Sequence record: PP180005
Reading direction: 5' to 3' (one strand)
Length of the DNA: 53,846 bases
Source: Escherichia phage mEp554
In this document: positions 1-53,846 of the stretch, piece by piece
Layout of the letters: each line of letters starts with the position of its first letter
How positions within the stretch are numbered: position 1 is the first letter of the stretch
Made by a program: the position numbers and the translations under genes
Notes under the pieces: model-generated
Seen by the model: only the letters and a program-made list of their open reading frames with translations
Databases searched by the model: none
Told to the model about the DNA's origin: nothing

Positions 1-17
1 AGACAGTAACGATTAGT

Positions 18-142
18 GGTGTTCAATCCCGTTCAGACTCGTTCACGGCTGATAAAAAATATCATTTAAATTCACTAGGTTACATCTAAATCATCCTGTA
101 GTGTGTTTAAATCCGTTCAATGGTGTTAATATCCGTTCAGAT
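18..142 (+). repeat. Direct repeats GGTGTT(C)AAT(A)TCCGTTCAGA (18-38, 122-142) plus a third ATCCGTTCA copy (110-118); candidate integrase arm-type sites
   Basis: Three same-orientation copies of ATCC(C)GTTCA within 125 bp immediately upstream of int. Confidence 0.3.
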
Positions 143-147
143 AAAAC

Positions 148-169
148 TGTGTACCAAATCGTGACCAAA
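148..169. repeat. Candidate att core, left copy (TGTGTACCAAATCGTGACCAAA)
   Basis: 21/22 identical to 53753-53774; lies 16 nt upstream of the int start codon. Confidence 0.4.
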
Positions 170-185
170 AAAAAGAGGTATCAGA

Positions 186-1400
186 ATGCTGACGGATACG
201 AAATTACGCGCAATAGCAAACAAGCCATATGACGGCCCGAACGAGATAGCAGATCGCGACGGCTTATCTGCCAGGGTAAGCCCGAAAGGAAAAATAACTT
301 TCCAGTTCCGGTACAGGTTCAACGGTAAGCCAGTGAGGATGAAGATCGGCGATTACGGCAGTATGACATTGAAAGATGCACGCTACGCAGTGGCAGAATA
401 CAAAGAGCTATTAGCGAAGGGGAAGAACCCAACTGTTTCAGTAAAACAAGCGCTAAATATTGAGCGTGGCAAATTAACAATAAGCGCCATTGTGAATGAC
501 TATTTATCCCTGCCGAACGTTATTAAGCTGGTTGCATATAATGACGTCAGGAGCGCGCTTAAGCGCCATGTTGTCGATAAATTCGGTAATTATATTGCCG
601 ATGATGTCAGCACGAAGCAATGGATGGACATATTCGGCGAGATCACTGCGGCGGGACACGCTGTTACGGCTGGCCTGATACTTAAGCGAATGAAGATTGT
701 TGTGAACAGCGCTATCCGGCGCGGGCTAATGACCAGTACAGCGATAAACAATATCAGGGTTATTGATGTAGGCGAAAATTATGCGGTTGGCGAGCGTTAT
801 TTATCATGCGATGAAATAGGTCATTTCTGGCGAACGGTGGATGATTCACAGATCTACCGTCAGAACAAGATAGCATTAAAGCTATTATTGCTCACCGGGT
901 GCAGGGTGGGAGAATTGCAGAAAATGCGGAGGGAACACCTCGACCTGGATAACGGTGTGTGGACCGTTCCGGCAGCGGTGGCAAAAACAAGGAGCGAAAT
1001 CAGGCGGGGATTGTCTGATCTGTCAATAGAAATGCTCAGGGAGGTATTAACCTCCCATGAGTATGATTATGTGTTCCCGCCAGTGATTAACGGCGGCAAC
1101 AGGCCAGTAAACGCATCAGTGATAAAAGTGGCTGCAATCTTCGTGCGTAAAAGGATGGGAGGTAAATCATGGTCCTGTCACGACCTCCGAAGGACGTGCC
1201 GGACGCACCTTTCTGCTATAGGTGTTCCGGTACATATCGCGGAAAAGGTATTAGGCCATTCACTCAGGGGAATACTGGCAGTGTATGACAAATATGATTA
1301 TATTGATGAACAAAAGGAGGCGTTAAATAAATTTGCTGATTACGTCTTATCCCTGGCTGGCGTTAATCCGATCTTATCAAAGAACCGCATCACATCTTGA
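186..1400 (+). CDS. int: Tyrosine site-specific integrase (P4-like family)
   Basis: 404 aa; N-terminal MLTDTKLRA...GKPVRMKIGDYG arm-binding-like domain; C-terminal HDLRRT...HSLRGILAVYDKYDY with R..H..R..Y catalytic pattern. Confidence 0.9.
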   Translation: MLTDTKLRAIANKPYDGPNEIADRDGLSARVSPKGKITFQFRYRFNGKPVRMKIGDYGSMTLKDARYAVAEYKELLAKGKNPTVSVKQALNIERGKLTISAIVNDYLSLPNVIKLVAYNDVRSALKRHVVDKFGNYIADDVSTKQWMDIFGEITAAGHAVTAGLILKRMKIVVNSAIRRGLMTSTAINNIRVIDVGENYAVGERYLSCDEIGHFWRTVDDSQIYRQNKIALKLLLLTGCRVGELQKMRREHLDLDNGVWTVPAAVAKTRSEIRRGLSDLSIEMLREVLTSHEYDYVFPPVINGGNRPVNASVIKVAAIFVRKRMGGKSWSCHDLRRTCRTHLSAIGVPVHIAEKVLGHSLRGILAVYDKYDYIDEQKEALNKFADYVLSLAGVNPILSKNRITS

Positions 1401-1570
1401 TAGCGGTACATGACGCCCCTCCCGGTCCCCAACACATCAACCGGGTCCGGGAATGGAGTTCCGTTTTCCTCCCACTTTTTACGCCATGAATAGAACGTTC
1501 CCCTGCTAATCCCACCAAGCATACGGCAGATGGCAGGGCGACTAAGAAGAATTGTTGCCGTTTTATCCAT
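1340..1570 (-). CDS. AlpA-family excisionase / transcriptional regulator
   Basis: 76 aa; LSRPAICRMLGGISRGTFYSWRK HTH typical of AlpA/Xis; adjacent to int; 61-nt convergent overlap with int 3' end. Confidence 0.7.
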   Translation of the reverse strand: MDKTATILLSRPAICRMLGGISRGTFYSWRKKWEENGTPFPDPVDVLGTGRGVMYRYQDVMRFFDKIGLTPARDKT

Positions 1571-2232
1571 TATCTTTTCCCCGTGTATTCAACGTGTCCG
1601 ATACATCCATCAATAATAGCTTGCGCCATATTGCGATAATCACGCGTAAATTCACTGTCACGGCTAAAGTCGATCTCGCTTGCCGCGTCATTACCCATAA
1701 CCTTAGTGGCAAGTGCGAACGCTATTCCAGCGAGCGCCTTTTCTTTAGGATCTACATACAGCCTGAAAAAGTATGATGCAAATGATAATGGCTTCTCTTC
1801 GCAATCATCTTCCTTGCTTTCACATATACCCCATTTGTCACCAACATATTTAAATTTAACGACATCGAGAACCCTTCCGCTCGTAAGACCTACACAATCA
1901 AGCCACACACCAACCGGAGGTTTTTCGCCTGCCAACCATTCAGTTTTTTCTTGTTGAGCATCACAATCATGTCGCTCATCTTCGATTAATTCATCAATGA
2001 TTTCACTTTCTTTATTCATACCGTCATCATCCTTATTCGATAAATTAGCGTATTCATCAAATTTCCAGCTTGCAGCCATAACCGAATAAGTGCCGCCAGT
2101 GTCAGCGCGAACACCTAATAAATAGTATGATCCAAAATTATATTCTGTGCGGCATGTTGTTACCTCAAACGATGGGTAACACTCAGGGTTAGTTCGATGG
2201 CTAATCACGCCAATTGCTTTGAGTTTATTCAT
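1570..2232 (-). CDS. Hypothetical protein (acidic, 220 aa)
   Basis: Long ORF with GAGGA SD; no recognisable motif. Confidence 0.55.
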   Translation of the reverse strand: MNKLKAIGVISHRTNPECYPSFEVTTCRTEYNFGSYYLLGVRADTGGTYSVMAASWKFDEYANLSNKDDDGMNKESEIIDELIEDERHDCDAQQEKTEWLAGEKPPVGVWLDCVGLTSGRVLDVVKFKYVGDKWGICESKEDDCEEKPLSFASYFFRLYVDPKEKALAGIAFALATKVMGNDAASEIDFSRDSEFTRDYRNMAQAIIDGCIGHVEYTGKR

Positions 2233-2246
2233 TTGCTTATCCTCAA

Positions 2247-2423
2247 TTACGCCACAGTTACATTGTCAACTTTGATAAAATATTCAGGGTGGTTTTCTAT
2301 TTCGTGCTTAAAGTGCGCATGACACAATCGCCAATCACGCGCCTGATTGTGAAAATAGTAAACGTATTCGCCATCAATCTTGTATAAAATGCCCGTAGGT
2401 TTAGCCATGTAGTAACGAACCAT
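2247..2423 (-). CDS. Hypothetical protein
   Basis: Start set at MVRYYMAK ATG sharing TAATG with NinB stop. Confidence 0.45.
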   Translation of the reverse strand: MVRYYMAKPTGILYKIDGEYVYYFHNQARDWRLCHAHFKHEIENHPEYFIKVDNVTVA

Positions 2424-2854
2424 TATTGCCCCCAGCGTTTTATAAATTCCTCGTTTAACTTCGTATCGCCAGACCACTGAACACCGTGTTCAGCGCCGAA
2501 CGAGTAGATCAGTTCGATTAATTCGCTAAATTCTGCTTTACTCATCCGGCTGGTTGACGTACCAAGCACAACAAAACCTGATTTATCAAGGTTAGGGACA
2601 ACGCCATATTTCTTAAGCCCGGCAGTAAATACCGCTTTCCAGTCTTCAGGGGACAGCTTTTTGCCGTACCAATTAACCTGATCGCTAACGTCTGTCAGCA
2701 GCGCCCAAAGCAACGCGTTTTGACTCAGCGACCGGGTTTTCTCCTGGATGGTAATTACCAGCGGGCTTTTGCTATCTGGCTGGATCTCTCTTATCTGCCT
2801 GACAGCATTTTCTTTCACGGCGTCGTTTACTATCTCAAATCTAATTTGCCTCAT
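2423..2854 (-). CDS. ninB: NinB-family recombination protein
   Basis: 143 aa; VITIQEKTRSLSQNALLWALLTDVSDQVNWYGKKL...GFVVLGTSTSRMSKAEFSELIELI matches lambda NinB closely. Confidence 0.85.
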   Translation of the reverse strand: MRQIRFEIVNDAVKENAVRQIREIQPDSKSPLVITIQEKTRSLSQNALLWALLTDVSDQVNWYGKKLSPEDWKAVFTAGLKKYGVVPNLDKSGFVVLGTSTSRMSKAEFSELIELIYSFGAEHGVQWSGDTKLNEEFIKRWGQ

Positions 2855-3048
2855 GATACACCGTTACTATTTTTCCACTGCGCCCGCGCATACATGATCG
2901 CCCGCAAAGAAATTAGGCGCGAGCTTGTCATAAAAGCGCTTTTTAAGTACCTCATATCAACAACAACAGGCTTATCAGGATCGTCGCTGCGCATGTATTC
3001 CGCAATCGTGCTCAAGTCTTCAACTGTCAATTCCAATTCCCTGTTCAT
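2851..3048 (-). CDS. Hypothetical protein
   Basis: Start at MNRELELTV with AAGGTGG SD. Confidence 0.45.
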   Translation of the reverse strand: MNRELELTVEDLSTIAEYMRSDDPDKPVVVDMRYLKSAFMTSSRLISLRAIMYARAQWKNSNGVS

Positions 3049-3058
3049 GATCGCCACC

Positions 3059-3265
3059 TTACACAATCCGCATTGTGTTTCGTAATTCACCGCGCAACGC
3101 CTGTAAAGCGTAACGAATCGACACAAAAGCCCGGTTAAATTTTACGTGCCTGTATTTGCGCATTAGTGGCGGCGTATAAACCATCGCGCCGCAAGGATCG
3201 CATGGGAATTTAAAGTGAGATTCGTCAATAAACGTTTCAACTGAATAAAAAATTACCCGTCTCAT
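3059..3265 (-). CDS. Hypothetical protein
   Basis: ORF with ATGA start/stop overlap to upstream gene. Confidence 0.4.
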   Translation of the reverse strand: MRRVIFYSVETFIDESHFKFPCDPCGAMVYTPPLMRKYRHVKFNRAFVSIRYALQALRGELRNTMRIV

Positions 3266-3819
3266 AATTCCAACCCCGTTTCGCCGTTAAGTTTTTCGAT
3301 CTCAAATATTGGTTTATCCGGTAGCAGGCCGTTATTTTTCCGGTATTCGTTCAGGCGTCTGTCAAAGTCAAAAGCCAAATCATTAGCGTGACCGAAGCGC
3401 CCAGGTTTAAACAATGAGTAAAAATTTACCCCGTGTCGGTTAGGGTCAACGCAAAGCGTTTCATCAATAACCATTAAACGCAGAGTACGAGATAGATAAT
3501 TCCACGGAATACCCGTTTCCGCGCTAATGTCGCGCATACGCTTTTTAACGCTGTAGTCACCAAATAACGCAGCGACGCGCTCGCGACGTTCAGCATATAA
3601 CTGTTTAATACGATAACCAAGCAGTCGGCGGCGGCGTCCAAAACATGTATACACGCGCTCGACGATGCCGTTTTTTATTAAGTGTTTAATTGTCTCAGGC
3701 ATGATTCCATCCTTATCATACCCGACCAATAATCCTGTTTTCTGGCGTAACTGGTGCATTGTTGCGATGCCATCAAGTTCAAGGATATTGATAATTTTTG
3801 TTTCAATTTCAGCGCTCAT
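3262..3819 (-). CDS. Hypothetical protein (185 aa)
   Basis: ORF with GAGG SD; downstream of helicase in the same operon. Confidence 0.55.
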   Translation of the reverse strand: MSAEIETKIINILELDGIATMHQLRQKTGLLVGYDKDGIMPETIKHLIKNGIVERVYTCFGRRRRLLGYRIKQLYAERRERVAALFGDYSVKKRMRDISAETGIPWNYLSRTLRLMVIDETLCVDPNRHGVNFYSLFKPGRFGHANDLAFDFDRRLNEYRKNNGLLPDKPIFEIEKLNGETGLEL

Positions 3820-3895
3820 TTTTAGCCTCGTTTAAAACGCGATAACAGCCACCAGAAAGCGGTAAACTTTCCGGCAAGCTGTTTGCTAATATTGA

Positions 3896-5311
3896 TTAAA
3901 AAGATGCGTTATTCTGATTGTTTCGTTGGTTAAAACGGCTTGTGCGATGATTCATTGACTGAATGCACGCTGCGGCTGCGCGCGCCTGGTCGCATGGCAA
4001 GATATTACCGTTGTCATCAAACCGCTGGTAAACAGTTCCAGACTTACCATGACGGTTTTTTGACACAATAATTTCCATATATTCGCGGGCAACAGACTGT
4101 TCATCGTAATATCCATCTCGGTAAACCATGATTATCCTGTCGGCATCTTGCTCAAGGTTGCCCGAATCACGAAGATCAGAATTGTTAGGTCGCTTGTTCG
4201 GTCGTTCCTCAACACGGCGGGACAATTGCGCCAGCGCCAACACTGGTACACGCAATTCTTTAGCCATCATCTTTAACGACCACGACAATTGCCCTACGGC
4301 GAGATCATGACGTTCGGCCTTAGCCAGCTTCATTAACCCGATATAGTCAATCATTACCATACCCAGGTTCGGGTGATCCTGCTTCATCCGTTCCGTTGTT
4401 GCGCGTATTTCCTCAACCGTTAACTGCGACGCGTCAACGATCCACACATCAAGATTAGCAAGTGCGCTCATACCCTGGCCGACATGCGCCCACCCCTCAT
4501 CATCAAGTTTTACAGGATTGCGCAGGCAGTCGGTTGATAAATTACCAGCGCCCGCGATAGCGCGCTCAGTCATCTGATCGAGTGACATTTCAAGCGTGAA
4601 GAACAAAACGCCAACCCGCTGATCCTTGCTGCCAGGGTAAGGTCGCTCAGCGGCAGCGCGGGCAATTGTCAGCGCCAACGCAGATTTACCAGACCCAGGG
4701 CGTCCGGCGAGAAGTACCAAATCAGTAGCGTTAATGCCGCCCAACATTTCGTCGAGTGGTTCTATACCTGTTTTGATGTTGTCAGAGTTGACACCGCATT
4801 CCATGCGCTTGCTTAAAACGTCAGTATATTCCTGTACCGCATCGCGCAACAGAACAGGAATGATCTTGTCTTTCGTTACCTTTAATTTTGAATACCGGGA
4901 ATCAAAATCTTTCATCGTCTCTTTGACGACCTCAAGCGTCCCAGTCTCCAGTTTGTAGCGCATATCGTCGATTAGTTCCAACATCTGCCGCCGCTGGTGC
5001 TCTTCACGTAGTAACTGTGCGTATCCCTTCAGGTTGGCAGCAGACGGGCACGAACGCGCCGTTTGCATTAGCGGTACGAAATTTTCATTACCAATCTCAT
5101 CACCGACCAGCAACGCATCTATGAGATTTCTGTTTCTGGCTTGTGCCCGGATAACTTCAAACGCACGTTTATAGAGCGGGATCGTGAACACTTCAGGATC
5201 AAGTGTGGCGAGAACATCTTGCGCGTTAGGAGTTAGGCCACCTAACAGCAGCCCGCCGATAACTGACGCCTCACGTTCCTGCCGTAGTGAGTTTATTTGC
5301 TCAGTTACCAT
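3896..5311 (-). CDS. Replicative DNA helicase, DnaB family
   Basis: 471 aa; Walker A GRPGSGKSALALTIA; DnaB-like N-terminal domain; GGAGG SD. Confidence 0.9.
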   Translation of the reverse strand: MVTEQINSLRQEREASVIGGLLLGGLTPNAQDVLATLDPEVFTIPLYKRAFEVIRAQARNRNLIDALLVGDEIGNENFVPLMQTARSCPSAANLKGYAQLLREEHQRRQMLELIDDMRYKLETGTLEVVKETMKDFDSRYSKLKVTKDKIIPVLLRDAVQEYTDVLSKRMECGVNSDNIKTGIEPLDEMLGGINATDLVLLAGRPGSGKSALALTIARAAAERPYPGSKDQRVGVLFFTLEMSLDQMTERAIAGAGNLSTDCLRNPVKLDDEGWAHVGQGMSALANLDVWIVDASQLTVEEIRATTERMKQDHPNLGMVMIDYIGLMKLAKAERHDLAVGQLSWSLKMMAKELRVPVLALAQLSRRVEERPNKRPNNSDLRDSGNLEQDADRIIMVYRDGYYDEQSVAREYMEIIVSKNRHGKSGTVYQRFDDNGNILPCDQARAAAACIQSMNHRTSRFNQRNNQNNASF

Positions 5312-5329
5312 TATGTTATTTCCTCCGGT

Positions 5330-6448
5330 TTACAAAATGGAAAATTCAGGGTAATAAACAAAGCGCCCGATCTCACCATGATCCGGGCTGTAAATTATTA
5401 CCGCCGCCAGGCGACGCGACCGCCAGCCGCCATTAGTTGAATAGGCATCTTTACCAGCTAACGTGCCGTGATACTCAACAACGCCCAACGATGATTCAAT
5501 CATCCGTTGATGATGCCAGTGCCCGCAGTGGGCGTAAACCGCCGCAGACTTGCCGAAATCCTCGCGCCAGTCAGCTACGCAAGCAGCCAATAAGTTTTCC
5601 GGCTTTTTGATAGTGTGCCCGTGGTGGTAAGCAAGGAATGTTTTCCCGTACTGCGTGTGGTGGACGATAGTAGGTGACACATCAACCGTCACGCGCGGTT
5701 CATCTTCGTAAAAAGCCGCCAGCGCCGCACGTAGCCAAATCATACCAGACTGGTCATGATTCCCTGATAACACCTGGATTTCCACATCCTTATGATTTAG
5801 CAACATCTTTCCTACAGCCCGCCGGACAGACCGGATCGCCACATAAACAAGTTTTGCGTAGCGCGAATCGCAATCAAGAACGTGATTGCTTGATGGCGTC
5901 ACTGGTAACAATCCGTCAGTGTGAAGCAGGTCGCCCCCGAGAAGAAGAACCGCTTTTTCACTCATAGGGGCAGCGCCAACTGCGTAGTCAAAGAAGTCAT
6001 TTAACACGCGTTCAGCGATCCCAGTGTCGTAGCTCTCGCCGCATTCAGCTTTATGAGCAAGCGCCCCGATGTGCAGGTCAAACACCGGATAAAGTGCCAG
6101 GCTTTTTTGAAAATCAATTTCAGGCACTGGCACGGCCTCCGCGCGTGGTATTTCTTCCGTGAATGCGTCGCGGGCCGCTTCCATTAACTGTTCCATTTCG
6201 TCGCGGTCACGGGCTGTTTTAATCCAGCGCATGATCACATTGCCATCCTTATCGACTAGCAACGACTCGCCATTAACACCAAAACCAGGAGCGCGGCGCG
6301 TTGATAATAAACCGCGTTTTGCCAGTTTTGCTCCCAGGCGTTCGACATTGCGTTTAGACATGCCGTACTTTTCAGCGATCTGTTTGTACGTTAATCCGTT
6401 GTTATATTCAGCGATCAATTGCTCATCACTGATTTTTCTTTGCGACAT
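5330..6448 (-). CDS. HTH domain protein fused to calcineurin-like metallophosphoesterase
   Basis: Phosphoesterase motifs DLH, GDLLHTDG, GNHD, HHGH, GHWHH; N-terminal LTYKQIAEKYGMSKRNVERL HTH; start at SD-preceded MSQRK. Confidence 0.75.
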   Translation of the reverse strand: MSQRKISDEQLIAEYNNGLTYKQIAEKYGMSKRNVERLGAKLAKRGLLSTRRAPGFGVNGESLLVDKDGNVIMRWIKTARDRDEMEQLMEAARDAFTEEIPRAEAVPVPEIDFQKSLALYPVFDLHIGALAHKAECGESYDTGIAERVLNDFFDYAVGAAPMSEKAVLLLGGDLLHTDGLLPVTPSSNHVLDCDSRYAKLVYVAIRSVRRAVGKMLLNHKDVEIQVLSGNHDQSGMIWLRAALAAFYEDEPRVTVDVSPTIVHHTQYGKTFLAYHHGHTIKKPENLLAACVADWREDFGKSAAVYAHCGHWHHQRMIESSLGVVEYHGTLAGKDAYSTNGGWRSRRLAAVIIYSPDHGEIGRFVYYPEFSIL

Positions 6449-6481
6449 AATGTTAATCCCTCCAGTTAACAAAATGTATAC

Positions 6482-7225
6482 CTATTTGCACGCAAAAAGT
6501 TCAGACACCCAAAGTTGACCCTTAGCAGTAAATAGTGATTGTACATAACCAGCATCCGAACATTTTACCACTCCATAGCCTTTGTCTAAAAACCACTGTT
6601 TGAACATGCGCCCGCCGCGCCTAATTCGCGTATCGTACACGTCAACCTGTTCAAGTTTTTTGTTGAGTTGCGTAGCAGTCATACCCAAAGGCTTGGCAAC
6701 CTGTGTAGCGTTGCGATACTGTTTGTTTCTCACAATCGCATCACAGACAGCCGCTTTTGGCGCTAATTCCTTGTTTTCCAGCTCCAGCCGTTCAGCTTCT
6801 TTCTGTGCTAATAGTTTTTGTTCCACCTCATCAGCCCATGCGCGAGCCGCAGCAACCGGGTCAGTGAAATCCGGCAAAGCTGGTTTAAAACCGTAATGTC
6901 CATTTTCACGCAAAGCAGGGAGAACATCCTCGCACACCCAATCCTGGAAGCGCTCAGCCGATTCTATTTTTGATCGCATCACAAGGCGGTAAACATCTGA
7001 TTCATGGATTAGCGTTACGCCTTGCGGGATTGGAGCGAATCCCAAATGTTCCATTTCAGAACATTTTATTTTTATCAATGACTTACAGTGATCTTTGATA
7101 GCTTTTTGTGGCGTAGCGTAACCAAGCGCCCGCGCCACATCCATTGCAACAAAAGCAGGTTTACCATCATAAATTACAGCAGTGATTTTATTGTCATCAA
7201 AATTAAAGCACATCAACTCAGACAT
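6482..7225 (-). CDS. Antirepressor-like protein (Bro-N N-terminal, KilA-C-like C-terminal domain)
   Basis: N-terminal FNFDDNKITAVIYDGKPAFVAMDVARALGY (Bro-N-like); C-terminal QVAKPLGMTATQLNKKLEQ (KilA-C-like); GGAG SD. Confidence 0.65.
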   Translation of the reverse strand: MSELMCFNFDDNKITAVIYDGKPAFVAMDVARALGYATPQKAIKDHCKSLIKIKCSEMEHLGFAPIPQGVTLIHESDVYRLVMRSKIESAERFQDWVCEDVLPALRENGHYGFKPALPDFTDPVAAARAWADEVEQKLLAQKEAERLELENKELAPKAAVCDAIVRNKQYRNATQVAKPLGMTATQLNKKLEQVDVYDTRIRRGGRMFKQWFLDKGYGVVKCSDAGYVQSLFTAKGQLWVSELFACK

Positions 7226-7357
7226 TGTAATTTCTCCGTAAAACGCGCTACAACGCAAAAATCCCACCGCGTAACCCGATTGCACAGGTTGCAGTGTTTT
7301 ATTGCGTCAGAGGCGCTTTCAGATGGCTAATTTTTGATTTACAGACTGATATGAATG

Positions 7358-7459
7358 TTATGGATTGACTAGAAGGAACAAACCGCCGAACAAAGCGACG
7401 TTAACAGCGATTGCAGCAGCGATGGCAAAAGCCAGGGCGAAAACGTGTTTACCGTCCAT
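7358..7459 (-). CDS. Single-helix hydrophobic mini-protein (33 aa)
   Basis: MDGKHVFALAFAIAAAIAVNVALFGGLFLLVNP; GAGAGGA SD. Confidence 0.35.
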   Translation of the reverse strand: MDGKHVFALAFAIAAAIAVNVALFGGLFLLVNP

Positions 7460-7593
7460 TTTCAAAATCCTCTCTAAAACGCTCTATAACGAGCTAAATA
7501 GCTAAAGGTATGCAAGTGTAGCACCAAATGCTTTTTAGCTCGCTGGTGAGCTTGTTTGGTTGGTTATTTTTGATTTTTGCGGATCGTGGTTGG

Positions 7594-8580
7594 TCAAAGA
7601 GCGCCTGCGCGTGTATCACGTAGCGTTTTTGGTTTAAGCAGGAAATCAAGTGTCGCAGTGAAGCCATCGCCGAAGTAAAAATCTGAAGCATTGTTTTTGA
7701 ACGTTTCAAAGTAGGCGACAAAGCCGTTAATGCTTTTGTCTTTCAGGTAGTCAGTGAACGCGTAGATCTTGCGTTCAAGATCCCGATCCAGTTCGGCAGG
7801 TGGCAACAGGCCATCAAACGTGCTGTTAAATGCCTCCACTACGTCTGCAGCGTTTGCAGTGGCTGACAGGTTGCGCCATTTTTCAGCATCAGCCAGATAC
7901 CCATCAAATTTAGTTACCCGGCAAATGTTAATAGGCTTAGGTGTTCCGCCACGACTACGCCATTGCGTTAAAGCCCACTCAATCACTAATGTGATCTCAT
8001 CCTCTGTGTACGCTTTACGTGTTTTTGTTTCTGTCAGTAGTTCTATGAATGGCTTTGCATCACGACATTTGCATCCTGCCTTGTCGTTATAGAAGGCCAG
8101 GCAACGCAATGCCGCTTCGTTTACTCCATCCTGATTGACCTGTTTTTCTTCTGGGGGGATACAAGGGGGTATATCTTTAATGTTCTCTTTACTGGTTATA
8201 TATGACTGATTAGGGTGTCTCTCTGACACTACCCCCGGTGTCACTGTGACACTACCCCGGTGTCTCTCTGACACTACCCCCGGTGTCTCTCTGACACTAC
8301 CCAGCAATGATGGTAGGACTATCACATAGAAGTTACTCGTTTGCTCCTTTCCTCCGATTAAGTATCTTGGTTGTTTAATCAATAGACCTTTCTCACAAAG
8401 GGCGTCGACGGCCCTCATTGCCGTACTCTTACTGATCTCGCATTCCTTTGCTATGTGATGATAAGAAGGGTAACACTCGCCGTTATCATTAGCGTTATCA
8501 GCTAACTTCAACAGCACTAGTTTGTGCATTGGGTTGCCGACCTCAGTATGGAAGACTTCTACCATTAGCCGCATACTCAT
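7594..8580 (-). CDS. Replication initiation protein (N-terminal winged-helix domain; iterons inside gene)
   Basis: N-terminal HKLVLLKLADNANDNGECYPSYHHIAKECEIS; four 22-23 bp iterons within coding sequence; sits upstream of helicase; start uncertain (8529-8595). Confidence 0.7.
   Translation of the reverse strand: MSMRLMVEVFHTEVGNPMHKLVLLKLADNANDNGECYPSYHHIAKECEISKSTAMRAVDALCEKGLLIKQPRYLIGGKEQTSNFYVIVLPSLLGSVRETPGVVSERHRGSVTVTPGVVSERHPNQSYITSKENIKDIPPCIPPEEKQVNQDGVNEAALRCLAFYNDKAGCKCRDAKPFIELLTETKTRKAYTEDEITLVIEWALTQWRSRGGTPKPINICRVTKFDGYLADAEKWRNLSATANAADVVEAFNSTFDGLLPPAELDRDLERKIYAFTDYLKDKSINGFVAYFETFKNNASDFYFGDGFTATLDFLLKPKTLRDTRAGAL
8214..8303. repeat. Origin iterons: four tandem 22-23 bp repeats GGTGTCTCTCTGACACTACCCCC, each with internal GTGTC/GACAC inverted repeat; AT-rich stretch at 8171-8213
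   Basis: Directly visible tandem repeats in rep gene, encoding SVRETPGVVSERH repeats; lambda O/ori-like arrangement. Confidence 0.7.
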
Positions 8581-8601
8581 AAGCATTAACCTCATGACGG
8601 A

Positions 8602-8847
8602 CTAAAACATTAACTGATAAACACAGAAGAAACCTGGCAGCTGGCTGATTAGGCCGCTTCTTTTCAGTTGATGCAGTGCAGAGATAGTATCGCGTAACGA
8701 AATTTCGCACATTTCCGCGATCTCTTCCGGCGTTACTTCGCTTTTGCCGTTGCATCCGGCCTTTGTTGCCAGTGCAATTAAGATGAGTTTTTGCACATGA
8801 TCATTGTTATTCAGGCGAATATCAAAAGCCTTGCGAACGTAATACAT
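8602..8847 (-). CDS. Small winged-helix DNA-binding protein, paralog of the replication initiator N-terminal domain; first gene of leftward operon (Cro position)
   Basis: VQKLILIALATKAGCNGKSEVTPEEIAEMCEIS aligns with rep N-terminus; GGAG SD before MYYVRK. Confidence 0.5.
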   Translation of the reverse strand: MYYVRKAFDIRLNNNDHVQKLILIALATKAGCNGKSEVTPEEIAEMCEISLRDTISALHQLKRSGLISQLPGFFCVYQLMF

Positions 8848-9112
8848 GTTTCTTTCTCCTATGGTTAGAGTGAACGCGCTGGCGGGTATCAAATTAGCAT
8901 TAGATAGCAGTGACTGACCGCTGAACAGATCCCGCCGTTGCGTGATATTTGTTTTTCGCTTCGCAGCGACACCGGATTTTTAAAGAGCTTTTAAGGTATG
9001 TGCCTTTTGTGCTTTCCCTTATCTTTTTCCTTGCATCATTGCAAGTTCGGCTTTACCTTGTCTGTAAGTTTACAGAATGGCGTTAACAGATCAAGGATTG
9101 AAAATTACATTT

Positions 9113-9128
9113 TGTGACTTGCATCAAA
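9113..9128. promoter_or_regulatory. Palindrome TGTGACTTGCATCAAA in the divergent immunity intergenic region; candidate operator or CRP-like site
   Basis: Near-match to TGTGA-N6-TCACA; adjacent CATTTTGT motif; second TTGCATCATTGCAA palindrome at 9032-9045. Confidence 0.25.
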
Positions 9129-9153
9129 TTTTTTTAGGTTATAGGGTAGCGAC

Positions 9154-9801
9154 ATGAAAACAAAATGGTATGACTTAGCAAAACAACTCATGCGGGCGCA
9201 GGGTATGAGTCAGGATTCATTGGCAGATCTCATGGGGATCACAAAAGGCGGCTTGTCACACTGGCTTAACGGTCGCCGCGAGCCAAATCTTGAAGACATT
9301 GCGCGGATCATGCGGGCGCTTGGGCGTCGGCAGTTCACTGTCACACATGATGGAATGGTCATTGATGATTCTGTTTCTAACACGTTGCCGGGAGCGCCTC
9401 CTCGTGATTTAGGCAGTTACCCGGTTGTTGACTGGAAGGATGTAGCAAACAATATGGAAGACATAAGCAGATCAACATTGCCACACGTTACGACTAGCGT
9501 TATTTGTTCAGATGATAGTTACTGGCTGGTTGCTAAAGGCGAATCAATGAACGCGCCGCAAGGATTGAGTATACCAGCGGGGACGATGATACTTGTCGAT
9601 CCGCACGCGCCAGCTATTGACGGAAAACTGGTTATAGCCCAACTGGAGGAGGGGCAGATACCGACGTTTAAACAGTTGATTATTGATGGAGGCAGAAAAC
9701 TTTTGCGTTCACTGAATCCGTTGTATCCGCCGATCCCTATGAATCCAGAATCTAAAATCATAGGCGTGGTAGTGGATGCGAAGATCGTAAACCTGCCATA
9801 A
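9154..9801 (+). CDS. CI-like repressor, HTH_XRE plus LexA-like S24 peptidase domain
   Basis: N-terminal GMSQDSLADLMGITKGGLSHWLNGRR HTH; C-terminal GESMNAP (Ser) and TFKQL (Lys) S24 motifs; divergent from leftward operon. Confidence 0.85.
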   Translation: MKTKWYDLAKQLMRAQGMSQDSLADLMGITKGGLSHWLNGRREPNLEDIARIMRALGRRQFTVTHDGMVIDDSVSNTLPGAPPRDLGSYPVVDWKDVANNMEDISRSTLPHVTTSVICSDDSYWLVAKGESMNAPQGLSIPAGTMILVDPHAPAIDGKLVIAQLEEGQIPTFKQLIIDGGRKLLRSLNPLYPPIPMNPESKIIGVVVDAKIVNLP

Positions 9802-9808
9802 AACATTA

Positions 9809-9832
9809 GCCGCCTGGTGGCGGCTTTTCTTT
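9809..9832 (+). terminator. Rho-independent terminator after repressor gene
   Basis: GCCGCC-TGGT-GGCGGC hairpin followed by TTTTCTTT. Confidence 0.65.
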
Positions 9833-9925
9833 GCCATAAAAACACCAAAACGTAAACAGAAAACGTTATTTATTATTTAAATATCAATGACATATAAAAT
9901 ATTTTAAAAAAGTATACAAAATGGA

Positions 9926-9954
9926 TTGACTAGGTGTTTTACGGGGCGTATATT
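9926..9954 (+). promoter_or_regulatory. Sigma70-like promoter for rightward early operon
   Basis: TTGACT, 17-nt spacer, TATATT; TATACAAAATGG motif immediately upstream. Confidence 0.5.
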
Positions 9955-10088
9955 GCGAGTCAAAGGAGGAAGCAAGGCAGGGAAAGAAGGTTACTTGCTC
10001 TTTAACAATCTGGTCAGCCGCTGGAAGTGCGGCAATTAACGAAGATGATTTTTATTAAGTATCATCAAGGATATAAGGAGATCAGATC

Positions 10089-10379
10089 ATGACAGTTACA
10101 ATCATGTATGGCAAATGTGATAGCAAAATAAACGCCAGGGAACGCAGAAGAATAAAAAGAGAAAACGAAAGAAAATCATCACCTGCAATTAATAAAACGG
10201 ACAATGTGGATAAAGCCATTCGCTTTGCAAACGATGAAAGATGCAAACCCAATGGCATTAAAGAACGTCGCAAAGGAGCAGTAAAATGGTATACGGAAAA
10301 TGAAAGCGGCAACTACTACCACGCAACGCAACCACGCCAACTAGGGGAGAAACCACTGGATAAAGTCCGTTACCATTAA
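10089..10379 (+). CDS. Hypothetical basic protein
   Basis: AGGAG SD; lysine/arginine-rich. Confidence 0.55.
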   Translation: MTVTIMYGKCDSKINARERRRIKRENERKSSPAINKTDNVDKAIRFANDERCKPNGIKERRKGAVKWYTENESGNYYHATQPRQLGEKPLDKVRYH

Positions 10380-10409
10380 TACATATCGTAAACAATCGGA
10401 GGTGACGTT

Positions 10410-10532
10410 ATGGTTATTAAGGCGCTTCAATTCAAACTTGCGGTAGCGGAAATGCTTCACGATGCCGAAATGTGGAGCGCCGCAAATAAAGCCTTGTACA
10501 TAGTGTTAACAGCTAAGGAGATCAAAGAGTGA
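10410..10532 (+). CDS. Hypothetical small protein (40 aa)
   Basis: GGAGGTGA SD; stop overlaps erf start. Confidence 0.35.
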   Translation: MVIKALQFKLAVAEMLHDAEMWSAANKALYIVLTAKEIKE

Positions 10533-11170
10533 AAACAGAATTACACAAAAAGCTGTGGACGATTCAACAAACGCTGAACGCACCGAAAAATCAGCGCAAT
10601 AATTTCGGTGGGTACAATTACAGGTCGGCGGAGGATATTTTGGAGGCGGTTAAGCCACTTCTTCAAAATATAACGCTGACTGTTAGCGATGAAATCGTCC
10701 TGATCGGCAATCGCTATTATGTGAAAGCCACTGCAACACTAAGCGACGGAGAAGATGAAATTGCGGTAACTGCTTACGCCAGGGAAGAAGAAAGCAAGAA
10801 GGGAATGGACGCAAGCCAGTTAACTGGCGCGACATCAAGTTATGCGCGTAAATACGCGTTGAACGGCTTGTTCTGCATTGATGACGCAAAAGATCCTGAT
10901 ACTGATGCTTACGCGAAACAGACAAATCAACAGCCGCGACAGCAGAAAAACACGCCGAAACAACAACCACAGCAGCAGAAAGCGCCGCCAAATCCTGATG
11001 AAGTATTAGCACGTTTCTGTGATGCGGCAGCGAAAGCGCCGGACGCTAACAAGTTGCGCGAGATATTCGGGAAGTGCTGGAAGATACTTCCTAAAGATTC
11101 AGAGCAGCAACAGAAAGCTAAAGACGTTTATGATATTCGCTTAAAAGAGCTTAACGGGGAGATCGGTTAA
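10529..11170 (+). CDS. erf: Erf-family single-strand annealing protein
   Basis: GGYNYRSAEDILEAVKPLL motif typical of ERF family; GTG start with AGGAG SD. Confidence 0.8.
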   Translation: MKTELHKKLWTIQQTLNAPKNQRNNFGGYNYRSAEDILEAVKPLLQNITLTVSDEIVLIGNRYYVKATATLSDGEDEIAVTAYAREEESKKGMDASQLTGATSSYARKYALNGLFCIDDAKDPDTDAYAKQTNQQPRQQKNTPKQQPQQQKAPPNPDEVLARFCDAAAKAPDANKLREIFGKCWKILPKDSEQQQKAKDVYDIRLKELNGEIG

Positions 11171-11637
11171 TGAGCTTAAATTCAATCACGCTGGGCGGTA
11201 ATATCGGAAATGATATGGAAGTTCGCTACACGCAAAACGGTAAAGCTATTGGTAGCTTTCCGTTAGCTGTAACGAATGGCTACGGTGATAATAAGCGGAC
11301 AATGTGGATCACTTGCCTGGTATTTGGCGAGCGTGCGGAAAAATTAGCTCCACATATTCGTAAGGGTGGAAAAATAGTGGTAAGCGGTCGCCTGGATGTT
11401 CGGCAATATGACCGGAACGACGGCACGAAGGGGACGGCGGTAGAAGTGGCGGTCAATGAATTTGAGTTCATGGCTGTTAACCAGCAAGGCCAACAGCAAG
11501 GCCAGCAGCAGGGCCAGCGCCAGCCGCCGCAACAGAATCAAGGCGGCGGCAATCAACCTCCGATGGATTTTGACGATGATATCCCATTTAGTTGCGTGGG
11601 GTTACAATATGGAAAACATAGAATCTACGCGTTGTAA
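11170..11637 (+). CDS. ssb: Single-stranded DNA-binding protein with 15-aa extension after the acidic tip
   Basis: OB-fold SSB N-terminus; Gln/Gly-rich linker; DFDDDIPF tip at 11566-11589 followed by SCVGLQYGKHRIYAL before stop. Confidence 0.85.
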   Translation: MSLNSITLGGNIGNDMEVRYTQNGKAIGSFPLAVTNGYGDNKRTMWITCLVFGERAEKLAPHIRKGGKIVVSGRLDVRQYDRNDGTKGTAVEVAVNEFEFMAVNQQGQQQGQQQGQRQPPQQNQGGGNQPPMDFDDDIPFSCVGLQYGKHRIYAL

Positions 11638-12139
11638 ACGGTGTATAAAATGTGGGGCGTTATTGCCCCTTTCTTCTTTCTATAAACATAAATTAATGGC
11701 TGACGGTCACTCAAATAAATGTAAGGAGTGTACGAAGCAAGATGTAAAAGATAATCGCAAGAAAAATATAGAACGCTACAGGGAATACGACAGAGAGCGC
11801 AACCAATCAGGGGATAGGAAAGCGTTAAGACGTCGTTATCGTCAAAGCGATGAAGGTAAGGAGGCGCATAAAAGGGCTTGCGACAAGTGGGTTAAAAATA
11901 ACGAGAAGAAGCGCCACGCCGAAATAATGGTAGGTAACGCTATCCGCGATGGCAAATTAATTAAACAACCTTGCGAAGTATGCGGCAGAGAGGACCGCGT
12001 ACACGCGCACCATTGCGATTATGATAAGCCGCTCGATGTTATGTGGCTTTGCCCGATATGCCATCGAGCGTGGCACAACGAACACGGTGAAGGAGCTAAT
12101 GCACACGACGAGGTATTAAATGGTGAGCGAATATCTTAA
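11609..12139 (+). CDS. HNH endonuclease (candidate homing endonuclease)
   Basis: CEVCGREDRVHAHHCDYDKPLDVMWLCPICHRAWH HNH motif; N-terminal CKRCIKCG zinc-finger; starts inside SSB 3' end. Confidence 0.8.
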   Translation: MENIESTRCKRCIKCGALLPLSSFYKHKLMADGHSNKCKECTKQDVKDNRKKNIERYREYDRERNQSGDRKALRRRYRQSDEGKEAHKRACDKWVKNNEKKRHAEIMVGNAIRDGKLIKQPCEVCGREDRVHAHHCDYDKPLDVMWLCPICHRAWHNEHGEGANAHDEVLNGERIS

Positions 12140-12401
12140 AGCACCGCCACCGCCGCGAACAAAAGAGCAAGTTCTAAAAGAAGCCCGTGATCAAATCGAT
12201 CGCGGGCTTTTTTTATGCGGCACGGCGGCGGATCGAATGGCGAAAAGATTTAGTGACCTGTACGCAAAACAAATATGGTTCGACAACTGGCAGGCAAGTT
12301 TTTACCCACTGCAAAGAAAACCGGATATGCATTGGCCTGAATATGTCGATCCACGTATGCGCAAATATCGCGGGCGTATGGGCCAGGTTATTAACGATTA
12401 A
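12120..12401 (+). CDS. Hypothetical protein
   Basis: ORF in operon; no recognisable motif. Confidence 0.5.
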   Translation: MVSEYLKAPPPPRTKEQVLKEARDQIDRGLFLCGTAADRMAKRFSDLYAKQIWFDNWQASFYPLQRKPDMHWPEYVDPRMRKYRGRMGQVIND

Positions 12402-12415
12402 TGAGGTATTAAATC

Positions 12416-12640
12416 ATGATCGAAGAAAAAGAAATTGATAAAGAAACGCCTGATGGTCGTGATGAGCTTATTTATTTTGATGGCGGCATGTATGAGATCG
12501 ATACGTCGGCTGGCTGGCATGATAAATGGCCTCTGCCTACTCGCAAGGAATTGAGCGATCGTAAATCATTCGGCGAAGATGCAGAACGCCTTGCTAATAA
12601 CAAGTGGCTTAACAAGTTTATTGCGGAGGGCGACAAATGA
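12416..12640 (+). CDS. Hypothetical protein
   Basis: ORF in operon; no recognisable motif. Confidence 0.5.
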   Translation: MIEEKEIDKETPDGRDELIYFDGGMYEIDTSAGWHDKWPLPTRKELSDRKSFGEDAERLANNKWLNKFIAEGDK

Positions 12641-12750
12641 ATTTTGCAAAAATTGCCGCACTGATTGCGGCCCTGTCTATCGCCGTGGTGTATCTGAGCG
12701 TATCTCTTTGTATCACGGTAGCGATCATTAAACTTATTACTAACATGTGA
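12637..12750 (+). CDS. Single-helix hydrophobic mini-protein (37 aa)
   Basis: MNFAKIAALIAALSIAVVYLSVSLCITVAIIKLITNM; ATGA overlap with upstream stop. Confidence 0.4.
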   Translation: MNFAKIAALIAALSIAVVYLSVSLCITVAIIKLITNM

Positions 12751-12758
12751 GGCCAATC

Positions 12759-12878
12759 ATGAAAGTCGGTAAGGATATTGTGACAGTCGCGTTTTGCATT
12801 ATTTGTTTCCTGTTTGTGGTTGTGTTTTGTGGCGCATTTGCCGCGCTGGTTAGCCTTATTTTCAGGGGATTGTTGTGA
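12759..12878 (+). CDS. Single-helix hydrophobic mini-protein (39 aa)
   Basis: MKVGKDIVTVAFCIICFLFVVVFCGAFAALVSLIFRGLL; stop overlaps next start (TGATG). Confidence 0.4.
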   Translation: MKVGKDIVTVAFCIICFLFVVVFCGAFAALVSLIFRGLL

Positions 12879-13150
12879 TGAAAACATGGGATGCAAAGGC
12901 TGGTGATCTTGTCGTATTGCCTGAATATCGTGATGACCCTGGCCTGGTTGTACTGAATAAGATGTGTAACGATCTCGAACGTCCATTACTGGTTAAATAC
13001 CTGGACGGAACAATCATAGAGCCGCGTTTCTTTGATGATATTGAACTGAAGGCCCGCAATGTTCGCGTTAAGCCGTTCCGGGCTTATGTTGAAGACCACT
13101 GGCGGAAATTGTTCGCCGGACTGAATGGGATGTACGGCGTATGGCTATAA
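12878..13150 (+). CDS. Hypothetical protein
   Basis: ORF in operon. Confidence 0.5.
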   Translation: MKTWDAKAGDLVVLPEYRDDPGLVVLNKMCNDLERPLLVKYLDGTIIEPRFFDDIELKARNVRVKPFRAYVEDHWRKLFAGLNGMYGVWL

Positions 13151-13332
13151 AGGAAGTAAAGGTCAAAGACCTGAAAGGCGGTGAGCGATTAAAGGCGTGG
13201 TGGGGTCGTGAGTTTACAGCCGCTGCCTTCATGATCATGCATGGCGGGGAAGTCGTTATATACGATGAAGACCTGAAGGAAGTAGGCAGATGGCATCTTG
13301 AGCAATATATCGAGGTGTTAGATGAAAATTAA
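13141..13332 (+). CDS. Hypothetical protein
   Basis: ORF in operon. Confidence 0.45.
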   Translation: MAIKEVKVKDLKGGERLKAWWGREFTAAAFMIMHGGEVVIYDEDLKEVGRWHLEQYIEVLDEN

Positions 13333-13654
13333 ATTCCATAAAGGTTATGATTCGGTCACTAACAAGTTATCGCTATTTATTGAGTTCGAGCGCCGGATCG
13401 TGGTTGTTCCTTATGCGCGTCGCTTTAATGATGCGGCAGGGCGGCGGCAATTCGCATTAGATATGATGTTGCGTGGCTGCGGCCTTATGCGCCCGCTATC
13501 TGATTTAAACCGGATGATGCCTGGATCGTTCGGTCAGATTGATGAAATTGAAATAAGCCAGGACGAGCTAAAACGGGCGCGTGATTTGTTCCTTTCAAGT
13601 GAAGGGAACCCGTTTAATCCAGAGACTGAAATGAAATGGCATCATCCACTATAA
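13322..13654 (+). CDS. Hypothetical protein
   Basis: ORF in operon. Confidence 0.5.
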   Translation: MKIKFHKGYDSVTNKLSLFIEFERRIVVVPYARRFNDAAGRRQFALDMMLRGCGLMRPLSDLNRMMPGSFGQIDEIEISQDELKRARDLFLSSEGNPFNPETEMKWHHPL

Positions 13655-13667
13655 AAGGATAAATATC

Positions 13668-14288
13668 ATGAAAGACATCAAAACGGCTTATTCACTAGGC
13701 AGCGATGGCATGTTAATCACTCGCTACACTGAAGATGCAAGTTTTCATGAAGTGGAAACGAAGGACTATCACGAAGTGCTAAAGGATATGGAAGCTGGAG
13801 CGTATGACGCAGATTTGAACCTGGCGTTACAGGTTGCTGATATTGTGATGGAAGCGTCGATGCGCGACTATGTGTCTTTGGATAATGAAGAAAAAACGGC
13901 TGTAGCTCGTTATGTCTTCTGCCTCACTTTTGTGAAACGCATGGAAGAAGAATATGGTCGCGTGCCAGTGCCGGAAGAGCTTGATCCGCTGGCGTTCGGC
14001 AGTGCTGTTATCTTCCCGTTAGACGAAAACCATATGGGTAGCGCTGCACTGTATTCTGTGCGCGGCGTAATGAAGAAAATATTTGAGGCCAAAGCGCTAC
14101 ATAAGTGCATTGATGAAGGGCACAACGAAGAAGACGTAAGAGCGATCATGCCGCTGTTTTATGGCGAAATGGTTGGTATTAACATGCGTGCAAATGATTT
14201 AGGCGTGCAGGCGGCTATATCTATGCTTAATGAAGCACGAAAAATGTCACAGCCAATGCCTGAACCTGAAAAGCGCGTACTTCATTAA
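13668..14288 (+). CDS. Hypothetical protein (206 aa)
   Basis: ORF; no recognisable motif. Confidence 0.55.
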   Translation: MKDIKTAYSLGSDGMLITRYTEDASFHEVETKDYHEVLKDMEAGAYDADLNLALQVADIVMEASMRDYVSLDNEEKTAVARYVFCLTFVKRMEEEYGRVPVPEELDPLAFGSAVIFPLDENHMGSAALYSVRGVMKKIFEAKALHKCIDEGHNEEDVRAIMPLFYGEMVGINMRANDLGVQAAISMLNEARKMSQPMPEPEKRVLH

Positions 14289-14291
14289 TAT

Positions 14292-14307
14292 TGTGATTGC
14301 GATCACA
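14292..14307. promoter_or_regulatory. Perfect CRP-consensus palindrome TGTGATTGCGATCACA
   Basis: TGTGA-N6-TCACA; intergenic; followed by TACAAAATGTATA motif (minus orientation) and a TGTGATCGCGA half-site. Confidence 0.4.
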
Positions 14308-14387
14308 TAGCTATACATTTTGTACTGTGATCGCGAATCCGTTTTGTAAACTGAAAGCAAAAGGTTTACGGTACGGAGGGAAATAAG

Positions 14388-14606
14388 ATGGCCCGCGAAT
14401 TAATGCTTTATTGTGTTGAGGGTGGAGTAGGTCACGATGCCTACGTCGCTGGGAAAGGCTATCCAGCCGATGAAGTGCTTTCTAATATGCACTTCCGGGA
14501 AAATGAAAGCCGGGTGTCTGTGTGGAAACGGTGCGTTGATGGTATTGAGGTTGTAAGCATCGAACGGTATTTAGGCACGTTTGATTACGGTGTTATTGAG
14601 GCTTAA
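14388..14606 (+). CDS. Hypothetical protein
   Basis: GGAGGG SD. Confidence 0.5.
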   Translation: MARELMLYCVEGGVGHDAYVAGKGYPADEVLSNMHFRENESRVSVWKRCVDGIEVVSIERYLGTFDYGVIEA

Positions 14607-14608
14607 TT

Positions 14609-14701
14609 ATGGACGACACATTGTTTTATATGTGCTGTTGCTGGGGTTTTATTGCCTTATGCCTGTTTATCAGGTGGTTTATTGAATACCATATGAGGTG
14701 A
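14609..14701 (+). CDS. Hydrophobic mini-protein (30 aa)
   Basis: MDDTLFYMCCCWGFIALCLFIRWFIEYHMR; GAGG SD. Confidence 0.35.
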   Translation: MDDTLFYMCCCWGFIALCLFIRWFIEYHMR

Positions 14702-14704
14702 TAT

Positions 14705-14899
14705 ATGAAAAAGGTTGGCGGTTATACGTTGCCTGATAACGCTAAATTGGCGGGAATTGGTTTTAGCGGCTGTTATTACTACAACAATGTAGGCGATATT
14801 TATTGCGTGCGTTTTGTCGATGGTGTACAGCATTTTCGCAGACTACCAGACATTGAATTGAGTAAACTTATCCGTGAGGTGTCATTACATGCGGTTTAA
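14705..14899 (+). CDS. Hypothetical protein
   Basis: ORF in operon. Confidence 0.45.
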   Translation: MKKVGGYTLPDNAKLAGIGFSGCYYYNNVGDIYCVRFVDGVQHFRRLPDIELSKLIREVSLHAV

Positions 14900-15092
14900 A
14901 CATTACAGAGAATGGAAGATTCCAGAATCAGCAACAAAGGCAGCGCCCGGAATATTTTCGGGCGTTTATTTTTATATGGAAGGTAAATGGTATTTCGGCA
15001 GCAGGCCGGATCACTATTATCAAGAAGTATGCAAATCTCACACATGGGACATTAAGGAGCGCGTGCAAGGCGGTGTAATAGACGAGGTTTAA
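14889..15092 (+). CDS. Hypothetical protein
   Basis: Start at MRFKHY with GAGGTG SD. Confidence 0.45.
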   Translation: MRFKHYREWKIPESATKAAPGIFSGVYFYMEGKWYFGSRPDHYYQEVCKSHTWDIKERVQGGVIDEV

Positions 15093-15093
15093 A

Positions 15094-15330
15094 ATGATTA
15101 ATGGTTTTTTAAGCTGGTTAAGAGTGTGGTTTTTTGCCACGCTTTTCGTTTTTTTGGCGTTCAGCGGTGTCATTGTCATATTTACGCTGGCGATGATGTT
15201 CATTACATGGTCAGTACCTGAATTTAACGACTTTGGAGCTATTATTGCCATCGCCCGCGCTTTATTGGCTGGTAGCGCATTTATTGGTTTTTGCTGGACT
15301 GTAGCGCCTGATTGGGGTGATGAATGGTGA
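15094..15330 (+). CDS. Hypothetical membrane protein (two hydrophobic segments)
   Basis: FFATLFVFLAFSGVIVIFTLAMMFI and AIIAIARALLAGSAFIGFCW stretches. Confidence 0.5.
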   Translation: MINGFLSWLRVWFFATLFVFLAFSGVIVIFTLAMMFITWSVPEFNDFGAIIAIARALLAGSAFIGFCWTVAPDWGDEW

Positions 15331-15334
15331 TCCT

Positions 15335-15568
15335 ATGGCTTTGTTCAATATGTCAGAACTGCAATTTAATGCCGTAAAAGCTGCCGCCCGCGCAGCGCTT
15401 TCTGCTTGCAAAGCTGAGGTAGAGAAAAACGGCTACAGCGATAAAGCCACGCGGCTGATATTAGATAAGCATTATCGCAAGGTCGCCCCGCTGATCAGCA
15501 TTGAGCGCTTTGTGTGGTTGGTGGGGTATTTAAACAACCGTTGGGGAACGGAACAGGATTATTTCTAA
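15335..15568 (+). CDS. Hypothetical protein
   Basis: Start uncertain (15320 or 15335). Confidence 0.4.
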   Translation: MALFNMSELQFNAVKAAARAALSACKAEVEKNGYSDKATRLILDKHYRKVAPLISIERFVWLVGYLNNRWGTEQDYF

Positions 15569-15581
15569 GGGGGGGGGCGTA

Positions 15582-16121
15582 ATGAAAAATGATTACGGCG
15601 GCAGCCATACGCCGAAAGAAATAAAAGACCTATGGCAAACGCCAAAACCAGTTTTTAGAGGAATGGATCGAGAATTCGAATTCGTCGCTGATGTGGCGGC
15701 AAACAAGGCAAACGCGCTAGTTCCGCGATATATAACCGAAGAAATGGACACGTTGCATTATCCGTGGGGAGCGGTGGCAATGCCTGGTGAATATGTCTGG
15801 ATGAATCCGCCATACTCAAACCCTGGTCCATTCGTTGATAAAGCGGCGCTCGAACATCAACTGAATCACATTGGTTGCGTAATGCTGTTGCCCGCTGACA
15901 TTTCTGTTAGCTGGTTCATGAACGGCGCGGAGACGGCAAACGAATGCAGATTAATAACGCGCGGGCGGCTGGCGTTTATCAATGCTGCGACTGGTAAGCC
16001 AGTGAGCGGAAACAATAAAGGGAGCTTGTTTTTGATCTGGCATCCACGATGCAGACATGAATGTATTTTTACACACATAACACGTAAAGAGCTATACGCA
16101 AGAGGTGCAGATAATGACTAG
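15582..16121 (+). CDS. Phage Dam-family DNA N6-adenine methyltransferase
   Basis: DLWQTPKPVF...YVWMNPPYS (NPPY catalytic motif) and overall length/pattern of phage Dam family. Confidence 0.8.
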   Translation: MKNDYGGSHTPKEIKDLWQTPKPVFRGMDREFEFVADVAANKANALVPRYITEEMDTLHYPWGAVAMPGEYVWMNPPYSNPGPFVDKAALEHQLNHIGCVMLLPADISVSWFMNGAETANECRLITRGRLAFINAATGKPVSGNNKGSLFLIWHPRCRHECIFTHITRKELYARGADND

Positions 16122-16611
16122 TGCGGCAGATTTACTACGAATCGCAGCGGAAACAATTGAGCAAAGAGGTAAACAAAACGGATACGACAGAAAAGAGGAA
16201 AAATCGGCGCCAAAAATAGCCACTATATATAACGCTAAGAAGGGCGCAAATTTAACCCCGCTTGATGTATGGGATCTGTTGATTTGTCTCAAGGAGGCGC
16301 GTTTAGAGGCCATTTTGGCTAATGGTAGCGATCCTGCTGACACTTTGGTTGACCTAATCAGCTACAACGCACTAAAAGCTGAGCAAATATTGAATGATCG
16401 GGATGAAGAGTTAAAGAAAAATCAGTTCACTGCCGCCAATATTAGCGATGGAATAATAAAAGATGCAGCAATAACAAGCTGTAAGGGCTTACCCCCTTCA
16501 ATGCTTAATCCTCAATGCGGTTGCATTTCAACTCGGCTTGATTTGAGTTTTGACAGATCTGAAGCTATTCGCGATAAGAGGTATGACCCAAATGAAAAAG
16601 GTGACAATTGA
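16114..16611 (+). CDS. Hypothetical protein
   Basis: AGAGGTG SD; between two methyltransferase genes. Confidence 0.5.
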   Translation: MTSAADLLRIAAETIEQRGKQNGYDRKEEKSAPKIATIYNAKKGANLTPLDVWDLLICLKEARLEAILANGSDPADTLVDLISYNALKAEQILNDRDEELKKNQFTAANISDGIIKDAAITSCKGLPPSMLNPQCGCISTRLDLSFDRSEAIRDKRYDPNEKGDN

Positions 16612-17095
16612 CAGGTTATTGGCCTGCGTTTATGTCGCCGTTTTCGTGATCATCAACCTTATTGTTAACCATTGCGGCCCGTGGGTAATTCCGATCACTA
16701 CGGTAGCCGCTGTGTGTGTCAATATGATGATCCGTGACTTCCTGTTATATGACGGCGGCTTGAAATGGTCGGCTACAACATGCGCCGCCGCTGGCGCAAT
16801 CACGGTGCTAATAAATTACGATGCAGGAATGGTAGCAATAGCGTCATTCGTCGCGGTTGTTTCCGGTGCGCTTATATCTGGCGGTGTTTACCGGGTTTTG
16901 CCTGGTGATTTCGATTCGAAACGCTGGCCTGCAAATATAGCTTCAGCCATCGGGGATGCGTTAATTTTCCCGACGCTATCGTTTATGGCGTTTATGCCGG
17001 AAATATCAGCGATGCAATTCATCTCAAAAATGGCAGCGGTGACGGTGATCACTATCATCATGCGCCGCTATTTCACGTTTGAGGGCAAAAAATGA
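16583..17095 (+). CDS. Multi-pass membrane protein, possibly DUF165/YhhQ-like transporter family (uncertain)
   Basis: At least four hydrophobic segments; ASFVAVVSGALISGGVYRV and SKRW motifs recalled as YhhQ-like; start uncertain. Confidence 0.45.
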   Translation: MTQMKKVTIDRLLACVYVAVFVIINLIVNHCGPWVIPITTVAAVCVNMMIRDFLLYDGGLKWSATTCAAAGAITVLINYDAGMVAIASFVAVVSGALISGGVYRVLPGDFDSKRWPANIASAIGDALIFPTLSFMAFMPEISAMQFISKMAAVTVITIIMRRYFTFEGKK

Positions 17096-17874
17096 GCAAG
17101 GCTAAACACTGGTTATATAATTGGCTAAGAAACTGGGTTGTGTGGTCGCTGTACGACGGCAGCGGGTACGCCGTTAAAGACTGGGCGGAAGCGGGATATA
17201 AGTGCTATTGCTTCAACTATGACGGCGCAAATCACGGCGATTATGAAGGCGTTAAAATCATTCATCCGAATATTGAATACGTTAACGTATGGATTGACAG
17301 TCACTTCCTGGTGATGTTCTCGCCTGACTTGTCAGTTTACCCAGAGCCTGACATTATCCTGGGCTTCCCGCCGTGCGACGATCTCGCCGTGTCTGGCGCT
17401 CGCTGGTTCGCTGACAAACGAAAAAAAGATCCTGACTTCCAGGTGAAGGCGGCGAATAGCGCAAAACTGGTAGAAAAACTGGCGGATATGCACAACGTGC
17501 CGTGGATGGTGGAAAATCCGGTGGGGGCACTGTCAACGCTATGGCGTAAACCGGATTTTATCTTCAATCCTTGCGCTTACGGTGGCTACCTGCCGGAAGA
17601 TGACAAACATCCTGCTTTCCCGGATGTTTACCCGGCGCGCGACGCGTATACAAAGAAAACTTGTATTTGGTGCGGTAACGGATTTAAGCAGCCGCTTTTC
17701 AGACCTGTAGATCTTAACTCTGGTGATAACCCGGGGTGGGCGAAAACAGGAGGCAGGACGAAACGAACAAAGATGATCCGCTCACTAACGCCGCGCGGCT
17801 TTGCCCGTGCTGTATTCCTGGCTAACGACCGGGCCATCAATCGTACTACGCTTAACCGTGTTTTGCCGGACTGA
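17092..17874 (+). CDS. DNA cytosine-5 methyltransferase-like protein (compact, 260 aa)
   Basis: Motif I-like LYDGSGY, motif IV-like GFPPC, motif VI ENPVG, motif IX/X-like RSLTPRGFARAV. Confidence 0.65.
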   Translation: MSKAKHWLYNWLRNWVVWSLYDGSGYAVKDWAEAGYKCYCFNYDGANHGDYEGVKIIHPNIEYVNVWIDSHFLVMFSPDLSVYPEPDIILGFPPCDDLAVSGARWFADKRKKDPDFQVKAANSAKLVEKLADMHNVPWMVENPVGALSTLWRKPDFIFNPCAYGGYLPEDDKHPAFPDVYPARDAYTKKTCIWCGNGFKQPLFRPVDLNSGDNPGWAKTGGRTKRTKMIRSLTPRGFARAVFLANDRAINRTTLNRVLPD

Positions 17875-17896
17875 AATTTACAAAATGGCGTCATTG

Positions 17897-17912
17897 CGTG
17901 ATGCGGATCACA
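17897..17912. promoter_or_regulatory. CRP-like palindrome CGTGATGCGGATCACA
   Basis: GTGA-N6-TCACA; centred about 60 bp upstream of predicted TSS of promoter CTTGTT-N17-TATACT (17929-17957). Confidence 0.35.
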
Positions 17913-18033
17913 TAATGGCGCTTTTTGTCTTGTTTGCATGTATCCATTTTGTATACTTCAAGCAAACAAAATGCTCTTTAAAAATCCGGCAGCGCTGAAA
18001 TGCGTAGAAATCACCTGAAAAGGAGAGAGCATT

Positions 18034-18210
18034 ATGCCTTTTGATAATTACCAATGGCATGACGACTATGAACGAGAGAGCGTTATGCGTGCAATGTGCA
18101 ATGTATGCAGCACGAAGAGAGGAGGCTGTAACGAGTGCAACGAATGCTTAGAACATTGGCTAAGGGCCGGACACGCCGAAAGGCTGAACGAAACAGAGAA
18201 TCAAAAATAA
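18034..18210 (+). CDS. Hypothetical Cys-rich small protein (58 aa)
   Basis: AGGAGAG SD; CNVCSTKRGGCNECNEC. Confidence 0.4.
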   Translation: MPFDNYQWHDDYERESVMRAMCNVCSTKRGGCNECNECLEHWLRAGHAERLNETENQK

Positions 18211-18224
18211 TCGGGGTGGTTTTT

Positions 18225-18830
18225 ATGCAAAACCCTAAAAAACCCATAAGACGCCGTTGCAAATGCTGCGGCGTTTTTTTTGAGCCTAAATACCATAATC
18301 AAACGTGGTGCAGTGATGAGTGTCTGGAAGAGCTGAAATTTGATCAGCTATGCCGCGACCGTGAGAAGGCTATGAAGGCTATGGAGCGGAAGAAACGCCG
18401 TGATAGCCAGCGTGAAGAACGCAACCGGAAGCGTAAACAGTTAAATCCGCGTAGTTATTGGATCAAACAAGTTCAAAATGTATTTAACGCCTATATTCGA
18501 GAACGTGACGCGCGCTTGCCGTGTATATCTTGCGGGACTTACTACGGTGAGCAATGCGGGTGGGATGCAGGCCATTACAGGACGGTAGCCGCCGCCGGAC
18601 ACCTTCGCTTCAACGAGGATAATTGCCATAAGCAATGTAGGCACTGCAACCAGACACTAGACGGCAACATCGGAGGGTATCGCCCGGCACTGATTCGAAA
18701 AATTGGCCTCGCCAGGGTGGTAGCTCTGGAGAACAACAACGAAACTCACAAATGGACGATTGCAGAATGTAAGGAGCTAATAAACATCTATCAGGCTAAA
18801 TTGGACGCCTTAAGGAGAAAGGCAGCATGA
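18225..18830 (+). CDS. ninG: NinG-family protein
   Basis: RRRCKCCGVFFEP...YWIKQVQNVFNAYIRERDARLPCISCG...WDAGHYR...LRFNEDNCHKQC closely resembles lambda NinG. Confidence 0.85.
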   Translation: MQNPKKPIRRRCKCCGVFFEPKYHNQTWCSDECLEELKFDQLCRDREKAMKAMERKKRRDSQREERNRKRKQLNPRSYWIKQVQNVFNAYIRERDARLPCISCGTYYGEQCGWDAGHYRTVAAAGHLRFNEDNCHKQCRHCNQTLDGNIGGYRPALIRKIGLARVVALENNNETHKWTIAECKELINIYQAKLDALRRKAA

Positions 18831-19234
18831 ACGAATATACATTTAGCCTACCTTACCCGCCATCGAATAATCGCTATTACCGACATTCGCGCGGTTTTCA
18901 CTATATCAGCAAAGTGGGGAAGGAATACAGGGAACAAGTAAGAGACATCATTGAGCTATTAAATTTAAATATTAACCTGCCTTGCCGACTGGCAATTGCA
19001 ATTTACGCCGCGCCGCCGGATAACCGGATCAGAGATCTGGATAATATCCCTAAATGCCTTTTTGATAGCCTTACTTATGCCGGATTCTGGATGGATGACG
19101 GGCAAATTGACTCAATAAAAATTGTCCGCTGCCGGAAGATAAAAGGCGGACGCTTGTTTATTAAGATCCGCGAACGCGGCGACCTACTACCGGATATTGA
19201 CGAATACGCGACTAATATGTGGGGTGAGCAATGA
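18827..19234 (+). CDS. rusA: RusA-family Holliday junction resolvase
   Basis: LPYPPSNNRYYRHSRG...RDLDNIPKCLFDSLTYAGFWMDDGQI matches RusA motifs. Confidence 0.85.
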   Translation: MNEYTFSLPYPPSNNRYYRHSRGFHYISKVGKEYREQVRDIIELLNLNINLPCRLAIAIYAAPPDNRIRDLDNIPKCLFDSLTYAGFWMDDGQIDSIKIVRCRKIKGGRLFIKIRERGDLLPDIDEYATNMWGEQ

Positions 19235-19413
19235 AAAACGAAATTAAAGATCTGCAAATAGATATTCAGCGCGATGAGCATGATTTAGCTACAGTCCGAC
19301 AAATCCAGGCTTTCCACATGAGAGAACTGCTTGCGCTGAAAGAGCTTGAAAGAAAGTTGGTCCAATCAATATCTGATCGTAAACGTCTGGTTGCTCGTTA
19401 CGGGGGCAAATAA
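19231..19413 (+). CDS. Hypothetical protein
   Basis: ORF in operon. Confidence 0.45.
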   Translation: MKNEIKDLQIDIQRDEHDLATVRQIQAFHMRELLALKELERKLVQSISDRKRLVARYGGK

Positions 19414-20135
19414 TGAATCTGGAATCAATTCTTAAATTCCACTTCCCAAAATCACCGCGTTTGTCAGATGAAAGCCGGGGCACGTCCCCGGATGCGCTTA
19501 ATACTACTGATGCACTAACTGCCGCAGGTATGGCGCAATCGCGCGTAGAGCTTGGTTATAGCGCTTTTTTGGGGAAGATGGAACTATCACAAGCCGAAAA
19601 GCATAAGGCCGTAGTTTTGCTTATAGAGCGTTTAAGGGCTATGGCAAAAGACTATGAATACGTTATGGAACTGGACGAGGCCAAACGCAATGATCTCATT
19701 ATTCTTGTTGCCGTTTTCGCATTTCGGGATTATTGCCAGAGTGCCGCGACGGAAAAAACTTGTATGGAGTGCGGCGGATATAAATTTACGTTTGACGAAT
19801 ACGGGGAAAAACACCTTTGTAAAAAATGCAAGGGGCATGGGACAGTTCGCAATCATTGTAAACAATGCAAGGGCCGTGGCGAAGTACCGGATAAAGCAGC
19901 CAGCGAAGCGGCGGAAATGCCAGTGTTCAAAACGTGCCAGCGCTGCGGCGGGCGCGGGTACTCGCGTTTCCCTGTAGATCTTGTCCGGCAGGCGGTTAAT
20001 CAGCTTGTTTTTCCGGTAAGCCGATCAACATGGTGGAAGAAATACCGGGCTTTCTATGAAGACGCCATTGCCGAATTGTTCAAAGAAGAGGCGCGGGCTG
20101 ACAACGAAATTAAACGAGTGACGCGGGGTGAATGA
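19413..20135 (+). CDS. Q-like late antiterminator (phage 82 type) with four CxxCxGxG zinc-finger repeats
   Basis: N-terminal MNLESILKFHF...SRGTSPDAL recalled as Q82-family; CMECGGYK, CKKCKGHG, CKQCKGRG, CQRCGGRG. Confidence 0.6.
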   Translation: MNLESILKFHFPKSPRLSDESRGTSPDALNTTDALTAAGMAQSRVELGYSAFLGKMELSQAEKHKAVVLLIERLRAMAKDYEYVMELDEAKRNDLIILVAVFAFRDYCQSAATEKTCMECGGYKFTFDEYGEKHLCKKCKGHGTVRNHCKQCKGRGEVPDKAASEAAEMPVFKTCQRCGGRGYSRFPVDLVRQAVNQLVFPVSRSTWWKKYRAFYEDAIAELFKEEARADNEIKRVTRGE

Positions 20136-20335
20136 TGGATAAGCTGGAAATAAACGATCAGTTTGCTGTTATCTTATTCGAAGATAAAACAGGCGGCGCA
20201 TGGTGTAAGAAAGTCACTGGTGCGGAAGCGCGTTTGGTTTTGGGTATGGCAAGCGCGTTAAACGAAGGCGAATTACCAGCCATACCTATTAAGCCAGTCA
20301 AAATATACAAACGGGGTGACGATGATGAAGCCTAA
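20132..20335 (+). CDS. Hypothetical protein
   Basis: ATGA overlap with Q stop. Confidence 0.45.
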   Translation: MMDKLEINDQFAVILFEDKTGGAWCKKVTGAEARLVLGMASALNEGELPAIPIKPVKIYKRGDDDEA

Positions 20336-20594
20336 ATTAAAAGAACATCTATTTGCAAAGCTGGTTAATGACCTGACATTATCCGCGCGGTTGTGCCGTG
20401 ATACACAACAATTGAGGGCGTGGATAGCAAGGGATTTAAGAAAATACATTGAGCCAGGCGGACCAGGCGACAAAATGACTATGGACGAGGCCATCAAGCG
20501 CCGTTCGGCTGATTGGTCAGTTAGTAACACAGGATTAACCGGATACATTGAAGGCTATAACGACTGTTTACAGGATCATAGCAATGAAAAGTAA
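20322..20594 (+). CDS. Hypothetical protein
   Basis: GGGGTG SD. Confidence 0.45.
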   Translation: MMKPKLKEHLFAKLVNDLTLSARLCRDTQQLRAWIARDLRKYIEPGGPGDKMTMDEAIKRRSADWSVSNTGLTGYIEGYNDCLQDHSNEK

Positions 20595-20796
20595 CCGCAA
20601 GCGCCTTGTAAGGGCGTATGACAAAGCATTAAAGGCTTTTGATGATCTGCGACACAACAAACGCCAGCGCCGTAAATGGGCGCGTATGCTTGTAAGGGAA
20701 TGGCATAGCGAGGAATATTTCCTTAATGCCAGGCACATGACTCAGGATGTAGCTGACATGTTAGCTGACGAGAACGTTTATTACATGATGTGGTGA
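20584..20796 (+). CDS. Hypothetical protein
   Basis: AGGAT SD. Confidence 0.45.
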   Translation: MKSNRKRLVRAYDKALKAFDDLRHNKRQRRKWARMLVREWHSEEYFLNARHMTQDVADMLADENVYYMMW

Positions 20797-20800
20797 TAAT

Positions 20801-21166
20801 ATGCAAATAATCATTGATTATCTTTGCCATGCTGTGAATACGCTTTTTGGTTTTTATCAACAACCATTCCTAAAAGAATGGGATGAAATGCTTAACGACA
20901 TTATTGACAAAGGGTTAATAGTTGAAGTCGGCGAGCTAACGATAAAATTCAATTACGAAGGAAAGGAATATGAAATATGGGTAGGGAATAGATGGTACTC
21001 ATACGGTCATATTTATTCAATTGGCGGTATGTACATTAAACGTAGCCAGGAGTTCAGGCCGCGATTCCGCACAATGCGCCGCCTGCGTGACCTGCATATG
21101 AATATATTTGAAAATCAGGAAGCGTGTGAACTATTCAAGATCTACGGGGATAAATCATGGAATTAA
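20801..21166 (+). CDS. Hypothetical protein
   Basis: GGTGA SD. Confidence 0.5.
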   Translation: MQIIIDYLCHAVNTLFGFYQQPFLKEWDEMLNDIIDKGLIVEVGELTIKFNYEGKEYEIWVGNRWYSYGHIYSIGGMYIKRSQEFRPRFRTMRRLRDLHMNIFENQEACELFKIYGDKSWN

Positions 21167-21387
21167 AAATCTGGCAGGCTATCGACGTAGTTGATAATGA
21201 ATTGTCTATGTTCGCCACTAACGGGAAACGCGTTGTGATCGCTACATGGACACGTAACCATGATGATATTGCTTTTCGTCGCGCTGCGGCGGAATTGCTT
21301 TTCTCTGATGGCGGCTACACGATGAACATCGCACAGCTTGCCAGAATGAAAGATGAAAAGCTGGTGGACAGCTACACAACTGCATAA
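21157..21387 (+). CDS. Hypothetical protein
   Basis: GGGGA SD. Confidence 0.45.
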   Translation: MELKIWQAIDVVDNELSMFATNGKRVVIATWTRNHDDIAFRRAAAELLFSDGGYTMNIAQLARMKDEKLVDSYTTA

Positions 21388-21397
21388 CGGGGTGAAT

Positions 21398-21628
21398 ATG
21401 CGTATCTATGAGCACAAGCGGGATAAAACCCGCTTTTTTGTTCGTGCTGGCGTTGCGTACTGGTATCACGAATGCGGATACATTGAGGCACTTGCTTACG
21501 ATCTGGATTTTGAGCAGGAAAAAGAATGGTTCGATTTTAAAATTTACCGTAAGCGCAAACCAACGCGCGACGAGCGACACGCTATCCGTGACTTTTTAAT
21601 CAGTATTGAGCGCTGGGGGACAGATTAA
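21398..21628 (+). CDS. Hypothetical protein
   Basis: GGGGTGA SD. Confidence 0.45.
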   Translation: MRIYEHKRDKTRFFVRAGVAYWYHECGYIEALAYDLDFEQEKEWFDFKIYRKRKPTRDERHAIRDFLISIERWGTD

Positions 21629-21855
21629 TGAAAGTTAAATTTTTGCACGATCACGGTTATCCGTCATTGAAACAGGTTGTTGGTAAGGTGGTTAACGTCG
21701 TTCATAGCGATAATGTCACTTGCATGATTAACGGTGCTGACCTCATTGCCGCTGGCGCTGATGATCATTACATTAATCCGGCATGGTCGTATACGTTCAG
21801 CCTGAGTGACTTCGTTGGCGATAAGGGGCGCGGGCTGGAAGTAGTCGAGGGTTAA
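21628..21855 (+). CDS. Hypothetical protein
   Basis: GGGGA SD. Confidence 0.45.
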   Translation: MKVKFLHDHGYPSLKQVVGKVVNVVHSDNVTCMINGADLIAAGADDHYINPAWSYTFSLSDFVGDKGRGLEVVEG

Positions 21856-21859
21856 CATC

Positions 21860-22108
21860 ATGGACGTTTACGAAGATCTATACCTTCAGACAAATACCAA
21901 CACTTTTTATTTTCTGAATAACGGCGTCGTGTATCGCAGTGACGACGGGGTGATAATGAAAGAGTGGTTATTTAAGCGTGAAGATCTACTCGACGATCTG
22001 GTTTTTGCCGGGGTATTTCGTAAACGTCCGGCTAACCTGGAAGAAGAAATGTTGATAGAGGTATTTCAAAATGAAAATCAGGGTAAGTTATTTCCGGGCG
22101 AAAGATAA
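21860..22108 (+). CDS. Hypothetical protein
   Basis: GAGGG SD. Confidence 0.45.
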   Translation: MDVYEDLYLQTNTNTFYFLNNGVVYRSDDGVIMKEWLFKREDLLDDLVFAGVFRKRPANLEEEMLIEVFQNENQGKLFPGER

Positions 22109-22124
22109 GGCAACAGGAAGGCAG

Positions 22125-22322
22125 ATGGCGATCCTGGTTAACGAGGCGCGTTACATGTTTGTGCTTCAGCCGTGGTGTGTTGTAGACCTTAACGACAATT
22201 GCCGCCGTCACGCCGCGCGGAGTGCTGTAGGAATGAAAGGATGGCAGCCGCGCGACATGGGAAACTATTGTGACTGGAAATTGGTGGCAAAATATACGGT
22301 TGATTATAAAGGGGTTTTCTAA
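22125..22322 (+). CDS. Hypothetical protein
   Basis: Start at SD-preceded MAILVNEAR (alternative 22071). Confidence 0.4.
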   Translation: MAILVNEARYMFVLQPWCVVDLNDNCRRHAARSAVGMKGWQPRDMGNYCDWKLVAKYTVDYKGVF

Positions 22323-22534
22323 TGCAAGTTAAATGCACATGCTCAAGCAATGACAGCGTCTTCACTATTGGGCGTGCTTATGACGTTCATATCGTTTATG
22401 GCAATGCGGTTAGCGACGCTGGAGTTACGCTTGTATTGATTGACAATCATGATAATGTGTGGGGATTTATGCCAAATTACCGGGGCGGTGAGATAACTGG
22501 TGTTCATTTCTCGGCCAGCTTCGAGCGTTATTAA
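22322..22534 (+). CDS. Hypothetical protein
   Basis: AAGGGG SD. Confidence 0.45.
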   Translation: MQVKCTCSSNDSVFTIGRAYDVHIVYGNAVSDAGVTLVLIDNHDNVWGFMPNYRGGEITGVHFSASFERY

Positions 22535-22571
22535 TTGCGTCATAATGTTGATTTTAATGAATAAATAAAAA

Positions 22572-22587
22572 TGTGATCTTTATCACA
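22572..22587. promoter_or_regulatory. Perfect CRP-consensus palindrome TGTGATCTTTATCACA
   Basis: TGTGA-N6-TCACA; centre about 60 bp upstream of predicted TSS of the 22605-22633 promoter. Confidence 0.4.
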
Positions 22588-22604
22588 ATGTATACAAAAT
22601 GGCA

Positions 22605-22633
22605 TTGTTTCGGCAGTGCCGTTTTGTTATATA
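22605..22633 (+). promoter_or_regulatory. Sigma70-like internal promoter
   Basis: TTGTTT, 17-nt spacer, TATATA; TATACAAAATGG motif directly upstream. Confidence 0.4.
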
Positions 22634-22666
22634 TAAGTCACTGAAAGACGAATGGAAGGTAAGAAG

Positions 22667-22792
22667 ATGAACGCTAACGCTAAATATCCGGCATGGGTCT
22701 TTGAACTATACGCCCGCTACTTTGAATTGCTGGCACCAGGTGAAGAAGCATTAAGCATTGACGAATACGCTGAGTGTTTAGGGTTCAAATGA
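22667..22792 (+). CDS. Hypothetical small protein (41 aa)
   Basis: GGAAGG SD. Confidence 0.35.
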   Translation: MNANAKYPAWVFELYARYFELLAPGEEALSIDEYAECLGFK

Positions 22793-22850
22793 GACAAAGA
22801 AGAATAAAACACGGGGCCGGATGGCCCAATCAAACCAGAAGGTTGCAATC

Positions 22851-23150
22851 ATGAAAAGCGATAAGTTCATAGCGTGCTGTTTTGTTGAAGTGCCTAAAGG
22901 TGATGTTTTCTGCAATTATGAATTTAAAGACAGTTTAGGCCGATCTCATGTTGTTGTTGGTAAGCGGGGCGATTGGTTATATATAACAGACGACGACATG
23001 ATTTTTACCAGAAATCAACTATTTCACATCAACTCATTAAATAATTATGCGCCAGTTGCCGCTATATCCATGATGGATCTTAAATCTAATATGTGGCTTG
23101 AAAAGGACACTGTGCATAAAGCGCGTAGCTTACCTAGTGCGGAGTTTTAA
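22851..23150 (+). CDS. Hypothetical protein
   Basis: GAAGG SD before MKSDKF. Confidence 0.45.
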   Translation: MKSDKFIACCFVEVPKGDVFCNYEFKDSLGRSHVVVGKRGDWLYITDDDMIFTRNQLFHINSLNNYAPVAAISMMDLKSNMWLEKDTVHKARSLPSAEF

Positions 23151-23152
23151 TT

Positions 23153-23407
23153 ATGGTTGTGATCAGACTATGGCGCGGTAATAGCCGATTTGATGGTAAA
23201 TATATCCGCGTAATTGAAGATGTTAATCGTGGTCGGTTTTATGAATTGGTATACAGCGAAAAAAGGGAGAAAGAATATCTGAACGAATCGATCCCTATGT
23301 GGCGTAAAGTGGCTGGCCTTGCCTTAATTCTGCGCCGCGGGTTTTATACAGATCACAACACACTAACAGATGCGGAACTAGTGACAATTCTTTACAAAGG
23401 AGAATAA
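23153..23407 (+). CDS. Hypothetical protein
   Basis: ORF in operon. Confidence 0.45.
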   Translation: MVVIRLWRGNSRFDGKYIRVIEDVNRGRFYELVYSEKREKEYLNESIPMWRKVAGLALILRRGFYTDHNTLTDAELVTILYKGE

Positions 23408-23410
23408 CAA

Positions 23411-23734
23411 ATGTCTAAATTTATCAGCGTTAATGTTTTCCGTGGCAATTTTCCAGAAGATAAAGAAATTGGACAATTCGCAGGTGAACGTGGCGTATGT
23501 TTCCGTGTAGCTACTGAAGACGATGCGCACGTTAAATGCTTTCACGTATCTGAACCGCCTTTTAATGCAGACCATCTTGAAGACCTGAATAGAATTAAAA
23601 GCCTTATTTTTGCCTATCTGGCGTTCCCTGGCATAGCTGATGCTGATGTGGAATTGGTTGGGGCCGAACTGGTGGCAGAATACAAAATGACTGAAGGCGA
23701 AAACGGAGGGGTGGAAATTGAGCGCATCAAATAA
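23411..23734 (+). CDS. Hypothetical protein
   Basis: AAGGAG SD. Confidence 0.5.
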   Translation: MSKFISVNVFRGNFPEDKEIGQFAGERGVCFRVATEDDAHVKCFHVSEPPFNADHLEDLNRIKSLIFAYLAFPGIADADVELVGAELVAEYKMTEGENGGVEIERIK

Positions 23735-23972
23735 ACCTTACAAAATCCGTTGTAAAGGCGAATATCCTGGTTTTACGATTGGTTGCGAATACATGGGCCA
23801 CATTGGGTACGGCCCTTTCGGTGAATTAGGAATGAATACGCTGGACGACGACGGCGACAGCAGGACGCTTGATCTCGATTCTGATGATTTCGAATACATC
23901 CCGCCAGTGACTTGCCGCGTCGTTGATGAGTTCCTGGCTGAACATGAAGACGATGAGGATGATTATGATTGA
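23718..23972 (+). CDS. Hypothetical acidic protein
   Basis: TTG start with GGAGGGG SD; C-terminal EHEDDEDDYD. Confidence 0.4.
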   Translation: MSASNKPYKIRCKGEYPGFTIGCEYMGHIGYGPFGELGMNTLDDDGDSRTLDLDSDDFEYIPPVTCRVVDEFLAEHEDDEDDYD

Positions 23973-24159
23973 ATGCCTTATTGCTGTGACTGTTTTGCTT
24001 TATATCGCTGGCGCGATCTTGATGTCATGTTTTATTAAGGTTAGTGAGGCTGACCGTTGCGGATTTGAGATCCCTTTTTGGCCTGTATTGGTTTTTCTCG
24101 CTTTCTTTGATGCTACGGTAGTGCAGATCAAACAAGCTATTAAGGAGCGCAAAAAATGA
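23965..24159 (+). CDS. Small membrane protein (two hydrophobic segments)
   Basis: MIECLIAVTVLLYIAGAILMSCFI...FWPVLVFLAFF; GAGGA SD. Confidence 0.45.
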   Translation: MIECLIAVTVLLYIAGAILMSCFIKVSEADRCGFEIPFWPVLVFLAFFDATVVQIKQAIKERKK

Positions 24160-24338
24160 TTGAAGACGGCATCTATGGTGTAAACCAGATGGAAAACGTT
24201 TTTTACATGGTTGACGGCGATACCGTAACAATCAGCGTAGATGGTGGGGAATACGCAGAGCCATTCTTCAAAACAACAAGGGAAGACATTAAGCGAAGCG
24301 TTGATAAAGGCATACTATTTAAGGTTGGCGAGCTATGA
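24156..24338 (+). CDS. Hypothetical protein
   Basis: GGAG SD; N-terminal MIEDGIYG shared with next ORF. Confidence 0.45.
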   Translation: MIEDGIYGVNQMENVFYMVDGDTVTISVDGGEYAEPFFKTTREDIKRSVDKGILFKVGEL

Positions 24339-24511
24339 ACGAGATCGAAGACGGCATCTATTTGCACATGTTATTTAACATCGCCTATTTGGTTAAAGGT
24401 GATAAGGTGATGATTCAGAATCCAGAAAGTAAATGCTGGGAATCAAGCATGATGGATCGTTGGCACATGCAAATGCTACTTGATAATAACCTGATATACA
24501 GAAAGCAGTAA
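24335..24511 (+). CDS. Hypothetical protein, N-terminal paralog of preceding ORF
   Basis: MNEIEDGIYLH versus MIEDGIYGV. Confidence 0.4.
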   Translation: MNEIEDGIYLHMLFNIAYLVKGDKVMIQNPESKCWESSMMDRWHMQMLLDNNLIYRKQ

Positions 24512-24519
24512 AGCCGTAT

Positions 24520-24548
24520 TTGTGGCTCGAAAACAAACGGATTAAAAT
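24520..24548 (+). promoter_or_regulatory. Sigma70-like promoter immediately upstream of lysis cassette (candidate late promoter)
   Basis: TTGTGG, 17-nt spacer, TAAAAT. Confidence 0.4.
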
Positions 24549-24576
24549 ATTACCTAACAATGCGAAACTGTAACTA

Positions 24577-24598
24577 CCCGGCCCCGTGCCGGGTTTTT
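24577..24598 (+). terminator. Rho-independent terminator about 30 nt downstream of the candidate late promoter (tR'-like)
   Basis: CCCGGC-CCCGT-GCCGGG hairpin followed by TTTTT. Confidence 0.6.
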
Positions 24599-24618
24599 GC
24601 TTTGTTGGAGGTAAATCT

Positions 24619-24819
24619 ATGTTCGACAGAATACGGGAGGCGTGTGCGTATGTGACTGGTGCAGTAACCGCTTTTTTCGGTGCTATAACCATCAATGACG
24701 TCGCTGTTTTCGTTGGTATCTTATCAACCATAGGCACATTTGCCGTTAACTATTACTTTAAATCACAGGAGAACAAGCGAGCGCAAGAGGAACACGACGC
24801 GCGAATGGGGAATAAGTAA
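24619..24819 (+). CDS. Holin (pinholin-like, two TM segments)
   Basis: 67 aa; GGAGG SD; resembles phage 21 S-type pinholin architecture; precedes SAR endolysin. Confidence 0.7.
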   Translation: MFDRIREACAYVTGAVTAFFGAITINDVAVFVGILSTIGTFAVNYYFKSQENKRAQEEHDARMGNK

Positions 24820-25311
24820 ATGATTAGCCAATCGCTGAAAAACAAGATTGTTGCTGCGGCGGCTGGTGGTGCAATCGCTATTGCGGCGGTGATGATTAAG
24901 CCATTAGAGGGCGTGGAATACGATCCATATCGTGATGTTGTTGGCGTATGGACTGTTTGCTACGGTAACACCGGAAAAGACATCATGCTTGGGAAGACTT
25001 ACACGCAATCAGAATGCGATGCTTTGCTGAACAAAGATCTACACAAAACCGCAAAAGCGATTGACCCATATATCAAAGTCGAAATATCAGATTTTACCCG
25101 CGCTGCACTTTATTCCTTCGCCTATAACGTAGGCGCAACCAACTTCAAAACATCAACCTTATTAAAGCTACTCAATGACGGCAAGAAATCGGAAGCGTGC
25201 GCACAGCTTAAACGCTGGGTATACGCTGGCGGTAGGAAGTGGCAAGGCCTGGTAAACCGCCGCGATGTTGAATATGCCGTTTGCGAATGGGGGGAAACGT
25301 GGACAAGGTGA
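24820..25311 (+). CDS. SAR endolysin (GH24 lysozyme, phage 21 R-like)
   Basis: N-terminal weakly hydrophobic [21 protein letters not shown] segment; [34 protein letters not shown] lysozyme core. Confidence 0.85.
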
Positions 25312-25769
25312 AGGCGTTAATTATCGCCGCTGTTGTTTGCATTATTGCCAGCCTTACCGCCGTAACGTGCCATTACCAGAGTGAGGCGACAAGGTTACAG
25401 GAAGAGTTAACGACCACGCAAGGCGCACTGAAAACAGCAAGTAACACTATTCAGCAGATGAAGGAGCGAAACGCCGAACTGTCAAAACTTGATAAGAGGT
25501 ATCACGATGAGATTAAAGCTATCAGATCTGACATTGCCGATCTGCGCACTGGTATTGATAACGGCACTATCAGGCTGCGCGTCAACGCAATACCCGTGCG
25601 AGTGTCCGACCCCGCAGGAACCGCCAGCGCCATTAATGGAGCCTCCTGTAGACTCACTCCCGACGCTGAATCGGCTTATCTATCCCTCAGAGAACAACTA
25701 AAAGAGAAAGACGCGAAGATAACCGCGCTTCAGGGATACATCAAAACGCAGTGCTTACGCAAAGAATAA
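25287..25769 (+). CDS. Inner-membrane spanin Rz-like
   Basis: N-terminal [15 protein letters not shown] then coiled-coil; overlaps endolysin 3' end; start uncertain (25281-25308). Confidence 0.7.
25507..25701 (+). CDS. Outer-membrane lipoprotein spanin Rz1-like, embedded in Rz in +1 frame
   Basis: Lipobox LSGC after signal segment; proline-rich [14 protein letters not shown]. Confidence 0.65.
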   Translation: MRLKLSDLTLPICALVLITALSGCASTQYPCECPTPQEPPAPLMEPPVDSLPTLNRLIYPSENN

Positions 25770-26048
25770 CAGTGCGTTGACGTGTCGCCGTTTCTGCCAG
25801 CCAGCCATAACCGGGCCAATCCTTCCCGCGAGCGACGGCAGAATAGTCAAAAACACGTAATGCCGGATCAACAGTCCCATTAACAGGTCAGGCGCTACCT
25901 GGGTAGAAGAAAGCGCCATCCACCAATTTTATAAAATTCTGTAAACGGTACTCACACAGCGCCGTTTTCAGTGTTTTATAGCTGTTTTCACTCCCTGCGG
26001 TGTCCAGTTTTGCGGGGGTTATATTTTTCAGGATAGAGGAATATTCTG

Positions 26049-26606
26049 ATGGCTAAGGCTAAAGGCATTAAGTTGCCTCAATTCAAAGTCCCGCTCTTTG
26101 AGCATACAACTGTTTTCTTTTGCCCGACCCGCGAGATGTTCTATGAGTTTTGCGAAAAGGCAGGGATCCCAATCGAACCTGATTTCGAACTGGCAGGAGG
26201 ATTAACGCTTACTTGCACTGGTGAGAAAGGCGGTAACTTCTACGTGATCGCAGTATTCGACAATGAGTTAGGAACGCTGGTACATGAAGCGGCCCATACT
26301 ACATTTCACGTTTTAAGTGATGTAGGCGTCGTGGCGACCACTGATCCCAGCCATCCGGCAAACGAGACTTATGCTTACATGGTAGGCCGTATCTTTGATG
26401 CTTTCTTCCCCATCCTGGCAGAATCAAATGAAGCACAGGTGGCAGCAATGCAGGCAGAAGAAATAACCGAACGTCTTAGCGCACAAGAGGCAAGGGATAT
26501 TGCTAATGAGGCAAAAGACAAGCAAAAGCCAGCTAAGAAAGGCAAACGTAAGCCTAAAGCAAAAGAGGCGCTTGTGCCGCGTGTTATGAGCTTTAAACGG
26601 GGGTGA
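26049..26606 (+). CDS. Hypothetical protein with HExxH motif (possible zinc metallopeptidase) and lysine-rich C-terminus
   Basis: LVHEAAHTTFHV; C-terminal KDKQKPAKKGKRKPKAK. Confidence 0.55.
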   Translation: MAKAKGIKLPQFKVPLFEHTTVFFCPTREMFYEFCEKAGIPIEPDFELAGGLTLTCTGEKGGNFYVIAVFDNELGTLVHEAAHTTFHVLSDVGVVATTDPSHPANETYAYMVGRIFDAFFPILAESNEAQVAAMQAEEITERLSAQEARDIANEAKDKQKPAKKGKRKPKAKEALVPRVMSFKRG

Positions 26607-26608
26607 TT

Positions 26609-26704
26609 ATGGGTATCCTTCTGGTATGTGTATTTATTGCTTTAGTTGCGATGGAGGTATTGCTCCCCATTTGGGCGGCGACCTGGATGATGCAAGATGA
26701 TTGA
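26609..26704 (+). CDS. Mini-gene 1 of array: hydrophobic peptide (31 aa)
   Basis: MGILLVCVFIALVAMEVLLPIWAATWMMQDD; GGGGGTGA SD. Confidence 0.4.
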   Translation: MGILLVCVFIALVAMEVLLPIWAATWMMQDD

Positions 26705-26771
26705 CCCGCTCATTATCCTTTCTGCCTGCGTCGCTGTATGGCTGGCGATCATGATATTCATTGAAAGCTAA
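26697..26771 (+). CDS. Mini-gene 2 of array (24 aa)
   Basis: MIDPLIILSACVAVWLAIMIFIES; start overlaps mini-gene 1 stop. Confidence 0.35.
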   Translation: MIDPLIILSACVAVWLAIMIFIES

Positions 26772-26781
26772 AGGCGTTCAC

Positions 26782-26856
26782 ATGAATATTTACGATCTAA
26801 TCTGGTGGTTGTTGGTCGCCGTCATTATCTATTTCTGGTGGAAGAATGTTGTATAG
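26782..26856 (+). CDS. Mini-gene 3 of array (24 aa)
   Basis: MNIYDLIWWLLVAVIIYFWWKNVV; AAAGG SD. Confidence 0.4.
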   Translation: MNIYDLIWWLLVAVIIYFWWKNVV

Positions 26857-26864
26857 GTGACGGC

Positions 26865-26963
26865 ATGGATATATTCGAATTACTGGCGATTATGTTCGGA
26901 ATGATGTTAAGCATTGTCGCCATAATTATCATCATCGGCCTTGTTATGGGTAGCATCAAATGA
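26865..26963 (+). CDS. Mini-gene 4 of array (32 aa)
   Basis: MDIFELLAIMFGMMLSIVAIIIIIGLVMGSIK; AGGTGA SD. Confidence 0.45.
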   Translation: MDIFELLAIMFGMMLSIVAIIIIIGLVMGSIK

Positions 26964-27040
26964 ACGCATACGAAATGCTATTGCTGGTGGCTGTTATTAC
27001 AGTTATCGCCGTAGATTTTTATCGAGGGTTGAAAAGATGA
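26960..27040 (+). CDS. Mini-gene 5 of array (26 aa)
   Basis: MNAYEMLLLVAVITVIAVDFYRGLKR; ATGA overlap. Confidence 0.4.
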   Translation: MNAYEMLLLVAVITVIAVDFYRGLKR

Positions 27041-27108
27041 GAGAAGCAGACTTCTTTTGCATGATTATAGTGATCGTCATCGTTGCCGTGCTTTTAAGCG
27101 TTAACTGA
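27037..27108 (+). CDS. Mini-gene 6 of array (23 aa)
   Basis: MREADFFCMIIVIVIVAVLLSVN; GAGGG SD; ATGA overlap. Confidence 0.4.
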   Translation: MREADFFCMIIVIVIVAVLLSVN

Positions 27109-27125
27109 ATCGCAGGAGGTTAAAA

Positions 27126-27194
27126 ATGAAATTGCTTGATTTCTTTTTCCTGATTGTTGCGATTGTTCTTACCATGACCGCGCTGACTCAATAG
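27126..27194 (+). CDS. Mini-gene 7 of array (22 aa)
   Basis: MKLLDFFFLIVAIVLTMTALTQ; AGGAGG SD 7 nt upstream. Confidence 0.45.
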   Translation: MKLLDFFFLIVAIVLTMTALTQ

Positions 27195-27202
27195 GTGAAT
27201 AT

Positions 27203-27277
27203 ATGGAAACTATCGAAGCAGTATTATTCGTGTTCATCGCTGCGGTTGTTATTGTTGGGTTTATTATCAATGTCTGA
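27203..27277 (+). CDS. Mini-gene 8 of array (24 aa)
   Basis: METIEAVLFVFIAAVVIVGFIINV; AGGTGA SD. Confidence 0.45.
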   Translation: METIEAVLFVFIAAVVIVGFIINV

Positions 27278-27338
27278 CGTCGATTTCTTAATCATAGCTA
27301 TAAGTTCGCTGTTAGTCGTTATCGTTTTCTTCGCATAA
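27270..27338 (+). CDS. Mini-gene 9 of array (22 aa)
   Basis: MSDVDFLIIAISSLLVVIVFFA; start overlaps mini-gene 8 end. Confidence 0.35.
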   Translation: MSDVDFLIIAISSLLVVIVFFA

Positions 27339-27348
27339 AGGGTAAGCA

Positions 27349-27432
27349 ATGAAAGAGCTATTCGACTGGTTGGAAGTATTAACATACTGCGCAAGTTTTG
27401 TGGCTTGCGTATATATCATCAACAAATATTAA
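27349..27432 (+). CDS. Mini-gene 10 of array (27 aa)
   Basis: MKELFDWLEVLTYCASFVACVYIINKY; AAGGG SD. Confidence 0.4.
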   Translation: MKELFDWLEVLTYCASFVACVYIINKY

Positions 27433-27442
27433 GAGGTGAAAT

Positions 27443-27928
27443 ATGGCCCGCACGAAAAAGGCAAAGGCTGAAGACAAAAAGCCAGCAGCCAAAAAGACGG
27501 GCCGTCCACATGGCTATTCAGAAGAAAAGGCATTGGAGATCTGCGAGCTTGTGTCGGACGGCGAAAGTATTAACAAGATTTCGAAGATGCCTGGTATGCC
27601 TGCACGTTCAACAATCCTCAAGTGGTTCAGAGATGTGCCGGAGTTTTCGGACATGTATATGCGCGCGAAGGAGATCGGATTCGAGGTGTTAGCTGATGAG
27701 ATCATCGACCTTGCTGACGCGCCAGAGAACATCAAAAAGGAAGAACTGAACAGACACCATTTGATGATTGAAACTCGTAAATGGCTATTAGCAAAACTGC
27801 AACCGCGTAAGTATGGCGAGCGCGTCACACAGGAGATCGTCGGCAACAAGGAAGAGGCGCCCGTCCAGGTGGAAGTCACGAAAGAAGAGATCGCCCGCAT
27901 CGTCCAGGAAGTAGAAGACGAGGTGTGA
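27443..27928 (+). CDS. Terminase small subunit
   Basis: 161 aa; basic N-terminus, HTH-like segment; AGAGGTGA SD; overlaps terL start. Confidence 0.75.
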   Translation: MARTKKAKAEDKKPAAKKTGRPHGYSEEKALEICELVSDGESINKISKMPGMPARSTILKWFRDVPEFSDMYMRAKEIGFEVLADEIIDLADAPENIKKEELNRHHLMIETRKWLLAKLQPRKYGERVTQEIVGNKEEAPVQVEVTKEEIARIVQEVEDEV

Positions 27929-29409
27929 TTATGCTGACAATCAGAGAACGAGTCATTCAGTCCAAATGTGAAAACGATGGCCTGTTTTTCAATCGCTACT
28001 TCTATAAGCAAGCGAACGGAACGAAGATGTTAATCTCAGGCCATCATTTAGCCATCCGTGATGCACTGCAACGCGTTGTCAATGGTGAGATAACCCGACT
28101 CATCATCAACATTCCCCCAGGGTACGGTAAGACAATGATCGCTACCATCAATATGATGGCACGGTCCCTCGCAATAAATCCCCGCACAAGATTCCTTCAC
28201 GTTTCCTATTCCAATAACCTTGCGTTACTCAATTCATCGACTGTAAGAAACATGATCTGCACGCCTGAATATCAGGCAATGTGGCCCATGAAGATCCGCA
28301 ATGATGCCAACAGTAAATCTATGTGGTGGACAGAATACGGTGGCGGCGTGTACGCGACCTCATCGCTGGGCCAGGTAACTGGGTTCCGTGCCGGGTATAT
28401 GGAACCAGGATTTAACGGCGCGTTAATCATCGACGACCCATTGAAACCTGCTGACGCTTATTCTGACGTGGTGAGAAAGCAGGTAAACACCAACTATAAC
28501 GACACGCTTGCGTCACGTCTGGCAGTGCAAACGACGCCTGTTATCGTCATTATGCAGCGCATCCACTACGATGATTTGTCCGGCTACCTGTTACGCGGTG
28601 GGAGTGGGGAAAAGTGGTATCACCTGAACCTGCCAGTGAAGATTGACAACAGCGTTGACTATTGGGATTTGTACCCTGAAAACGAGTTCGCCATCCCTAT
28701 TGCTCACAACCTGCCTGATGGCTGGCTGTGGCCCAGGAAGCACAATGACGAACATGAAGCAGGACTGAAAGCACACAGGCGGTCATTTGAGGCCCAGTAC
28801 ATGCAGCGCCCGCGTAAATTCGACGAAGAGGGTGCATTGTGGACTGAAGCCATGATAACCGCAGCGCACCGGATGCAGATAACGCAGGACAAGATTCGCA
28901 CAGTGGTAGCCATCGACCCGGCGACAACATCATCGGAAGAATCGGACGAAACGGGGATCGTTGCATGTTCCGCTTACGGTGGCGGCAAGAATGCTCAGTA
29001 TTCTGTTGATGGTGACTACTCAGGACGCATGTCCCCTAATGCCTGGGCGCAAGCAGCAATGAGCGCATACGACATTCATGAGGCTGACGCGATGGTTATC
29101 GAAACCAACCAGGGCGGTGAAATGGCAGAGGCCACGCTACGCAATGCAGGATTCAAAGGCCGCATTGTTAAGGTACACGCAAGCAAGGGTAAATTCGCCC
29201 GCGCCGAACCAATATCTGCACTGTATGCACAAGGAAGGGTGGCCCACACTGGTGAACTGTACACGCTGGAAAATCAAATGATGGAATACGTGCCAGCTAC
29301 CGCCAAAAAATCCCCTGACCGTATGGACGCAATGGTATGGGGCATTACCGAACTGAGCCAGCCACAGGCGATGGGCCTCATGTTACCGAAGCGCCTGCGC
29401 GGATTTTAA
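27925..29409 (+). CDS. Terminase large subunit
   Basis: 494 aa; P-loop NIPPGYGKTM; nuclease-domain acidic motifs (IIDDPLKP, VVAIDPATT); position after terS. Confidence 0.9.
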   Translation: MIMLTIRERVIQSKCENDGLFFNRYFYKQANGTKMLISGHHLAIRDALQRVVNGEITRLIINIPPGYGKTMIATINMMARSLAINPRTRFLHVSYSNNLALLNSSTVRNMICTPEYQAMWPMKIRNDANSKSMWWTEYGGGVYATSSLGQVTGFRAGYMEPGFNGALIIDDPLKPADAYSDVVRKQVNTNYNDTLASRLAVQTTPVIVIMQRIHYDDLSGYLLRGGSGEKWYHLNLPVKIDNSVDYWDLYPENEFAIPIAHNLPDGWLWPRKHNDEHEAGLKAHRRSFEAQYMQRPRKFDEEGALWTEAMITAAHRMQITQDKIRTVVAIDPATTSSEESDETGIVACSAYGGGKNAQYSVDGDYSGRMSPNAWAQAAMSAYDIHEADAMVIETNQGGEMAEATLRNAGFKGRIVKVHASKGKFARAEPISALYAQGRVAHTGELYTLENQMMEYVPATAKKSPDRMDAMVWGITELSQPQAMGLMLPKRLRGF

Positions 29410-29487
29410 AATCTGCCTCACAACTACCCACAAGTTTTTCTATTTTTCGCGTAGCAACGCGTAAACATGTATTCAGGAGTAAACATT

Positions 29488-30858
29488 ATGCCATCCAATT
29501 TAGAATTGGCGGTTAATGCTGCCTTGTCTCAACGCCAGGCGGCCTACGCCCGCTATGCCGCAGCACACCCATTCACTATGGGTATAGATGCCAAACGGGA
29601 TGCAGCGTGGAGTGAATACGGATTCAAAGAAGAAATAACCTATGACGATCTATACAAGCTGTATCGTCGCGGTGGTATCGCTCATGGTGCTGTAGAGAAG
29701 ATTGTTACTACTTGCTGGCGCACTATGCCAACGATGATCGAGGGAACCGAAGACGAGAAAGCCGAAAAGGAAACACCCTGGGAAAGAGAAATCAAGAAAC
29801 AATTCGACAACAGATTTTGGCGCACCATTGCCGAATGTGACCGCCGCCGCCTCATCGGTCGTTATGCTGGCCTGTTGATTCATGTCAGAGATAACCAGCC
29901 GTGGGATAAGCCAGTAACAAAAGGCGTAGGCATTGCCAAATTTACCCCGGTATGGGCTGGTGCTCTGACGCCGAAGGACTTCGAAGAAAACCCGGACAAT
30001 GAAAACTATGGCCTGCCGACGTGGTGGGAGTACAAGGAACGCATTAACAGTAAGACCATAGCAAGAAGGATCCACCCTGACCGCATATTCATCTTCGGTG
30101 ACTATTCTGATGATGCAATAGCCTTCCTTGAGCCGTCATATAACGCCTTTGTCTCGCTTGAGAAGGTGGAAGGGGGTAGCGGTGAATCATTCCTGAAAAA
30201 CGCTGCCCGCCAGTTAGCTATCTCGTTCGACAAGGATATTGACTTCCGGTCACTGGCAGCCACATACGGATGCGACGTCACAGAGCTTCGAGAAAAATTC
30301 AACGAGGCAGCGGATGAAATGAATAAGGGTAACGACGTGATGATGGCATTACAAGGGGCCACAGTTAGCCCGCTGGTGACTGCCGTATCTGACCCGTCAG
30401 CAACCTATGATGTCAACCTGCAAACCGCCGCCGCTGGTATTGATATTCCGACTCGCATCCTGGTTGGGAACCAGCAAGGCGAACGCGCATCAACCGAAGA
30501 TCTCCGCTACTTCAACAGCCGCTGTATGACTCGCAGGGAGGAAATCGGCGGTGAACTTGAGGAACTATTCCGCAAGATGGCAGATCTTCGCCTTATCAGC
30601 ATACCAGTTGACGTATCAGTTATATGGGACGACCTGAACGCCATGACTAAAGCCGAACTACTGGAAGCGGCATACAAAATGGCGCAAATCAATCAGGCTT
30701 GTTTGGCTACTGGTGAAGAAATATTTAGCGGTGACGAGATTCGCGAGGCTGCCGGATACGATGGCCCCGCTAGTGTAGTAGAAACGGAAGAGGGTGACGA
30801 TGATGAAGGTGAAGAAGATAATCAGGCGAATACCTCCAGCCGCGATAATGCCATCTAA
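29488..30858 (+). CDS. Portal protein
   Basis: Size and position after terL; AGGAG SD before MPSNLELAV; acidic C-terminus. Confidence 0.7.
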   Translation: MPSNLELAVNAALSQRQAAYARYAAAHPFTMGIDAKRDAAWSEYGFKEEITYDDLYKLYRRGGIAHGAVEKIVTTCWRTMPTMIEGTEDEKAEKETPWEREIKKQFDNRFWRTIAECDRRRLIGRYAGLLIHVRDNQPWDKPVTKGVGIAKFTPVWAGALTPKDFEENPDNENYGLPTWWEYKERINSKTIARRIHPDRIFIFGDYSDDAIAFLEPSYNAFVSLEKVEGGSGESFLKNAARQLAISFDKDIDFRSLAATYGCDVTELREKFNEAADEMNKGNDVMMALQGATVSPLVTAVSDPSATYDVNLQTAAAGIDIPTRILVGNQQGERASTEDLRYFNSRCMTRREEIGGELEELFRKMADLRLISIPVDVSVIWDDLNAMTKAELLEAAYKMAQINQACLATGEEIFSGDEIREAAGYDGPASVVETEEGDDDEGEEDNQANTSSRDNAI

Positions 30859-31744
30859 CACCGAAGACCCGACCATGACAGGTAAGTTACGGTCGGGAGC
30901 TATCAAGCGTTTTAAAGCCTGCCTGAAGAAAGTTGCGGATCCGTATATTGCCATACTGGACCGTATGCAATATAGCCTTGCTGTTAATAAGAAATACACT
31001 TTTCAGATCTACATCGACGAATTACATGATTTGCTGGAAGACGCCAGCGACATGATTGATGAAATATTCGAGTTAACAGACCCGGAGAACTTCTGGTTCT
31101 GGCAGGAATACGTAAAGGTGGCATATCAGCGCGGCACTTCACAGGAATATGCCAACCTCGCTAACCAGTCGGTCACATATTCCAGGGCTTACCCTGAAGT
31201 GTCGGCGGTATTAACCAGTCAGACCTATCGCACGCGCCTTGCCCTGGTCCGTACCCGTGTATTTGAAGAGATGCGCGGGCTTACCGCACAGATCAAGAAG
31301 GATATGGCCCGCCGATTAACCGAAGGCATGGCCCGTGGCTTAAACCCACTCGAAATAGCGCGCACATTGCAGCAGGAAACGCAATTGCCGCTATACAGGT
31401 GCAAACGTATTGCCCGTACTGAAATATGCACAGCGTTGCGCACAGCGCGTATGGATGAGGCAGAGGCCGCATCTGATGAGCTTAACTTGCGCACTATGCA
31501 AATGCATATTTCGGCATTGTCACCGACTACCAGGCTATCACACGCACAGCGACACGGGAAAACATACACCATAGAAGAGCAGCGCGAATGGTGGAGCAGA
31601 TCACCTAATTCAATTAACTGCAAATGTAGCACAATTACCGTGCTGGTGGATGAATCTGGTAACATATTAAACAAAAGAATCCTTGAGCGAGCGCAAGAGA
31701 ATTACAAAGTTGCGCACGCTAAATATGGCGAAGATTGGGAGTAA
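30800..31744 (+). CDS. Head morphogenesis protein (Mu F / SPP1 gp7-like)
   Basis: Central RCKRIARTEICTALRTARMDEAEA-type motif; position after portal; start uncertain (30794-30875). Confidence 0.65.
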   Translation: MMKVKKIIRRIPPAAIMPSNTEDPTMTGKLRSGAIKRFKACLKKVADPYIAILDRMQYSLAVNKKYTFQIYIDELHDLLEDASDMIDEIFELTDPENFWFWQEYVKVAYQRGTSQEYANLANQSVTYSRAYPEVSAVLTSQTYRTRLALVRTRVFEEMRGLTAQIKKDMARRLTEGMARGLNPLEIARTLQQETQLPLYRCKRIARTEICTALRTARMDEAEAASDELNLRTMQMHISALSPTTRLSHAQRHGKTYTIEEQREWWSRSPNSINCKCSTITVLVDESGNILNKRILERAQENYKVAHAKYGEDWE

Positions 31745-31749
31745 AAACC

Positions 31750-33018
31750 GTGAATAAAGAACTGATTCAGGTTAATACCAAATTAACCGCTAATACCATC
31801 CGCCGGGAAACATATAACGGGCGCGAACACATTGTTGTCCCGTCGTATACGTTGCCCTTCAATATCGTTATGAATCGTGAATATTACCCGGAAGCTGAAA
31901 TCATTGCTAATTATCAATCTCTGGAAGGTACGCTCGCACCGCTGGGCCATCCTACGGTTAACGGTGAATTCGTTTCCGCATTTAGCCCGGAAGGTCTGAA
32001 TATTGGCTTTTGTGGAGCATGGAACAGAAATGTTGAATTACGCGGCAATCGTGTTTATGTGGAAAAATGGGTGGATGTTGAAACCGCCAGCCATTCAGAA
32101 CAGGGCCGCGAATTATTAAGCCGACTTGAAGCACTGGAAAAAGGCGAAAGCAAAGATCCGATCTGGTCATCTGTTGCCGTATATCGTCAGCGTATGCCAG
32201 CTACTGAAGAGATGAAAGCGCAGGGCGCTGACAGCGTTGTCAAAATCATGTCAATTGACCATGACGCCATCTTACTGCATGAACCGCCAGCCGCATCGCC
32301 AGAACAGGGCGTTGGCCTGATGGTTAACACTGACCAGGCGAAGCCGTTAATGGCGGTGGCAATGAAAGAAAACAGCTATCGCACGCTTGAAAGACAATTG
32401 GAAGAAGCGGCGCGTAAACTGTTCCCCGATGCAGATTATGTCTATGTCGTGGACTTCACTGATAAAGAAGTGACGATTGCTACTAATGCCGAAAGTGCTC
32501 AAGTTTGCACGTATGAAAAACAGGCTGATAAAATAATTCTCAATAATGGCGAGCTTGCAACCAATGAGGAAAGTAAATCCTGGTTCGCTCAGTTCGCTGA
32601 ACACCTATCCAATCTTTTCTCACTAAGTGAAAAAATTAAGGCCAATAAATCGGAGGACGATCCCATGCCTTTGACCAAAGAAGAACGCGCCGAACTGGTG
32701 AAAGAAATTAACGAAAGCATCACCGCAAATATGGCTAATGCAATCGCTGAAGCGCTTAAACCAGTACAGGCAAGCGTTGAAGAATTACAGACCAATCAGA
32801 AAGCGATTAAAGAAGAGATCGCAGCAAACGCAAATAAAGAAGTAGCAGAAAAACGCGCCGCAGTAGCAAAAGTGCACGGCGAAATTGTTGCTAACGCATT
32901 AAACGGTGAGGCGTTAGAAGCAATGTTTAAATCCCTGGGCAAAGCCGCGCCGATGGCAACCAACGCAGCAAGCGAAGGTAAAAAAGGCGAAGTTCCAGAC
33001 TTTAACACTTATTTCTAA
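31750..33018 (+). CDS. Putative capsid scaffolding / maturation protein
   Basis: Position before capsid; C-terminal alpha-helical low-complexity (KEEIAANANKEVAEKRAAVAK); GTG start with GGGAG SD. Confidence 0.5.
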   Translation: MNKELIQVNTKLTANTIRRETYNGREHIVVPSYTLPFNIVMNREYYPEAEIIANYQSLEGTLAPLGHPTVNGEFVSAFSPEGLNIGFCGAWNRNVELRGNRVYVEKWVDVETASHSEQGRELLSRLEALEKGESKDPIWSSVAVYRQRMPATEEMKAQGADSVVKIMSIDHDAILLHEPPAASPEQGVGLMVNTDQAKPLMAVAMKENSYRTLERQLEEAARKLFPDADYVYVVDFTDKEVTIATNAESAQVCTYEKQADKIILNNGELATNEESKSWFAQFAEHLSNLFSLSEKIKANKSEDDPMPLTKEERAELVKEINESITANMANAIAEALKPVQASVEELQTNQKAIKEEIAANANKEVAEKRAAVAKVHGEIVANALNGEALEAMFKSLGKAAPMATNAASEGKKGEVPDFNTYF

Positions 33019-33034
33019 TTAAAAGGGGATCACA

Positions 33035-33406
33035 ATGTTTCGTTTTCGTCGTGTAAATATTGATGGTAAATCCATCACTGAAACCCGCCTCGCTGGTGCT
33101 GAATTAAAACCTGGTGAACTGGTTAAACTGGAAGGCGGTAAATTTGTTAAAGCGACCACAGCAGAAGGCCGCTTGTATATCGTTAACCCTGCTTTCCATG
33201 AAGGCAAAACCATCGCCGATGCCATCGCAACGAATGAAACCGTTGTTGCTGACTACTTTGAAACAGGCCGCGAATTCGCAATGCGTGTTGCACTTGGCAC
33301 TTACACCAAAGATCAGGCCATCCAGGTAAACGAAGTTACTGTCGCGTACTGCCAGGAAGACGTGAAACTGGAAGCTGAAGACTTCATCCGCGTTCGCGTA
33401 GCTTAA
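33035..33406 (+). CDS. Putative head structural or decoration protein
   Basis: 123 aa between scaffold and capsid genes. Confidence 0.4.
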   Translation: MFRFRRVNIDGKSITETRLAGAELKPGELVKLEGGKFVKATTAEGRLYIVNPAFHEGKTIADAIATNETVVADYFETGREFAMRVALGTYTKDQAIQVNEVTVAYCQEDVKLEAEDFIRVRVA

Positions 33407-33423
33407 TTTAAAAGGGGAAAAAC

Positions 33424-34476
33424 ATGTACTTTACTAAAGAAAACCTCGCTACCAACGCCCGTATGCAGGGCCATTGGAACGAACTGTGGGCGCAACGTAA
33501 TATCTTCAACGCTCAACATGACGCCATGATTGCTGCAAATAAGGCAAACATGACCGCTGAAATGTTGGCCTGCAACGCTGTTGGTGGCTTCGCTCAAGAG
33601 TTCTGGAAAGAAATTGATAACCAGATCATCGAACTGAACACCGAGGAAATCGGTATCGAAATCGTCAACGACCTGATGGGTGTGCAAACCGTACTGCCTA
33701 TCGGTAAAACGCTGAAAATGTACAGCGTATCCGGTGACATCAACGATGAGGTCGTAATGTCTATGGATGGCCAGGCACCGCACGGCTTTGATCACACCGA
33801 ATACGGCAGCGATGGCGACCCGATCCCGATGTTCACCGCTGGCTACGGTGTCAACTGGCGTTTAGCTCATGGCTTAAACACTGTAGGTATTGACCTAGCC
33901 CTGGACAGCCAGCGCCTGAAACTGAAAAAATTCAACAAACGCCGCGTTAAATTCTACCTTGAAGGTAACGAAAACATCGTTGTTGATGGTCATAAAGCTA
34001 TGGGTATTAAAAAACACAAAAACACCCAGCAACTGACTCTGACCGCTGACCTGACAACTGCAAAATTTGACGCACTGATCGACTTCTTCACCATTGGTGA
34101 ATTTGGTGTTCTGGCCCGCAATAACTTCGTTGCTAAATATGATGTGATGTGGGTATCACCTGAAATCATGGCTAACCTGGCCCGCCCGCACATCGTTAAC
34201 GGTGCTGTCGTTGGCAGTGTACTTAATACGGTTATGCCGTTCGCCCCTGTTGGTGAAATCCGTCAGACCTTTGCACTGAAAGGCAACGAAATCATTGCTT
34301 ATCAGCGCCGCCGTGATGTCATCACCCCGCTGATCGGTATGACTACTGGCGTAGTGCCTGTTCCGCGCACCATGCCTACCGATAACTACAATTTCAAAAT
34401 CATGTCTGCCGAAGGTTTACAAATCACCTGCGACATGCTGGGGCGTTCCGGTGTCGTTTACGGTAAAAAATCTTAA
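33424..34476 (+). CDS. Major capsid protein
   Basis: 350 aa; position; followed by strong terminator. Confidence 0.7.
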   Translation: MYFTKENLATNARMQGHWNELWAQRNIFNAQHDAMIAANKANMTAEMLACNAVGGFAQEFWKEIDNQIIELNTEEIGIEIVNDLMGVQTVLPIGKTLKMYSVSGDINDEVVMSMDGQAPHGFDHTEYGSDGDPIPMFTAGYGVNWRLAHGLNTVGIDLALDSQRLKLKKFNKRRVKFYLEGNENIVVDGHKAMGIKKHKNTQQLTLTADLTTAKFDALIDFFTIGEFGVLARNNFVAKYDVMWVSPEIMANLARPHIVNGAVVGSVLNTVMPFAPVGEIRQTFALKGNEIIAYQRRRDVITPLIGMTTGVVPVPRTMPTDNYNFKIMSAEGLQITCDMLGRSGVVYGKKS

Positions 34477-34496
34477 TTATAACGTTTCCTGTAACT

Positions 34497-34524
34497 CCCC
34501 GGCATCACGCCGGGGATTTTTTTT
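34497..34524 (+). terminator. Rho-independent terminator after capsid gene
   Basis: CCCCGGC-ATCAC-GCCGGGG hairpin plus T8. Confidence 0.7.
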
Positions 34525-34542
34525 GTATGTGGAGAAAACAAA

Positions 34543-34929
34543 ATGGTCACTACAGAACAGGCGCGGGAATATCTTGAAAGCCAGGGTATTGACCTGCCAG
34601 ACGTTATCTTATCTTTGCTGGTGGAGCAGGCAAACAGCGTTAACGAATGCCTTGATGCCAACTATCCGGCCTCCACTGCAACATTGATTCAACTTTACCT
34701 GATTGGCCTGTTAGGACTCACCCAGGCTAATAAATACGTTTCCTCGCATACTGGTACGAACGGCGCAAGCCAGTCATATCGCTATGTTGATTTTAATAAA
34801 AAATGGAAGGCGGCCTATTCGTTGCTTTATTCCCTGGACAAACATCACTGTACAGCAGAACTAATTCCACCAGATCCAGAAAACACAGCACACGCCGGGT
34901 TATGGATAGGTAAAAGCGGGAGGATGTAA
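34543..34929 (+). CDS. Putative head-tail connector protein
   Basis: Position after capsid; start codon lies inside an ACAAAATGG motif. Confidence 0.45.
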   Translation: MVTTEQAREYLESQGIDLPDVILSLLVEQANSVNECLDANYPASTATLIQLYLIGLLGLTQANKYVSSHTGTNGASQSYRYVDFNKKWKAAYSLLYSLDKHHCTAELIPPDPENTAHAGLWIGKSGRM

Positions 34930-34931
34930 CA

Positions 34932-35117
34932 ATGTGGAATGACCTGACATTACCGGATCCGTTATTACCGAAACTGTTTACCCGTGTATGGGTGAAAACA
35001 GACACAGGGCGACAGGTGGCGGCCTACCTCAATGACGCTGGCGAATGGGTAATTCTCTGCCCGCGCGTGGCGAAAACCCATCCGAAAATTGTTAAATGGA
35101 GTTACGGCTATGAGTAA
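34932..35117 (+). CDS. Hypothetical small structural-module protein
   Basis: ORF in operon. Confidence 0.4.
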   Translation: MWNDLTLPDPLLPKLFTRVWVKTDTGRQVAAYLNDAGEWVILCPRVAKTHPKIVKWSYGYE

Positions 35118-35478
35118 GATTGCCAGATTCAGCTACAAGGCGTTAGCCACCATTTACCCCGTAACGCGTGACGACTGGACAAACTCCGACGTATACGGTA
35201 CGCCATACCTGGTAGATTGTGCATGGGAGCGTACTGACGGAACCGCAACAGACGCAAACGGGAATGAGGTTAGCAACACGATAACCGTATATACCGAACT
35301 GCTTTACAAGATGCAGCCAGTACAGCGCCCGGAAAAAGGATGGATGATTGCTACTGGCGACACCACTGCTATTGCTGACCCGCTGGCGGCTGGGGCCAAT
35401 TTTATAACCGGGATCGTTGAATGGGACATGAGTATGTTTAACGACACGCCGGATTATAAGATCGTCACAGGAGGTTAA
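35110..35478 (+). CDS. Putative head-tail adaptor
   Basis: Start at MSKIARFSY with GGAG SD; position. Confidence 0.45.
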   Translation: MSKIARFSYKALATIYPVTRDDWTNSDVYGTPYLVDCAWERTDGTATDANGNEVSNTITVYTELLYKMQPVQRPEKGWMIATGDTTAIADPLAAGANFITGIVEWDMSMFNDTPDYKIVTGG

Positions 35479-35480
35479 TT

Positions 35481-35954
35481 ATGCCACTGAAAGGCGTCAG
35501 ACGCGTCCGTATGAAAATGACGGAAGAAATCAGGAATATAGCAGACAAAAAGACTTATGAAGTGCTGTGGATTGTTGGAAACGTTGCGTCCGGCCTTGCA
35601 TCTGGAATGACGCCAGTTGATACGGGTTTTTTGATTAACAGCATGTACCAGACTGTCGAGAAAAACGGCAACGGCCTTTGCCTAAGGGTTGGATATACCG
35701 CCCGCTATGCTGAATGGGTGCATGACATGCCTGGGACATTAATGGGGCAGCCTCGCGAGCATTTTGGTAAAACCAACAACCTTTCTGATTTCGGCCCGAA
35801 ACAGGTAGTTGAGTTCGGCGGAGGTACTGGGAAAGGTTATTACTGGGATCCTAACGCTGAACCGGAATTTTTGCGCAAGGCGTTCGAGGAACCAGACAAT
35901 TTCAATGAAATCTGGAACACGATAAAACTTGGGTACTGGACGAAACAATCATGA
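35481..35954 (+). CDS. Putative neck / tail-completion protein (HK97 gp10-like, uncertain)
   Basis: Position and size only. Confidence 0.4.
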   Translation: MPLKGVRRVRMKMTEEIRNIADKKTYEVLWIVGNVASGLASGMTPVDTGFLINSMYQTVEKNGNGLCLRVGYTARYAEWVHDMPGTLMGQPREHFGKTNNLSDFGPKQVVEFGGGTGKGYYWDPNAEPEFLRKAFEEPDNFNEIWNTIKLGYWTKQS

Positions 35955-36337
35955 AACGCAGCGAAGTATATGACGAAATAAGGGATTGGATTAAGTCCCA
36001 CGGGTACGACGAAGGTTATATTTTGCAGGCCCGTTTCTGGAATGAGCGATCCAATTCTAATAAAGACAGATACATTGTCGTACAGCAAAACGGCGGCGCG
36101 GCGGGAGAAGAGGCAATAACCCGCGACTATTTCCGCATCCTGGTAATTTCAGCGCGTAATGACGCAAATATTAGTGAAGTGGAAGACCTCGCCGATGCAA
36201 TACGGCAAAGTATGATAACCGAATATAAAACTGATAAAATTACACACATGAAGCCAATTGGCGCTATTCCTGCAATGCAGACGAGAGAAGGGCGCTTTAT
36301 TTTCACCGTAGCTTTCCAAACCATCATATCTAGATAA
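35951..36337 (+). CDS. Putative tail terminator protein
   Basis: Position before major tail gene. Confidence 0.4.
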   Translation: MKRSEVYDEIRDWIKSHGYDEGYILQARFWNERSNSNKDRYIVVQQNGGAAGEEAITRDYFRILVISARNDANISEVEDLADAIRQSMITEYKTDKITHMKPIGAIPAMQTREGRFIFTVAFQTIISR

Positions 36338-36350
36338 GAGGTAACTAAAC

Positions 36351-36827
36351 ATGTCTCAGACTTGTGAAAAAGGTTCGTTCTTAGGCCGTGACGTTGCCGT
36401 ATTTTACGCTATCGCCTGCCCTAATGCGAAACCTAATGATGAAGCCTATAAAGCGTTAGGCATGATGCGTGGCAAATCTCTTTCCGTAGAATGGGAAACC
36501 GCAGACGCCACCGCTGATAAATCAGCAGACTACACCAAAGAATCATTGGTGACTTACAAATCTGTTGCATTCTCCGGCGACGGCGTATCCCGCACCGAAG
36601 AGATCCACAACCAGAAAGCACTTAAACGCCACGTTATTAACCCTGGCGAAACAACTGGTGCGCAGCCTTACGTTTGGTTGAAACTCGTTTCCCCGCTTGA
36701 TGTAACAGAGGGTCCGTTCCTTTGCACTTCCTTTAAGGAAGAAGATCCGCACGACGATGTGTCCACCTGGTCAATTGAGTGCGAAAGCGCTGGCAAGGTC
36801 ACAGTAGGTGACGTTCCGTCATTGTAA
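36351..36827 (+). CDS. Major tail tube protein (putative)
   Basis: 158 aa; position upstream of chaperone and tape measure; followed by terminator. Confidence 0.55.
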   Translation: MSQTCEKGSFLGRDVAVFYAIACPNAKPNDEAYKALGMMRGKSLSVEWETADATADKSADYTKESLVTYKSVAFSGDGVSRTEEIHNQKALKRHVINPGETTGAQPYVWLKLVSPLDVTEGPFLCTSFKEEDPHDDVSTWSIECESAGKVTVGDVPSL

Positions 36828-36844
36828 CAGTAAATATTGACATC

Positions 36845-36869
36845 GGGGCCGCTTGGCCCCTTTATTTTT
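36845..36869 (+). terminator. Rho-independent terminator after major tail gene
   Basis: GGGGCC-GCTT-GGCCCC hairpin plus TTTATTTTT. Confidence 0.65.
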
Positions 36870-36881
36870 AAGGTGACAACT

Positions 36882-37562
36882 ATGATTCACGTTCGAACAG
36901 GACAGTTTGCGGTTGTGGTTGATGGCAGACGTTACGAATTTAATCCCTGCTTTGCTGCAATGGCTAAGATCGGCAGTGACAGGGAACTGGTCGAATATTT
37001 CGCAACGGTTCACGGCGGCAGATACCCACGACGTTTGCCAATGGATACAGACCTCCGCAATCGCATTCTGGCGCGTTGTTATGGTGGACTGGTGCAAACG
37101 TCCATCCACATATTGAAATGTTGCTCAGAATGCGAAATAGGCCAGTTATTGGGCGAATGTAGCTTTACTCCTTCGGGTAAGTTGAGACTGAAACCTGGAT
37201 TGATGCCCACCAGCGACGTTATCACACTTGCGCAGCACTGCATGTTTCACGGTTTAATTGGTGACGGTCCAGAAGAAGACACGGGCGAAAACCAGGATGG
37301 CGAGTACAAGCCCACATTCGACATCCTTGAGTATGTTTATTCTGCCGTTGCTCACCTGGGATTGTCTGAGTCTGAAGCGTGGGGCATGACAATGACCGGA
37401 TACAGGGCCGCAGTACGCGCTAAAACGCCGCCAGACGAAAGAAACGAGAAACGTAAGCCAAACGTTCAGATAAATAAACGTGATTATGATGAGCAAATGG
37501 AGGCCGCTAAGAGGGTGCTGGAATTGATGAAAAAACGCGAGCAAGAAAAAGCCCGGAATTAA
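36882..37562 (+). CDS. Tail assembly chaperone (G/GT-like)
   Basis: Position between major tail and tape measure; start at MIHVRTGQ; no obvious slippery site seen. Confidence 0.5.
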   Translation: MIHVRTGQFAVVVDGRRYEFNPCFAAMAKIGSDRELVEYFATVHGGRYPRRLPMDTDLRNRILARCYGGLVQTSIHILKCCSECEIGQLLGECSFTPSGKLRLKPGLMPTSDVITLAQHCMFHGLIGDGPEEDTGENQDGEYKPTFDILEYVYSAVAHLGLSESEAWGMTMTGYRAAVRAKTPPDERNEKRKPNVQINKRDYDEQMEAAKRVLELMKKREQEKARN

Positions 37563-37578
37563 CCGGGCCTTTATCTTT
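37551..37578. terminator. Bidirectional rho-independent terminator
   Basis: GCCCGG-AATTAA-CCGGGC hairpin flanked by A5 upstream and CTTTATCTTT downstream; ends both the chaperone gene (+) and the convergent minus-strand moron. Confidence 0.65.
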
Positions 37579-37891
37579 ACTTGTATGCTGCGAATCGGCA
37601 TCTTGCTTCATCCAGGTCATGAACATCGTACACGTTATCGTAAATGTAAGTTGCTACCTGTGCTTTCTGTACGTCAGTTGCGTTCGGGAACTCCATGCTT
37701 ACGAAAGTCACTGCATCAACGTAGTGTTTGAACATCTTTTTGTTAACGCACAGTGCGTAAATCAATACGGCAGGCCAGCAAATCAGCGCGCCAAAGAATG
37801 CCATGAGCATATTCAGATGTTTTTTCTGAGCTACAACCATAGTTGCGACGAATCCGATGAAGCAAATTACCAGTTCCATGATGCACCCCAT
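37577..37891 (-). CDS. Membrane protein (two TM segments), opposite-strand moron
   Basis: MELVICFIGFVATMVVAQ...LMAFFGALICWPAVLIYALCV then soluble C-terminal domain. Confidence 0.55.
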   Translation of the reverse strand: MGCIMELVICFIGFVATMVVAQKKHLNMLMAFFGALICWPAVLIYALCVNKKMFKHYVDAVTFVSMEFPNATDVQKAQVATYIYDNVYDVHDLDEARCRFAAYK

Positions 37892-37998
37892 TAATTACGT
37901 TTATCTTCGGTTGTCATTGCCAGCACTAGCACAGCCATCACATTAAATGCTAACCATGCTGTAATATATACATCTATAACCGTTTTGATTGTGTCCAT
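37891..37998 (-). CDS. Single-helix hydrophobic mini-protein (35 aa), moron
   Basis: MDTIKTVIDVYITAWLAFNVMAVLVLAMTTEDKRN; stop overlaps next start. Confidence 0.4.
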   Translation of the reverse strand: MDTIKTVIDVYITAWLAFNVMAVLVLAMTTEDKRN

Positions 37999-38011
37999 TT
38001 ACCCGCCACGC

Positions 38012-38098
38012 TTATTTCTTGTTTTTAAGTGCTTTCAACATTTTTTCGATGAAATCGGCATAACGCTCATGCTCGTTTGGTCGGTAGTAGTTTTTCAT
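38012..38098 (-). CDS. Small basic protein (28 aa), first gene of minus-strand moron
   Basis: MKNYYRPNEHERYADFIEKMLKALKNKK; GAGGA SD. Confidence 0.3.
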   Translation of the reverse strand: MKNYYRPNEHERYADFIEKMLKALKNKK

Positions 38099-38176
38099 TT
38101 TCTTATCCTCTTTTGCTTCCTCCGGTTAATCCGGCCTTCTAAATCCCTTTACTCTATCCCTTTCCTTTAGCCTCTT

Positions 38177-38218
38177 TATACAAAATGTATTCGTTGAAGT
38201 GAAGCCATTTTGTATAAA
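38177..38218. promoter_or_regulatory. Divergent promoter pair built on back-to-back TATACAAAATG motifs
   Basis: Plus: TCGTTG-N16-TATAAA (38191-38218); minus: TTCACT-N17-TATAAA; each -10 lies inside the partner motif. Confidence 0.4.
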
Positions 38219-38255
38219 ATAGAGATCAGGATCACACTTTTTACGAGGTTAAATC

Positions 38256-40604
38256 ATGGCTACCAGTTTAGGTACAATTTATTACGAAGTTGATGCAAAA
38301 ACTGGTCAACTTCTAGTCGCTCAGAGACAGGCGGACCAGGCTTTTGACAGTATCGAGCGTGGCGCAAAACGCGCTGACCGCCAGGTGAACACGCTTAAGA
38401 CTTCAATCAAAGCACTATCCAGGGTCATTCATCTGTTACTTGCTGCGGAGGCTGTGCGCCAGTTTATTGACATGGCGGAGCAAGCAAAAATGCTTCGCGT
38501 AAAAATCAAATTGCTTACAGGTGAAGCGGAGGCAACGGAACGCGTTTTCAACAGACTGAAAGAAATATCAAAAGAAACAGGGCAAAGCCTCAAGGATACT
38601 GGCGACCTGTGGCAAGGGCTTGCTATATCGCTAAAAAACACATCCGCTACTGAAGGCCAGGTCCTCAACCTGGTTAGCACGCTGCAAAAACTCGGCAACC
38701 TGGGCGGCGTGTCTGCGGAACAACTATCAAACTCCATGCGCCAGTTCCGCCAGGCTATTGATGCTGGCGTGTTGCAGGCTGAAGAATTTAACTCAATCCG
38801 TGACAACACCCCAACAATCATACAGGAAATGGCACGCCAAATGGGGTTGTCTATGGGGCAGTTCCGCGCTGAAATGCTGGACGGCAAGATCACGGCTGAA
38901 AGGATGCTCAACGCGATCCAGGCCGCCACGCAGGAAACGAACGAGAAGTTCGCACAGTTGCCGCGCACATCCGGCATGGCCTTCAACGAGCTTAAAGTTG
39001 AGGTTATGGGACTTGTCGAACAGCTAGACGATCTTTTCGGCATATCAGATGGCGTTGTGTCGGCAATAGACTTAATCACTGGTGGCGTTGAGGGATTAGG
39101 TAAAGGCGCAAAATTCGCCGCAACATGTTTCAATACACTAAAAACGGCTGGCAGCGAATTTATCGACATGTTTGATGATGTTGCTGTTAAGGCTGGCGAG
39201 GTGGCGGAAGAGATTATCAGGATGGTAACGCCAATCAAGGCGCTAATGGATGGCTACAAATGGATGAAGGAAATCATTGACAAGCGCAAGGAAGAGCTAA
39301 ATAGCAACAACGAGAAGAAATTTGGCCCTACAGTTGGTAAGGTCATGACGTTTGCAAACGACATTAAAAACGCAACTGCCGCCTATGATGAGTTCATGGA
39401 GAAACAGGGTGAGGCTGACGATGGTAAGATCACGGGATTCGATCAGCCAGTTGGTAAACCGAAAAAAGGTAAAAAGGGCAAAAAAGACAAGAAATCTGAA
39501 GCTGATCGGCTTGGTGATGAAGGTATAAAAGTCTCTGACCAGTACAACAAAGACGCCGCCGCTATGCGTAAAGCACTGGAGAACGGCAAGGCCATTGACG
39601 CCGCATTTGCCCAGGGAAAAATAACCCTCCTTGAGTACAAGGCCGCGCAGAAAGGTATAGGCAAGGAACTGAAGGACGAATTGGCGCAAATCCCTGTTGA
39701 TGAGCTACGCGACAAATGGGACCACATAGTTAGCCCAATGGACCAGCTTAAGGGCGAAATTGACCCAATCAAACAGGCGCAAAATGAATGGGCCGTAAGA
39801 AAGCAAATGCTATTGGACCTGGGCGCTACAGAGGCGCAACAGAGACAGGCGCAATTGGAATACGAACAACAGATCCGGGATCTGAAGTGGGAGCAATGGC
39901 AGGCGCAAAGCGAAACAAACGGACTGATCGGCGCTTGCGTCAGCGGCCTGAAAGGTGGCATGGGCAATGCCCTTACAGGACTGTTAAACGGTACTCAATC
40001 ATTAAGCGAGGTTTTTGCCAACCTGGGAAGTAGCATACTTAACACCGTTGGCAACAAACTATCAGAAATTGCCGCTAACTGGATAGCAGATCAGTTAATG
40101 ATGGAAACACAAAGCAAGGCCACGCAAGCAAGTACCACGGCAGGCGCGGTAGCGGCACAAGGCCAGATTGCAGCGGCGGCGGCCCCGGCAGCGGCGGCTA
40201 CGGCTGCGTCAACTGGTGGTAGCTGGGCGGCGGCTGGTGCTGCGGCGCTTTCTGCGATCATGTCGCTGGCAACGTCAATCTTTGGTGGCGGGCGTTATAA
40301 TGGTGGTTCTGTTAATGGTGGTAGCCTGTATCGAGTAGGGGAACACGGAATACCTGAGCTATTCCAGACGAGCAACGGGCGTCAGTATATGATTCCTGGC
40401 GAAAATGGTAGGGTAATTCCTGGCCGCGATCTCTTCAATGGTGGCGGCATCAATATGCCTGTGCAAATCACAGTTCAGACCACAAACGGATTTAGCGACG
40501 AAGATAGCCGCAGACTTGAGCAGACGATGGAGCGCGTAGCAATGAAAATGATGGCAAGGGAATCGCAACGACCGGGAGGAATGTTGCAACCGCGCCGCAA
40601 ATAA
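38256..40604 (+). CDS. Tail tape measure protein
   Basis: 782 aa, alpha-helical, Ala/Gly-rich C-terminal segment; position. Confidence 0.85.
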   Translation: MATSLGTIYYEVDAKTGQLLVAQRQADQAFDSIERGAKRADRQVNTLKTSIKALSRVIHLLLAAEAVRQFIDMAEQAKMLRVKIKLLTGEAEATERVFNRLKEISKETGQSLKDTGDLWQGLAISLKNTSATEGQVLNLVSTLQKLGNLGGVSAEQLSNSMRQFRQAIDAGVLQAEEFNSIRDNTPTIIQEMARQMGLSMGQFRAEMLDGKITAERMLNAIQAATQETNEKFAQLPRTSGMAFNELKVEVMGLVEQLDDLFGISDGVVSAIDLITGGVEGLGKGAKFAATCFNTLKTAGSEFIDMFDDVAVKAGEVAEEIIRMVTPIKALMDGYKWMKEIIDKRKEELNSNNEKKFGPTVGKVMTFANDIKNATAAYDEFMEKQGEADDGKITGFDQPVGKPKKGKKGKKDKKSEADRLGDEGIKVSDQYNKDAAAMRKALENGKAIDAAFAQGKITLLEYKAAQKGIGKELKDELAQIPVDELRDKWDHIVSPMDQLKGEIDPIKQAQNEWAVRKQMLLDLGATEAQQRQAQLEYEQQIRDLKWEQWQAQSETNGLIGACVSGLKGGMGNALTGLLNGTQSLSEVFANLGSSILNTVGNKLSEIAANWIADQLMMETQSKATQASTTAGAVAAQGQIAAAAAPAAAATAASTGGSWAAAGAAALSAIMSLATSIFGGGRYNGGSVNGGSLYRVGEHGIPELFQTSNGRQYMIPGENGRVIPGRDLFNGGGINMPVQITVQTTNGFSDEDSRRLEQTMERVAMKMMARESQRPGGMLQPRRK

Positions 40605-40610
40605 ACAAAA

Positions 40611-40638
40611 CCCCGGTACAATGCCGGGGTTATCTTTT
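40611..40638 (+). terminator. Rho-independent terminator after tape measure gene
   Basis: CCCCGG-TACAATG-CCGGGG hairpin plus TTATCTTTT. Confidence 0.6.
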
Positions 40639-40913
40639 AGTTATTCTCAAATCTTGTATATCCTCTCTCAATTTTCCCTCCGTGTACACTTCTGGCAAAT
40701 ACCGCGTCAGTATACCTGAAAAATGGACATGTATATGTATCCCCTTTGCTATCCATATATTTTAGCACCCATGCCATACGTTTTACATTGCTTTTATTTG
40801 CCGGGTTTTTCATTTTATTTTCCTCCGCAAATCACAACCTGCCGTTTCTTGCTATGTAGCTGCGAGCAAACATCACCTGCCAGATGTTCCAGATCTCCCG
40901 CCACGTAAATTCA

Positions 40914-41063
40914 TCATCTTCCATATCTCACACCATCGCGCTTGTATGGTTCGCCATCAGCAAACGGGATTAACTCATCGTTTGCCACCATTCGATTGAA
41001 CCAGTCTTTCAGAGCAACCAGGGAGAACCGGATCCCGTAACTGTGCAATTCGCGCCACCTCAT
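40914..41063 (-). CDS. Hypothetical small protein (49 aa), third gene of minus-strand cassette
   Basis: ATGA overlap with upstream stop. Confidence 0.3.
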   Translation of the reverse strand: MRWRELHSYGIRFSLVALKDWFNRMVANDELIPFADGEPYKRDGVRYGR

Positions 41064-41314
41064 TTATGTGCCCCTTTCACTCCACAATGTCGGTTGTATT
41101 CAAGGTGGTCAATAATTAGCCAAACCTTCAAATCTTCACTGAACAGCCGCCAATCAGGGTTTATGTCCATCTTGTAACCGTAACCATCGCGTAACTTTTT
41201 GGGGTAAACCTCTTTTTTAAGAAAAGCATCAAGTAATTGTTTTCCTTTCTTGATGATCCGTTCTTGGGCGTTTTTCTGTGCTTTCAGGTTTTTGCCAATC
41301 ATTACCAATTTCAT
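41060..41314 (-). CDS. RelE/HigB-superfamily toxin-like protein (tentative)
   Basis: GYGYKMDINPDWRLFSEDLKVWLIIDH resembles the conserved core of RelE/ParE/HigB-fold toxins; lysine-rich N-terminus. Confidence 0.4.
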   Translation of the reverse strand: MKLVMIGKNLKAQKNAQERIIKKGKQLLDAFLKKEVYPKKLRDGYGYKMDINPDWRLFSEDLKVWLIIDHLEYNRHCGVKGAHK

Positions 41315-41334
41315 AACTCACCCCACGCAATCAA

Positions 41335-41490
41335 TCAGTTGACCACTTTCAGGAAGAAATCACGGTATTCATCTTCTTTTGCATTCATCATGAATTGACC
41401 GTATTTGAACGCATCATCAAAACCCTTCACAATCGCAACTTCCACCTGTTCGAATGCTTTGTTTAGCATTACCACTACATAGCGTTCCAT
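41335..41490 (-). CDS. Hypothetical small protein (51 aa), first gene of cassette (antitoxin candidate)
   Basis: AAGGGGG SD before MERYVVVML. Confidence 0.35.
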   Translation of the reverse strand: MERYVVVMLNKAFEQVEVAIVKGFDDAFKYGQFMMNAKEDEYRDFFLKVVN

Positions 41491-41659
41491 ATTGGCCCCC
41501 TTTGTTGGTACTGCTTTCTCTTCTTGCTTTCTGTATACATCTTGTTGCGTCCTGTGTGAAGCCATTTCGTAAACTGGGTATAATTCTTGTGACGAAGTTC
41601 TCATTTTTCGCGTAGAAGCGCGTAAAGATGTATGCAATATGTAACTTATAGGGGGAATC

Positions 41660-42013
41660 ATGCCGGAAGTTTTCAGATGGACGCCGCAAAGAAGCTACAG
41701 CGTGACCAGGGAACCAAATGTGTCGGTCGTTAAACTTGGTGATGGTTATGAACAGCGCCAGGCGAAAGGGATTAACACGTTGCTTGATAGCTACACCCTG
41801 GTTTTTAAAGGCAGTAGCGCAGGATGCGGTGATAGTGGGAACGTGGCGATCCAGGCAGAAGCATTCTTGAGGGCGCGCGGCGCTGTCGAGGCTTTTTACT
41901 GGTCGCCGTCTATGGATGGTGTGCAAAGGCTTTTTGTTTGCCGTAGCTGGAGTATGACAAAGGACGGGCCTGTATACACGCTAAACGCAACATTTGAGCA
42001 AGTTGTTGGCTAG
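41660..42013 (+). CDS. Minor tail protein M
   Basis: 117 aa; lambda gpM-like size, position and recalled sequence character. Confidence 0.7.
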   Translation: MPEVFRWTPQRSYSVTREPNVSVVKLGDGYEQRQAKGINTLLDSYTLVFKGSSAGCGDSGNVAIQAEAFLRARGAVEAFYWSPSMDGVQRLFVCRSWSMTKDGPVYTLNATFEQVVG

Positions 42014-42024
42014 TGGGGGTTAAT

Positions 42025-42210
42025 ATGTACGGGACTTGTGTAGTTGACAAAACTGACGCATTTACATTATTTGACGACTATGAGATCAACGACCTTACTG
42101 TAAAGGCTGACAATGGCGATACATGGTATCTTCATGATGTTGGTGACGGGTATGTGGGATGCAGATCCAGGGAAGGCAAGGAGGTTTTATTTTTGGTTGA
42201 TGGCGTGTAA
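42025..42210 (+). CDS. Hypothetical small protein
   Basis: GGGGG SD; inserted between M and L. Confidence 0.4.
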   Translation: MYGTCVVDKTDAFTLFDDYEINDLTVKADNGDTWYLHDVGDGYVGCRSREGKEVLFLVDGV

Positions 42211-42216
42211 TAACAA

Positions 42217-42240
42217 CCCCGCTTCGTGCGGGGTTTTCTT
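42217..42240. terminator. Bidirectional rho-independent terminator, copy 1 of duplicated module
   Basis: CCCCGC-TTCGT-GCGGGG hairpin with T-run; 37/38 nt shared with 50715-50751. Confidence 0.65.
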
Positions 42241-42241
42241 G

Positions 42242-42379
42242 TTAGTAGTGAATATACAGCAAACTCATTGGGTGAGCGTGCGCCATATTATTGGCTATCG
42301 CCGCCCAGTCCCAATCTGCAGCATGAGCGCCAAATACTATCAGTCCCATTATTATTAGCGCCAAAACTTCTATTTTCAT
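42242..42379 (-). CDS. Small secreted protein with signal peptide (45 aa)
   Basis: MKIEVLALIIMGLIVFGAHA then ADWDWAAIANNMAHAHPMSLLYIHY. Confidence 0.4.
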   Translation of the reverse strand: MKIEVLALIIMGLIVFGAHAADWDWAAIANNMAHAHPMSLLYIHY

Positions 42380-42389
42380 AATCTGTCAC

Positions 42390-42638
42390 CTATAAGTTAT
42401 CACGCAGATAATTAACGCCCTTATCAGTGACGAATGAATGATTAACCTGGTTTTCATCCGTCATAATGATGAATAACTTTTCTTGTAGGTACTTAGCTTT
42501 CGGGTACAACGTTAAACAAACCTGATACAAAATCCCGCGCTCAATCAGCAAATCAATAAATTCGTGTTCATGATAACCGATGATGCGGGCGGCCTGTTTC
42601 AACGTGTACACATAATCACCGTGATTGCGCCGCCCCAT
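42390..42638 (-). CDS. Small DNA-binding-like protein (KilA-C-like HTH, tentative)
   Basis: YTLKQAARIIGYHEHEFIDLLIERGIL resembles KilA-C segment of the antirepressor at 6482-7225. Confidence 0.45.
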   Translation of the reverse strand: MGRRNHGDYVYTLKQAARIIGYHEHEFIDLLIERGILYQVCLTLYPKAKYLQEKLFIIMTDENQVNHSFVTDKGVNYLRDNL

Positions 42639-42647
42639 GCTGCCGCC

Positions 42648-42998
42648 TTATTTATCGAATGCGCTCAGGTTATCGATGCAGAAGTCTTTCGCAGCTTTTT
42701 CGTATTCGCGTTTTGCTTGCGGATTGTCTGCCGGGAAACCTTTTGCGTGTATTTCACCAGGGCAAGCCTGATCCATAGAATCTGCAAAGTTAACATTGGC
42801 GTTGAAGTTAATATCTTTCGGGTTCATCTCTTCCACCTTATCCGGCACTTGTACAGGAATAACATAATAATCACGAGCATTAGACCAACAGCGGAGCAAT
42901 TCGCAACCTTCATTGCGCGCTGATTCGAATGTGTCAAATAGTCCCATGCTTTCCCATTCACATTTATCAGTCCACACGTCTAATCTGTATTTTTTCAT
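42648..42998 (-). CDS. Hypothetical protein
   Basis: ORF in minus-strand moron operon; start uncertain. Confidence 0.45.
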   Translation of the reverse strand: MKKYRLDVWTDKCEWESMGLFDTFESARNEGCELLRCWSNARDYYVIPVQVPDKVEEMNPKDINFNANVNFADSMDQACPGEIHAKGFPADNPQAKREYEKAAKDFCIDNLSAFDK

Positions 42999-43170
42999 TT
43001 TTTGCTACAACCTCCCATTTGACAGGTTCGATCCTGTACCCCAAAACGCGTTCGTCTTCAGCGAGTAAGAGCGCGTCGGTAAGTGCCTCGCCTTCATCTT
43101 TATACAGGGCCACAGTCATTTTCCTGCCATCCGCAAGGAACACCGTCAACCTCCACACCTTATCATCCAT
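42967..43170 (-). CDS. Hypothetical protein, first gene of moron operon
   Basis: GGAGGTG SD before MDDKVWRL. Confidence 0.45.
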   Translation of the reverse strand: MDDKVWRLTVFLADGRKMTVALYKDEGEALTDALLLAEDERVLGYRIEPVKWEVVAKNEKIQIRRVD

Positions 43171-43216
43171 TTCACACCTCCGCGCCATTTTGTTAATCAT
43201 GCTTCCTTTTGAGTAC

Positions 43217-43245
43217 AATATACATACTGTAAAAAACGCGATCAA
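43217..43245 (-). promoter_or_regulatory. Sigma70-like promoter for minus-strand moron operon
   Basis: Minus strand TTGATC-N17-TATATT. Confidence 0.4.
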
Positions 43246-43264
43246 CCGTTTTGGTATGATTTAG

Positions 43265-43280
43265 CGTGATGGCGATCACA
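43265..43280. promoter_or_regulatory. CRP-like palindrome CGTGATGGCGATCACA
   Basis: GTGA-N6-TCACA centred about 62 bp upstream of predicted minus-strand TSS; 19 nt upstream of L start. Confidence 0.35.
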
Positions 43281-43298
43281 AAATGACAAGGTGATAAA

Positions 43299-44003
43299 AT
43301 GCGCAACATACCTACAGAGATGATTATTGATTCCGTCGATGCCGGAGTCGGCGCTGTAATTGACTTGTTTGAATTAGACCTCACGCCCCTGGGTGGCGAG
43401 GTTATCCGCTTCCATTCCGGCGCTAATGGCTATTACGGCCCGGTTATCTGGAAGGGCTTGGCTTACAACAGCTACCCGATCGAGGCTACTGGCTTCGAAA
43501 TGAAAAACGAAGGTGTTTACTCACGCCCACAAATGGTAGTGGCAAACATTGGCGGCCTAATCACTGGGATGAATAACGATTTTAACGACCTGCGAGGAAT
43601 GAAGGTTACGCGCCGCCAGGTGGAAGTAAAATACCTGGACGCCGTCAACTTCCCCAATGGCAACCCGGATGCAGATCCATCTATTGAGGCTGTATCTTTT
43701 TACGTCGTTGAGGCGATGAGCGAAGAAACAGCCGACCAGGTGCAATATGAACTGTCAACGCCAATTGACGCTGACAAGGCGGTTATTCCAGGGCGCACAA
43801 TCCTCGCTGACGTTTGCCAATGGCAATACCGTGGCGACGGTTGCGGATACAGTGGCGGCCCTGTAGCTACTGAAAAAGACGAATCGACCAGCGATCCTAA
43901 GCTGGATAAGTGCAGCCACCGCCTGAGCGGTTGCCGTTTGCGTTTTCCGCGCCCGAACCCGTTACCAATTTCATGTTTCCCTGGATCAAGCAAGGTCGGT
44001 TAA
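43299..44003 (+). CDS. Minor tail protein L
   Basis: 234 aa; C-terminal CQWQYRGDGCGY...CSHRLSGCRLRF cysteine cluster as in lambda gpL. Confidence 0.8.
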   Translation: MRNIPTEMIIDSVDAGVGAVIDLFELDLTPLGGEVIRFHSGANGYYGPVIWKGLAYNSYPIEATGFEMKNEGVYSRPQMVVANIGGLITGMNNDFNDLRGMKVTRRQVEVKYLDAVNFPNGNPDADPSIEAVSFYVVEAMSEETADQVQYELSTPIDADKAVIPGRTILADVCQWQYRGDGCGYSGGPVATEKDESTSDPKLDKCSHRLSGCRLRFPRPNPLPISCFPGSSKVG

Positions 44004-44005
44004 TT

Positions 44006-44737
44006 ATGGCACTTGAAGATAAAATGATTCGCTATGCGGCAGCCCACCAGGAAGAGGAAGTGTGCGGGCTGGTGATAGATAACGATTATTTTTACCCGTG
44101 CGCTAACGTGTCTGAAACGCCTCACAACAGCTTTAAAATCTCGCCTGACGATTATATCAAAGCTGACGAATTAGGCGTTATAACCGCCGTTTTTCACTCC
44201 CATACTGACAATTCGTTGATATTGTCAGCGCTGGATCGACAACAGCAGGTTATTTCCGGCATGCCGTGGTATTTGTGTTCCGGCGGCAGGGTAAGAAAAT
44301 TCCGCCCGGTGGCGCACCTGTTAGGACGTAAATTTGAACACGGGAAAGCAGATTGTTACTCGCTTTTCCGTGACGCATATCATCTTTGCGGCGTGGATCT
44401 GCCGGACTTTGAGCGCCACGATGGGTGGTGGCTGCGTGGGGAAAACCTGTACATAAAGAACCTGCCATTGCACGGGTTTTTCATGGTTGACGCTCAAAGC
44501 ATTCAGCCCGGTGATGTGATTATCCGTCAGCCATTTAAAGGCGCTGACCCATGCCACGCGATGATTTACCTGGGCGATAACACTGTTTTGCATCATGACA
44601 ATGCCGGACTGTTAAGCCGCCGCGAGCAAATGCGGCCCGCGTATGTTCGACAGACCAATTCAATATGGAGATCTGACAAATGCTCAAATTTAGATTTACG
44701 GGCAATCTTCGAAGATATTACGGCAAGGTGTGTTTGA
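44006..44737 (+). CDS. Tail assembly protein K (JAMM/MPN plus NlpC/P60-like)
   Basis: HSHTD JAMM-like motif; cysteine/histidine pattern; position after L. Confidence 0.75.
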   Translation: MALEDKMIRYAAAHQEEEVCGLVIDNDYFYPCANVSETPHNSFKISPDDYIKADELGVITAVFHSHTDNSLILSALDRQQQVISGMPWYLCSGGRVRKFRPVAHLLGRKFEHGKADCYSLFRDAYHLCGVDLPDFERHDGWWLRGENLYIKNLPLHGFFMVDAQSIQPGDVIIRQPFKGADPCHAMIYLGDNTVLHHDNAGLLSRREQMRPAYVRQTNSIWRSDKCSNLDLRAIFEDITARCV

Positions 44738-45210
44738 ACGTTGATACACCAGCCCAGGGACTTGGCTTGCTGGTTGCGCAGAATCATGAGTTCAAAAAGG
44801 CGTTTTTAAGCACCCCGTTGCGTTTACGAATTGCCGGGAAAGATTATGACGAAAAGACCGCGCCCGCAGCGGTTAATAGTAAATATCCAGATGGTACTAC
44901 CGTCATTGTTGCGCCAGTGGTGGAAGGTGGTATTGCAGGGATTGGCGTTGTAGGCTGGATTTTGATCGGTGTTTCGGTTGTTAGCGTTGCGTTCTCGATC
45001 TTCATGTCTCGCAATATGAAGATAAAAACATCAGCAGAAAGCGCACAAGATAACACCATATCTAACAACACATACACCAGCGTTGAAAACAAGGTTGGCC
45101 AGGGTAGACCAGTGCCGATCCTGTTGGGTGAAATGAAAATAGGTTCAAACGTCGGATCGTTAGGCATAGACACAAGTAACAACAAAGACGCCTTAGACGT
45201 TGTAAGTTAA
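44680..45210 (+). CDS. Tail assembly protein I
   Basis: 176 aa; hydrophobic central segment; position between K and J; overlaps K by 58 nt. Confidence 0.65.
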   Translation: MLKFRFTGNLRRYYGKVCLNVDTPAQGLGLLVAQNHEFKKAFLSTPLRLRIAGKDYDEKTAPAAVNSKYPDGTTVIVAPVVEGGIAGIGVVGWILIGVSVVSVAFSIFMSRNMKIKTSAESAQDNTISNNTYTSVENKVGQGRPVPILLGEMKIGSNVGSLGIDTSNNKDALDVVS

Positions 45211-45224
45211 CAGGAGAAAAGGCC

Positions 45225-48200
45225 ATGAGTAGCGGCGGCGGCAAAGCCAAAACACCAACATTATTAAACGATAACCTGTATCATAAACAGTTTTATCGTG
45301 TTTTAGACATTCTCAGCGAGGGGCCGATATACGGACCTGTAAACCAGAAAGCGCCATTAAACAGCGTAATGCTTAATGACACGCCTATCACTGACGCCAA
45401 CGGTAATACATCAGTCCCCGGCGTTAGCGTGGCGTGGCGCAATGGTACTGCTGACCAGTCACCAATCAACGGCTTCAACGCCATTGAATCAACCGTTATT
45501 GTCAACGCAAAAGTAACTCACGATACGCCAATAATCAGGACCGTTTCAGATCCAAACGTTAACCGCGTAAGGCTGAATCTTGGCGTTGATTCTCTGGTTC
45601 AGTCAGATGATAAGGGCAATCAATACAATACATCAGTTACGTTGATGGTTGACGTTAAGCCTTCATCTTCAACAACGTGGTCACTGGTTAAGGATATTCA
45701 CATTGGCCCGGGTAAGCAAAGCGGCGAGTACCTCGAAGCGCACATCATCAAAGCACCGGATGAAAAACCGTTTGACATTCGCGTTCGTCGCGTAACGCCG
45801 GACAGCACTGGCGATCTACTTCACAATGATACCAGGTGGAGCAGTTACAGCGAGATAATCGACGATAATTTGTCTTATCCTCATACCGCTGTAGCAGGCG
45901 CGGTAATTGACCACGATCAGTATACTGACACGCCGACACGTACTTATCACATGCGCGGCCTTATTGTTGACGTGCCTGATAACTACGACCCGGAAACGCG
46001 CACGTACTCAGGTTTATGGCTTGGTGGCTTTAAAAAGGCGTACACCAACAACCCTGCGTGGCTTTTCCGGTATCTGGTTAAAAATGAACGCTTCGGGCTT
46101 GCCCGCCACGCTGGTTACATCGACGTTGATGACGGCGCACTGTATACGCTTTCTCAATACTGCGACCAGTTGGTAAACGACGGTTACGGCGGCCTTGAAC
46201 CACGCATGACGCTTAACGCTTACATCACGGAGCAAATGAGCGCCCGCGACTTGCTGGATAACATTGCAGGCATGTTCCGTGGTATCGCATTATGGGACGG
46301 GCAGCGCCTTACGGTGATGATTGATGCACCGCAGGATCCAATTGCCACCATCACAAATGCAAACGTTGTTGATGGTGCGTTTACTCGTTCAAGTATCGCC
46401 CGCGCAGAATCTTACAACGCCGTGATTGTGTCATGGACTGACCCGGAAAACGGTTGGGAACAATCAAAAGAATACGTGGCAGATGATGAACTGATCGCCC
46501 GCGATGGTTACAACGAAACCACGTTGGAGGCTTTCGGTTGCACGTCACGCGGGCAGGCGTACCGCGCTGGCAAATGGCTGATAGAAACAGCAAAACGCGA
46601 ACCCTCAAAATTCACGTTTAAAATGGCCCGTGACGCAATTCACTTCACACCAGGGGATATTATCGAGATACTCGACAATAACCGCGCAGGCGCTCGTTTA
46701 GGCGGTCGCATAGTGGCGAATAATGGGAAAGTTATAACTGTAGACAAAGTTGATTCTGACCTGGTGGCGGCTGGTGACACTATCAGCTTACTGGACAGCG
46801 ACGGCAAGTTTAAAAAACATCAGATCACTGGGGTTAACGGAAACAATATTACCCTTGCGTCAGCGCCCGCATGGATTCGTAACGGAACCGTGTTTGCTGT
46901 ATCGACTGAATCTGCAAAACCCGTTCTGTGTCGAATTACCAGCGTAGCGGAAACCGAAAACAACAGCGTGTACACCATCGAGGCTGCACAGCACGATCCG
47001 CATAAACAGGCTGTAGTTGATGAAGGCGCAATCTTCGAGGTAAACAACGACACGCTTAATCACTTCCGCGTGCCGAACATTGAAAATCTGAAGGTGTTAA
47101 ACGTTGGTTCTGAGACAGTACAATGCCGCGCAACATGGGAAACACAGACGACAACGCATCGCCTGACCTTTGAAATACGCGTATATAACACCGAAGGCCG
47201 CATTGTGGCAACTTATGAAACCACGAATTACCGCTATGATTTTTATGGCCTCGACGCTGGCAGCTACACTATTGGTATTCGCGGGCGTAATGACACTGGC
47301 ATGAAGGGTGCGGAAAGTATTGTGGACCTGGTTATTGGTGCGCCAGCGGCCCCGATTGGAGTCAATTGGGTTCCTGGTGTCTTCCAGGCAACGGTATATC
47401 CGATCAGCAAAACAACCCTGACCACTGACACGGCATATGATTTCTACTACTCAGGTGAAAATCAGATCACTGACCCGTCAAAAGTAACCACGCTGGCACA
47501 GTTTACCGGGCGCGGCTACCAATGGACTTTTGGAGGCATGAACACGGGACACACCTATTACGTTTATGTGCGCACGCGTAATGCCTTTGGTGTGTCAGAC
47601 TTCGTTGAGGTATCAGGTAAACCAACTGAAAACTTCGATGAAATCAGCGACTACGTGATGAAGGATGTCATGGAGTCAGAACAGTTCAAAGATATGATTG
47701 GCGACATTAAAGATCTTGGCGACCGCGCTGATCTTATCGAAAGCGCTACAAATGACCTGAAAAACGCTACTGACAACCTCAAAACTGCAACTGATAACCT
47801 GACAAACATCACTGACGATTTGAGGGTTGAAACTGACAACCTGACAAACATCACTGACGAATTGAGGACTGATACGGACGGCCTAATCACAGAAACAGGG
47901 GCCATAAAAGCTGACACAGACACACTGAAAAAAGAAACGGAAGATCTCTATAAAAAGGTTGAGGAAAACGCCGACGATATTGGACAGCATGAGGCAAGAA
48001 TAGATTCTCTTGAGGTATCTAGCGAAAAAGTTGGCAGTGAACTGGCGCAAGCAAAAGCAAGCCTGCAAAACGCGTCATTGGCGCTTATCAACAACTCCCT
48101 TGCTCAGACCAACACGCGGGTTACTCTCACTGCACAGTACAAGAAAGGCAGGACAGAGACGAAGGCTGAAATTGACCGCATCGACAACGTTATTGCTGAA

Positions 48201-50711
48201 GAGAAAAAGGCTACAGCGGAATCACTGGAAACCATCACAGCAGAAATGAACACGATGGATTCTAATCTTAAGGGTCAGATCTCCAACGTGGAACGCGCAG
48301 TGGCTGACGAATCAAGCGCCCGCGCTGAAGCAATCAACGGCGTTAACGCATCAATAAGCAATCTCGACAAGAAAACCGACGCCAGCGTCAATAGACTTGA
48401 TCAGGCCATCGCAGACGAAACGAACGCCCGCACACAGGCAGTCAGTGACGTTAACGCGAGTGTCTCATCGCTAGACAAGAAAACTGACGCCAGCGTGAAA
48501 CGCCTGGATCAAGCAATAGCAGACGAAACCAGCGCAAGAACTGAAGCCATCAGCGGTGTGAATGCGTCAATTTCCACGCTTGATAGCAAGGTAACAAGCA
48601 ATGTAACGCGCATAGATAAATCTATCGCCGACGAAACGAAGGCCCGCACTGACGCAATCAGCGGGGTCAAAGCAAGTATTGACACACTTGAAGGTAACAC
48701 CAATTCAGAAGTTAAACGCCTTGATCAGTCGATTGCCGACGAGGCCAGCGCCCGCGCCCAGGCTGTGAGCGATGTTAAAGCATCAATAAGCAACCTTGAA
48801 AGCAAAACTGACGCCAGCGTTTCACGTCTCGACAAGGCAATTGCAGACGAAACACAGGCAAGAAGCGCTGCAATAACAGATGTTAAGGCTGATTTGACAA
48901 CGCTTGAAAACAGCACAAACGCCAGCGTTAAACGTTTGGATCAGGCTATTGCAGACGAATCAAGCGCCCGCGCTGAAGCAATCTCAGGCATTAACGCGGA
49001 GATCGGCAGCATTGAAAATAGCGTTGACAAAAACAGCGATGATATAAATCAGACAAAAGCAAGCCTGCAAAACGCATCTATTGCTCTGATTAACAACTCA
49101 ATCGCTCAAACCAACACGCGTGTTACGCTTACGGCCCAATACAAGAAAGGACGCAAAGAAACCAACGCGCAAATTGACCGTATTGACAATGTTATCGCAG
49201 AAGAGAAAAAGGCTACAGCCGAATCAATTGGCGTGGTAAAAGCATCGATCACGGATCTTGATAAGAAAACCGATGCCAGCGTTTCGCGTCTCGATAAAGC
49301 AATTGCAGACGAAACCAACGCACGCAGCCAGGCGGTGAGCGACGTTAACGCAAGCATTTCAGCGCTCGACAAGAAAACCGATGCCAGCGTTAAGCGTCTG
49401 GATCAAGCTATTGCAAATGAAACCAGCGCACGCAGCGAGGCAATCAGCGGCGTGAATGCAAGCATTAACACCCTTGAAAGCAACACCGAATCCGAAGTTA
49501 GCAGACTGGACCAGGCAATTGCTGACGAGGCCAGCGCCAGAGCGCAAGCCATCAGTGGTGTGAATGCGTCAATTTCAACCCTTGATGGCAAGGTTACAAG
49601 CAACGTGACCCGCATCGACAAAGCCATTGCAGACGAAACGAAGGCACGCACAGACGCAATCAGTAGCCTCAATTCATCGCTTACCAGTACGATTAACTCG
49701 AAGGTGTCTGAGGTATCAACGGCGCTTTCTACACATGAAGCATCAAGCGCGGAAAAATTCGGCCAGATCTCAGCGTCTTTCGAATCTGTAAACTCAAGTA
49801 TTACAGAATGGTCGCAGGCTATGGCAACGGCTGACGAGGCATTGTCAACCAAAATTGATCAGTTAACAGTAACCGTTAACGGTAACAAAACGGCGATCGA
49901 GACGACATCGAACGCGCTAACCGATTTCAAGGGTAACGTTGATGCGTCGTATTCCATCAAGCTGGCAACCGATAACAACGGCATGAAGTACGCTACAGGT
50001 ATGTCGCTTGGCCTGACTGGTAACGGTACAAACTTTCAATCGCAGTGTATTTTCCTTGTTGACCGCTTCGTGTTAATGACAGCAGCAAACGGCACATATA
50101 CAACGCCTTTCTATATGTCTAATGGTGCAATGTATGTGAAAGAAGCGTTTATTAAAAACGCATCAATAGGAGAAGCCAAAATTGCAAACGCTGCAATCAC
50201 ATCAGCCAAAATCGCACAGCAAATACAGTCAACAGAATTTGTTAAAAACTCAAAAGGCTGGATGATTAACAAAGATGGGTGGGCTGAGTTCAATAGCGTT
50301 ACGGTGAGGGGTACTGTGTATGCTACGGACGGTAAGTTCGCCGGTTCACTTGAGGCGAAAACCTTTATCGGTGATGTTGCAAATATGTATACAGGAGGTG
50401 ACGTTAGCAGGTTAAATGATGGCGTACTGGAAAAAACAATTACATACAACGATACATCTAACGCAGCGTACAGACGACACATCTGCGTTATGGCAAACGT
50501 TAAAGGTTTTGGTGGCTGTACAATAACTATCGGAAGTTCAGAAAAATCCCTTTCTATGAGTGGAGACGAACGCCTTGTCATGCATTCAGCGGCAATAACT
50601 ACCAGTGGCGTTACAGTTAAAATTAAGGTATCCGCTCAAAATGGTAGGGGTGCATATATAAATTCGCCGACCGTCATTGTGTCGCGCGGTTCTGGTTCAT
50701 TCTCAGGATAA
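45225..50711 (+). CDS. Host specificity protein J-like tail tip / central fibre (1828 aa) with internal repeat expansion
   Basis: Lambda J-like N-terminal 800 aa; long coiled-coil repeat stalk; AGGAG SD. Confidence 0.9.
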   Translation: MSSGGGKAKTPTLLNDNLYHKQFYRVLDILSEGPIYGPVNQKAPLNSVMLNDTPITDANGNTSVPGVSVAWRNGTADQSPINGFNAIESTVIVNAKVTHDTPIIRTVSDPNVNRVRLNLGVDSLVQSDDKGNQYNTSVTLMVDVKPSSSTTWSLVKDIHIGPGKQSGEYLEAHIIKAPDEKPFDIRVRRVTPDSTGDLLHNDTRWSSYSEIIDDNLSYPHTAVAGAVIDHDQYTDTPTRTYHMRGLIVDVPDNYDPETRTYSGLWLGGFKKAYTNNPAWLFRYLVKNERFGLARHAGYIDVDDGALYTLSQYCDQLVNDGYGGLEPRMTLNAYITEQMSARDLLDNIAGMFRGIALWDGQRLTVMIDAPQDPIATITNANVVDGAFTRSSIARAESYNAVIVSWTDPENGWEQSKEYVADDELIARDGYNETTLEAFGCTSRGQAYRAGKWLIETAKREPSKFTFKMARDAIHFTPGDIIEILDNNRAGARLGGRIVANNGKVITVDKVDSDLVAAGDTISLLDSDGKFKKHQITGVNGNNITLASAPAWIRNGTVFAVSTESAKPVLCRITSVAETENNSVYTIEAAQHDPHKQAVVDEGAIFEVNNDTLNHFRVPNIENLKVLNVGSETVQCRATWETQTTTHRLTFEIRVYNTEGRIVATYETTNYRYDFYGLDAGSYTIGIRGRNDTGMKGAESIVDLVIGAPAAPIGVNWVPGVFQATVYPISKTTLTTDTAYDFYYSGENQITDPSKVTTLAQFTGRGYQWTFGGMNTGHTYYVYVRTRNAFGVSDFVEVSGKPTENFDEISDYVMKDVMESEQFKDMIGDIKDLGDRADLIESATNDLKNATDNLKTATDNLTNITDDLRVETDNLTNITDELRTDTDGLITETGAIKADTDTLKKETEDLYKKVEENADDIGQHEARIDSLEVSSEKVGSELAQAKASLQNASLALINNSLAQTNTRVTLTAQYKKGRTETKAEIDRIDNVIAEEKKATAESLETITAEMNTMDSNLKGQISNVERAVADESSARAEAINGVNASISNLDKKTDASVNRLDQAIADETNARTQAVSDVNASVSSLDKKTDASVKRLDQAIADETSARTEAISGVNASISTLDSKVTSNVTRIDKSIADETKARTDAISGVKASIDTLEGNTNSEVKRLDQSIADEASARAQAVSDVKASISNLESKTDASVSRLDKAIADETQARSAAITDVKADLTTLENSTNASVKRLDQAIADESSARAEAISGINAEIGSIENSVDKNSDDINQTKASLQNASIALINNSIAQTNTRVTLTAQYKKGRKETNAQIDRIDNVIAEEKKATAESIGVVKASITDLDKKTDASVSRLDKAIADETNARSQAVSDVNASISALDKKTDASVKRLDQAIANETSARSEAISGVNASINTLESNTESEVSRLDQAIADEASARAQAISGVNASISTLDGKVTSNVTRIDKAIADETKARTDAISSLNSSLTSTINSKVSEVSTALSTHEASSAEKFGQISASFESVNSSITEWSQAMATADEALSTKIDQLTVTVNGNKTAIETTSNALTDFKGNVDASYSIKLATDNNGMKYATGMSLGLTGNGTNFQSQCIFLVDRFVLMTAANGTYTTPFYMSNGAMYVKEAFIKNASIGEAKIANAAITSAKIAQQIQSTEFVKNSKGWMINKDGWAEFNSVTVRGTVYATDGKFAGSLEAKTFIGDVANMYTGGDVSRLNDGVLEKTITYNDTSNAAYRRHICVMANVKGFGGCTITIGSSEKSLSMSGDERLVMHSAAITTSGVTVKIKVSAQNGRGAYINSPTVIVSRGSGSFSG
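47750..49690 (+). repeat. Tandem repeats inside J: short TDNL-type repeats, then about twelve 96-bp units (DKKTDASVxRLDQAIADETxAR...) arranged as a duplicated block of about 1 kb
   Basis: Directly visible periodic DNA and protein repeats; linker QNAS(L/I)ALINNS(L/I)AQTNTRVTLTAQYKKGR occurs twice. Confidence 0.8.
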
Positions 50712-50719
50712 AAAAACAA

Positions 50720-50744
50720 CCCCGCTTCGCGCGGGGTTTTCTTT
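50720..50744. terminator. Bidirectional rho-independent terminator, copy 2 of duplicated module
   Basis: CCCCGC-TTCGC-GCGGGG hairpin plus T-run; follows J and the convergent lipoprotein gene. Confidence 0.65.
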
Positions 50745-50992
50745 TAGTAGTTGGCTACACAGTTCGACGGGCTACCGATGCGGCGCATATTGTGATCGAG
50801 TTCATGACACCATTGCCCAGTATACGGCAGTTTTTCAGTGTCATAGACAAGATGACCACTACCATCATAAACAATATCATGTGGAATTACTCCGCTATTT
50901 GGCAGGTTGTGCAATGCGGCCTCTTTGTCAACAGCACAGCCAGTAAGAGCAACAGCCGCAGCGAACAAAACCACTTTGAACACGTTTTTCAT
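50744..50992 (-). CDS. Small lipoprotein (82 aa), opposite-strand moron between J and side tail fibre
   Basis: MKNVFKVVLFAAAVALTGC lipoprotein signal with LTGC lipobox. Confidence 0.6.
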   Translation of the reverse strand: MKNVFKVVLFAAAVALTGCAVDKEAALHNLPNSGVIPHDIVYDGSGHLVYDTEKLPYTGQWCHELDHNMRRIGSPSNCVANY

Positions 50993-51169
50993 TTTTGAAT
51001 CCTCATTCTTGTTGGTTCATCCGGTTTATCCGGTGGCTTAAATATCCGACAAAACCACATTTCGTATATTGATATAAATCAACAAATACATTTTGTGTAA
51101 GCAGAAAATGCAACAAAGATCACAAAATGGTAGAATTATTCCGTTAATTAACATAATGGAGTCATTGCA

Positions 51170-53695
51170 ATGATTTATACGACTGGAACAATTGCCATCA
51201 ACGGCAATACTGTTACAGGCACGGGAACAAACTTTTCCGCGCCGCTTTCTCTCATTCGTGTAGGTTGCACGCTCATTGCCATCGGCAACCAGGTGCAGAT
51301 CTTTACAGTTACAGAAATTAAAAACGGTACTGAACTGTCAGTAACGCCAGCGGCTAACCCTGCGATCCCTGCCGGAACAAAATTTAGTATTCTGCTATCT
51401 GACTCGATCTCAGTTGATGGGCTTGCTCAGGATGTAGCCGAAACTCTGCGTTACTACCAGGGCAAGGAAACAGAGATTGCAACAGCCGTTGAATGGTGGA
51501 ACGAGTTCGGCGGTGATGGTCAGATGGAACAACTTCTTGCCGACATTCGCGCAGAAACAGCGCAATCAACCGCCAATGCTCAAAAAACAGAATCAGACAA
51601 AAACGCGGCAGCAGCATCAAAAACGGCAGCAGCAAACTCAGCCACAGCAGCAAAAGCGTCACAGGATGCAGCAAAAGCCAGCGAAACGTCAGCAAGCAAC
51701 AGCAAAACGGCGGCGGCTACCAGCGAAACCAATGCGGCAAAATCAGCAGCCGATGCGCTTAACTATCGCAACCAGGCGCAGGGCATTGTGGGGACTGATA
51801 TAGGTTTGGGTGCAAATCGCCGCGACTGGCCTGACTGTAACGATCCGACAGGATATATAGGTTTTTGCCGTGCCGAAGCGTCAACAGCAAAAAACTTTCC
51901 GTCGATTGCATCAGGAGAGCTTTACCTTGTTGGTTGGTTGGCGCGCGGTGACGGTGCAACTATTAACGGCTGTTTCGTTGGTACTGTTACCCGTTCACTG
52001 TATACCTACAGCTATAACAACGCAGACAAATCAGTTGCGTGGACGCGTCACGCAAGAAAAGACGAAGTAGATCGCTTTTCTCAAATAGGTAGCGACCAGA
52101 CCCGTATTTACGCTGGCAACGGTAAAACATATTTAGAAATTGGCAACGATCGTGCATGGGGTGTTTATAATGGCGAGACTGGTCAATGGAAACCGTTAGA
52201 TCTTGCGCAAGGCGGTACATCTGGACGTAATTCAGGACAGGCGCGTACAAACCTTGAGGTTATGCACGAGAAAAAATCAGCTCTCAATTCCACTAATATT
52301 AATACGCTCACTGGTGAGTATTCTGGTTTTTATTACCAGGCATCAAATGTAGGCGCTACGGCAGAGTTAGGTTATCCAGTAGCAGGCGCGGGAGCATTAC
52401 TTGTTATAAAAAACGGCGCAAATAGTGCATCAGGATGTACGCAGCTCTATTTCCCTTACAATGCTGTAAATGGCGCATTTTATATGCGCCAATATATCCT
52501 TCAATCTTCCTCTGCTGGCTGGGAGTGGACTTCATGGAAAAAATTTCAGTCACTTGATTTTGCTGATAGCCCACAATTTGCCAATCTCAATCTTGTAATT
52601 TCTTCGGATAATGAAACCACTAACGGAGGTATACTGCAAAGCATACTCAACGGTACAACAGGAGCGCAAAGAGCCAGAACGCGCATTTACACCGAGTTTA
52701 GGGGTGATGGTAAGGCGTGGGCAACAACTCATCTACAGAGTGGCAGCAGTAATAAATATGCAGGATTGAGCGAAGACGGAGATTTTGCTTTAAGTACAGG
52801 TGATTTTGTCGCCAGAAGTGCACGATTATCATCAAACGTAAGCAATCCATTAACTTTGACGAGCGCACACCCAACAATTAAATTTGATGAGACTGACAGA
52901 CCTGAAGGGTCGCCGGACTACGCTTTTATCTGTGATGGTGGGAACTGGCGTATTGAAAGAGATCATTGGGATACATCAAAAGCCAAAGATTGCATCTCAT
53001 ATAGTTACAGCACACAAGAAATCAAAGTACCAAATCTGTCGACTCAAAATATTGCCATTCATGGAGGCAAAAGTTCCGGCGCTGGTACACTCCGGATTGA
53101 AAGTCAAAAAAGTTCAGACGAAGGGATGTATATTCGGGCATGGGGTAACGGTACGGATCGCTTGTCTGTTCTGGAGGTATCACTAGACTCAGGATTCCTA
53201 TTCTATGCCCAAAAAGTCGCTGACGGAAGCAAGGTACTAAGGGTTAACGGTTCAGTAACATGCACAACAGTTAACCAGACTTCAGATCGCGACCTAAAAG
53301 ACAACATTCAGGTTATAGGTGACGCTACTGAAGCAATCCGTAAAATGAACGGGTACACTTATACCCTTAAGGAAAACGGCCTGCCTTACGCTGGCGTTAT
53401 CGCTCAGGAGGTCATGGAGGCGCTGCCGGAAGCTGTTGGATCGTTCACCCATTACGGTGAAGAATTGCAGGGACCGACCGTTGACGGACGCGAGCTACGC
53501 GAAGAAACGCGTTATCTCAATGTTGACTACGCCGCAGTGACTGGTTTACTTGTCCAGGTGGCACGCGAAACAGATAACCGCGTAACCGAACTGGAAGAGG
53601 AAAACGCCATCCTACGCGCTAACATTGCTGAAATGGATGAGCGTATCGCAAAACTTGAAGCGCTTGTCAGTAAGTTGACAGAAGGCGAAAAATAA
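51170..53695 (+). CDS. Side tail fibre protein with C-terminal intramolecular chaperone (S74-type) domain
   Basis: Ala/Ser/Thr-rich lambda Stf-like N-terminal repeats; C-terminal SDRDLKDNI...NGYTYTLKENGLPYAGVIAQEV...coiled coil. Confidence 0.85.
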   Translation: MIYTTGTIAINGNTVTGTGTNFSAPLSLIRVGCTLIAIGNQVQIFTVTEIKNGTELSVTPAANPAIPAGTKFSILLSDSISVDGLAQDVAETLRYYQGKETEIATAVEWWNEFGGDGQMEQLLADIRAETAQSTANAQKTESDKNAAAASKTAAANSATAAKASQDAAKASETSASNSKTAAATSETNAAKSAADALNYRNQAQGIVGTDIGLGANRRDWPDCNDPTGYIGFCRAEASTAKNFPSIASGELYLVGWLARGDGATINGCFVGTVTRSLYTYSYNNADKSVAWTRHARKDEVDRFSQIGSDQTRIYAGNGKTYLEIGNDRAWGVYNGETGQWKPLDLAQGGTSGRNSGQARTNLEVMHEKKSALNSTNINTLTGEYSGFYYQASNVGATAELGYPVAGAGALLVIKNGANSASGCTQLYFPYNAVNGAFYMRQYILQSSSAGWEWTSWKKFQSLDFADSPQFANLNLVISSDNETTNGGILQSILNGTTGAQRARTRIYTEFRGDGKAWATTHLQSGSSNKYAGLSEDGDFALSTGDFVARSARLSSNVSNPLTLTSAHPTIKFDETDRPEGSPDYAFICDGGNWRIERDHWDTSKAKDCISYSYSTQEIKVPNLSTQNIAIHGGKSSGAGTLRIESQKSSDEGMYIRAWGNGTDRLSVLEVSLDSGFLFYAQKVADGSKVLRVNGSVTCTTVNQTSDRDLKDNIQVIGDATEAIRKMNGYTYTLKENGLPYAGVIAQEVMEALPEAVGSFTHYGEELQGPTVDGRELREETRYLNVDYAAVTGLLVQVARETDNRVTELEEENAILRANIAEMDERIAKLEALVSKLTEGEK

Positions 53696-53724
53696 GAGGT
53701 GATGTGCGAAGAACATCGCCGCGC

Positions 53725-53753
53725 GAAACGAGGCTAACGCCTCGTTTCTTTTT
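53725..53753 (+). terminator. Rho-independent terminator after tail fibre gene
   Basis: GAAACGAGGC-TAAC-GCCTCGTTTC hairpin plus TTTTT. Confidence 0.7.
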
Positions 53754-53774
53754 GTGTACCAAATAGTGACCAAA
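53753..53774. repeat. Candidate att core, right copy (TGTGTACCAAATAGTGACCAAA)
   Basis: 21/22 identical to 148-169. Confidence 0.4.
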
Positions 53775-53846
53775 TATCCAAAACCAAAAACAAAAGCGCT
53801 GTAACATACTGTTTTATAAATGATTACTAACAGCGCTAACCATTCC

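Follow-up and report, generated by a model that had tools for sequence, protein, structure and literature searches.

Escherichia phage mEp554 probably carries a conventional lambda-type Q late switch at a distance from its Q gene

As defined previously (PMC9388147), the Q-dependent cassette comprises the Q gene, an adjacent PR', a sigma-dependent pause element, a terminator, and the late genes; the exit-channel nozzle of lambda Q is formed by its N-terminal segment. The lambda promoter starts no more than about 50 bp from the Q stop codon, and the leader is 194 nt long. In P22 (gene 23, P-late, and t-late), P-late directly follows gene 23, transcription is annotated to begin (+1) at the first A of AACGAT, and tR' covers +31 to +59. 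SfV, phi80, and the Stx phages keep PR' and tR' beside Q with the cargo downstream; in the Stx phages, stx is found between Q and the lysis genes (PMC6266700). Due to this location downstream of PR'-tR', the cargo of SfV, phi80, and the Stx phages is late and Q-dependent. The putative Q gene of the telomere phages N15, phiKO2, and PY54 lies in the immB region beside cro and does not adjoin the late genes (PMC4997575).

The window analyzed here is the whole 53,846-nt stretch of Escherichia phage mEp554, which is a complete phage genome. mEp554 is a member of the published mEpimmI group, which includes mEp021 and mEp044. The Q-to-holin region was 88-94% identical to those of mEp044, mEp010, mEp013, and mEp021 over 45-86% of its length. 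Additionally, mEp554 and mEp021 agree in gene order, nut sites, and TERM_5 ahead of the holin, and the integrase ORF has identical coordinates in both (186-1400). The text of the mEpimmI paper (PMC11893012) does not contain the words "late promoter" and is silent on where Q acts and on the distance between Q and the lysis genes. We compared the locus among 47 related genomes, which provided 31 distinct sequences. Table 1 summarizes the features.

Table 1. Coordinates of the features in the mEp554 window
Feature	Position	Strand	Remarks
N-like antiterminator, Gp17 homologue	ORF 10089-10379		
Intrinsic terminator, strong	17888..17926	+	3' of cytosine methyltransferase gene; TERM_4 of mEp021 (mEp021 annotation)
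nutR2-like site	17973..18008	+	boxA GCTCTTTAAAAA, then short hairpin with A-rich loop
NinG/Rap and RusA genes	18135..19234	+	PF05766 at 1e-66; PF05866 at 9.7e-15; delayed-early nin-type, precede Q
Q antiterminator, 240 aa	19413..20135	+	lambda-Q family
Block first half, 10 small ORFs	20132..22534	+	first begins inside Q stop codon
Hairpin and T run (AAGCGGGATAAAACCCGCTTTTTTGT)	21416..21441	+	18 nt inside ORF 21398-21628; invariant in relatives
Conserved non-coding element	22570..22637	+	TGTGA-N6-TCACA (22572-22587), then terminator-like hairpin (22596-22627)
Block second half, 8 small ORFs	22652..24511	+	last two are paralogues
Putative PR' -35 hexamer TTGTGG	24520..24525	+	3/6 consensus positions
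Candidate Q-binding element	24531..24542	+	spacer segment AAACAAACGGAT beside -10
Putative PR' -10 hexamer TAAAAT	24543..24548	+	5/6 consensus positions; invariant in 47/47 relatives
Sigma70-dependent pause-like element AACAAT	24556..24561	+	7 nt after -10; invariant in 47/47 relatives
tR'-like intrinsic terminator	24570..24606	+	core stem 24576-24594, then TTTTTGCTTTGTT T run; TERM_5/t5 of mEp021
Lysis cassette overall	24619..25769	+	
Holin	24619-24819	+	ATG 24619, GGAGG 24607-24611; PF16080, PHROG 20
Endolysin	24820-25311	+	PF00959, PHROG 7
Rz-like spanin	to 25769	+	PF03245, PHROG 13
Rz1-like lipoprotein ORF	25489-25701	+	embedded in Rz-like spanin gene

Judged by its profile and structure matches, the 240-aa protein genuinely belongs to the lambda-Q family of antiterminators. 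It passed the cut-off of Pfam PF03589 (106.4 bits against 26.7; E 8.5e-31), matched PHROG 127 ("anti-termination protein Q-like") over its full length (3e-79), and aligned with the solved lambda Q structure 7UBM (E 4e-40), residues 1-114 onto 1-114 and 148-238 onto 117-207. The N-terminal segment aligned closely with the nozzle-forming part of lambda Q, and the zinc-ribbon cysteines C149, C152, C175, and C178 were invariant across six lambda-Q family members. These results bear out the Q-like gene ending at 20135 of the original prediction, which had called for an HMM check of the family, and refute the alternative that the Q assignment is wrong. The protein also carries an additional CxxC...CxxC pair at residues 117-139, an extra zinc-binding pair with respect to lambda Q that is likewise found in the long-form Q of SfV and phi80. 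The gene was uninterrupted in 47 of the 47 relatives, and its variable sites were distributed as 27/23/144 over the three codon positions; this third-position-heavy variation and the intact frame indicate a real gene under purifying selection.

The distance between Q and its likely target sets this phage group apart. The Q stop codon and the -10 hexamer are separated by 4407 bp and 18 ORFs, and the corresponding distance in the 47 relatives ranged from 1927 to 6725 bp; thus, the separation of Q from the lysis cassette by about 4.4 kb was confirmed, with the site 1.9-6.7 kb after Q across the group. All 66 other Q-lambda-family loci examined had a terminator-like hairpin 0-252 bp from the Q stop codon, and, as far as the compared sequences indicate, the separation is specific to this phage group. 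No terminated leader immediately after Q was found in mEp554 or its relatives, and the first 1.3 kb after Q held only one hairpin, which is unconserved. Compared with the published cassette (PMC9388147), the unit is not adjacent to the Q gene, and the -10-like pause element (by sequence only) and the intrinsic terminator are both present. Unconventional late control, one of the alternatives raised earlier, holds for the gene order only; the elements themselves look conventional. The locus differs in position from a known and otherwise well-understood switch, and the phage group is already described.

The gap before the holin comprises 107 bp and carries the candidate promoter, the pause-like element, and the terminator. 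Both hexamers of the predicted sigma70-like promoter (TTGTGG-N17-TAAAAT, 24520-24548) and the 17-nt spacer between them were located as described. Lambda has TTGACT as -35 and a different spacer sequence. Among the relatives, the -35 varied (TTGTAG, TTGTAT, and, in 11 of 47, TCGCGC), whereas its TTG and the 17-bp spacing were retained in 36 of 47. A consensus promoter scan did not report the site because the -35 matches at only three of six positions, and the strength of the promoter is uncertain due to this weak hexamer and to the TCGCGC variants. The 7 nt preceding the invariant AACAAT were variable. Its counterparts are AACGAT in lambda, P22, and SfV, AACGCT in phi80, and AACAGT in ES18; AACAAT is also present in one further locus (L126). 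The late promoters of these five reference Q-lambda-family phages share the 17-bp spacer, the -10, a 6-7 nt discriminator, and AACNNT with mEp554, which supports the PR'-tR'-like reading of 24520-24598. Transcription is expected to start at about 24555-24556, and the polymerase may pause at AACAAT.

The bare motif (-10, 6-7 nt, AACNNT) occurred 10 times in the window against 11 expected, which is chance frequency; therefore, the significance of the site rests on context and conservation. It occupies the only gap that precedes the lysis genes, has a terminator behind it, and is invariant at its functional positions in the 47 relatives. Each genome has one copy of the site, and the window contains no second copy of the spacer/-10/AACAAT motif. 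Among 5426 E. coli genomes, the site was found in 35, the same number as those with the Q-block region, and it co-occurred with this Q in 35 of 35.

The spacer segment beside the -10 may be where Q binds. It reads AAACAAA-Y-R-GAT in 46 of the 47 relatives (AAACAAGCAGAT in the remaining one, L036) and is positioned like the A-rich-TGG(G/A) segment in lambda, P22, SfV, and phi80. Beyond a loose A-rich-(T/C)GG pattern, we found no similarity between the segment and the lambda Q-binding element, and Q alleles did not co-vary with site variants among the relatives.

The strong terminator anticipated just upstream of the holin was recovered as a stem at 24576-24594 followed by a T run, with an extended hairpin (24570-24600) of -16.9 kcal/mol (z -2.7). 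It is the sole canonical intergenic terminator on the + strand between 18273 and 34496. Its stem is invariant in the 47 relatives, whereas the loop, the discriminator, and the upstream ORF vary. In mEp021, t5 is among the experimentally demonstrated terminators (Figure 7 legend, PMC11893012); we equated t5 with TERM_5 based on the GenBank order of the terminators. A leader of about 43 nt is predicted, in agreement with the earlier estimate of about 40 nt. A short leader is normal in view of the P22 tR' at +31 to +59, although that of mEp554 is even shorter. The distance from the start of AACAAT to the terminator stem was 14-21 nt in mEp554 and its relatives against 37-52 nt in other loci.

The 18 ORFs after Q are all on the + strand, end at 24511, and mostly overlap or lie no more than 4 nt apart at their starts and stops. 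Of the earlier description of about 20 small ORFs without a gap, the tight packing up to 24511 stood, whereas the count is 18, and there is one non-coding stretch of 117 nt (22535-22651), which holds a conserved hairpin. The TGA of Q (20133-20135) overlaps the ATG of the next ORF at 20132. By automatic ORF calling, this overlap recurred in 26 of the 47 relatives; the other 21 have the same coding sequence or a remnant directly after Q. None of the 18 ORFs matched any family in a Pfam and NCBIfam search. Coding sequence on the + strand makes up 94% of the block. The block is collinear across genomes, and its variation has a third-position excess (977 against 565 and 478). Coding density and third-position excess indicate that the block codes for proteins. 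Its gene content varies by presence or absence, with 41 families in 47 genomes, and the three families common to all 47 relatives (21157-21387, 21860-22108, and 22071-22322) lie in the first half. ORF 21860-22108 encodes a product with 96% identity to mEp021_41, a protein detected in virions by mass spectrometry (PMC11893012). Due to this one block protein in mEp021 virions, the block is considered to be expressed in lytic growth.

In the nin region of lambda, small and partly dispensable delayed-early ORFs that need N antitermination are packed closely together. This region lies before Q, whereas the mEp554 block lies after Q, and homologues of ninG and rusA precede the mEp554 Q. Since the block is upstream of the promoter and begins with an ORF that overlaps the Q stop codon, it is most likely delayed-early cargo that shares a transcript with Q, not late cargo; the early timing is deduced from this layout.

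Upstream of these genes, the terminator at 17888..17926 forms a hairpin of -18.1 kcal/mol (-23.6 kcal/mol with flanks, z -5.2). The nutR2-like site carries one of three exact copies of GCTCTTTAA, and its location agrees with the nutR2 described in PMC11893012. This site, only 1.4 kb upstream of Q, would load an N-like antiterminator at a point shortly ahead of ninG, rusA, Q, and the block.

Taken together, we consider it probable that the late switch of mEp554 is a conventional Q switch of the lambda type placed in an unconventional gene order; the start, the pause, Q binding, and the timing of the block are deduced from sequence. An N-like protein acting at the nutR2-like site (about 17973) would make rightward early transcription resistant to termination, and the early transcript would pass ninG, rusA, and Q and continue uninterrupted through the 18 small ORFs. 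Because the transcript would continue from Q through the block, these ORFs would be delayed-early accessory genes, and the block would be a nin-type region extended beyond Q. The late promoter would come only after the block, with a start near 24555/24556. The polymerase would pause at about +16 because sigma70 would re-bind the -10-like AACAAT at +1 to +6. If Q were absent, the transcript would end at the hairpin terminator, about 43 nt from its start. Q produced from its gene 4.4 kb upstream would diffuse to the site and load onto the paused polymerase, which would then read past the terminator and transcribe the holin, endolysin, spanin, and structural genes. The likeness to lambda covers the Q family, nozzle segment, zinc ribbon, 17-bp spacer, -10, -10-like AACNAT at the transcript start, and intrinsic terminator; with P22, it covers the Q-lambda family and the short terminated leader. 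SfV and phi80 share a terminator directly before the holin, and SfV shares extra genes between Q and the holin. The mEp554 cargo, however, lies upstream of the promoter, and P22, like lambda, differs in the position of its promoter. N15, phiKO2, and PY54 resemble mEp554 in that their putative Q gene does not adjoin the late genes; genome type and the placement of the gene differ. The conserved hairpins at 21416-21441 and 22596-22627 have no part in this simple model, which counts against it, as do the weak -35, the chance frequency of the bare motif, the short distance from AACAAT to the terminator stem, and the lack of closer similarity to the lambda Q-binding element.

Part of the block may be independently expressed morons, for example driven from 22570-22637 with its CRP-like TGTGA-N6-TCACA, and expression in the prophage would be possible; this is unlikely and is compatible with the Q switch proposed above. 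The element (fold -15.7 kcal/mol, z -5.4) is conserved in 38 relatives despite differing flanking genes, mEp554 has a perfect TGTGA-N6-TCACA core, and the presence/absence pattern of the 41 families fits such cargo. However, only about half of the relatives retain the palindrome, no sequence at a suitable distance makes a convincing -10, and the hairpin comes after the putative promoter and not before it.

The N-modified polymerase from nutR2 might also read through the terminator without Q. If the late genes were reached mainly in this way, the Gp17-modified polymerase would ignore the terminator at 24576-24598, the hairpin would simply close the early operon, and the -10 and AACAAT would have no special function. 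We regard this as distinctly unlikely. The proximity of the nutR2-like site to Q, the early operon unbroken up to the terminator, the weak or absent -35, and the chance frequency of the bare motif agree with it. Nevertheless, all 47 genomes carry an intact Q under purifying selection, TAAAAT and AACAAT show an invariance amid variable non-coding bases that a terminator at an operon end would not by itself need, and the site matches the five reference late promoters position for position.

Highly improbable is a promoterless Q-utilization site, at which sigma70 retained on or rebound to the polymerase from the early promoter would pause at tandem -10-like elements and Q would load, so that the late transcript would be a continued early one. 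The 11 relatives without a recognizable -35 and the location at the end of a long operon, not after a gap, point that way, whereas the 17-bp spacing and the TTG kept in the other 36 point to a promoter, the Q-lambda family offers no precedent, and the published cassette definition includes a promoter (PMC9388147).

The least credible reading, that the block is late cargo with the genuine Q-dependent promoter and leader embedded in coding sequence at the end of Q or shortly beyond it, as in Stx phages, and with 24520-24598 as a secondary terminator, could draw on the additional terminator that SfV and phi80 have immediately ahead of the holin and on a promoter-like sequence (21171-21198) followed by a hairpin (21271-21298) inside ORF 21157-21387, whose counterpart in mEp021 is 114 nt after Q, but this hairpin is disrupted in most relatives, the hexamers have no constraint beyond coding, the first ORF overlaps the Q stop codon or directly follows Q in every relative examined, and the whole block lies upstream of the sole PR'-like site in the window, so the late cargo between Q and its target considered in the original prediction is not supported. 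The hairpin at 21416..21441 is possibly an internal attenuator or terminator.

The region from the Q gene of Escherichia phage mEp554 to its holin probably represents a lambda-type Q switch, with the target placed before the lysis cassette and an array of early accessory genes in between. The remaining probability is divided between read-through driven by N, a site hidden near Q, and a loading site that lacks a promoter. From IMG/VR, we selected 46 loci with a Q 83-98% identical to that of the window. Together with mEp044, mEp021, and the window, and after exclusion of two truncated contigs, the data set comprised 47 usable genomes. The Q-to-holin region was 88-94% identical, with 45-86% coverage, to six sequenced coliphages (mEp044, mEp010, MagusPhagus, mEp013, mEp021, and mEp515), and it also matched prophages of 35 E. 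coli genomes out of the 5426 complete ones searched. The first window ORF, an integrase (186-1400), has the same coordinates in mEp021; the window is therefore the entire genome of an mEpimmI-group phage. This group of Nus-dependent, non-lambdoid temperate phages is already known from the literature (PMC11893012), and the switch itself is ordinary.

As originally predicted, the ORF at 19413-20135 encodes a true Q protein. It matched Pfam PF03589 far over the curated cut-off (E 8.5e-31), PHROG 127 over its full length (3e-79), and the solved lambda Q structure 7UBM (4e-40). The N-terminal 44 residues of lambda Q form the nozzle in the RNA-exit channel (PMC9388147), and this segment aligns closely with the window Q. 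The four zinc-ribbon cysteines were invariant in an alignment of six Q family members. Additionally, residues 115-147 of the window Q harbor a second CxxC...CxxC pair (residues 117-139), which is absent from lambda and P22 Q and located at the base of the DNA-binding 'arm'; longer forms of this insert occur in the Q of ES18, SfV, phi80, and a Providencia phage. No covariation of Q alleles with variants of the site before the holin was found; the variants were freely reassorted.

The predicted promoter and terminator lie before the holin at the coordinates originally given, and their reading as a unit like PR' (the Q-dependent late promoter) and tR' (its terminator) was structurally right, as the architecture is shared with five reference phages. 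For this comparison, the regions after Q of lambda, P22, ES18, SfV, and phi80 were aligned at the -10. The -35 of the window fits the consensus at only three of six positions, so the consensus promoter scan missed the site; the scan gave 15 matches in the window versus 15.1 expected, a chance frequency. The terminator folds at -16.9 kcal/mol and is the sole canonical intergenic + strand terminator within 18273-34496. The P22 record annotates +1 at the first A of AACGAT and places the terminator at +31 to +59; therefore, a short leader is normal in this Q family. The sigma70-dependent pause element, where Q loads, is the -10-like hexamer spanning +1 to +6 (PMC9388147). In loose motif scans, the bare three-element motif was no commoner in the window than in shuffled sequence. 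The case for a putative PR' rests on context and conservation, and the motif alone is without weight. A scan of species-representative genomes with TTAAAAT-N6-TAACAATGCG was discarded, as the pattern was too short and all 119 matches fell in unrelated taxa in a chance-like manner.

Features of the late-promoter-like site and of the upstream boxA-like copies in mEp554
Feature	Position	Strand	Remarks
boxA-like GCTCTTTAA copy	8980-8988	-	exact; position matches nutL of mEp021
boxA-like GCTCTTTAA copy	9997-10005	+	exact; position matches nutR1 of mEp021
boxA-like GCTCTTTAA copy	17973-17981	+	exact; position matches nutR2 of mEp021
-35	24520-24525	+	
Candidate Q-binding spacer segment		+	AAACAAACGGAT; adjoins -10; conserved in relatives
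-10	24543-24548	+	
Pause-like AACAAT	24556-24561	+	
Terminator	24576-24598	+	
Holin start	ATG 24619	+	GGAGG upstream

Aligned promoter-like elements of the window site and of the regions after Q in the reference phages
Phage	-35	Spacer	-10	Discriminator	Pause-like element
lambda	TTGACT	N17	TAAATT	TGACTC	AACGAT
P22	TTGACT	N17	TAAATT	TGACTC	AACGAT
SfV	TTGCAT	N17	TAAGAT	TTTTCC	AACGAT
phi80	TTGCAT	N17	TAGATT	CATCTCT	AACGCT
ES18	TTTACA	N17	TAATAT	CGTTTCT	AACAGT
window	TTGTGG	N17	TAAAAT	ATTACCT	AACAAT

The pattern TAAAATA[TC]T[ATC][CT]CTAACAATGCGAAA was found in exactly one copy per genome in all 47 genomes. Over their 31 distinct gap versions, no change affected the -10, the AACAAT, or the terminator stem of six pairs, and the -10-proximal spacer AAACAAA-Y-R-GAT was altered in a single relative (L036). 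Variation was seen in the discriminator, in the hairpin loop, in the -10-distal spacer half, and in the ORF upstream. Such a pattern would be expected of a promoter with a pause element and a terminator, and an operon end alone would not need it. The 75-bp core of the site was detected in 35 E. coli genomes, in a single copy each, the same number as for the Q-block region. The -35 reads TTGTGG, TTGTAG, or TTGTAT in 36 of the 47 genomes and TCGCGC in 11 (L011, L012, L020, L023, L033, L039, L041, L044, L045, L048, and L049); in the latter, the sequence from the spacer AAACAAA onward is unchanged. It is in these 11 loci that the promoter assignment is weakest.

The Q stop codon overlaps an ATG at 20132, after which 18 + strand ORFs run to 24511, their starts and stops mostly overlapping or abutting. 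The original prediction was of about 20 small ORFs without a gap; the count is 18, and one gap of 117 nt exists (22535-22651). In the 47 genomes, + strand coding sequence makes up 94% of the block, which carries 8-27 ORFs per genome, from 41 families in constant relative order. Three families, represented by the window ORFs 21157-21387, 21860-22108, and 22071-22322, are universal. The variable sites of the block numbered 977 at third codon positions versus 565 and 478 at the other two. PHROG matches were obtained for 16 of the 18 ORFs, essentially all to families of unknown function, and Pfam and NCBIfam returned no match for any of the 18. The ORFs 21628-21855 and 20581-20796 have 42-49% identical homologues in virulent rV5-like myoviruses (~136 kb) and Sasha-like siphoviruses; therefore, these are small accessory genes common to temperate and lytic phages. 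The ORF 21860-22108 belongs to a family seen only in E. coli prophages and shares 96% identity with mEp021_41, a protein detected in purified virions by mass spectrometry (PMC11893012). A RegA-like similarity has been suggested (PMC11893012); the mediocre structure model of the window protein (pLDDT 63) gave no PDB match better than E 0.34. Four IMG/VR relatives (L026, L047, L048, and L049) have a frameshift in the first ORF after Q, at an A run in the first three, due either to sequencing errors or to decay of a dispensable gene, and only a remnant of it is found in L028-L030. The last two block ORFs (24156-24338 and 24335-24511) are tandem paralogues, both matching phrog_15318.

As the start of the block falls within the Q stop codon and its end 8 nt upstream of the -35, the suggestion that it is late cargo inserted between Q and its target was not supported. 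Its most economical reading would be as part of the same delayed-early transcript as Q. With 8-27 genes marked as early, the search for their functions becomes narrower, for example to host takeover or counter-defence.

Two conserved elements lie within the block. At 21416-21441, 18 nt into ORF 21398-21628, AAGCGGGATAAAACCCGCTTTTTTGT forms a hairpin followed by a T run. Of 46 relatives, 45 have it unchanged, with neighbouring codons varying at third positions, which suggests an RNA-level constraint within the coding region. An assignment as a fourth nut site was rejected, since the hairpin lacks a preceding boxA and all three exact copies of boxA are found elsewhere. The second, a non-coding element of ~75 bp at 22570-22637, is kept in 38 relatives despite differing flanking genes. 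Its hairpin (13 pairs flanked by runs of A and T; -15.7 kcal/mol, z -5.4) has a conserved stem and a variable loop, and is preceded by TGTGA-N6-TCACA, a perfect CRP-like core kept in about half of the relatives. The element may function as a terminator (internal or bidirectional) or as a recombination linker. Neither the Rfam nor the tRNA scan gave a hit anywhere in the window.

Upstream of Q, each of the three boxA-like copies precedes a short hairpin whose loop is A-rich, at positions corresponding to the nutL, nutR1, and nutR2 sites described for mEp021 (PMC11893012). The nutR2-like site (17973-18008) has a strong terminator upstream (17888-17926) and ninG, rusA, Q, and the block downstream, so N-like antitermination from this site would traverse the block, carrying polymerase through its two conserved internal hairpins. 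The main rival of the Q switch extends this step, since some of the N-like-modified polymerase might also read through the terminator before the holin. Judging from the order of TERM_1-TERM_5 in the GenBank record, this terminator corresponds to t5 of mEp021, listed among the experimentally demonstrated terminators (Figure 7 legend, PMC11893012).

For the favored lambda-type Q switch, the idea of unconventional late control holds for the position of the target and not beyond it. The -10 lies 1927-6725 bp beyond the Q stop in the 47 genomes, never adjoining Q. Where a hidden site near Q would lie, the relatives examined have an ORF overlapping the Q stop, or the same coding sequence or a remnant of it directly after Q. 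A PR'-like arrangement in ORF 21157-21387 (promoter-like sequence at 21171-21198, hairpin at 21271-21298, the equivalent hairpin being at +114 after Q in mEp021) was discarded, as most relatives have a disrupted hairpin and no constraint beyond coding was seen. Likewise, nine relatives seemed to carry a 'hairpin at the Q stop', which was plain coding sequence of the first block ORF.

A profile search provided 67 more loci, with a Q 35-42% identical, for comparison; 66 had enough downstream sequence. All 66 carry a terminator-like hairpin 0-252 bp from the Q stop, mostly at ~100-125 bp, and many have a -10/AACNNT pair 37-52 nt upstream of it. In SfV, two additional genes separate Q from the holin, yet these are downstream of its terminator, whereas the window block is upstream of the site. 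In the Stx phages, stx is likewise downstream of the terminator (PMC6266700). This leaves mEpimmI as the sole lineage of the family in our sample with genes between Q and its apparent target. A looser precedent is given by N15 and phiKO2, telomere phages whose putative q gene lies beside cro (PMC4997575).

The lack of a -35 in 11 of the 47 relatives favors a further alternative, which we consider very improbable: Q would load on sigma70-bearing (retained or rebound) early-operon polymerase paused at tandem -10-like elements, the site would not be a free-standing promoter in all members, and the hairpins 21416-21441 and 22596-22627 would act as staged checkpoints timing arrival. If true, the Q switch would be embedded inside an operon and not at a promoter.

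In the textbook Q cassette, the target promoter directly adjoins the Q gene (PMC9388147). Under the lambda-type Q switch, a widespread gut coliphage group retains this Q, yet with 2-7 kb of variable small genes before the apparent target, so adjacency would not be required in this family. In older lambda genetics, Q was reported to act preferentially in cis, which was ascribed to the proximity of its target. The mEpimmI group offers a natural series to probe the effect of distance on lysis timing or on the cis preference of Q, and a natural test, of modest interest, of whether Q needs to be encoded beside its site. For annotation, a late promoter should not be presumed adjacent to Q in prophages that encode it.

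Around the lysis cassette, an Rz1-like lipoprotein ORF (25489-25701, lipobox LSGC) occupies a different reading frame within the Rz-like spanin gene, as in the usual embedded spanin pair. The 279-bp gap behind the cassette contains a candidate hydrophobic 54-aa ORF on the - strand (25755-25919), and several very small hydrophobic + strand candidate ORFs occur ahead of the terminase genes (26603-27338).

What the first reader, a model, noticed from the sequence alone, without database searches (positions are those of the whole stretch)
20132..24511. Block of about twenty unknown small genes in the delayed-early/late junction, including an N-terminal paralog pair
Between the Q-like gene and lysis there are about twenty tightly packed ORFs of 40-120 aa, most with good SD sequences and none with a motif I recognise. 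Two adjacent ones (24156-24338 and 24335-24511) share the N-terminus (M)IEDGIY. One (23718-23972) is extremely acidic at its C-terminus (EHEDDEDDYD) and one (23965-24159) is a two-TM membrane protein. Such blocks are where anti-defence and host-takeover genes concentrate, but nothing in the sequence identifies a function.
Basis: seen in the sequence. Interest (0 to 1): 0.4.

Follow-up and report, generated by a model that had tools for sequence, protein, structure and literature searches.

The report
Small-gene block between Q and late promoter
This is a real, tightly packed run of 18 small protein genes of unknown function in a temperate E. coli phage of the mEpimmI group; it is part conserved core and part fast-changing cargo, and no search linked any of the genes to a known defence or anti-defence family.

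Summary
Between the Q gene (19413-20135) and the holin (24619-24819) lie 18 co-oriented ORFs of 41-121 aa, not about 20. All 18 show a third-codon-position excess of substitutions against relatives, so they are real genes.

The window is a mEpimmI-group coliphage, related to mEp044, mEp010, mEp013 and mEp021.

- **Composition.** o5-o9 occur in 56 of 56 relatives. o10-o18 occur in 20-50 of 56, with divergent alleles.
- **Paralogs.** The "IEDGIY" pair are paralogs along their whole length. Their family is tiny: 16 representatives among 1.84 billion proteins.
- **Acidic ORF.** It is predicted to be an SH3-like β-barrel with a helix and an acidic tail, not an Ocr- or ArdA-like DNA mimic.
- **Chimeras.** Natural in-frame fusions between block genes exist in other prophages.

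Q is λ-type. A conserved λ-PR′-like promoter, pause element and terminator sits directly before the holin. The block therefore probably forms the tail of the delayed-early operon. An anti-host role is plausible but unsupported. This is an ordinary kind of feature and interest is modest.

The parts
19413..20135 (+). Q antiterminator of the λ type, with a 31-aa insert carrying extra CxxC pairs. It forms the left border of the block.
   Evidence: PF03589, E 8.5e-31. PDB 7ubm (Qλ), E 4.1e-40. 35% identity to λ Q over the full length, E 3e-49.
20132..20335 (+). o1, 67 aa, acidic. Its ATG overlaps the Q stop codon.
   Evidence: phrog_35000, unknown function, E 1e-39. Substitutions by codon position 44/7/130. 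Present in 51 of 56 relatives.
20325..20594 (+). o2, 89 aa.
   Evidence: phrog_29262, E 1.4e-55, with the match starting at residue 4 of the longer GTG ORF. Codon positions 61/40/146. Present in 49 of 56 relatives.
20584..20796 (+). o3, 70 aa, basic (pI 10).
   Evidence: phrog_8758, E 7.8e-25, matching the C-terminal half of a 151-position profile. Relatives annotate a 213-bp gene. Present in 52 of 56 relatives.
20801..21166 (+). o4, 121 aa. Residues 17-46 resemble the C-terminal half of o17.
   Evidence: phrog_16975, E 1.6e-60. blastp of o17 31-60 against o4 17-46 gives 43% identity, E 3.7e-6; hhalign probability is 42%. A 45%-identical homolog lies in the nin-like region of Edwardsiella phage Edno5. 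Present in 55 of 56 relatives.
21157..21387 (+). o5, 76 aa, core gene. In mEp021 it directly follows Q.
   Evidence: phrog_38280. Present in 56 of 56 relatives at 82-100% identity. Codon positions 35/35/122. mEp021 layout.
21398..21628 (+). o6, 76 aa, core gene and the most conserved of the block.
   Evidence: phrog_30442, with the match starting at residue 16 of the longer ORF. Present in 56 of 56 relatives at 91-99% identity. 133 synonymous against 34 nonsynonymous codon changes.
21413..21445 (+). Conserved hairpin followed by a T-run (terminator-like), inside the 5' coding part of o6.
   Evidence: Found by the terminator scan. Folding energy -19 kcal/mol, z -5.0. Nearly invariant in 56 loci, with one compensatory double change (mEp010) and one G·U-preserving change.
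21628..21855 (+). o7, 75 aa, core gene. It is the only block gene with homologs in unrelated lytic phages (rV5-like Vequintavirinae).
   Evidence: phrog_5009. 47% identity, E 4e-23, to phage LL12 gp127. Present in 56 of 56 relatives.
21860..22108 (+). o8, 82 aa, acidic, core gene. It is the homolog of mEp021 gp41, which mass spectrometry detected in purified virions.
22071..22322 (+). o9, 83 aa, basic, core gene. It overlaps the o8 3' end by 38 nt.
   Evidence: phrog_38609, E 3e-54. Present in 56 of 56 relatives. Overlap.
22322..22534 (+). o10, 70 aa, variable. Its N-terminus weakly resembles that of o15.
   Evidence: Present in 20 of 56 relatives at 38-77% identity. blastp against o15 gives E 0.004, but hhalign probability is only 2.8%.
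22595..22626 (+). Hairpin with a flanking A-tract and T-tract in the only sizeable intergenic gap (22535-22666). It travels together with o11.
   Evidence: Folding energy -18.2 kcal/mol, z -5.65. Conserved upstream of o11 in five of the six aligned o11-carrying loci, whatever gene precedes. mEp044 and mEp010 annotate a terminator here.
22667..22792 (+). o11, 41 aa. It is a self-contained insert flanked by hairpins and is the one moron-like candidate.
   Evidence: phrog_22232, with the match starting at residue 6 of the 46-aa ORF. The second ATG is the conserved one. 43 synonymous against 7 nonsynonymous changes. Present in 35 of 56 relatives.
22851..23150 (+). o12, 99 aa (109 aa if it starts at 22821).
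   Evidence: No PHROG hit. Relatives annotate 300-bp genes. Present in 39 of 56 relatives at 54-97% identity. A PDB profile search gave only E 0.093.
23153..23407 (+). o13, 84 aa, basic.
   Evidence: phrog_32200. Present in 33 of 56 relatives. Its N-terminus occurs fused to the C-terminal parts of o15 or o17 in other prophages.
23411..23734 (+). o14, 107 aa, acidic (net charge -9). It is the fastest-evolving protein of the block.
   Evidence: phrog_23107. 224 nonsynonymous against 125 synonymous codon changes. Present in 50 of 56 relatives at 46-99% identity. No PDB hit.
23718..23972 (+). o15, 84 aa, very acidic. It has a conserved TTG start and is predicted as an SH3-like β-barrel, a helix and an acidic tail.
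23965..24159 (+). o16, 64 aa, with two hydrophobic segments. It is the only membrane protein of the block.
   Evidence: Hydropathy segments at residues 1-27 and 32-56. phrog_10061, unknown function.
24156..24338 (+). o17, 60 aa, acidic. First member of the tandem paralog pair.
   Evidence: phrog_15318, E 2.3e-18, full length. hhalign against o18 gives 92.8% probability.
24335..24511 (+). o18, 58 aa. Second paralog and usually the last gene before the late control cassette.
   Evidence: phrog_15318, E 8.6e-23. It holds the same terminal position in mEp010, mEp013, mEp021, mEp044 and MagusPhagus. A profile of o17+o18 finds only 16 representatives in 1.84 billion proteins.
24520..24561 (+). Candidate late promoter PR′: TTGTGG, 17 nt, TAAAAT, 7 nt, then AACAAT (a -10-like pause element as in λ).
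   Evidence: λ PR′ reads TTGACT-17-TAAATT-6-AACGAT. The -10 and AACAAT are invariant in 42 IMG/VR loci and 10 GenBank/RefSeq loci, including loci where the upstream gene or the holin differs. It is the only such composite on the + strand between Q and the lysis genes; chance gives about 4 per window on both strands.
24576..24600 (+). Strong intrinsic terminator (candidate tR′) just upstream of the holin ribosome-binding site.
   Evidence: Terminator scan. Folding energy -17.9 kcal/mol, z -4.1. The stem is invariant and only the loop varies. Relatives annotate it as a terminator.
24619..24819 (+). Class II holin, the first late gene and the right border of the block.
   Evidence: PF16080, E 1.1e-14. 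The 201-bp gene in relatives fixes the ATG at 24619.

Best explanation
The region is the small-gene block that every mEpimmI-group temperate coliphage carries between its λ-type Q antiterminator gene and the late-gene control cassette in front of the holin.

**Shown**
- It holds 18 real, co-oriented genes with translationally coupled spacing.
- A core (o5-o9, nearly also o4) is present in every relative.
- Two variable stretches flank that core: o1-o3, and above all o10-o18. Their content, alleles and length differ between phages.
- The variable part changes by gene gain and loss, tandem duplication (o17/o18) and in-frame fusion of neighbouring genes.

**Inferred from anatomy**
- The late promoter, its σ-dependent pause element and its terminator lie at 24520-24600, not next to Q.
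- A boxA-like sequence (candidate nutR2) lies about 1.4 kb upstream of Q.
- The block is therefore transcribed as the tail of the PR delayed-early operon, antiterminated by the N-like protein Gp17. It would be silent in the lysogen and expressed together with Q, before lysis and assembly.

**Inferred, weakest step**
- The products are small single-domain proteins without catalytic motifs. Most are acidic, and two are modelled as small β-barrels.
- The core ones most likely serve phage development.
- The fast-evolving distal ones most likely act as stoichiometric binders of host or competitor proteins (host takeover or counter-defence).
- No specific target can be named.
For: **Identity of the phage.** The block is 89-94% identical in DNA, over parts, to mEp044, mEp010, mEp013 and mEp021. 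Similar prophages occur in 35 of 5426 complete E. coli genomes.

**Coding.** All 18 ORFs show a third-position excess of substitutions.

**Core versus variable.** o5-o9 are in 56 of 56 relatives; o10-o18 are in 20-50 of 56, with identities down to 38-54%. The distance from the Q stop to the cassette is 3.0-6.7 kb in 42 IMG/VR relatives, about 1.9 kb in mEp021 and about 1.4 kb in L015. Nonsynonymous changes equal or exceed synonymous ones only in o10 and o12-o18.

**Duplication and fusion.** The o17/o18 relationship is. Chimeric proteins P0044, P0047, P0048, P0118, P0125 and P0113 were verified by blastp. One fusion sits as the last gene before the holin in L014.

**Late cassette.** Q is homologous to λ Q. 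The cassette has λ-PR′-like geometry. Its -10, AACAAT and terminator stem are invariant in 52 relatives, even where flanking genes differ. No comparable composite lies in or after Q. The DNA directly after Q differs between phages with 96-98% identical Q.

**Operon context.** A boxA-like TGCTCTTTAA lies at 17972-17981. The nut system is published for this group (PMC11893012).

**Small-binder character.** The o15 model is an SH3-like barrel. The o8 model is a five-strand domain. No enzyme family was hit.

**Comparable contexts.** Homologs of o4 and o7 lie in arrays of small unnamed genes, next to the replication genes in phage Edno5 (o4) and next to a DNA methyltransferase gene in phage LL12 (o7).
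Against: - No expression data were available, so both the timing and the promoter assignment are inferences.
- The promoter/pause motif alone is not statistically rare, at about 4 chance matches per window. Its -35 is weak, and weaker still in one allele group.
- The o8 homolog was found in purified mEp021 virions, which fits late expression. The same preparation also contained the early protein Ssb, which weakens that inference.
- No ORF matched any anti-restriction, anti-CRISPR or host-takeover family or any defence family.
- Only 2 of the 18 proteins were modelled.
- The core genes o5-o9 evolve under strong constraint, which does not look like an arms race.
Confidence: 0.45

Rival explanations
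1. The block is the first part of the late operon. The true late promoter lies immediately after Q or within it, for example the promoter-like site at 21171-21198 in o5 with the o6 hairpin as tR′. Q-modified polymerase would then read through the whole block and the terminator at 24576 into the lysis genes. The small proteins would be late proteins, some of them virion-associated or injected.
For: - The o8 homolog was detected by mass spectrometry in CsCl-purified mEp021 virions.
- A promoter-like CTGGCA-16-GATAAT lies in o5. A conserved terminator-like hairpin about 240 nt downstream has one compensatory change.
- In mEp021, o5 starts at the Q stop, which would give a λ-like Q-promoter-terminator order.
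- I recall a precedent (not checked here): Stx phages carry cargo genes between PR′ and the lysis genes.
Against: - The o5 site lacks a λ-like -10 repeat downstream of it and was not picked up by the composite scan.
- Its -35 and -10 vary in some relatives.
- o5 and o6 are clearly protein-coding.
- Promoter-like sites in the region are no more frequent than in shuffles: 13 found against 14.2 expected.
- The invariant cassette before the holin would remain unexplained.
- Virion detection is weak evidence, because the early protein Ssb was detected in the same preparation.
Confidence: 0.15
2. The genes are morons expressed from the prophage. They would benefit the lysogen through superinfection exclusion, defence or fitness factors, rather than acting during lytic growth.
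For: - o11 is flanked by conserved hairpins, has a possible weak promoter (TTGTTT-17-TATATA), and moves as a unit between genomes.
- A perfect CRP-type palindrome lies at 22572-22587.
- o16 is a small membrane protein, as many exclusion proteins are.
Against: - 17 of the 18 genes have no promoter-sized space upstream and overlap or abut their neighbours.
- The CRP palindrome is perfect only in the window and mEp044.
- PADLOC found nothing significant.
- The exclusion function already shown for this phage group is a lipoprotein encoded elsewhere in the genome (PMC11893012, abstract).
Confidence: 0.1
3. The whole block consists of phage-development genes, such as regulators or replication, packaging or lysis-timing helpers, that simply lack annotation. 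There would be no anti-host role, and the variability would reflect relaxed constraint and mosaic recombination.
For: - o5-o9 are universal in the group and strongly constrained.
- The published pangenome counts the o8 homolog as a core protein.
- o16 sits close to the lysis cassette.
Against: - Natural genomes lack most of o10-o17 (mEp013) or o1-o4 (mEp021) and still form plaques (PMC11893012).
- The distal genes have nonsynonymous changes equal to or exceeding synonymous ones, yet keep open frames and a codon-position bias.
Confidence: 0.25

Closest known systems
The same Q-to-holin block in published mEpimmI phages (mEp021 gp38-gp45, mEp044 gp49-gp67, mEp010 gp51-gp73, mEp013, MagusPhagus) and in E. 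coli prophages
   Same: The position is the same. Q, o5-o9, o18, the terminator and the holin are all shared, and DNA identity is 82-94%. All genes are annotated as hypothetical, apart from mEp021 gp41, 'virion structural protein'.
   Different: - Gene content differs: 8 genes in mEp021, 18 here and about 29 in strain KKa019.
- This window lacks the ASCH/'RNA-binding protein' gene and the 348-bp gene that many relatives carry after o1.
- Several alleles are only 46-70% identical.
The phage λ nin region and λ's Q-PR′-qut-tR′ late switch
   Same: - Both have a run of small, co-oriented, largely dispensable ORFs in the N-antiterminated PR operon.
- Q is a homolog of λ Q.
- The promoter, -10-like pause element and terminator have λ-like spacing.
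   Different: - In λ the small ORFs lie upstream of Q and PR′ follows Q within about 50 bp.
- Here 1.4-6.7 kb of genes separate Q from the candidate PR′.
- The terminator follows the start site by only about 20-45 nt, against 194 nt in λ.
- None of the proteins is homologous to a Nin protein.
Small SH3-like β-barrel phage proteins of unknown function, such as Gp54 of phage Bas11 (PDB 9axb, trigger of CapRelSJ46)
   Different: - There is no sequence similarity.
- Gp54 has a six-stranded barrel and lacks the C-terminal helix and acidic tail.
- The SH3-like fold is too common to imply a shared function.
DNA-mimic anti-restriction proteins (T7 Ocr, ArdA)
   Same: o15 carries a strong net negative charge of -16.
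   Different: o15 matched no Pfam or NCBIfam model and only an unknown-function PHROG. Its predicted fold is a compact β-barrel with an acidic tail, whereas Ocr and ArdA are, as I recall, elongated helical DNA-shaped proteins (not checked here).

Membership tests
mEpimmI-group phage Q-to-holin block | Synteny RusA, 60-aa ORF, Q, small genes, terminator, HP1-type holin, with DNA homology to mEp phages | tested here: met
   82-94% DNA identity and the same gene order in 6 phages and 35 E. coli genomes.
λ-type Q / PR′-qut-tR′ late switch | Q protein homologous to λ Q | tested here: met
   PDB 7ubm E 4.1e-40. 35% identity over the full length, E 3e-49.
λ-type Q / PR′-qut-tR′ late switch | σ70 promoter followed at about +1 to +7 by a -10-like pause element, then an intrinsic terminator upstream of the late genes | tested here: inconclusive
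   TTGTGG-17-TAAAAT-7-AACAAT plus a hairpin and T-run lie at 24520-24600, invariant in 52 relatives. The motif alone occurs about 4 times per window by chance, and the -35 is weak.
λ-type Q / PR′-qut-tR′ late switch | Q-dependent read-through of the terminator | not testable with these tools
   This needs a reporter or transcript assay.
Morons (autonomous promoter-gene-terminator inserts expressed from the prophage) | Own promoter and terminator flanking the gene | tested here: not met
   17 of the 18 genes abut or overlap their neighbours. Only o11 has flanking hairpins and a possible weak promoter, which is inconclusive for that one gene.
DNA-mimic anti-restriction proteins (Ocr / ArdA) | Membership of the sequence family, or an elongated acidic DNA-like fold | tested here: not met
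   o15 matched no Pfam or NCBIfam model and only an unknown-function PHROG. The PDB profile search found nothing. The model is an SH3-like barrel. Only the high negative charge fits.
Known anti-phage defence systems (PADLOC-DB) | Significant match to a defence-system protein model | tested here: not met
   Best matches are E 0.0097 and 0.025, at 12-13 bits.
phrog_15318 (the o17/o18 'IEDGIY' family) | Full-length match to the family profile | tested here: met
   o17 E 2.3e-18 (profile positions 1-59 of 60); o18 E 8.6e-23 (1-58 of 60). hhalign between the two gives 92.8%. o8 is NOT a demonstrable member: independent profiles do not find it, and hhalign gives 15.8%.
T4/RB69 RegA-like translational repressor (published suggestion for the o8 homolog) | Sequence or fold similarity to RegA | tested here: inconclusive
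SH3-like small β-barrel fold | Five-stranded barrel that superposes on SH3 domains | tested here: met

The most novel reading that the evidence does not exclude
The distal half of the block (o10-o18) is a combinatorial array of small β-barrel binder proteins. Their N- and C-terminal halves are reshuffled by in-frame recombination between tandem neighbours. This gives each phage lineage a different set of inhibitors or decoys against host defence or competing prophages, functionally comparable to anti-CRISPR or anti-defence islands but built from one modular scaffold. In addition, this phage family has moved the Q target site kilobases away from Q, so that the cargo is expressed with Q rather than after it.
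Probability: 0.15. Interest if true: 0.6.

Novelty: new member of a known kind. Interest (0 to 1): 0.3.

Why it matters
**If the inferences hold**
- mEpimmI phages are reported to be as common in human gut samples as lambdoid phages (PMC11893012). They would carry a 1.4-7 kb slot, expressed together with Q, in which small proteins are swapped, duplicated and fused. That makes a compact and experimentally tractable place to look for new host-interacting proteins.
- A λ-type Q acting on a promoter several kilobases from its own gene would be an unusual layout for the classic late switch.

**As it stands**
- The block is a typical stretch of phage "dark matter". Close relatives are already sequenced and annotated as hypothetical, and no function can be assigned.

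Tried and rejected
- **o7-o8 pair shared with rV5-like lytic phages.** A concatenated-query tblastn suggested this, but direct comparison shows only o7 is homologous. o8 against LL12 gp128 gives E 3.7. Claim withdrawn.
- **o8 as a third member of the o17/o18 family.** An HMM seeded with all three found it. That result was circular, because profiles built without o8 do not find it, and hhalign gives 15.8%. Left as unproven.
- **o10/o15 and o13/o14 paralogy.** There are suggestive shared motifs and one blastp E of 0.004, but hhalign probabilities are below 4%. Not claimed.
- **Late promoter in o5 with the o6 hairpin as terminator.** Considered and kept as a rival explanation.
- **Promoter-like TTGGCA-16-GATAAT at 24460-24487, inside o18.** Not conserved where a different gene precedes the cassette. 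Rejected.
- **CRP control of o11.** The palindrome is perfect only in two genomes.
- **Family and sequence searches.** Pfam, NCBIfam and PADLOC gave no usable hit. PDB sequence searches with single sequences and with profiles for o4, o7, o12, o14 and o15 gave nothing below E 0.09.
- **RNA searches.** Rfam and tRNA scans of the whole window gave nothing.
- **Deep homolog searches.** o7, o8 and o15 returned only close E. coli prophage relatives. This limited alignment depth for structure prediction.
- **Literature.** The 2023 Gp17 antitermination paper could not be read. I therefore could not confirm whether the experimentally shown terminator "t5" is the one at 24576.

Full report
**1. What is there**

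On the + strand the window reads as follows:

| Coordinates | Feature |
|---|---|
| 18827-19234 | RusA |
| 19231-19413 | 60-aa ORF |
| 19413-20135 | Q antiterminator (PF03589, E 8.5e-31) |
| 20132-24511 | 18 small ORFs |
| 24512-24618 | 107-bp non-coding segment |
| 24619-24819 | Class II holin (PF16080) |
| 24820-25311 | Lysozyme |
| 25281-25769 and 25489-25701 | Rz and Rz1 |

The 18 ORFs encode 41-121 aa. They overlap by up to 38 nt or are up to 28 nt apart, except for one 117-nt gap at 22535-22651. Most carry G-rich Shine-Dalgarno-like sequences.

Comparison with relatives adjusts several starts. In particular, o15 (23718-23972) uses a TTG start that is conserved in eight relatives, whose database annotations truncate the gene.

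**2. Are the genes real?**

Yes. Against ten related loci, every one of the 18 ORFs has most of its substitutions at third codon positions. Examples are o6 at 18/21/143, o11 at 7/6/44 and o14 at 131/94/232. These counts come from related sequences and are not independent events, but the pattern is uniform.

**3. Which phage this is**

- The block matches mEp044, mEp010, MagusPhagus, mEp013, mEp021 and mEp515 at 88-94% DNA identity over parts.
- It also matches prophages in 35 of 5426 complete E. coli genomes.
- These are the "mEpimmI" Nus-dependent, non-lambdoid temperate coliphages described in 2025 (PMC11893012).
- All homologous genes are annotated as hypothetical, with one exception: mEp021 gp41, the homolog of o8, is called a virion structural protein because mass spectrometry detected it in CsCl-purified particles. 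The early protein Ssb was detected in the same preparation.

**4. Composition of the block across relatives**

I examined 10 GenBank/RefSeq loci and 46 IMG/VR loci.

| Genes | Present in (of 56) | Note |
|---|---|---|
| o5-o9 | 56 | Median identity 84-95% |
| o4 | 55 | |
| o1-o3 | 49-52 | |
| o10-o18 | 20-50 | Identities down to 38-54% |

- The distance from the Q stop to the cassette before the holin is 3.0-6.7 kb in 42 IMG/VR loci, with a median of 5.4 kb. It is about 1.9 kb in mEp021 and about 1.4 kb in one metagenomic contig.
- mEp021 lacks o1-o4, and mEp013 lacks o10-o16. Those genes are therefore dispensable for plaque formation.
- Nonsynonymous codon changes equal or exceed synonymous ones only in o10 and o12-o18. 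In o6, o11 and the holin, synonymous changes dominate.
- The block is therefore a conserved core flanked by variable stretches, not a uniform accessory island.

**5. Paralogs and chimeras**

- **o17 and o18.** They align over their whole length at 29% identity. hhalign gives 92.8% probability over 52 columns, and both match phrog_15318 end to end.
- **Copy number.** Relatives carry up to three tandem copies of this family at the same position.
- **Family size.** A profile of the pair, searched against 1.84 billion representative proteins, found only 16 hits. Several of those were long repetitive proteins.
- **o4.** Residues 17-46 resemble the C-terminal half of o17, at 43% identity and 42% hhalign probability.
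- **o8.** A relationship to this family is not demonstrable.
- **Chimeras.** The homolog searches returned natural chimeric proteins, verified by blastp:
  - P0044: o13 N-terminus with o15 C-terminus
  - P0047: o14 N-terminus with o15 C-terminus
  - P0048: o15 N-terminus with o18 C-terminus
  - P0118: o13 N-terminus with o17 C-terminus
  - P0125: an o10-like N-terminus with o18 C-terminus
- In one contig the o15/o18 fusion is the last gene before the holin, as expected from a deletion between tandem genes.
- Whether these fusions are functional or are decay products is unknown.

**6. Function searches**

- **Families.** Pfam and NCBIfam gave no hit for any of the 18 ORFs. PHROGs placed 16 of 18 in families of unknown function. 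The only functional label is a weak match of o4 (E 3.9e-6) to a "membrane protein" family in the moron/host-takeover category. PADLOC gave nothing significant.
- **Solved structures by sequence.** Nothing scored below E 0.09, using either single sequences or profiles for five ORFs.
- **Other phages.** In GenBank phages outside the group, only o7 and o4 have homologs. o7 is 47% identical to a protein of rV5-like lytic phages, within a long array of small unnamed genes. o4 is 45% identical to a protein of Edwardsiella phage Edno5, in the region after the replication genes. o10-o18 have none.
- **o16.** It has two hydrophobic segments.

**7. Transcriptional context**

- **Q type.** Q is a homolog of λ Q: 35% identity over the full length, PDB 7ubm E 4.1e-40, with a 31-aa insert carrying extra CxxC pairs.
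- **λ reference.** In λ the late promoter follows Q directly and reads TTGACT-17-TAAATT-6-AACGAT, where AACGAT is the σ-dependent pause element.
- **After Q in this phage.** The next gene starts at the Q stop. The DNA that follows differs between phages whose Q proteins are 96-98% identical.
- **Before the holin.** The 107-bp segment contains TTGTGG-17-TAAAAT-7-AACAAT at 24520-24561, then a strong hairpin with a T-run at 24576-24600. The hairpin energy is -17.9 kcal/mol, z -4.1.
- **Conservation.** In 52 relatives the -10, the AACAAT and the terminator stem are invariant, and variation falls in the loop. The segment is kept even where a different gene precedes it or a different first late gene follows it.
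- **Chance level.** The composite motif occurs about four times per window by chance on both strands. This is the only instance on the + strand between Q and the lysis genes.
- **Inference.** I take this to be the PR′/pause/tR′ cassette. The block would then lie upstream of the late promoter, in the operon served by the published N-like Gp17/nut system. A boxA-like TGCTCTTTAA lies at 17972-17981.
- **Status.** This rests on anatomy only, with no transcript data. The rival placement, with the promoter just after Q and the block as late genes, is kept at lower probability.

**8. Other RNA-level features**

- **o6 hairpin.** A conserved hairpin with a T-run lies inside the first codons of o6 at 21413-21445, with energy -19 kcal/mol and z -5.0. 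It is nearly invariant in 56 loci. mEp010 has a compensatory synonymous double change, and one locus has a G·U-preserving change.
- **o11 module.** The single intergenic gap carries a hairpin at 22595-22626 that travels with o11 in five of the six aligned o11-carrying loci. A CRP-type palindrome at 22572-22587 is perfect only in this window and mEp044.
- **Scans.** Rfam and tRNA scans found nothing.

**9. Verdict**

- The feature is the Q-to-late-promoter small-gene block of an mEpimmI phage: a conserved core plus rapidly changing, lineage-restricted small proteins.
- It contains one well-supported tandem paralog family and one predicted SH3-like acidic protein.
- No function can be assigned. 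The anti-defence reading remains a reasonable guess for the distal genes, without positive support.
- Close relatives are already in the databases, so this is a new member of a known kind. The points of some interest are the apparent separation of Q from its target promoter and the modular fusions among block genes.

Noticed in passing
window 24512-24618: The 107-bp segment before the holin has λ-PR′-like geometry: TTGTGG-17-TAAAAT-7-AACAAT, then a hairpin terminator about 20 nt downstream. It is invariant in 52 relatives apart from the terminator loop, and is kept even where the flanking genes are replaced. It implies that the Q target lies 1.4-6.7 kb from the Q gene.
   Followed up: yes
window 21413-21445: A terminator-like hairpin with a T-run lies inside the first 16 codons of o6. 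It is nearly invariant in 56 loci. mEp010 has one compensatory synonymous double substitution, and one locus has a G·U-preserving change.
   Followed up: partly
window 22535-22666 and 22813-22827: o11 moves between genomes as a unit, together with an upstream hairpin (22595-22626) and a downstream GC hairpin. The downstream hairpin reads as a terminator on the minus strand. A perfect CRP-type palindrome, TGTGATCTTTATCACA, lies at 22572-22587 but is degenerate in most relatives.
   Followed up: partly
window 19413-20135: Relative to λ Q, the Q protein carries a 31-aa insert with two additional CxxC pairs. The region also gives a sub-threshold DnaJ central-domain match.
   Followed up: partly
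window 17972-17981: A boxA-like TGCTCTTTAA lies in the gap between the methyltransferase gene and the ninF/ninG-like genes. This is where the mEp021 paper places nutR2. A terminator-like hairpin sits just upstream of it.
   Followed up: no
L003 1812-2111, L009 1477-1776, L010 1806-2114: Many relatives carry a 99-102-aa gene that RefSeq names 'RNA-binding protein' or 'ASCH domain-containing protein', plus a 348-bp gene, in the stretch between o1 and o4. This window lacks both.
   Followed up: no
window 23718-23972; L001, L003-L006, L008-L010: The acidic gene o15 uses a TTG start that is conserved in all relatives examined. GenBank and RefSeq annotations of several relatives therefore call only truncated 43-59-aa fragments of it.
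   Followed up: yes
P0044, P0047, P0048, P0113, P0118, P0125; L014 4001-4216: Natural in-frame fusions join the N-terminal part of one block gene to the C-terminal part of another (o13/o15, o14/o15, o15/o18, o13/o17, and an o10-like N-terminus with o18). They occur in other prophages and metagenomes.
   Followed up: partly
L012 2510-2743 (phage LL12); L013 2501-2881 (phage Edno5): o7 has 47%-identical homologs across rV5-like lytic myoviruses. o4 has a 45%-identical homolog in the post-replication small-gene region of an Edwardsiella temperate phage. These are the only block genes found outside the mEpimmI group.
   Followed up: partly
L015 4272-6757: One metagenomic relative has a very short block. 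A 232-aa protein and an HNH gene lie between the last small gene and the lysis genes, so the right-hand junction is not fixed in all relatives.
   Followed up: no

Follow-up and report, generated by a model that had tools for sequence, protein, structure and literature searches.

A conserved structured leader RNA and a predicted zincin gene between the lysis and packaging genes of Escherichia phage mEp554

The lysis–packaging junction of mEp554

The window, by which we mean the whole 53,846-nt stretch of DNA that was analyzed, comes from Escherichia phage mEp554 (sequence record PP180005), a temperate coliphage of the mEpimmI group. Over the 1.8 kb around the locus described here the nearest relative is Escherichia phage mEp010, at 97% identity, while mEp044, mEp013, mEp021, mEp515 and MagusPhagus are 90–95% identical over the same length. 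The mEpimmI phages are Nus-dependent, non-lambdoid temperate siphoviruses that have a self-cleaving repressor of the CI/LexA-like kind (PMC11893012).

Every gene of the region lies on the + strand, in the order holin, lysozyme, Rz, a gap, a 185-aa ORF, the mini-ORFs, the small terminase gene terS, and the large terminase and portal genes (Table 1). Rz is the final gene of the lysis cassette, and forms the upstream border of the gap. About ten mini-ORFs lie between the 185-aa ORF and the Sf6-type TerS, and a promoter-plus-terminator pair is found directly upstream of the holin gene.

Table 1. Features at and around the lysis–packaging junction of mEp554, in window coordinates.
Feature	Position	Strand	Basis
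Q-like antiterminator gene	19413-20135		
Holin	upstream of lysozyme	+	PF16080
Lysozyme	24820-25311	+	PF00959
Rz i-spanin	25281-25769	+	PF03245, E 2e-24; phrog_13, E 1e-41
Rz1	25489-25701, embedded in Rz	+	ORF list
Conserved structured RNA, 151 nt, 8 helices, 37 base pairs	25770-25920	+	conservation, covariation, covariance model
57-58-bp insertion/deletion polymorphism	25921-25922		alignments of relatives
Hairpin 1, ~20-bp stem-loop, outer stem UAUAAAAU/GUUUUAUA, U-rich 3′ side	25930-25980	+	folds, sibling annotation
Hairpin 2, 9-bp G+C-rich stem UCCCUGCGG/UUGCGGGGG, 9-nt loop, then UUAUAUUUUUC	25992-26029 (stem-loop 25992-26018)	+	fold, -11.8 kcal/mol
Hairpin 3, small stem around the RBS	26028-26049	+	folds of 29 distinct leader sequences
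N-terminal domain, aa 1-125, predicted minimal gluzincin-like metallohydrolase	26049-26423	+	phrog_1365, invariant residues, AF2 model
HEAAH, codons 79-83	26283-26297	+	invariant in 60 homologues
E106, putative third ligand	26364-26366	+	invariant in 60 homologues
Acidic helical linker, aa 126-157	26424-26519	+	alignment; single long helix 103-158 in full-length model
Lys/Arg-rich disordered tail, aa 158-185, KQKPAKKGKRKPKAKEALVPRVMSFKRG, with stop codon	26520-26606	+	composition; pLDDT < 50
Sf6-type small terminase (TerS)	27443-27928	+	PF20901, E 3e-36

The initial annotation of this DNA described the gap after Rz as 280 bp of untranslated sequence. A gap is indeed present, at 25770-26048; since Rz ends at 25769 and the next ATG is at 26049, its length is 279 bp. 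It is non-coding, as had been proposed, but it is more than a spacer, being conserved at or above the level of the flanking genes and showing RNA covariation. Positions 25786-25905 are 87–94% identical across nine diverse relatives, at least as high as the flanking coding sequences. The lysis genes of these nine relatives are 66–92% identical per 40-nt bin, and in the mini-ORF region identity falls to 25–70%. The conserved 5′ block of the gap includes an invariant core of 40 nt.

One-base insertions and deletions occur at several sites among 34 distinct sequences of the gap, and neither strand retains a reading frame; the ORFs of the gap are therefore not conserved genes. The phanotate program calls an ORF on the minus strand of the gap in mEp013 and one on the + strand in mEp010. 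We considered a small minus-strand gene, comparable to the Bor-like moron of lambda, and rejected it because the 54–60-aa ORFs shift frame among the relatives. A 57–58-bp insertion/deletion polymorphism lies immediately 3′ to the conserved block. The window carries the short form, while the long form, present in 12 of 61 loci, has one extra hairpin (ACCTGC...GCAGGT).

A structured RNA and three hairpins upstream of the 185-aa ORF

The first 151 nt of the gap begin directly after the upstream stop codon and have the character of a structured RNA with invariant loops. An eight-helix structure was obtained for the + strand using RNAalifold. When 24 distinct sequences were aligned independently with MAFFT, 99.0% of the cells at paired positions could pair, and seven pairs were changed on both sides, compared with 1.6 ± 0.7 in shuffled alignments (none of 500 reaching the observed value) and 0–2 when the partners are slid; the phages compared are closely related, and one divergent lineage (L009/L010) supplies most of the double changes in helices 2 and 3. 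The corresponding values for 37 distinct rows of a second alignment (A7) are 99.3% of cells paired and eight pairs changed on both sides, this alignment having been fitted to a covariance model that was itself built from the MAFFT alignment.

Which strand carries the structure? About 5% of the paired cells are G-U, and these become A-C mismatches on the minus strand. Since such pairs are valid solely on the + strand, the RNA is read from that strand. The covariance model finds exactly one copy per locus in 60 loci from phages and prophages, each reading in the direction of the late operon. A small RNA transcribed from the minus strand was rejected on the same G-U to A-C argument; in addition the consensus fold of that strand shows little covariation, and no promoter was found for it.

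The element has no match in Rfam 15 at E ≤ 1 when the region 24000-28000 is searched. With the gap alone the best match is Histone3, whose 16 bits fall short of the gathering score of 34. The covariance model reveals no related RNA in the P22-like loci, a scan of genome contigs for the core of the RNA found none, and the invariant CU-rich loop has no target within the window. The element was found in the mEpimmI group only, in 35 of 5,426 complete E. coli genomes, in 35 viral contigs and in 17 metagenome contigs. Judged by its conservation and covariation, 25770-25920 is a conserved structured RNA that has no counterpart in Rfam.

The RNA element precedes the HExxH ORF in all 60 loci for which downstream sequence is available. 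Two loci have an unrelated ORF, of 200 aa in one and 100 aa in the other, inserted between Rz and the element, and in both the element starts 0–7 nt past the stop codon of the inserted ORF. It stays beside the HExxH gene despite insertions upstream, and therefore travels with that gene as its leader.

These data bear on a simpler reading of the gap, that it is the remnant of a decayed gene or a neutral spacer, conserved by recent descent or recombination and with an incidental RNA fold. Every instance does come from one closely related group of phages, relatedness alone may exceed the shuffled controls, and there are the short minus-strand ORFs of 54–60 aa together with the phanotate calls in mEp013 and mEp010. 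Yet the block is conserved above the adjacent, essential lysis genes of the same genomes, the ORFs are broken by 1-nt insertions and deletions in different relatives, and the insertions of foreign genes avoid the block. Moreover, pairs changed on both sides are the measure least sensitive to relatedness, and seven to eight of them are seen where shuffles give 1.6 (0 of 500) and slid partners 0–2. We therefore regard a remnant or spacer as distinctly improbable.

Between the 151-nt element and the start codon there are three consecutive hairpins (25930-26048), with a folding free energy of -35 kcal/mol compared with -23.3 ± 2.9 kcal/mol for shuffled sequences (z = -4.0, 0 of 200). The initial annotation saw no terminator-like hairpin in the gap. 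That statement does not hold, as two of the three hairpins are followed by U-rich tracts and the records of sibling phages annotate a terminator here. A simple terminator scanner missed the hairpins because their loops exceed its range of 3–8 nt.

Hairpin 1 is AU-clamped, and is kept in all the relatives that were examined. It is recorded as a Rho-independent terminator in mEp021 (TERM_6) and in mEp013 (ARNold T11). Compensatory changes are found within it, A-U being replaced by G-C in the L009/L010 lineage and G-C by A-U in L021/L028. Hairpin 2 has the form of an intrinsic terminator. The sequence of the window is allele A, present in 39 of 61 loci; allele B (UUCCUG...CAGGAA), in 20 of 61, has a different sequence that still forms a hairpin, lacking the U tract. 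In hairpin 3 the loop exposes the Shine-Dalgarno sequence GAGGAA (26036-26041), and the bases immediately preceding the start codon are paired; in allele B the Shine-Dalgarno sequence falls within the stem of the hairpin. The folds are kept across 29 distinct variants of the leader. The form of a Rho-independent terminator, a G+C-rich stem-loop followed by a U tract, is thus seen in hairpin 2, and hairpin 1 has a U-rich 3′ side. Terminator activity is a prediction for both, because the U tract of hairpin 1 is interrupted, the loop of hairpin 2 is 9 nt long and allele B lacks the U tract. In the paper on these phages, t1, t2 and t5 are the only terminators for which experiments are described.

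A family of small predicted zincins

The ORF at 26049-26606 encodes 185 aa containing LVHEAAHTTFHV, and its C-terminal tail is highly basic, with 12 Lys or Arg and a single Asp or Glu in the last 28 residues (pI 11.8); both features had been noted initially and both stand. No other HExxH occurs in the window's open stretches of 100 codons or more. One such motif could easily arise by chance, and its significance here comes solely from its invariance throughout a diverse family.

The protein matches phrog_1365 of the PHROGs database (E 6e-30, residues 1–131), a family with no assigned function there. Its close relatives, at 64–96% identity, are all E. coli prophage proteins that share the N-terminal 125 residues, the linker and the basic tail. 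The linker varies in both length and sequence, and in 58 relatives the protein is 175–194 aa long. The basic tail is kept within the mEpimmI group; three relatives (P0113, P0116 and P0118) have an alternative tail that is also basic. An exhaustive profile search collected 222 representative relatives, nearly all of which are standalone proteins of 110–140 aa. One hit of 5449 aa (P0168) was set aside as repetitive and apparently unrelated, matching profile positions 3–24 only.

Sixty homologues sharing 23–56% identity with the query were aligned, and in this alignment just five columns, G51, H79, E80, H83 and E106, are invariant. P15, F70, T76 and Y110 are nearly invariant. E106 sits in the motif NE(T/A)(Y/F), 23 residues beyond HExxH. 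The alignment of the diverse family has no conserved stretch of 7–10 columns. As read in the sequence, the invariant residues are exactly the signature of a gluzincin, that is HExxH with a glutamate on the next helix.

The AlphaFold2 model of the domain has a pLDDT of 92.9 and a pTM of 0.86. The order of elements is a strand (21–25), a helix (28–38), two strands (51–57 and 63–69), the helix that carries HExxH (74–91) and a further helix (104–126), with E106 near its start. The zincin core comprises a three-stranded sheet and an N-terminal helix followed by two catalytic helices (Iyer et al. 2017, PMC5512222), and the order of secondary structure in the model is the same as in this published core. 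We conclude that the N-terminal domain has a very high probability of being a metal hydrolase with the zincin fold.

To which zincin family does it belong? The initial annotation suggested a zincin-like peptidase, and proposed a search for ImmA/IrrE, DUF4157 and SprT domains. The suggestion holds at the level of the superfamily, with the invariant HExxH and glutamate and the predicted zincin topology, and for none of the named families, as Pfam gave no match for the protein of the window. Scanning the protein against NCBIfam and PADLOC was equally uninformative, and sequence searches of the PDB with two profiles gave chance matches only (uridine phosphorylase and RNase A). Comparison of structure with the PDB using Foldseek gave a best E value of 0.09 for the domain model, and 0.17 for the full-length one, in which the long helix dominates. 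The search of predicted viral structures in BFVD was more productive, with 29 matches at E < 1e-3, most of them unnamed. The named top matches are SprT-like (1.3e-5 and 2.5e-3), Metalloprotease (1.2e-3) and SprT (6e-3), these names having been assigned automatically. Two relatives have been named by other annotators using HH-based methods, one as 'PolyVal Metallopeptidase' and the other as 'SprT-like family protein'.

The model thus weakly resembles SprT-like viral proteins. The profile PF10263 (SprT-like) matches 17 of 60 family members below threshold, with a best E value of 1e-4 and only over the 16–20 residues of the motif helix; the matches that were inspected score 12.6–14.9 bits over profile positions 60–79, against a gathering cut-off of 25.6 bits. 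The protein of the window itself has no match to PF10263. There are similarities to SprT-like, Wss1 and Spartan proteins in the active-site helix of those 17 members, in the viral structural matches with SprT-like names, and in a basic region that could bind DNA. In contrast to those proteins, the third ligand is here probably Glu106 rather than histidine, and there is no zinc ribbon. We rejected membership of the SprT-like family because the scores lie below the cut-off and no third histidine ligand is conserved, H87 being present in the E. coli phage proteins but not kept through the family, whose invariant candidate ligand is E106.

Minimal zincins, and the MPTase domains of polyvalent proteins (PMC5512222), are closer in form, having the HExxH helix, the glutamate on the next helix and the sheet with its N-terminal helix, and being phage-encoded. 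They differ from the present domain, which is a standalone unit of ~120 aa that matches no Pfam family and has no solved structure detectable using Foldseek. Membership of the MPTase-PolyVal/ArdC group was rejected, since the family consists of standalone proteins of ~110–190 aa rather than domains of a large polyvalent protein, and PF18818 gives no match.

A protease of the ImmA/IrrE type (M78), or a similar enzyme that cleaves a repressor and so controls the switch between lysis and lysogeny, would have the observed HExxH...E spacing, which resembles that of M78. PF06114 (M78/ImmA) matches one relative at E 0.073, which is not significant, and Pfam offers nothing further for this assignment. 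No Xre-type repressor is adjacent, the neighbours being Rz and the mini-ORFs, and membership of Peptidase_M78 was rejected on these grounds. The gene belongs to the late operon and is distant from the immunity region, and the CI/LexA-like repressor of these phages cleaves itself (PMC11893012). We consider such a function very unlikely. We regard the protein as a new, uncharacterised member of the known zincin superfamily, assigned at the superfamily level only.

Where else does the family occur? Homologues were found by tblastn in 82 phage records, including two P22-like groups. In the first, Orf129 of phages L and ST64T and gene 70 of epsilon34 are 44–45% identical to the protein, and in ST64T Orf129 is located between Rz and the Dec and terS genes. 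In the second, HkcC of HK620 is 35% identical, and the HkcC-type copy lies in the immI region. P22 itself has an intact ORF equivalent to HkcC (HECAH...NETYCY) between sieA and mnt, which is unannotated in the reference record. These are true homologues at 35–45% identity, with the Orf129 group occupying the same slot between Rz and terS; unlike the mEp554 protein they are of ~110–130 aa, without the linker and basic tail, and they too are uncharacterised. In other enterobacterial prophages that have different terminases the family gene is 0–2 genes upstream of terS. Distant members lie beside a nucleotide kinase, or in the early region with Erf, SSB and Rha, and such locations in early and recombination regions show that there is no universal functional link to packaging. 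The family is an accessory phage gene that is often, but not always, found at the lysis–packaging junction.

In GenBank the homologue in mEp021 is labelled 'hypothetical protein', and another gene of the region is labelled as a virion structural protein; the mEp021 paper identified 16 virion proteins by mass spectrometry. The paper on IbfA and UAB_Phi20 contains nothing bearing on the HExxH gene.

Place and possible role in the late operon

The initial annotation had suggested that the packaging signal might lie here or in the following array; the reading considered is a pac or TerS recognition site in the gap, the ORF or both, at which headful packaging would start. In lambda cos lies between the lysis and terminase genes, and the interval occupies a comparable position. 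The unusual conservation of the 5′ block with its 40-nt invariant core would fit such a site, as would the occurrence of family members 0–2 genes upstream of terS in several groups of enterobacterial phages. Against this, the TerS of mEp554 is of the Sf6/P22 type (Table 1), and in phages of that type, as known from P22, pac lies inside the terS gene. Pairing in the block is kept as + strand RNA, with Watson-Crick and G-U pairs, which a site in duplex DNA would not need. In addition the ORF is ~840 bp away from terS, with strongly varying mini-gene DNA in between, and distant members of the family are far from terminases. The literature on the mEpimmI phages, including PMC11893012, has no data on DNA ends. 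A packaging site at 25770-26606 is unsupported, and we give the idea very little credence; from the type of the terminase, pac is more likely to lie inside the Sf6-type terS.

We think it on balance probable, if by no means secure, that the interval is a conserved unit of the rightward late operon, comprising a 279-nt structured leader and the gene of a small metal-dependent hydrolase that is expressed late and tethered by its tail. The leader has four parts, the 151-nt multi-helix RNA, the AU-clamped long hairpin, the G+C-rich hairpin with its U tail and the RBS hairpin. Late expression is inferred because the gene is co-directional with the lysis and packaging genes between which it lies, a Q-like gene is present (19413-20135) and a promoter-plus-terminator pair precedes the holin gene. 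The protein would be made late, alongside the packaging proteins. The hairpins may act as partial terminators and as a gate on translation, punctuating the operon between the lysis and packaging modules, and RNA polymerase modified by the Q-like antiterminator would pass through them. The 151-nt domain could be a cis-acting leader element involved in regulation, processing or stability. In the enzyme, the model suggests that H79, H83 and E106 would hold a zinc ion, with E80 activating a water molecule as general base. By analogy the acidic helix and the Lys/Arg tail might anchor the enzyme on nucleic acid or some other polyanion, making it a nucleic-acid-associated protease comparable to zincins of the SprT/Wss1 and ArdC types.

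There are parallels to this arrangement. The Q-dependent punctuation at pR′-tR′ of lambda, the put RNA of HK022 and the leaders of riboswitches and attenuators have in common with it a structured RNA, terminator-like and RBS hairpins, and a Q-like gene. In contrast to put the element described here is much larger, with its 151 nt and eight helices. Unlike the lambda-type and leader RNAs it is located in mid-operon rather than just after a promoter, and it belongs to no Rfam family.

What might the protein do? Our leading guesses are counter-defence, and the clearing of proteins off DNA before packaging. In the first case it would be a protease of counter-defence or host takeover, acting late or carried with the DNA into the next cell by its basic tail. 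A role in counter-defence or takeover has been proposed for ArdC and for the MPTase domains of polyvalent proteins (PMC5512222), and an HH-based pipeline has labelled one relative a PolyVal metallopeptidase. Members of the family are found in accessory, 'moron-like' slots, one of these being beside sieA in P22, and the basic tail would suit such a role. The domain is however standalone rather than part of a polyvalent protein, and PF18818 does not match it. The mEp021 homologue carries the label 'hypothetical protein' in GenBank, the virion structural label being on the other gene of the region. PADLOC also gave no match, its library being one of defence rather than anti-defence proteins. Counter-defence or host takeover is a tentative suggestion, and an unlikely one as it stands.

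A more ambitious form of the late-operon reading can be put forward, which we hold to be unlikely. Here the 151-nt domain would be a new class of cis-regulatory RNA that, with the hairpins, sets the flow of transcription and translation from lysis to the zincin and packaging genes, and the zincin would be a protease tethered to nucleic acid. The leader could then sense a ligand or a protein, or be an antiterminator like put. The zincin might bind its own leader through the Lys/Arg tail, or might strip proteins from concatemeric DNA before packaging.

The most novel item at this locus is the leader RNA and its covariation. For annotation, two easy errors are corrected, that of calling the gap empty and that of placing pac within it. 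The leader could show how a temperate phage balances the expression of lysis and packaging genes in a single late operon. The gene that follows it belongs to a widespread, uncharacterised family of very small phage zincins, and all the mEpimmI-type phages and prophages that were sampled have it as a core gene; this group is said to be common in the human gut. Identification of the substrate would explain what hundreds of phage genes now labelled 'hypothetical' do, and could expose a new step of host takeover or DNA clearing.

Predicted late transcription signals upstream of the lysis genes

A gene located ~4.3 kb before the lysis cassette corresponds to a relative's protein that carries the Pfam antitermination domain PF03589, and judged by its sequence it is a Q-like late antiterminator. 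Directly upstream of the holin ATG (24619) there is a sigma-70-like promoter followed after ~90 nt by a predicted terminator hairpin, a layout similar to that of lambda pR'/tR'. The mEp021 record marks this terminator as TERM_5, with a score of 100. The holin start itself is placed at GTG 24586 in the ORF list for the window, as against the 66-aa form initiating at ATG 24619 that is annotated in the relatives.

Features of the lysis-to-packaging region and of related loci (window coordinates unless stated; L numbers denote loci of related phages)
Feature	Location	Strand	Remarks
Predicted Q-like late antiterminator gene	19413-20135	+	97% identity to a relative's 240-aa PF03589 protein
Sigma-70-like promoter	within 24460-24619	+	TTGGCA-16-GATAAT, 10/12 match
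Strong terminator hairpin (predicted)	24576-24594	+	6 G-C pairs + UUUUUGCUUUG
Terminator-like hairpin	25728-25711	-	within 3' end of Rz gene
Invariant leader RNA loop	25806-25835	+	CCAUAACCGGGCCAAUCCUUCCCGCGAGCG
Leader insertion/deletion polymorphism	25921/25922		57-58 bp
Ten tandem mini-ORFs	26609-27432	+	22-32 aa each; occupy space up to terS
Extra genes in relatives	L002 (mEp013) 2927-3412; L007 3752-4273; L008 4129-4731; L037, 5' of the RNA element
Zincin-domain homologue, intact ORF	P22 NC_002371 ~13861-14217 (L005 ~2501-2857)	+

Variation and invariance in the leader

The leader of the zincin gene exists in two forms. The long form, which contains an additional hairpin (ACCTGC...GCAGGT), is found in 12 of 61 loci, including those of mEp010, mEp013 and mEp021; the leader in the window is of the short type, as are those of mEp044 and MagusPhagus. 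One loop of the leader RNA is absolutely invariant, and contains a CU-rich, anti-Shine-Dalgarno-like stretch; a search of the rest of the window for a complement to this revealed no target. A minus-strand hairpin also lies nearby in Rz, and neither a minus-strand promoter nor a conserved ORF that it might serve was found.

Gene content around the lysis-packaging junction

Additional genes have been gained or lost near this junction among the relatives. In mEp013 an HNH endonuclease gene lies immediately 3' of the zincin gene, in L007 an HNH_3 gene sits between lysozyme and Rz, and in L008 and L037 unrelated ORFs (200 and 100 aa, respectively) separate Rz from the RNA element. None of these extra genes interrupts the unit of leader and zincin gene. 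A homologue of the zincin domain is also found in phage P22, in an ORF placed between sieA and mnt and containing MKKVNIGNVPKM...HECAH...NETYCY. The reference P22 record gives this ORF no gene annotation; the features marked at this place are limited to the promoter of sieA and the terminator of mnt.

The mini-ORFs that follow the zincin gene mostly have an SD-like sequence of their own, and each of their products begins with a few polar residues, after which come ~15-20 hydrophobic ones resembling a transmembrane segment. This stretch is the least conserved of the lysis-to-terS region (25-70% identity among the relatives compared), which suggests that mini-ORF units have been gained and lost.

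Follow-up and report, generated by a model that had tools for sequence, protein, structure and literature searches.

Does a segment of phage DNA without any ORF of 60 aa or more encode proteins, and, if so, what would these proteins do? The question is raised by the segment 26609–27432 of Escherichia phage mEp554, a member of the mEpimmI/mEp021 group; this phage is a siphovirus (PMC11893012). The window analysed here is the whole 53,846-nucleotide stretch of record PP180005. According to the ORF listing, the absence of longer ORFs claimed in the initial annotation held, and ten ATG ORFs of 22–32 aa each are tiled end to end on the + strand. The array observed in that annotation is confirmed. 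The sole paper on this phage group (PMC11893012) does not mention it.

The array and its flanking genes

The gene order on the + strand is holin, endolysin, Rz, a 185-aa gene, the array, terS and terL. The 185-aa gene (26049–26606, +; HEAAH motif, phrog_1365) begins 280 nt downstream of Rz and forms the constant left-hand boundary of the array throughout the relatives. The fixed right border is the small terminase subunit gene terS (27443–27928, +; Sf6_terminase PF20901, E = 3.4e-36). The array had been placed between the lysis cassette and the terminase. It is located upstream of the terminase, but it does not abut the lysis cassette, as the 185-aa gene intervenes. The AF2 model of the 185-aa HExxH protein (pLDDT 77.8) was compared with the PDB by Foldseek, and no significant match was found. 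Homologues of this protein also occur without arrays, and therefore a functional link between the protein and the array is not supported. The stem-loop in the spacer that separates Rz from the 185-aa gene shows ordinary stability (z = −0.6).

All ten mini-genes are on the + strand, and each is named here with its family. Mini-gene 1 (T1, 26609–26704, 31 aa, MGILLVCVFIALVAMEVLLPIWAATWMMQDD) starts 2 nt past the stop codon of the 185-aa gene; it is labelled as a hypothetical protein in the database (WWQ70242.1/WWQ70683.1), and its family is restricted to mEp554 and mEp010 among the loci compared. Mini-gene 2 (A2, 26697–26771, 24 aa, MIDPLIILSACVAVWLAIMIFIES) overlaps mini-gene 1 by 8 nt, and is followed by mini-gene 3 (G, 26782–26856, 24 aa, MNIYDLIWWLLVAVIIYFWWKNVV) and mini-gene 4 (I, 26865–26963, 32 aa, MDIFELLAIMFGMMLSIVAIIIIIGLVMGSIK), the latter annotated as mEp554_75. 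ATGA overlaps join mini-gene 4 to mini-gene 5 (B, 26960–27040, 26 aa, MNAYEMLLLVAVITVIAVDFYRGLKR), and mini-gene 5 to mini-gene 6 (F1, 27037–27108, 23 aa, MREADFFCMIIVIVIVAVLLSVN). Mini-gene 7 (C, 27126–27194, 22 aa, MKLLDFFFLIVAIVLTMTALTQ) and mini-gene 8 (E, 27203–27277, 24 aa, METIEAVLFVFIAAVVIVGFIINV) come next, and mini-gene 9 (H, 27270–27338, 22 aa, MSDVDFLIIAISSLLVVIVFFA) overlaps mini-gene 8 by 8 nt. The last, mini-gene 10 (D, 27349–27432, 27 aa, MKELFDWLEVLTYCASFVACVYIINKY), encodes the least hydrophobic peptide of the ten, and its stop codon adjoins the Shine–Dalgarno (SD) sequence of terS, TAAGAGGTGAAATATG.

From the 185-aa gene through gene 10, the successive gaps are +2, −8, +10, +8, −4, −4, +17, +8, −8 and +10 nt, and the gap between gene 10 and terS is +10 nt. 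The mean predicted SD pairing energy is −5.3 kcal/mol in the array, −1.95 at random positions and −5.5 for the long ORFs of the same genome (Mann–Whitney p = 1.6e-4 for this comparison of SD strength), with values of −9.9 for mini-gene 1, −6.4 for mini-gene 6 and −11.0 for mini-gene 7, whose SD is AGGAGG. The SD strength of the array thus equals that of long genes. Of the translational coupling proposed in the initial annotation, the near-zero spacing and the good SDs are observed, and they suggest the coupling itself. Late expression is likewise suggested by position and sequence. According to a consensus scan, the array contains 8 promoter-like sites (7.5 ± 2.6 expected), so that there is no excess, and no terminator-like site is present on the − strand of 26609–27432. 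Neither an excess of internal terminators nor repeats were found in the array, and the Rfam search gave no match.

The GRAVY values of the ten peptides range from 0.78 to 2.32. Using a Kyte–Doolittle 19-residue window (KD19) with a threshold of >1.6 for a transmembrane (TM) segment, nine of the ten peptides score 1.8–3.05, and peptide 10 is marginal (1.51). The statement that every product is one hydrophobic helix thus stands for nine peptides. The uncharged core of peptide 5 has just 13 residues, and the predicted insertion energy is marginal for peptides 3, 5 and 10. Among 17 families, the N-terminal flank is net negative in 12, and the C-terminal flank carries K/R in 7; six of the ten mEp554 peptides have no charged C-terminal residue past the hydrophobic run. 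The shared start pattern with D/E is absent from peptide 1. Concerning paralogy, subfamilies are clear from the N-termini ({MREADFF, MRESDFIY, MKWLDFF, MSDSDFL}, {MNAYEML, MNAYDLIW} and {MKELFDW, MKDLSS}), and 12 of 136 family pairs reach z ≥ 3, against 0.34 expected. The descent of all the cassettes from a single common ancestor by tandem duplication is not demonstrated; support for one paralogous family is limited to these subfamilies.

Profiles of Pfam-A, NCBIfam, PHROGs v4 and PADLOC-DB gave no match, or matches only at E ≥ 0.09 that fell well short of the cut-offs, with the ten peptides and more family representatives. With peptide 4 as the query, phmmer recovered its own cluster only from 1.84 billion representatives, and a collection of 15 billion proteins lacks eight of the ten peptides. 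The word-indexed protein search with a concatenate of the 17 families returned 8000 candidates, none with E ≤ 0.01, a result that says little, probably owing to composition filtering and to the shortness of the peptides. No homologue of known function was found among the family libraries and protein collections searched.

Coding signal and modular organization

Of the interval 26607–27442, the ten ORFs cover 92% on the + strand; the − strand is free of hydrophobic ORFs there. In 2000 dinucleotide-preserving shuffles, the mean number of such ORFs was 1.44 (maximum 5), and the mean coverage was 0.16 (maximum 0.60). The tiling by ten short ORFs is therefore borne out. T occupies 57% of the second codon positions in the ten ORFs.

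Substitutions among relatives are biased towards synonymous change, as the initial annotation had proposed to check. Over 16 families and 63 loci, the variable sites at codon positions 1, 2 and 3 number 182, 124 and 351, and the in-frame pN/pS of 0.27 contrasts with 0.94 and 1.35 for the two alternative frames. The corresponding in-frame value of terS is 0.14. The values range from 0.15 to 0.38 over 15 families, and family P, a small set, shows 0.64. Only intact-frame copies entered the pN/pS calculation, a filter that removed about 1% of the copies; the signal was also computed on a smaller set of loci.

Frame-breaking indels in relatives had been named as an observation that would speak against the genes. 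The frames are kept in 62 relatives: a search by nucleotide homology yielded 564 cassette copies, of which 550 are intact (97.5%) and only about 7 are truly disrupted, and gaps occur in just 2 alignments. Intact copies and pN/pS are 60/60 and 0.32 for A2, 41/43 and 0.30 for G, 29/31 and 0.20 for I, 61/61 and 0.26 for B, 22/22 and 0.24 for F1, 59/59 and 0.15 for C, 40/40 and 0.37 for E, 40/44 and 0.29 for H (ACG replaces ATG in four relatives), and 56/56 and 0.19 for D. Between mEp554 and mEp010, the intergenic bases, which make up about 8%, account for the sole indel and for 5 of the 11 differences.

The locus is modular. Among 63 phages and prophages related to mEp554, the gap between the 185-aa gene and terS is 319–1155 bp long and contains 3–13 mini-genes of at least 17 families; counted with the 17 census families, an array holds 3–12, and the maximum of 13 is reached when rarer families are included. 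The natural array of mEp021 has 5 genes, and that of the MagusPhagus type has 13. The 54 distinct arrays represent 39 architectures with no violation of the family order. Near-universality is limited to B (96% of arrays), A2 (94%), C and the D/P slot, and G is present in 70%. Every array carries either D or P, which are mutually exclusive alleles. Deletion junctions keep the AGGTGA SD, and chimeric cassettes are seen, namely an in-frame A1::B and an A1–A2 fusion. The region is carried by 35 E. coli prophages, most of them blank there in RefSeq; a distant blastn search of 5426 E. coli genomes recovered the same 35 prophages and nothing beyond. A degenerate DNA pattern for family B matched IMG/VR contigs of this phage group only. 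In HK620, which has an Sf6-type terS, and in ST64T, where a homologue of the 185-aa gene occupies the corresponding place, the interval between Rz and terS is filled with ordinary genes, and no mini-array is present. As for the lone mini-genes reported elsewhere in the genome, those at 12637–12878 and 14609–14701 take up the space left between + strand ORFs, and relatives have conserved them as well, so that the report is plausible.

One family extends beyond this lineage. The 29-aa family L has a true homologue of the same length in virulent Vequintavirus phages (FV3-like and rV5-like, e.g. MiataMamis CDS0044), unannotated in most records. The two genes are 80% identical in DNA and 76–79% in amino acids, whereas the flanks show 27–30% identity, which is random; the homology stops at the start and stop codons. 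Thus, the ORF is the unit of transfer in this case. In the mEp554 group, family L sits in an array, whereas in the virulent 136-kb myovirus it is a lone gene, with small uncharacterised genes, not lysis genes, as neighbours. That a 90-bp gene has passed, within the bounds of its ORF, between a temperate siphovirus and virulent myoviruses shows that mobile units this small can be subject to selection.

According to the shuffles, the intact frames, the in-frame pN/pS and the ORF-bounded transfer, the ten ORFs are genuine protein-coding genes, and not chance ORFs or a pac site. The mini-genes are real, hydrophobic, modular and lineage-restricted. The central reading of the initial annotation, tandem mini-genes for single-helix hydrophobic peptides, is supported.

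Proposed function and alternatives

We consider it probable that the array consists of ten real late-operon genes for modular single-helix membrane peptides, with a likely role in conflict. The array would be part of the late transcription unit of this temperate coliphage, and ribosomes would translate the ten genes in series, because each start lies −8 to +17 nt from the prior stop and has its own SD. Co-translational SRP targeting requires at least 45–50 aa (review PMC12648545). As peptides of 22–32 residues are too short to exit the ribosome tunnel before termination, insertion into the inner membrane would be post-translational, via YidC/SecYEG or spontaneous. An N-out/C-in orientation is favoured in most families by the acidic N-terminus, which is often combined with a C-terminus that is basic. 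Both route and topology are predictions from the sequences.

The locus is a collinear cassette library of at least 17 families in fixed order, of which each phage carries 3–13. Recombination at the junctions would lose, keep or fuse whole cassettes, and the next gene would retain its SD and start. The cassettes are individually dispensable, but purifying selection acts on each of them; most likely, therefore, the peptides work singly and do not form a fixed complex. We thus regard them as probable individually dispensable inner-membrane micro-proteins produced late in infection, each of which would bind or perturb a membrane target in lytic growth. Our best guess for the role is conflict, i.e. 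blocking the DNA entry of rival phages or neutralising membrane-acting abortive-infection effectors. We tentatively extend this to a rather speculative picture, in which the locus is a phage accessory module of a new kind, and each sub-30-residue membrane micro-protein of the recombining fixed-order library is a separate 'key' to a different membrane target, such as a rival DNA-entry channel or an abortive-infection effector. The cassette set would then decide which competitors and defences a phage handles. The purifying signature of selection counts against a conflict role, as arms-race genes are often diversifying.

Modulation of pinholin/SAR-endolysin lysis timing is our second choice of role. 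The peptides would lower the proton-motive force or engage the two-TMD holin or the SAR endolysin, and shift triggering. The array belongs to the same + strand unit as holin–endolysin–Rz, about 840 nt downstream, and a lysis role accounts for this late-operon position no less well than conflict does. The N-terminus of the mEp554 endolysin (26 residues) resembles a SAR anchor, and the release of such anchors depends on membrane energisation. The holin of mEp021 is annotated as class II with 2 TMDs. Small hydrophobic peptides of similar length (YohP, DinQ and type I toxins) are known to have a depolarising effect on membranes (cf. PMC3567139 and PMC12719787). However, the number of mini-genes varies from 3 to 13 while the lysis genes are near-identical, which is unexpected for a core timing function. 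The 185-aa gene and the 280-nt spacer separate Rz from the array, and the Vequintavirus homologue of family L is not beside lysis genes. The peptides match no holin or antiholin family (best holin-family E = 0.67), nor do they show the combination typical of these proteins (60–150 aa, at least one TMD, a charged C-terminal tail, a position adjacent to the endolysin and a family match); moreover, mEp554 already has a 2-TMD holin. We judge this role unlikely.

Type I toxin-like killer peptides, which would shut down the host or stabilise the prophage and be checked by antisense RNA, are improbable here. IbsC, ShoB, TisB and DinQ resemble the array peptides in size and composition; a small hydrophobic peptide of less than about 60 aa with one TM helix is indeed what is found, KD19 being >1.6 in nine of ten. 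Some type I systems are borne by prophages (PMC12648545). Against this, an own promoter, a long 5′ UTR and an antisense promoter-plus-terminator are not above chance, no antisense sRNA with promoter and terminator was found by the consensus scan, which would miss a non-canonical one, or in Rfam, and no toxin family of Pfam or NCBIfam is matched. The mini-genes follow one another in an operon and have good SDs, which is contrary to the tight repression of translation usual for such toxins.

An obligate hetero-oligomeric membrane complex of all the peptides, a pore or scaffold on the model of the photosystem small subunits or the pVII/pIX cap, is very improbable. Tandem coupled genes would suit balanced co-production. 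E and H, whose genes share 8 nt, are nearly always together (phi 0.85), and pVII and pIX of phage Ff (33 and 32 residues) work as a pair (PMC10480500). The 39 architectures among 54 arrays, with 3 to 12 families each, and the restriction of near-universality to four slots (B, A2, C and D/P) argue against a complex.

It is just as improbable that translation itself is what matters, and not the peptides. Such a relay would keep ribosomes on the mRNA, prevent Rho-dependent polarity and deliver ribosomes to terS. The spacing is near zero all along, and the final gene, D or P, is universal with its stop codon against the terS SD. However, the conservation of amino acids and the uniform hydrophobicity would be needless for a relay, one cassette has passed, bounded by its ORF, into an unrelated phage, and the 17 distinct families would be left unexplained. 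As D or its allele is universal and placed against the terS ribosome-binding site, peptide 10 may nevertheless have a different, translational role.

Finally, a non-coding spacer or pac region, in which T-rich composition yields hydrophobic ORFs by chance, would fit the position directly upstream of an Sf6-type small terminase and the blank left by RefSeq/PGAP in most prophages, but it is hardly credible in view of the shuffle test, the codon-position and pN/pS signal, the intact frames and the variable gap length; repeat families of the kind usual at terminase binding sites, whether direct or inverted, were not found, and the segment does not combine conserved non-coding sequence, repeats, a fixed distance to terS and freedom from protein constraint.

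The favoured reading, single-acting membrane peptides for conflict, would bring to light phage conflict genes of a class far under the usual size cut-offs, if the peptides are exclusion or counter-defence factors. If they are lysis tuners, a new layer would be added to pinholin/SAR-endolysin control. Small hydrophobic proteins are a recognised, poorly understood class, and up to 13 of their genes are adjacent here, in a group of genetically tractable E. coli K-12 phages whose 39 architectures amount to dozens of natural 'deletion mutants'. With eight of ten peptides outside the 15-billion-protein collection, the array shows how much annotation can miss. Comparable arrays may be widespread and yet invisible, because gene callers discard ORFs under 30 codons.

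Comparison with known systems

Among phage proteins, the closest are pVII (33 aa) and pIX (32 aa) of Ff (M13/f1/fd), encoded by adjacent, tightly packed and overlapping genes. Like the array peptides, each is a phage-encoded single hydrophobic helix of similar length. Both reside in the inner membrane without a signal peptide (PMC10480500; PMC5155289). They are, however, a fixed pair that caps the virion of a filamentous, secreted phage, whereas the array belongs to a tailed siphovirus, which has no membrane stage, and has 3–13 genes. No sequence similarity to pVII/pIX was detected (no Pfam match), so that the likeness is confined to size, hydrophobicity and the packing of the genes.

Similar sizes are found among small membrane proteins and type I toxins of bacteria (YohP 27, DinQ 27, TisB 29, ShoB 26 and IbsC 19 aa). 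Such proteins have less than 50 aa and one TM helix, are inserted post-translationally, and bind larger membrane proteins or perturb the membrane (PMC12648545; cf. PMC3567139 and PMC12719787). The predicted array peptides are single-TM proteins of ≤50 aa, as are those of the AcrZ/MgtS/MgrB type. In contrast to the chained late-operon cassettes of mEp554, the genes for YohP, DinQ, TisB, ShoB, IbsC, MgtS and AcrZ are single and separately regulated, often by antisense RNA.

The Entero67K 'cryptic microproteome' consists of mostly hydrophobic intergenic ORFs of 15–70 codons found via purifying selection (PMC11188072). The words 'prophage', 'tandem' and 'terminase' are absent from the text of that paper, 'array' denotes head-to-tail runs of a smORF and neighbour genes, and no comparable tandem array is described. 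Both sets share location in unannotated regions, hydrophobicity and purifying selection, but the Entero67K survey treats isolated intergenic ORFs, whereas the mEp554 genes are in tandem.

Tandem organization is found in the psm-alpha operon of Staphylococcus aureus, in which four peptide genes of about 21 aa follow one another. Like the array, the operon consists of mini-genes for membrane-acting helical peptides of about 20–26 aa. The PSMs are amphipathic, exported by a dedicated ABC exporter and chromosomally encoded, whereas those of the array are hydrophobic throughout and encoded by a phage, and their number varies.

Ten mini-ORFs between the 185-aa gene and terS

Ten ATG ORFs of 22–32 codons each tile 26609–27432 of the plus strand and occupy 92% of the interval from the stop of the 185-aa gene (26606) to the terS start (27443). 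The GRAVY of the ten peptides is 0.78–2.32, and no hydrophobic ORF is present on the minus strand of the array interval. Shuffling the interval 2000 times with its dinucleotides, and hence its T-richness, preserved gave a mean of 1.44 and a maximum of 5 such ORFs, and the coverage never exceeded 60%. The spacings between successive genes are +2, −8, +10, +8, −4, −4, +17, +8, −8 and +10 nt; gene 9 starts at 27270, and 10 nt separate the last mini-gene from terS. The predicted anti-SD pairing before the ten starts (mean −5.3 kcal/mol) is close to the value for long mEp554 genes (−5.5 kcal/mol) and stronger than that at random positions (−1.95 kcal/mol; p = 1.6e-4). A T-rich second codon position is a signature of membrane-helix coding, and T occupies 57% of the second codon positions of the array.

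The Kyte–Doolittle 19-residue threshold is passed by nine of the ten peptides, with peptide 10 marginal, and the crude insertion energies of peptides 3, 5 and 10 are positive. By prediction, the peptides are mostly one hydrophobic helix. The tiling by short hydrophobic ORFs proposed in the initial annotation is borne out; its single helix for every peptide holds for nine, and its common acidic N-terminal pattern is lacking in peptide 1.

mEp554 belongs to mEpimmI, a group of Nus-dependent, non-lambdoid phages, and the array region is not discussed in the one paper on this group (PMC11893012). The 2-kb region around the array shows 94.6% identity with Escherichia phage mEp010 and 88–92% identity with mEp013, mEp044, mEp021, mEp515 and MagusPhagus. 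By exact look-up, peptide 4 is the annotated product mEp554_75.

Upstream of the array, a small two-TMD holin (24586–24819, plus strand), an endolysin (24820–25311, plus strand), Rz with an embedded Rz1-like frame, 280 nt and the 185-aa gene (26049–26606, plus strand) follow in order. The N-terminus of the endolysin looks like a signal-anchor-release (SAR) domain, which suggests a pinholin/SAR-endolysin lysis system. Since the 185-aa gene intervenes, the array is not directly after the lysis genes as first described; the terminase does adjoin downstream, with a Sf6-type small subunit followed by the large one. No convincing terminator is present in the 280 nt (z = −0.6), promoter-like or terminator-like sites within the array do not exceed chance, and no repeat families or Rfam match were found there. 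As judged from position and sequence, transcription of the array by read-through, as part of the late transcript, would be the most economical reading. A homologue of the portal gene (29467–30858) in one related locus (L007 5094–5106) is named 'anti-CBASS protein Acb1 family protein' by PGAP, and Pfam assigns Phage_portal_3 to that in another (L067); a misnomer or a fused function is possible.

The 185-aa protein, a member of phrog_1365 (function unassigned), is marked by an invariant zincin-like motif, HEAAH...NETYAY, and by a disordered tail rich in Lys. One homologue from a metagenome assembly is named 'PolyVal Metallopeptidase superfamily domain' in the database. The AF2 model of the 185-aa protein (pLDDT 77.8) gave no significant PDB match by Foldseek. 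In P22 and HK620, homologues are located near sieA; in P22-like phages they occupy, as in mEp554, the place between Rz and terS (ST64T orf-129). There is no support for a functional link of this protein to the peptides, because in P22-like phages such as ST64T the homologue precedes an ordinary gene and no array is present.

The initial annotation also listed similar lone mini-genes elsewhere, a plausible claim. Five hydrophobic mini-ORFs of 30–39 aa, at 7358–7459 (minus), 12637–12750 (plus), 12759–12878 (plus), 14609–14701 (plus) and 37891–37998 (minus), all fit gaps between longer ORFs, and the 12637–12878 pair and 14609–14701 are conserved in related phages. The last one immediately precedes a 104-aa membrane ORF (37577–37891, minus) in the tail-gene region.

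The mini-ORFs are real genes

Homologous intervals were taken from 6 phage records, 9 complete E. coli genomes and 47 IMG/VR contigs, and 63 loci were compared. All 63 have both the 185-aa gene and terS, the gap between these two genes is 319–1155 bp, and mini-ORFs of the same kind fill it in every locus. In order to avoid circularity, cassettes (one cassette is one mini-gene) were first identified through nucleotide homology with representatives of 17 families, before each copy was scored for a start codon and an open frame of the expected length. Both are retained in 550 of 564 cassette copies, and a gap is present in only two alignments. The 14 exceptions include six longer C-terminal variants, one in-frame two-cassette fusion (60 aa) and one read-on into a longer ORF. 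True lesions amount to about seven of the 564 copies (one frameshift, one premature stop, one ATA start and four ACG starts).

The variable sites at codon positions 1, 2 and 3 number 182, 124 and 351, a concentration at the third position. Read in the proposed frame, the alignments give a pooled pN/pS of 0.27, as opposed to 0.94 and 1.35 in the other two frames. The values are 0.15–0.38 in 15 families with at least three haplotypes and 0.64 in the small set of family P (five haplotypes); family T1 has two haplotypes with a single synonymous difference. terS from the same loci gives 0.14. The same pN/pS picture was obtained with the first 16 loci. Between the array and that of mEp010, the closest relative, the single indel and five of the 11 differences fall in the few intergenic bases. 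These results show that the mini-ORFs are real genes; the coding reading withstands the refuting condition set in the initial annotation, as substitution is biased to synonymous sites and frame-disrupting indels in relatives are rare.

Cassette architecture and distribution

Among 54 distinct arrays, 39 architectures were found, with 3–12 of the 17 census families per array (up to 13 genes once rarer families are counted) and no violation of gene order. Families B, A2 and C are near-universal (96, 94 and 93% of arrays), and the remaining families are present in 4–85%. The last slot is always D or P, which are mutually exclusive alleles, and E and H, overlapping by 8 nt, nearly always co-occur. 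The left junction is constant whatever the first cassette (the 185-aa gene stop, then TT-ATG), and cassette-loss junctions keep an SD for the next gene (...TATAGGTGAAGC-ATG before B in mEp044; ...TATAGGTGACGGC-ATG before I in mEp554). As far as sequence comparison goes, the array is shown to be modular, with cassettes that appear individually dispensable yet individually constrained.

An in-frame A1::B chimera in L068 is attributed to recombination, of which a frameshifted C cassette reading into E is an occasional product (L068 3558–3653 and 3650–3802). A natural in-frame A1-A2 fusion of 60 aa in L032 has two helices. The array both yields new variants and decays. HNH endonuclease genes are located at varied points near the array in relatives (L004 2070–2555; L067 1752–2273; L068 1194–1718 and 2413–2985); in mEp013 the gene sits between the 185-aa gene and the array, and others are within the lysis cassette or past it. 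The local mosaicism could be driven by homing endonucleases.

According to an N-anchored comparison against composition-preserving shuffles, 12 of 136 family pairs show z of at least 3 (0.34 expected), giving the subfamilies {F1, F2, C, H}, {M, B} and {D, P}. Part of the array may therefore reasonably be traced to tandem duplication, whereas the single paralogous family suggested initially, with one common ancestor for all, is unsupported.

Array DNA is present in 35 of 5426 complete E. coli genomes, one copy each and always in the same prophage type, and most of the 35 have no annotation under it. In E. coli O157:H7 LSU61, a RefSeq 129-aa antisense 'hypothetical protein' (L013 1179–1568, minus strand) begins within the 185-aa gene, in its 3' end, and continues over the opening portion of the array; this is probably an artefact of gene calling on the strand opposite the real mini-genes. 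A degenerate pattern for cassette B detected no contigs beyond those already known among 2.9 million viral contigs, and for peptide 4 a search of 1.84 billion protein representatives gave nothing beyond the cluster to which it belongs. The one exception to this restricted distribution is family L (29 aa), which has a same-length homologue in about 90 FV3/rV5-like genomes of virulent Vequintavirus (2001–2090 in both the FV3 locus L064 and the MiataMamis locus L063), without annotation in most of these records. The identity is 76–79% in amino acids and 80% in DNA. The 60 nt on either side show 27–30% identity, the random level, and the homology thus ends at the start and stop codons. Evidently, on these alignments, the 90-bp gene was transferred whole between virulent myoviruses and a lineage of temperate siphoviruses.

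Proposed action of the peptides and known systems

For peptides this short, translation ends inside the ribosome tunnel, so targeting must be post-translational (PMC12648545). The N-termini are acidic in 12 of the 17 families and the C-termini basic in seven, and an N-out/C-in membrane orientation would fit these features. The Pf3 and M13 coat proteins are a precedent for this orientation among small phage membrane proteins.

The variable gene content argues for accessory factors, each of which would work singly on membrane targets. We tentatively favour a role in conflict, either superinfection exclusion at the inner membrane or neutralization of membrane-acting defence effectors, as a possible function. 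Modulation of lysis timing ranks after it and is rather unlikely, as the variable gene content speaks against a core timing device. The same variability speaks against a fixed complex of the peptides, which shares the remaining probability with other rivals and further roles.

Peptide 10 (27349–27432), the least hydrophobic and most conserved, may stand apart from the others. No array lacks both this peptide (family D) and its allele P, and the TAA stop of gene 10 lies directly against the terS Shine–Dalgarno sequence (TAAGAGGTGAAATATG, 27433–27445). From its universality, lowest hydrophobicity and stop at the terS ribosome-binding site, peptide 10 may also couple or serve terS translation.

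The closest functional analogues of the array peptides are pVII and pIX of filamentous phages (33 and 32 residues), but the virion type differs. In size and composition, the peptides also resemble small membrane proteins and type I toxins of bacteria. Membership in the families compared was rejected on the virion type and on three further points: the peptides gave no profile match to these families, no antisense RNA signal of the type I toxin kind was found in the array, and holin architecture is absent from the peptides. Conserved hydrophobic intergenic microproteins in Enterobacteriaceae have already been surveyed (PMC11188072). The arrangement itself appears to be undescribed: up to 13 membrane genes of less than 50 codons arrayed in a tailed phage, in fixed order and polymorphic for presence or absence.
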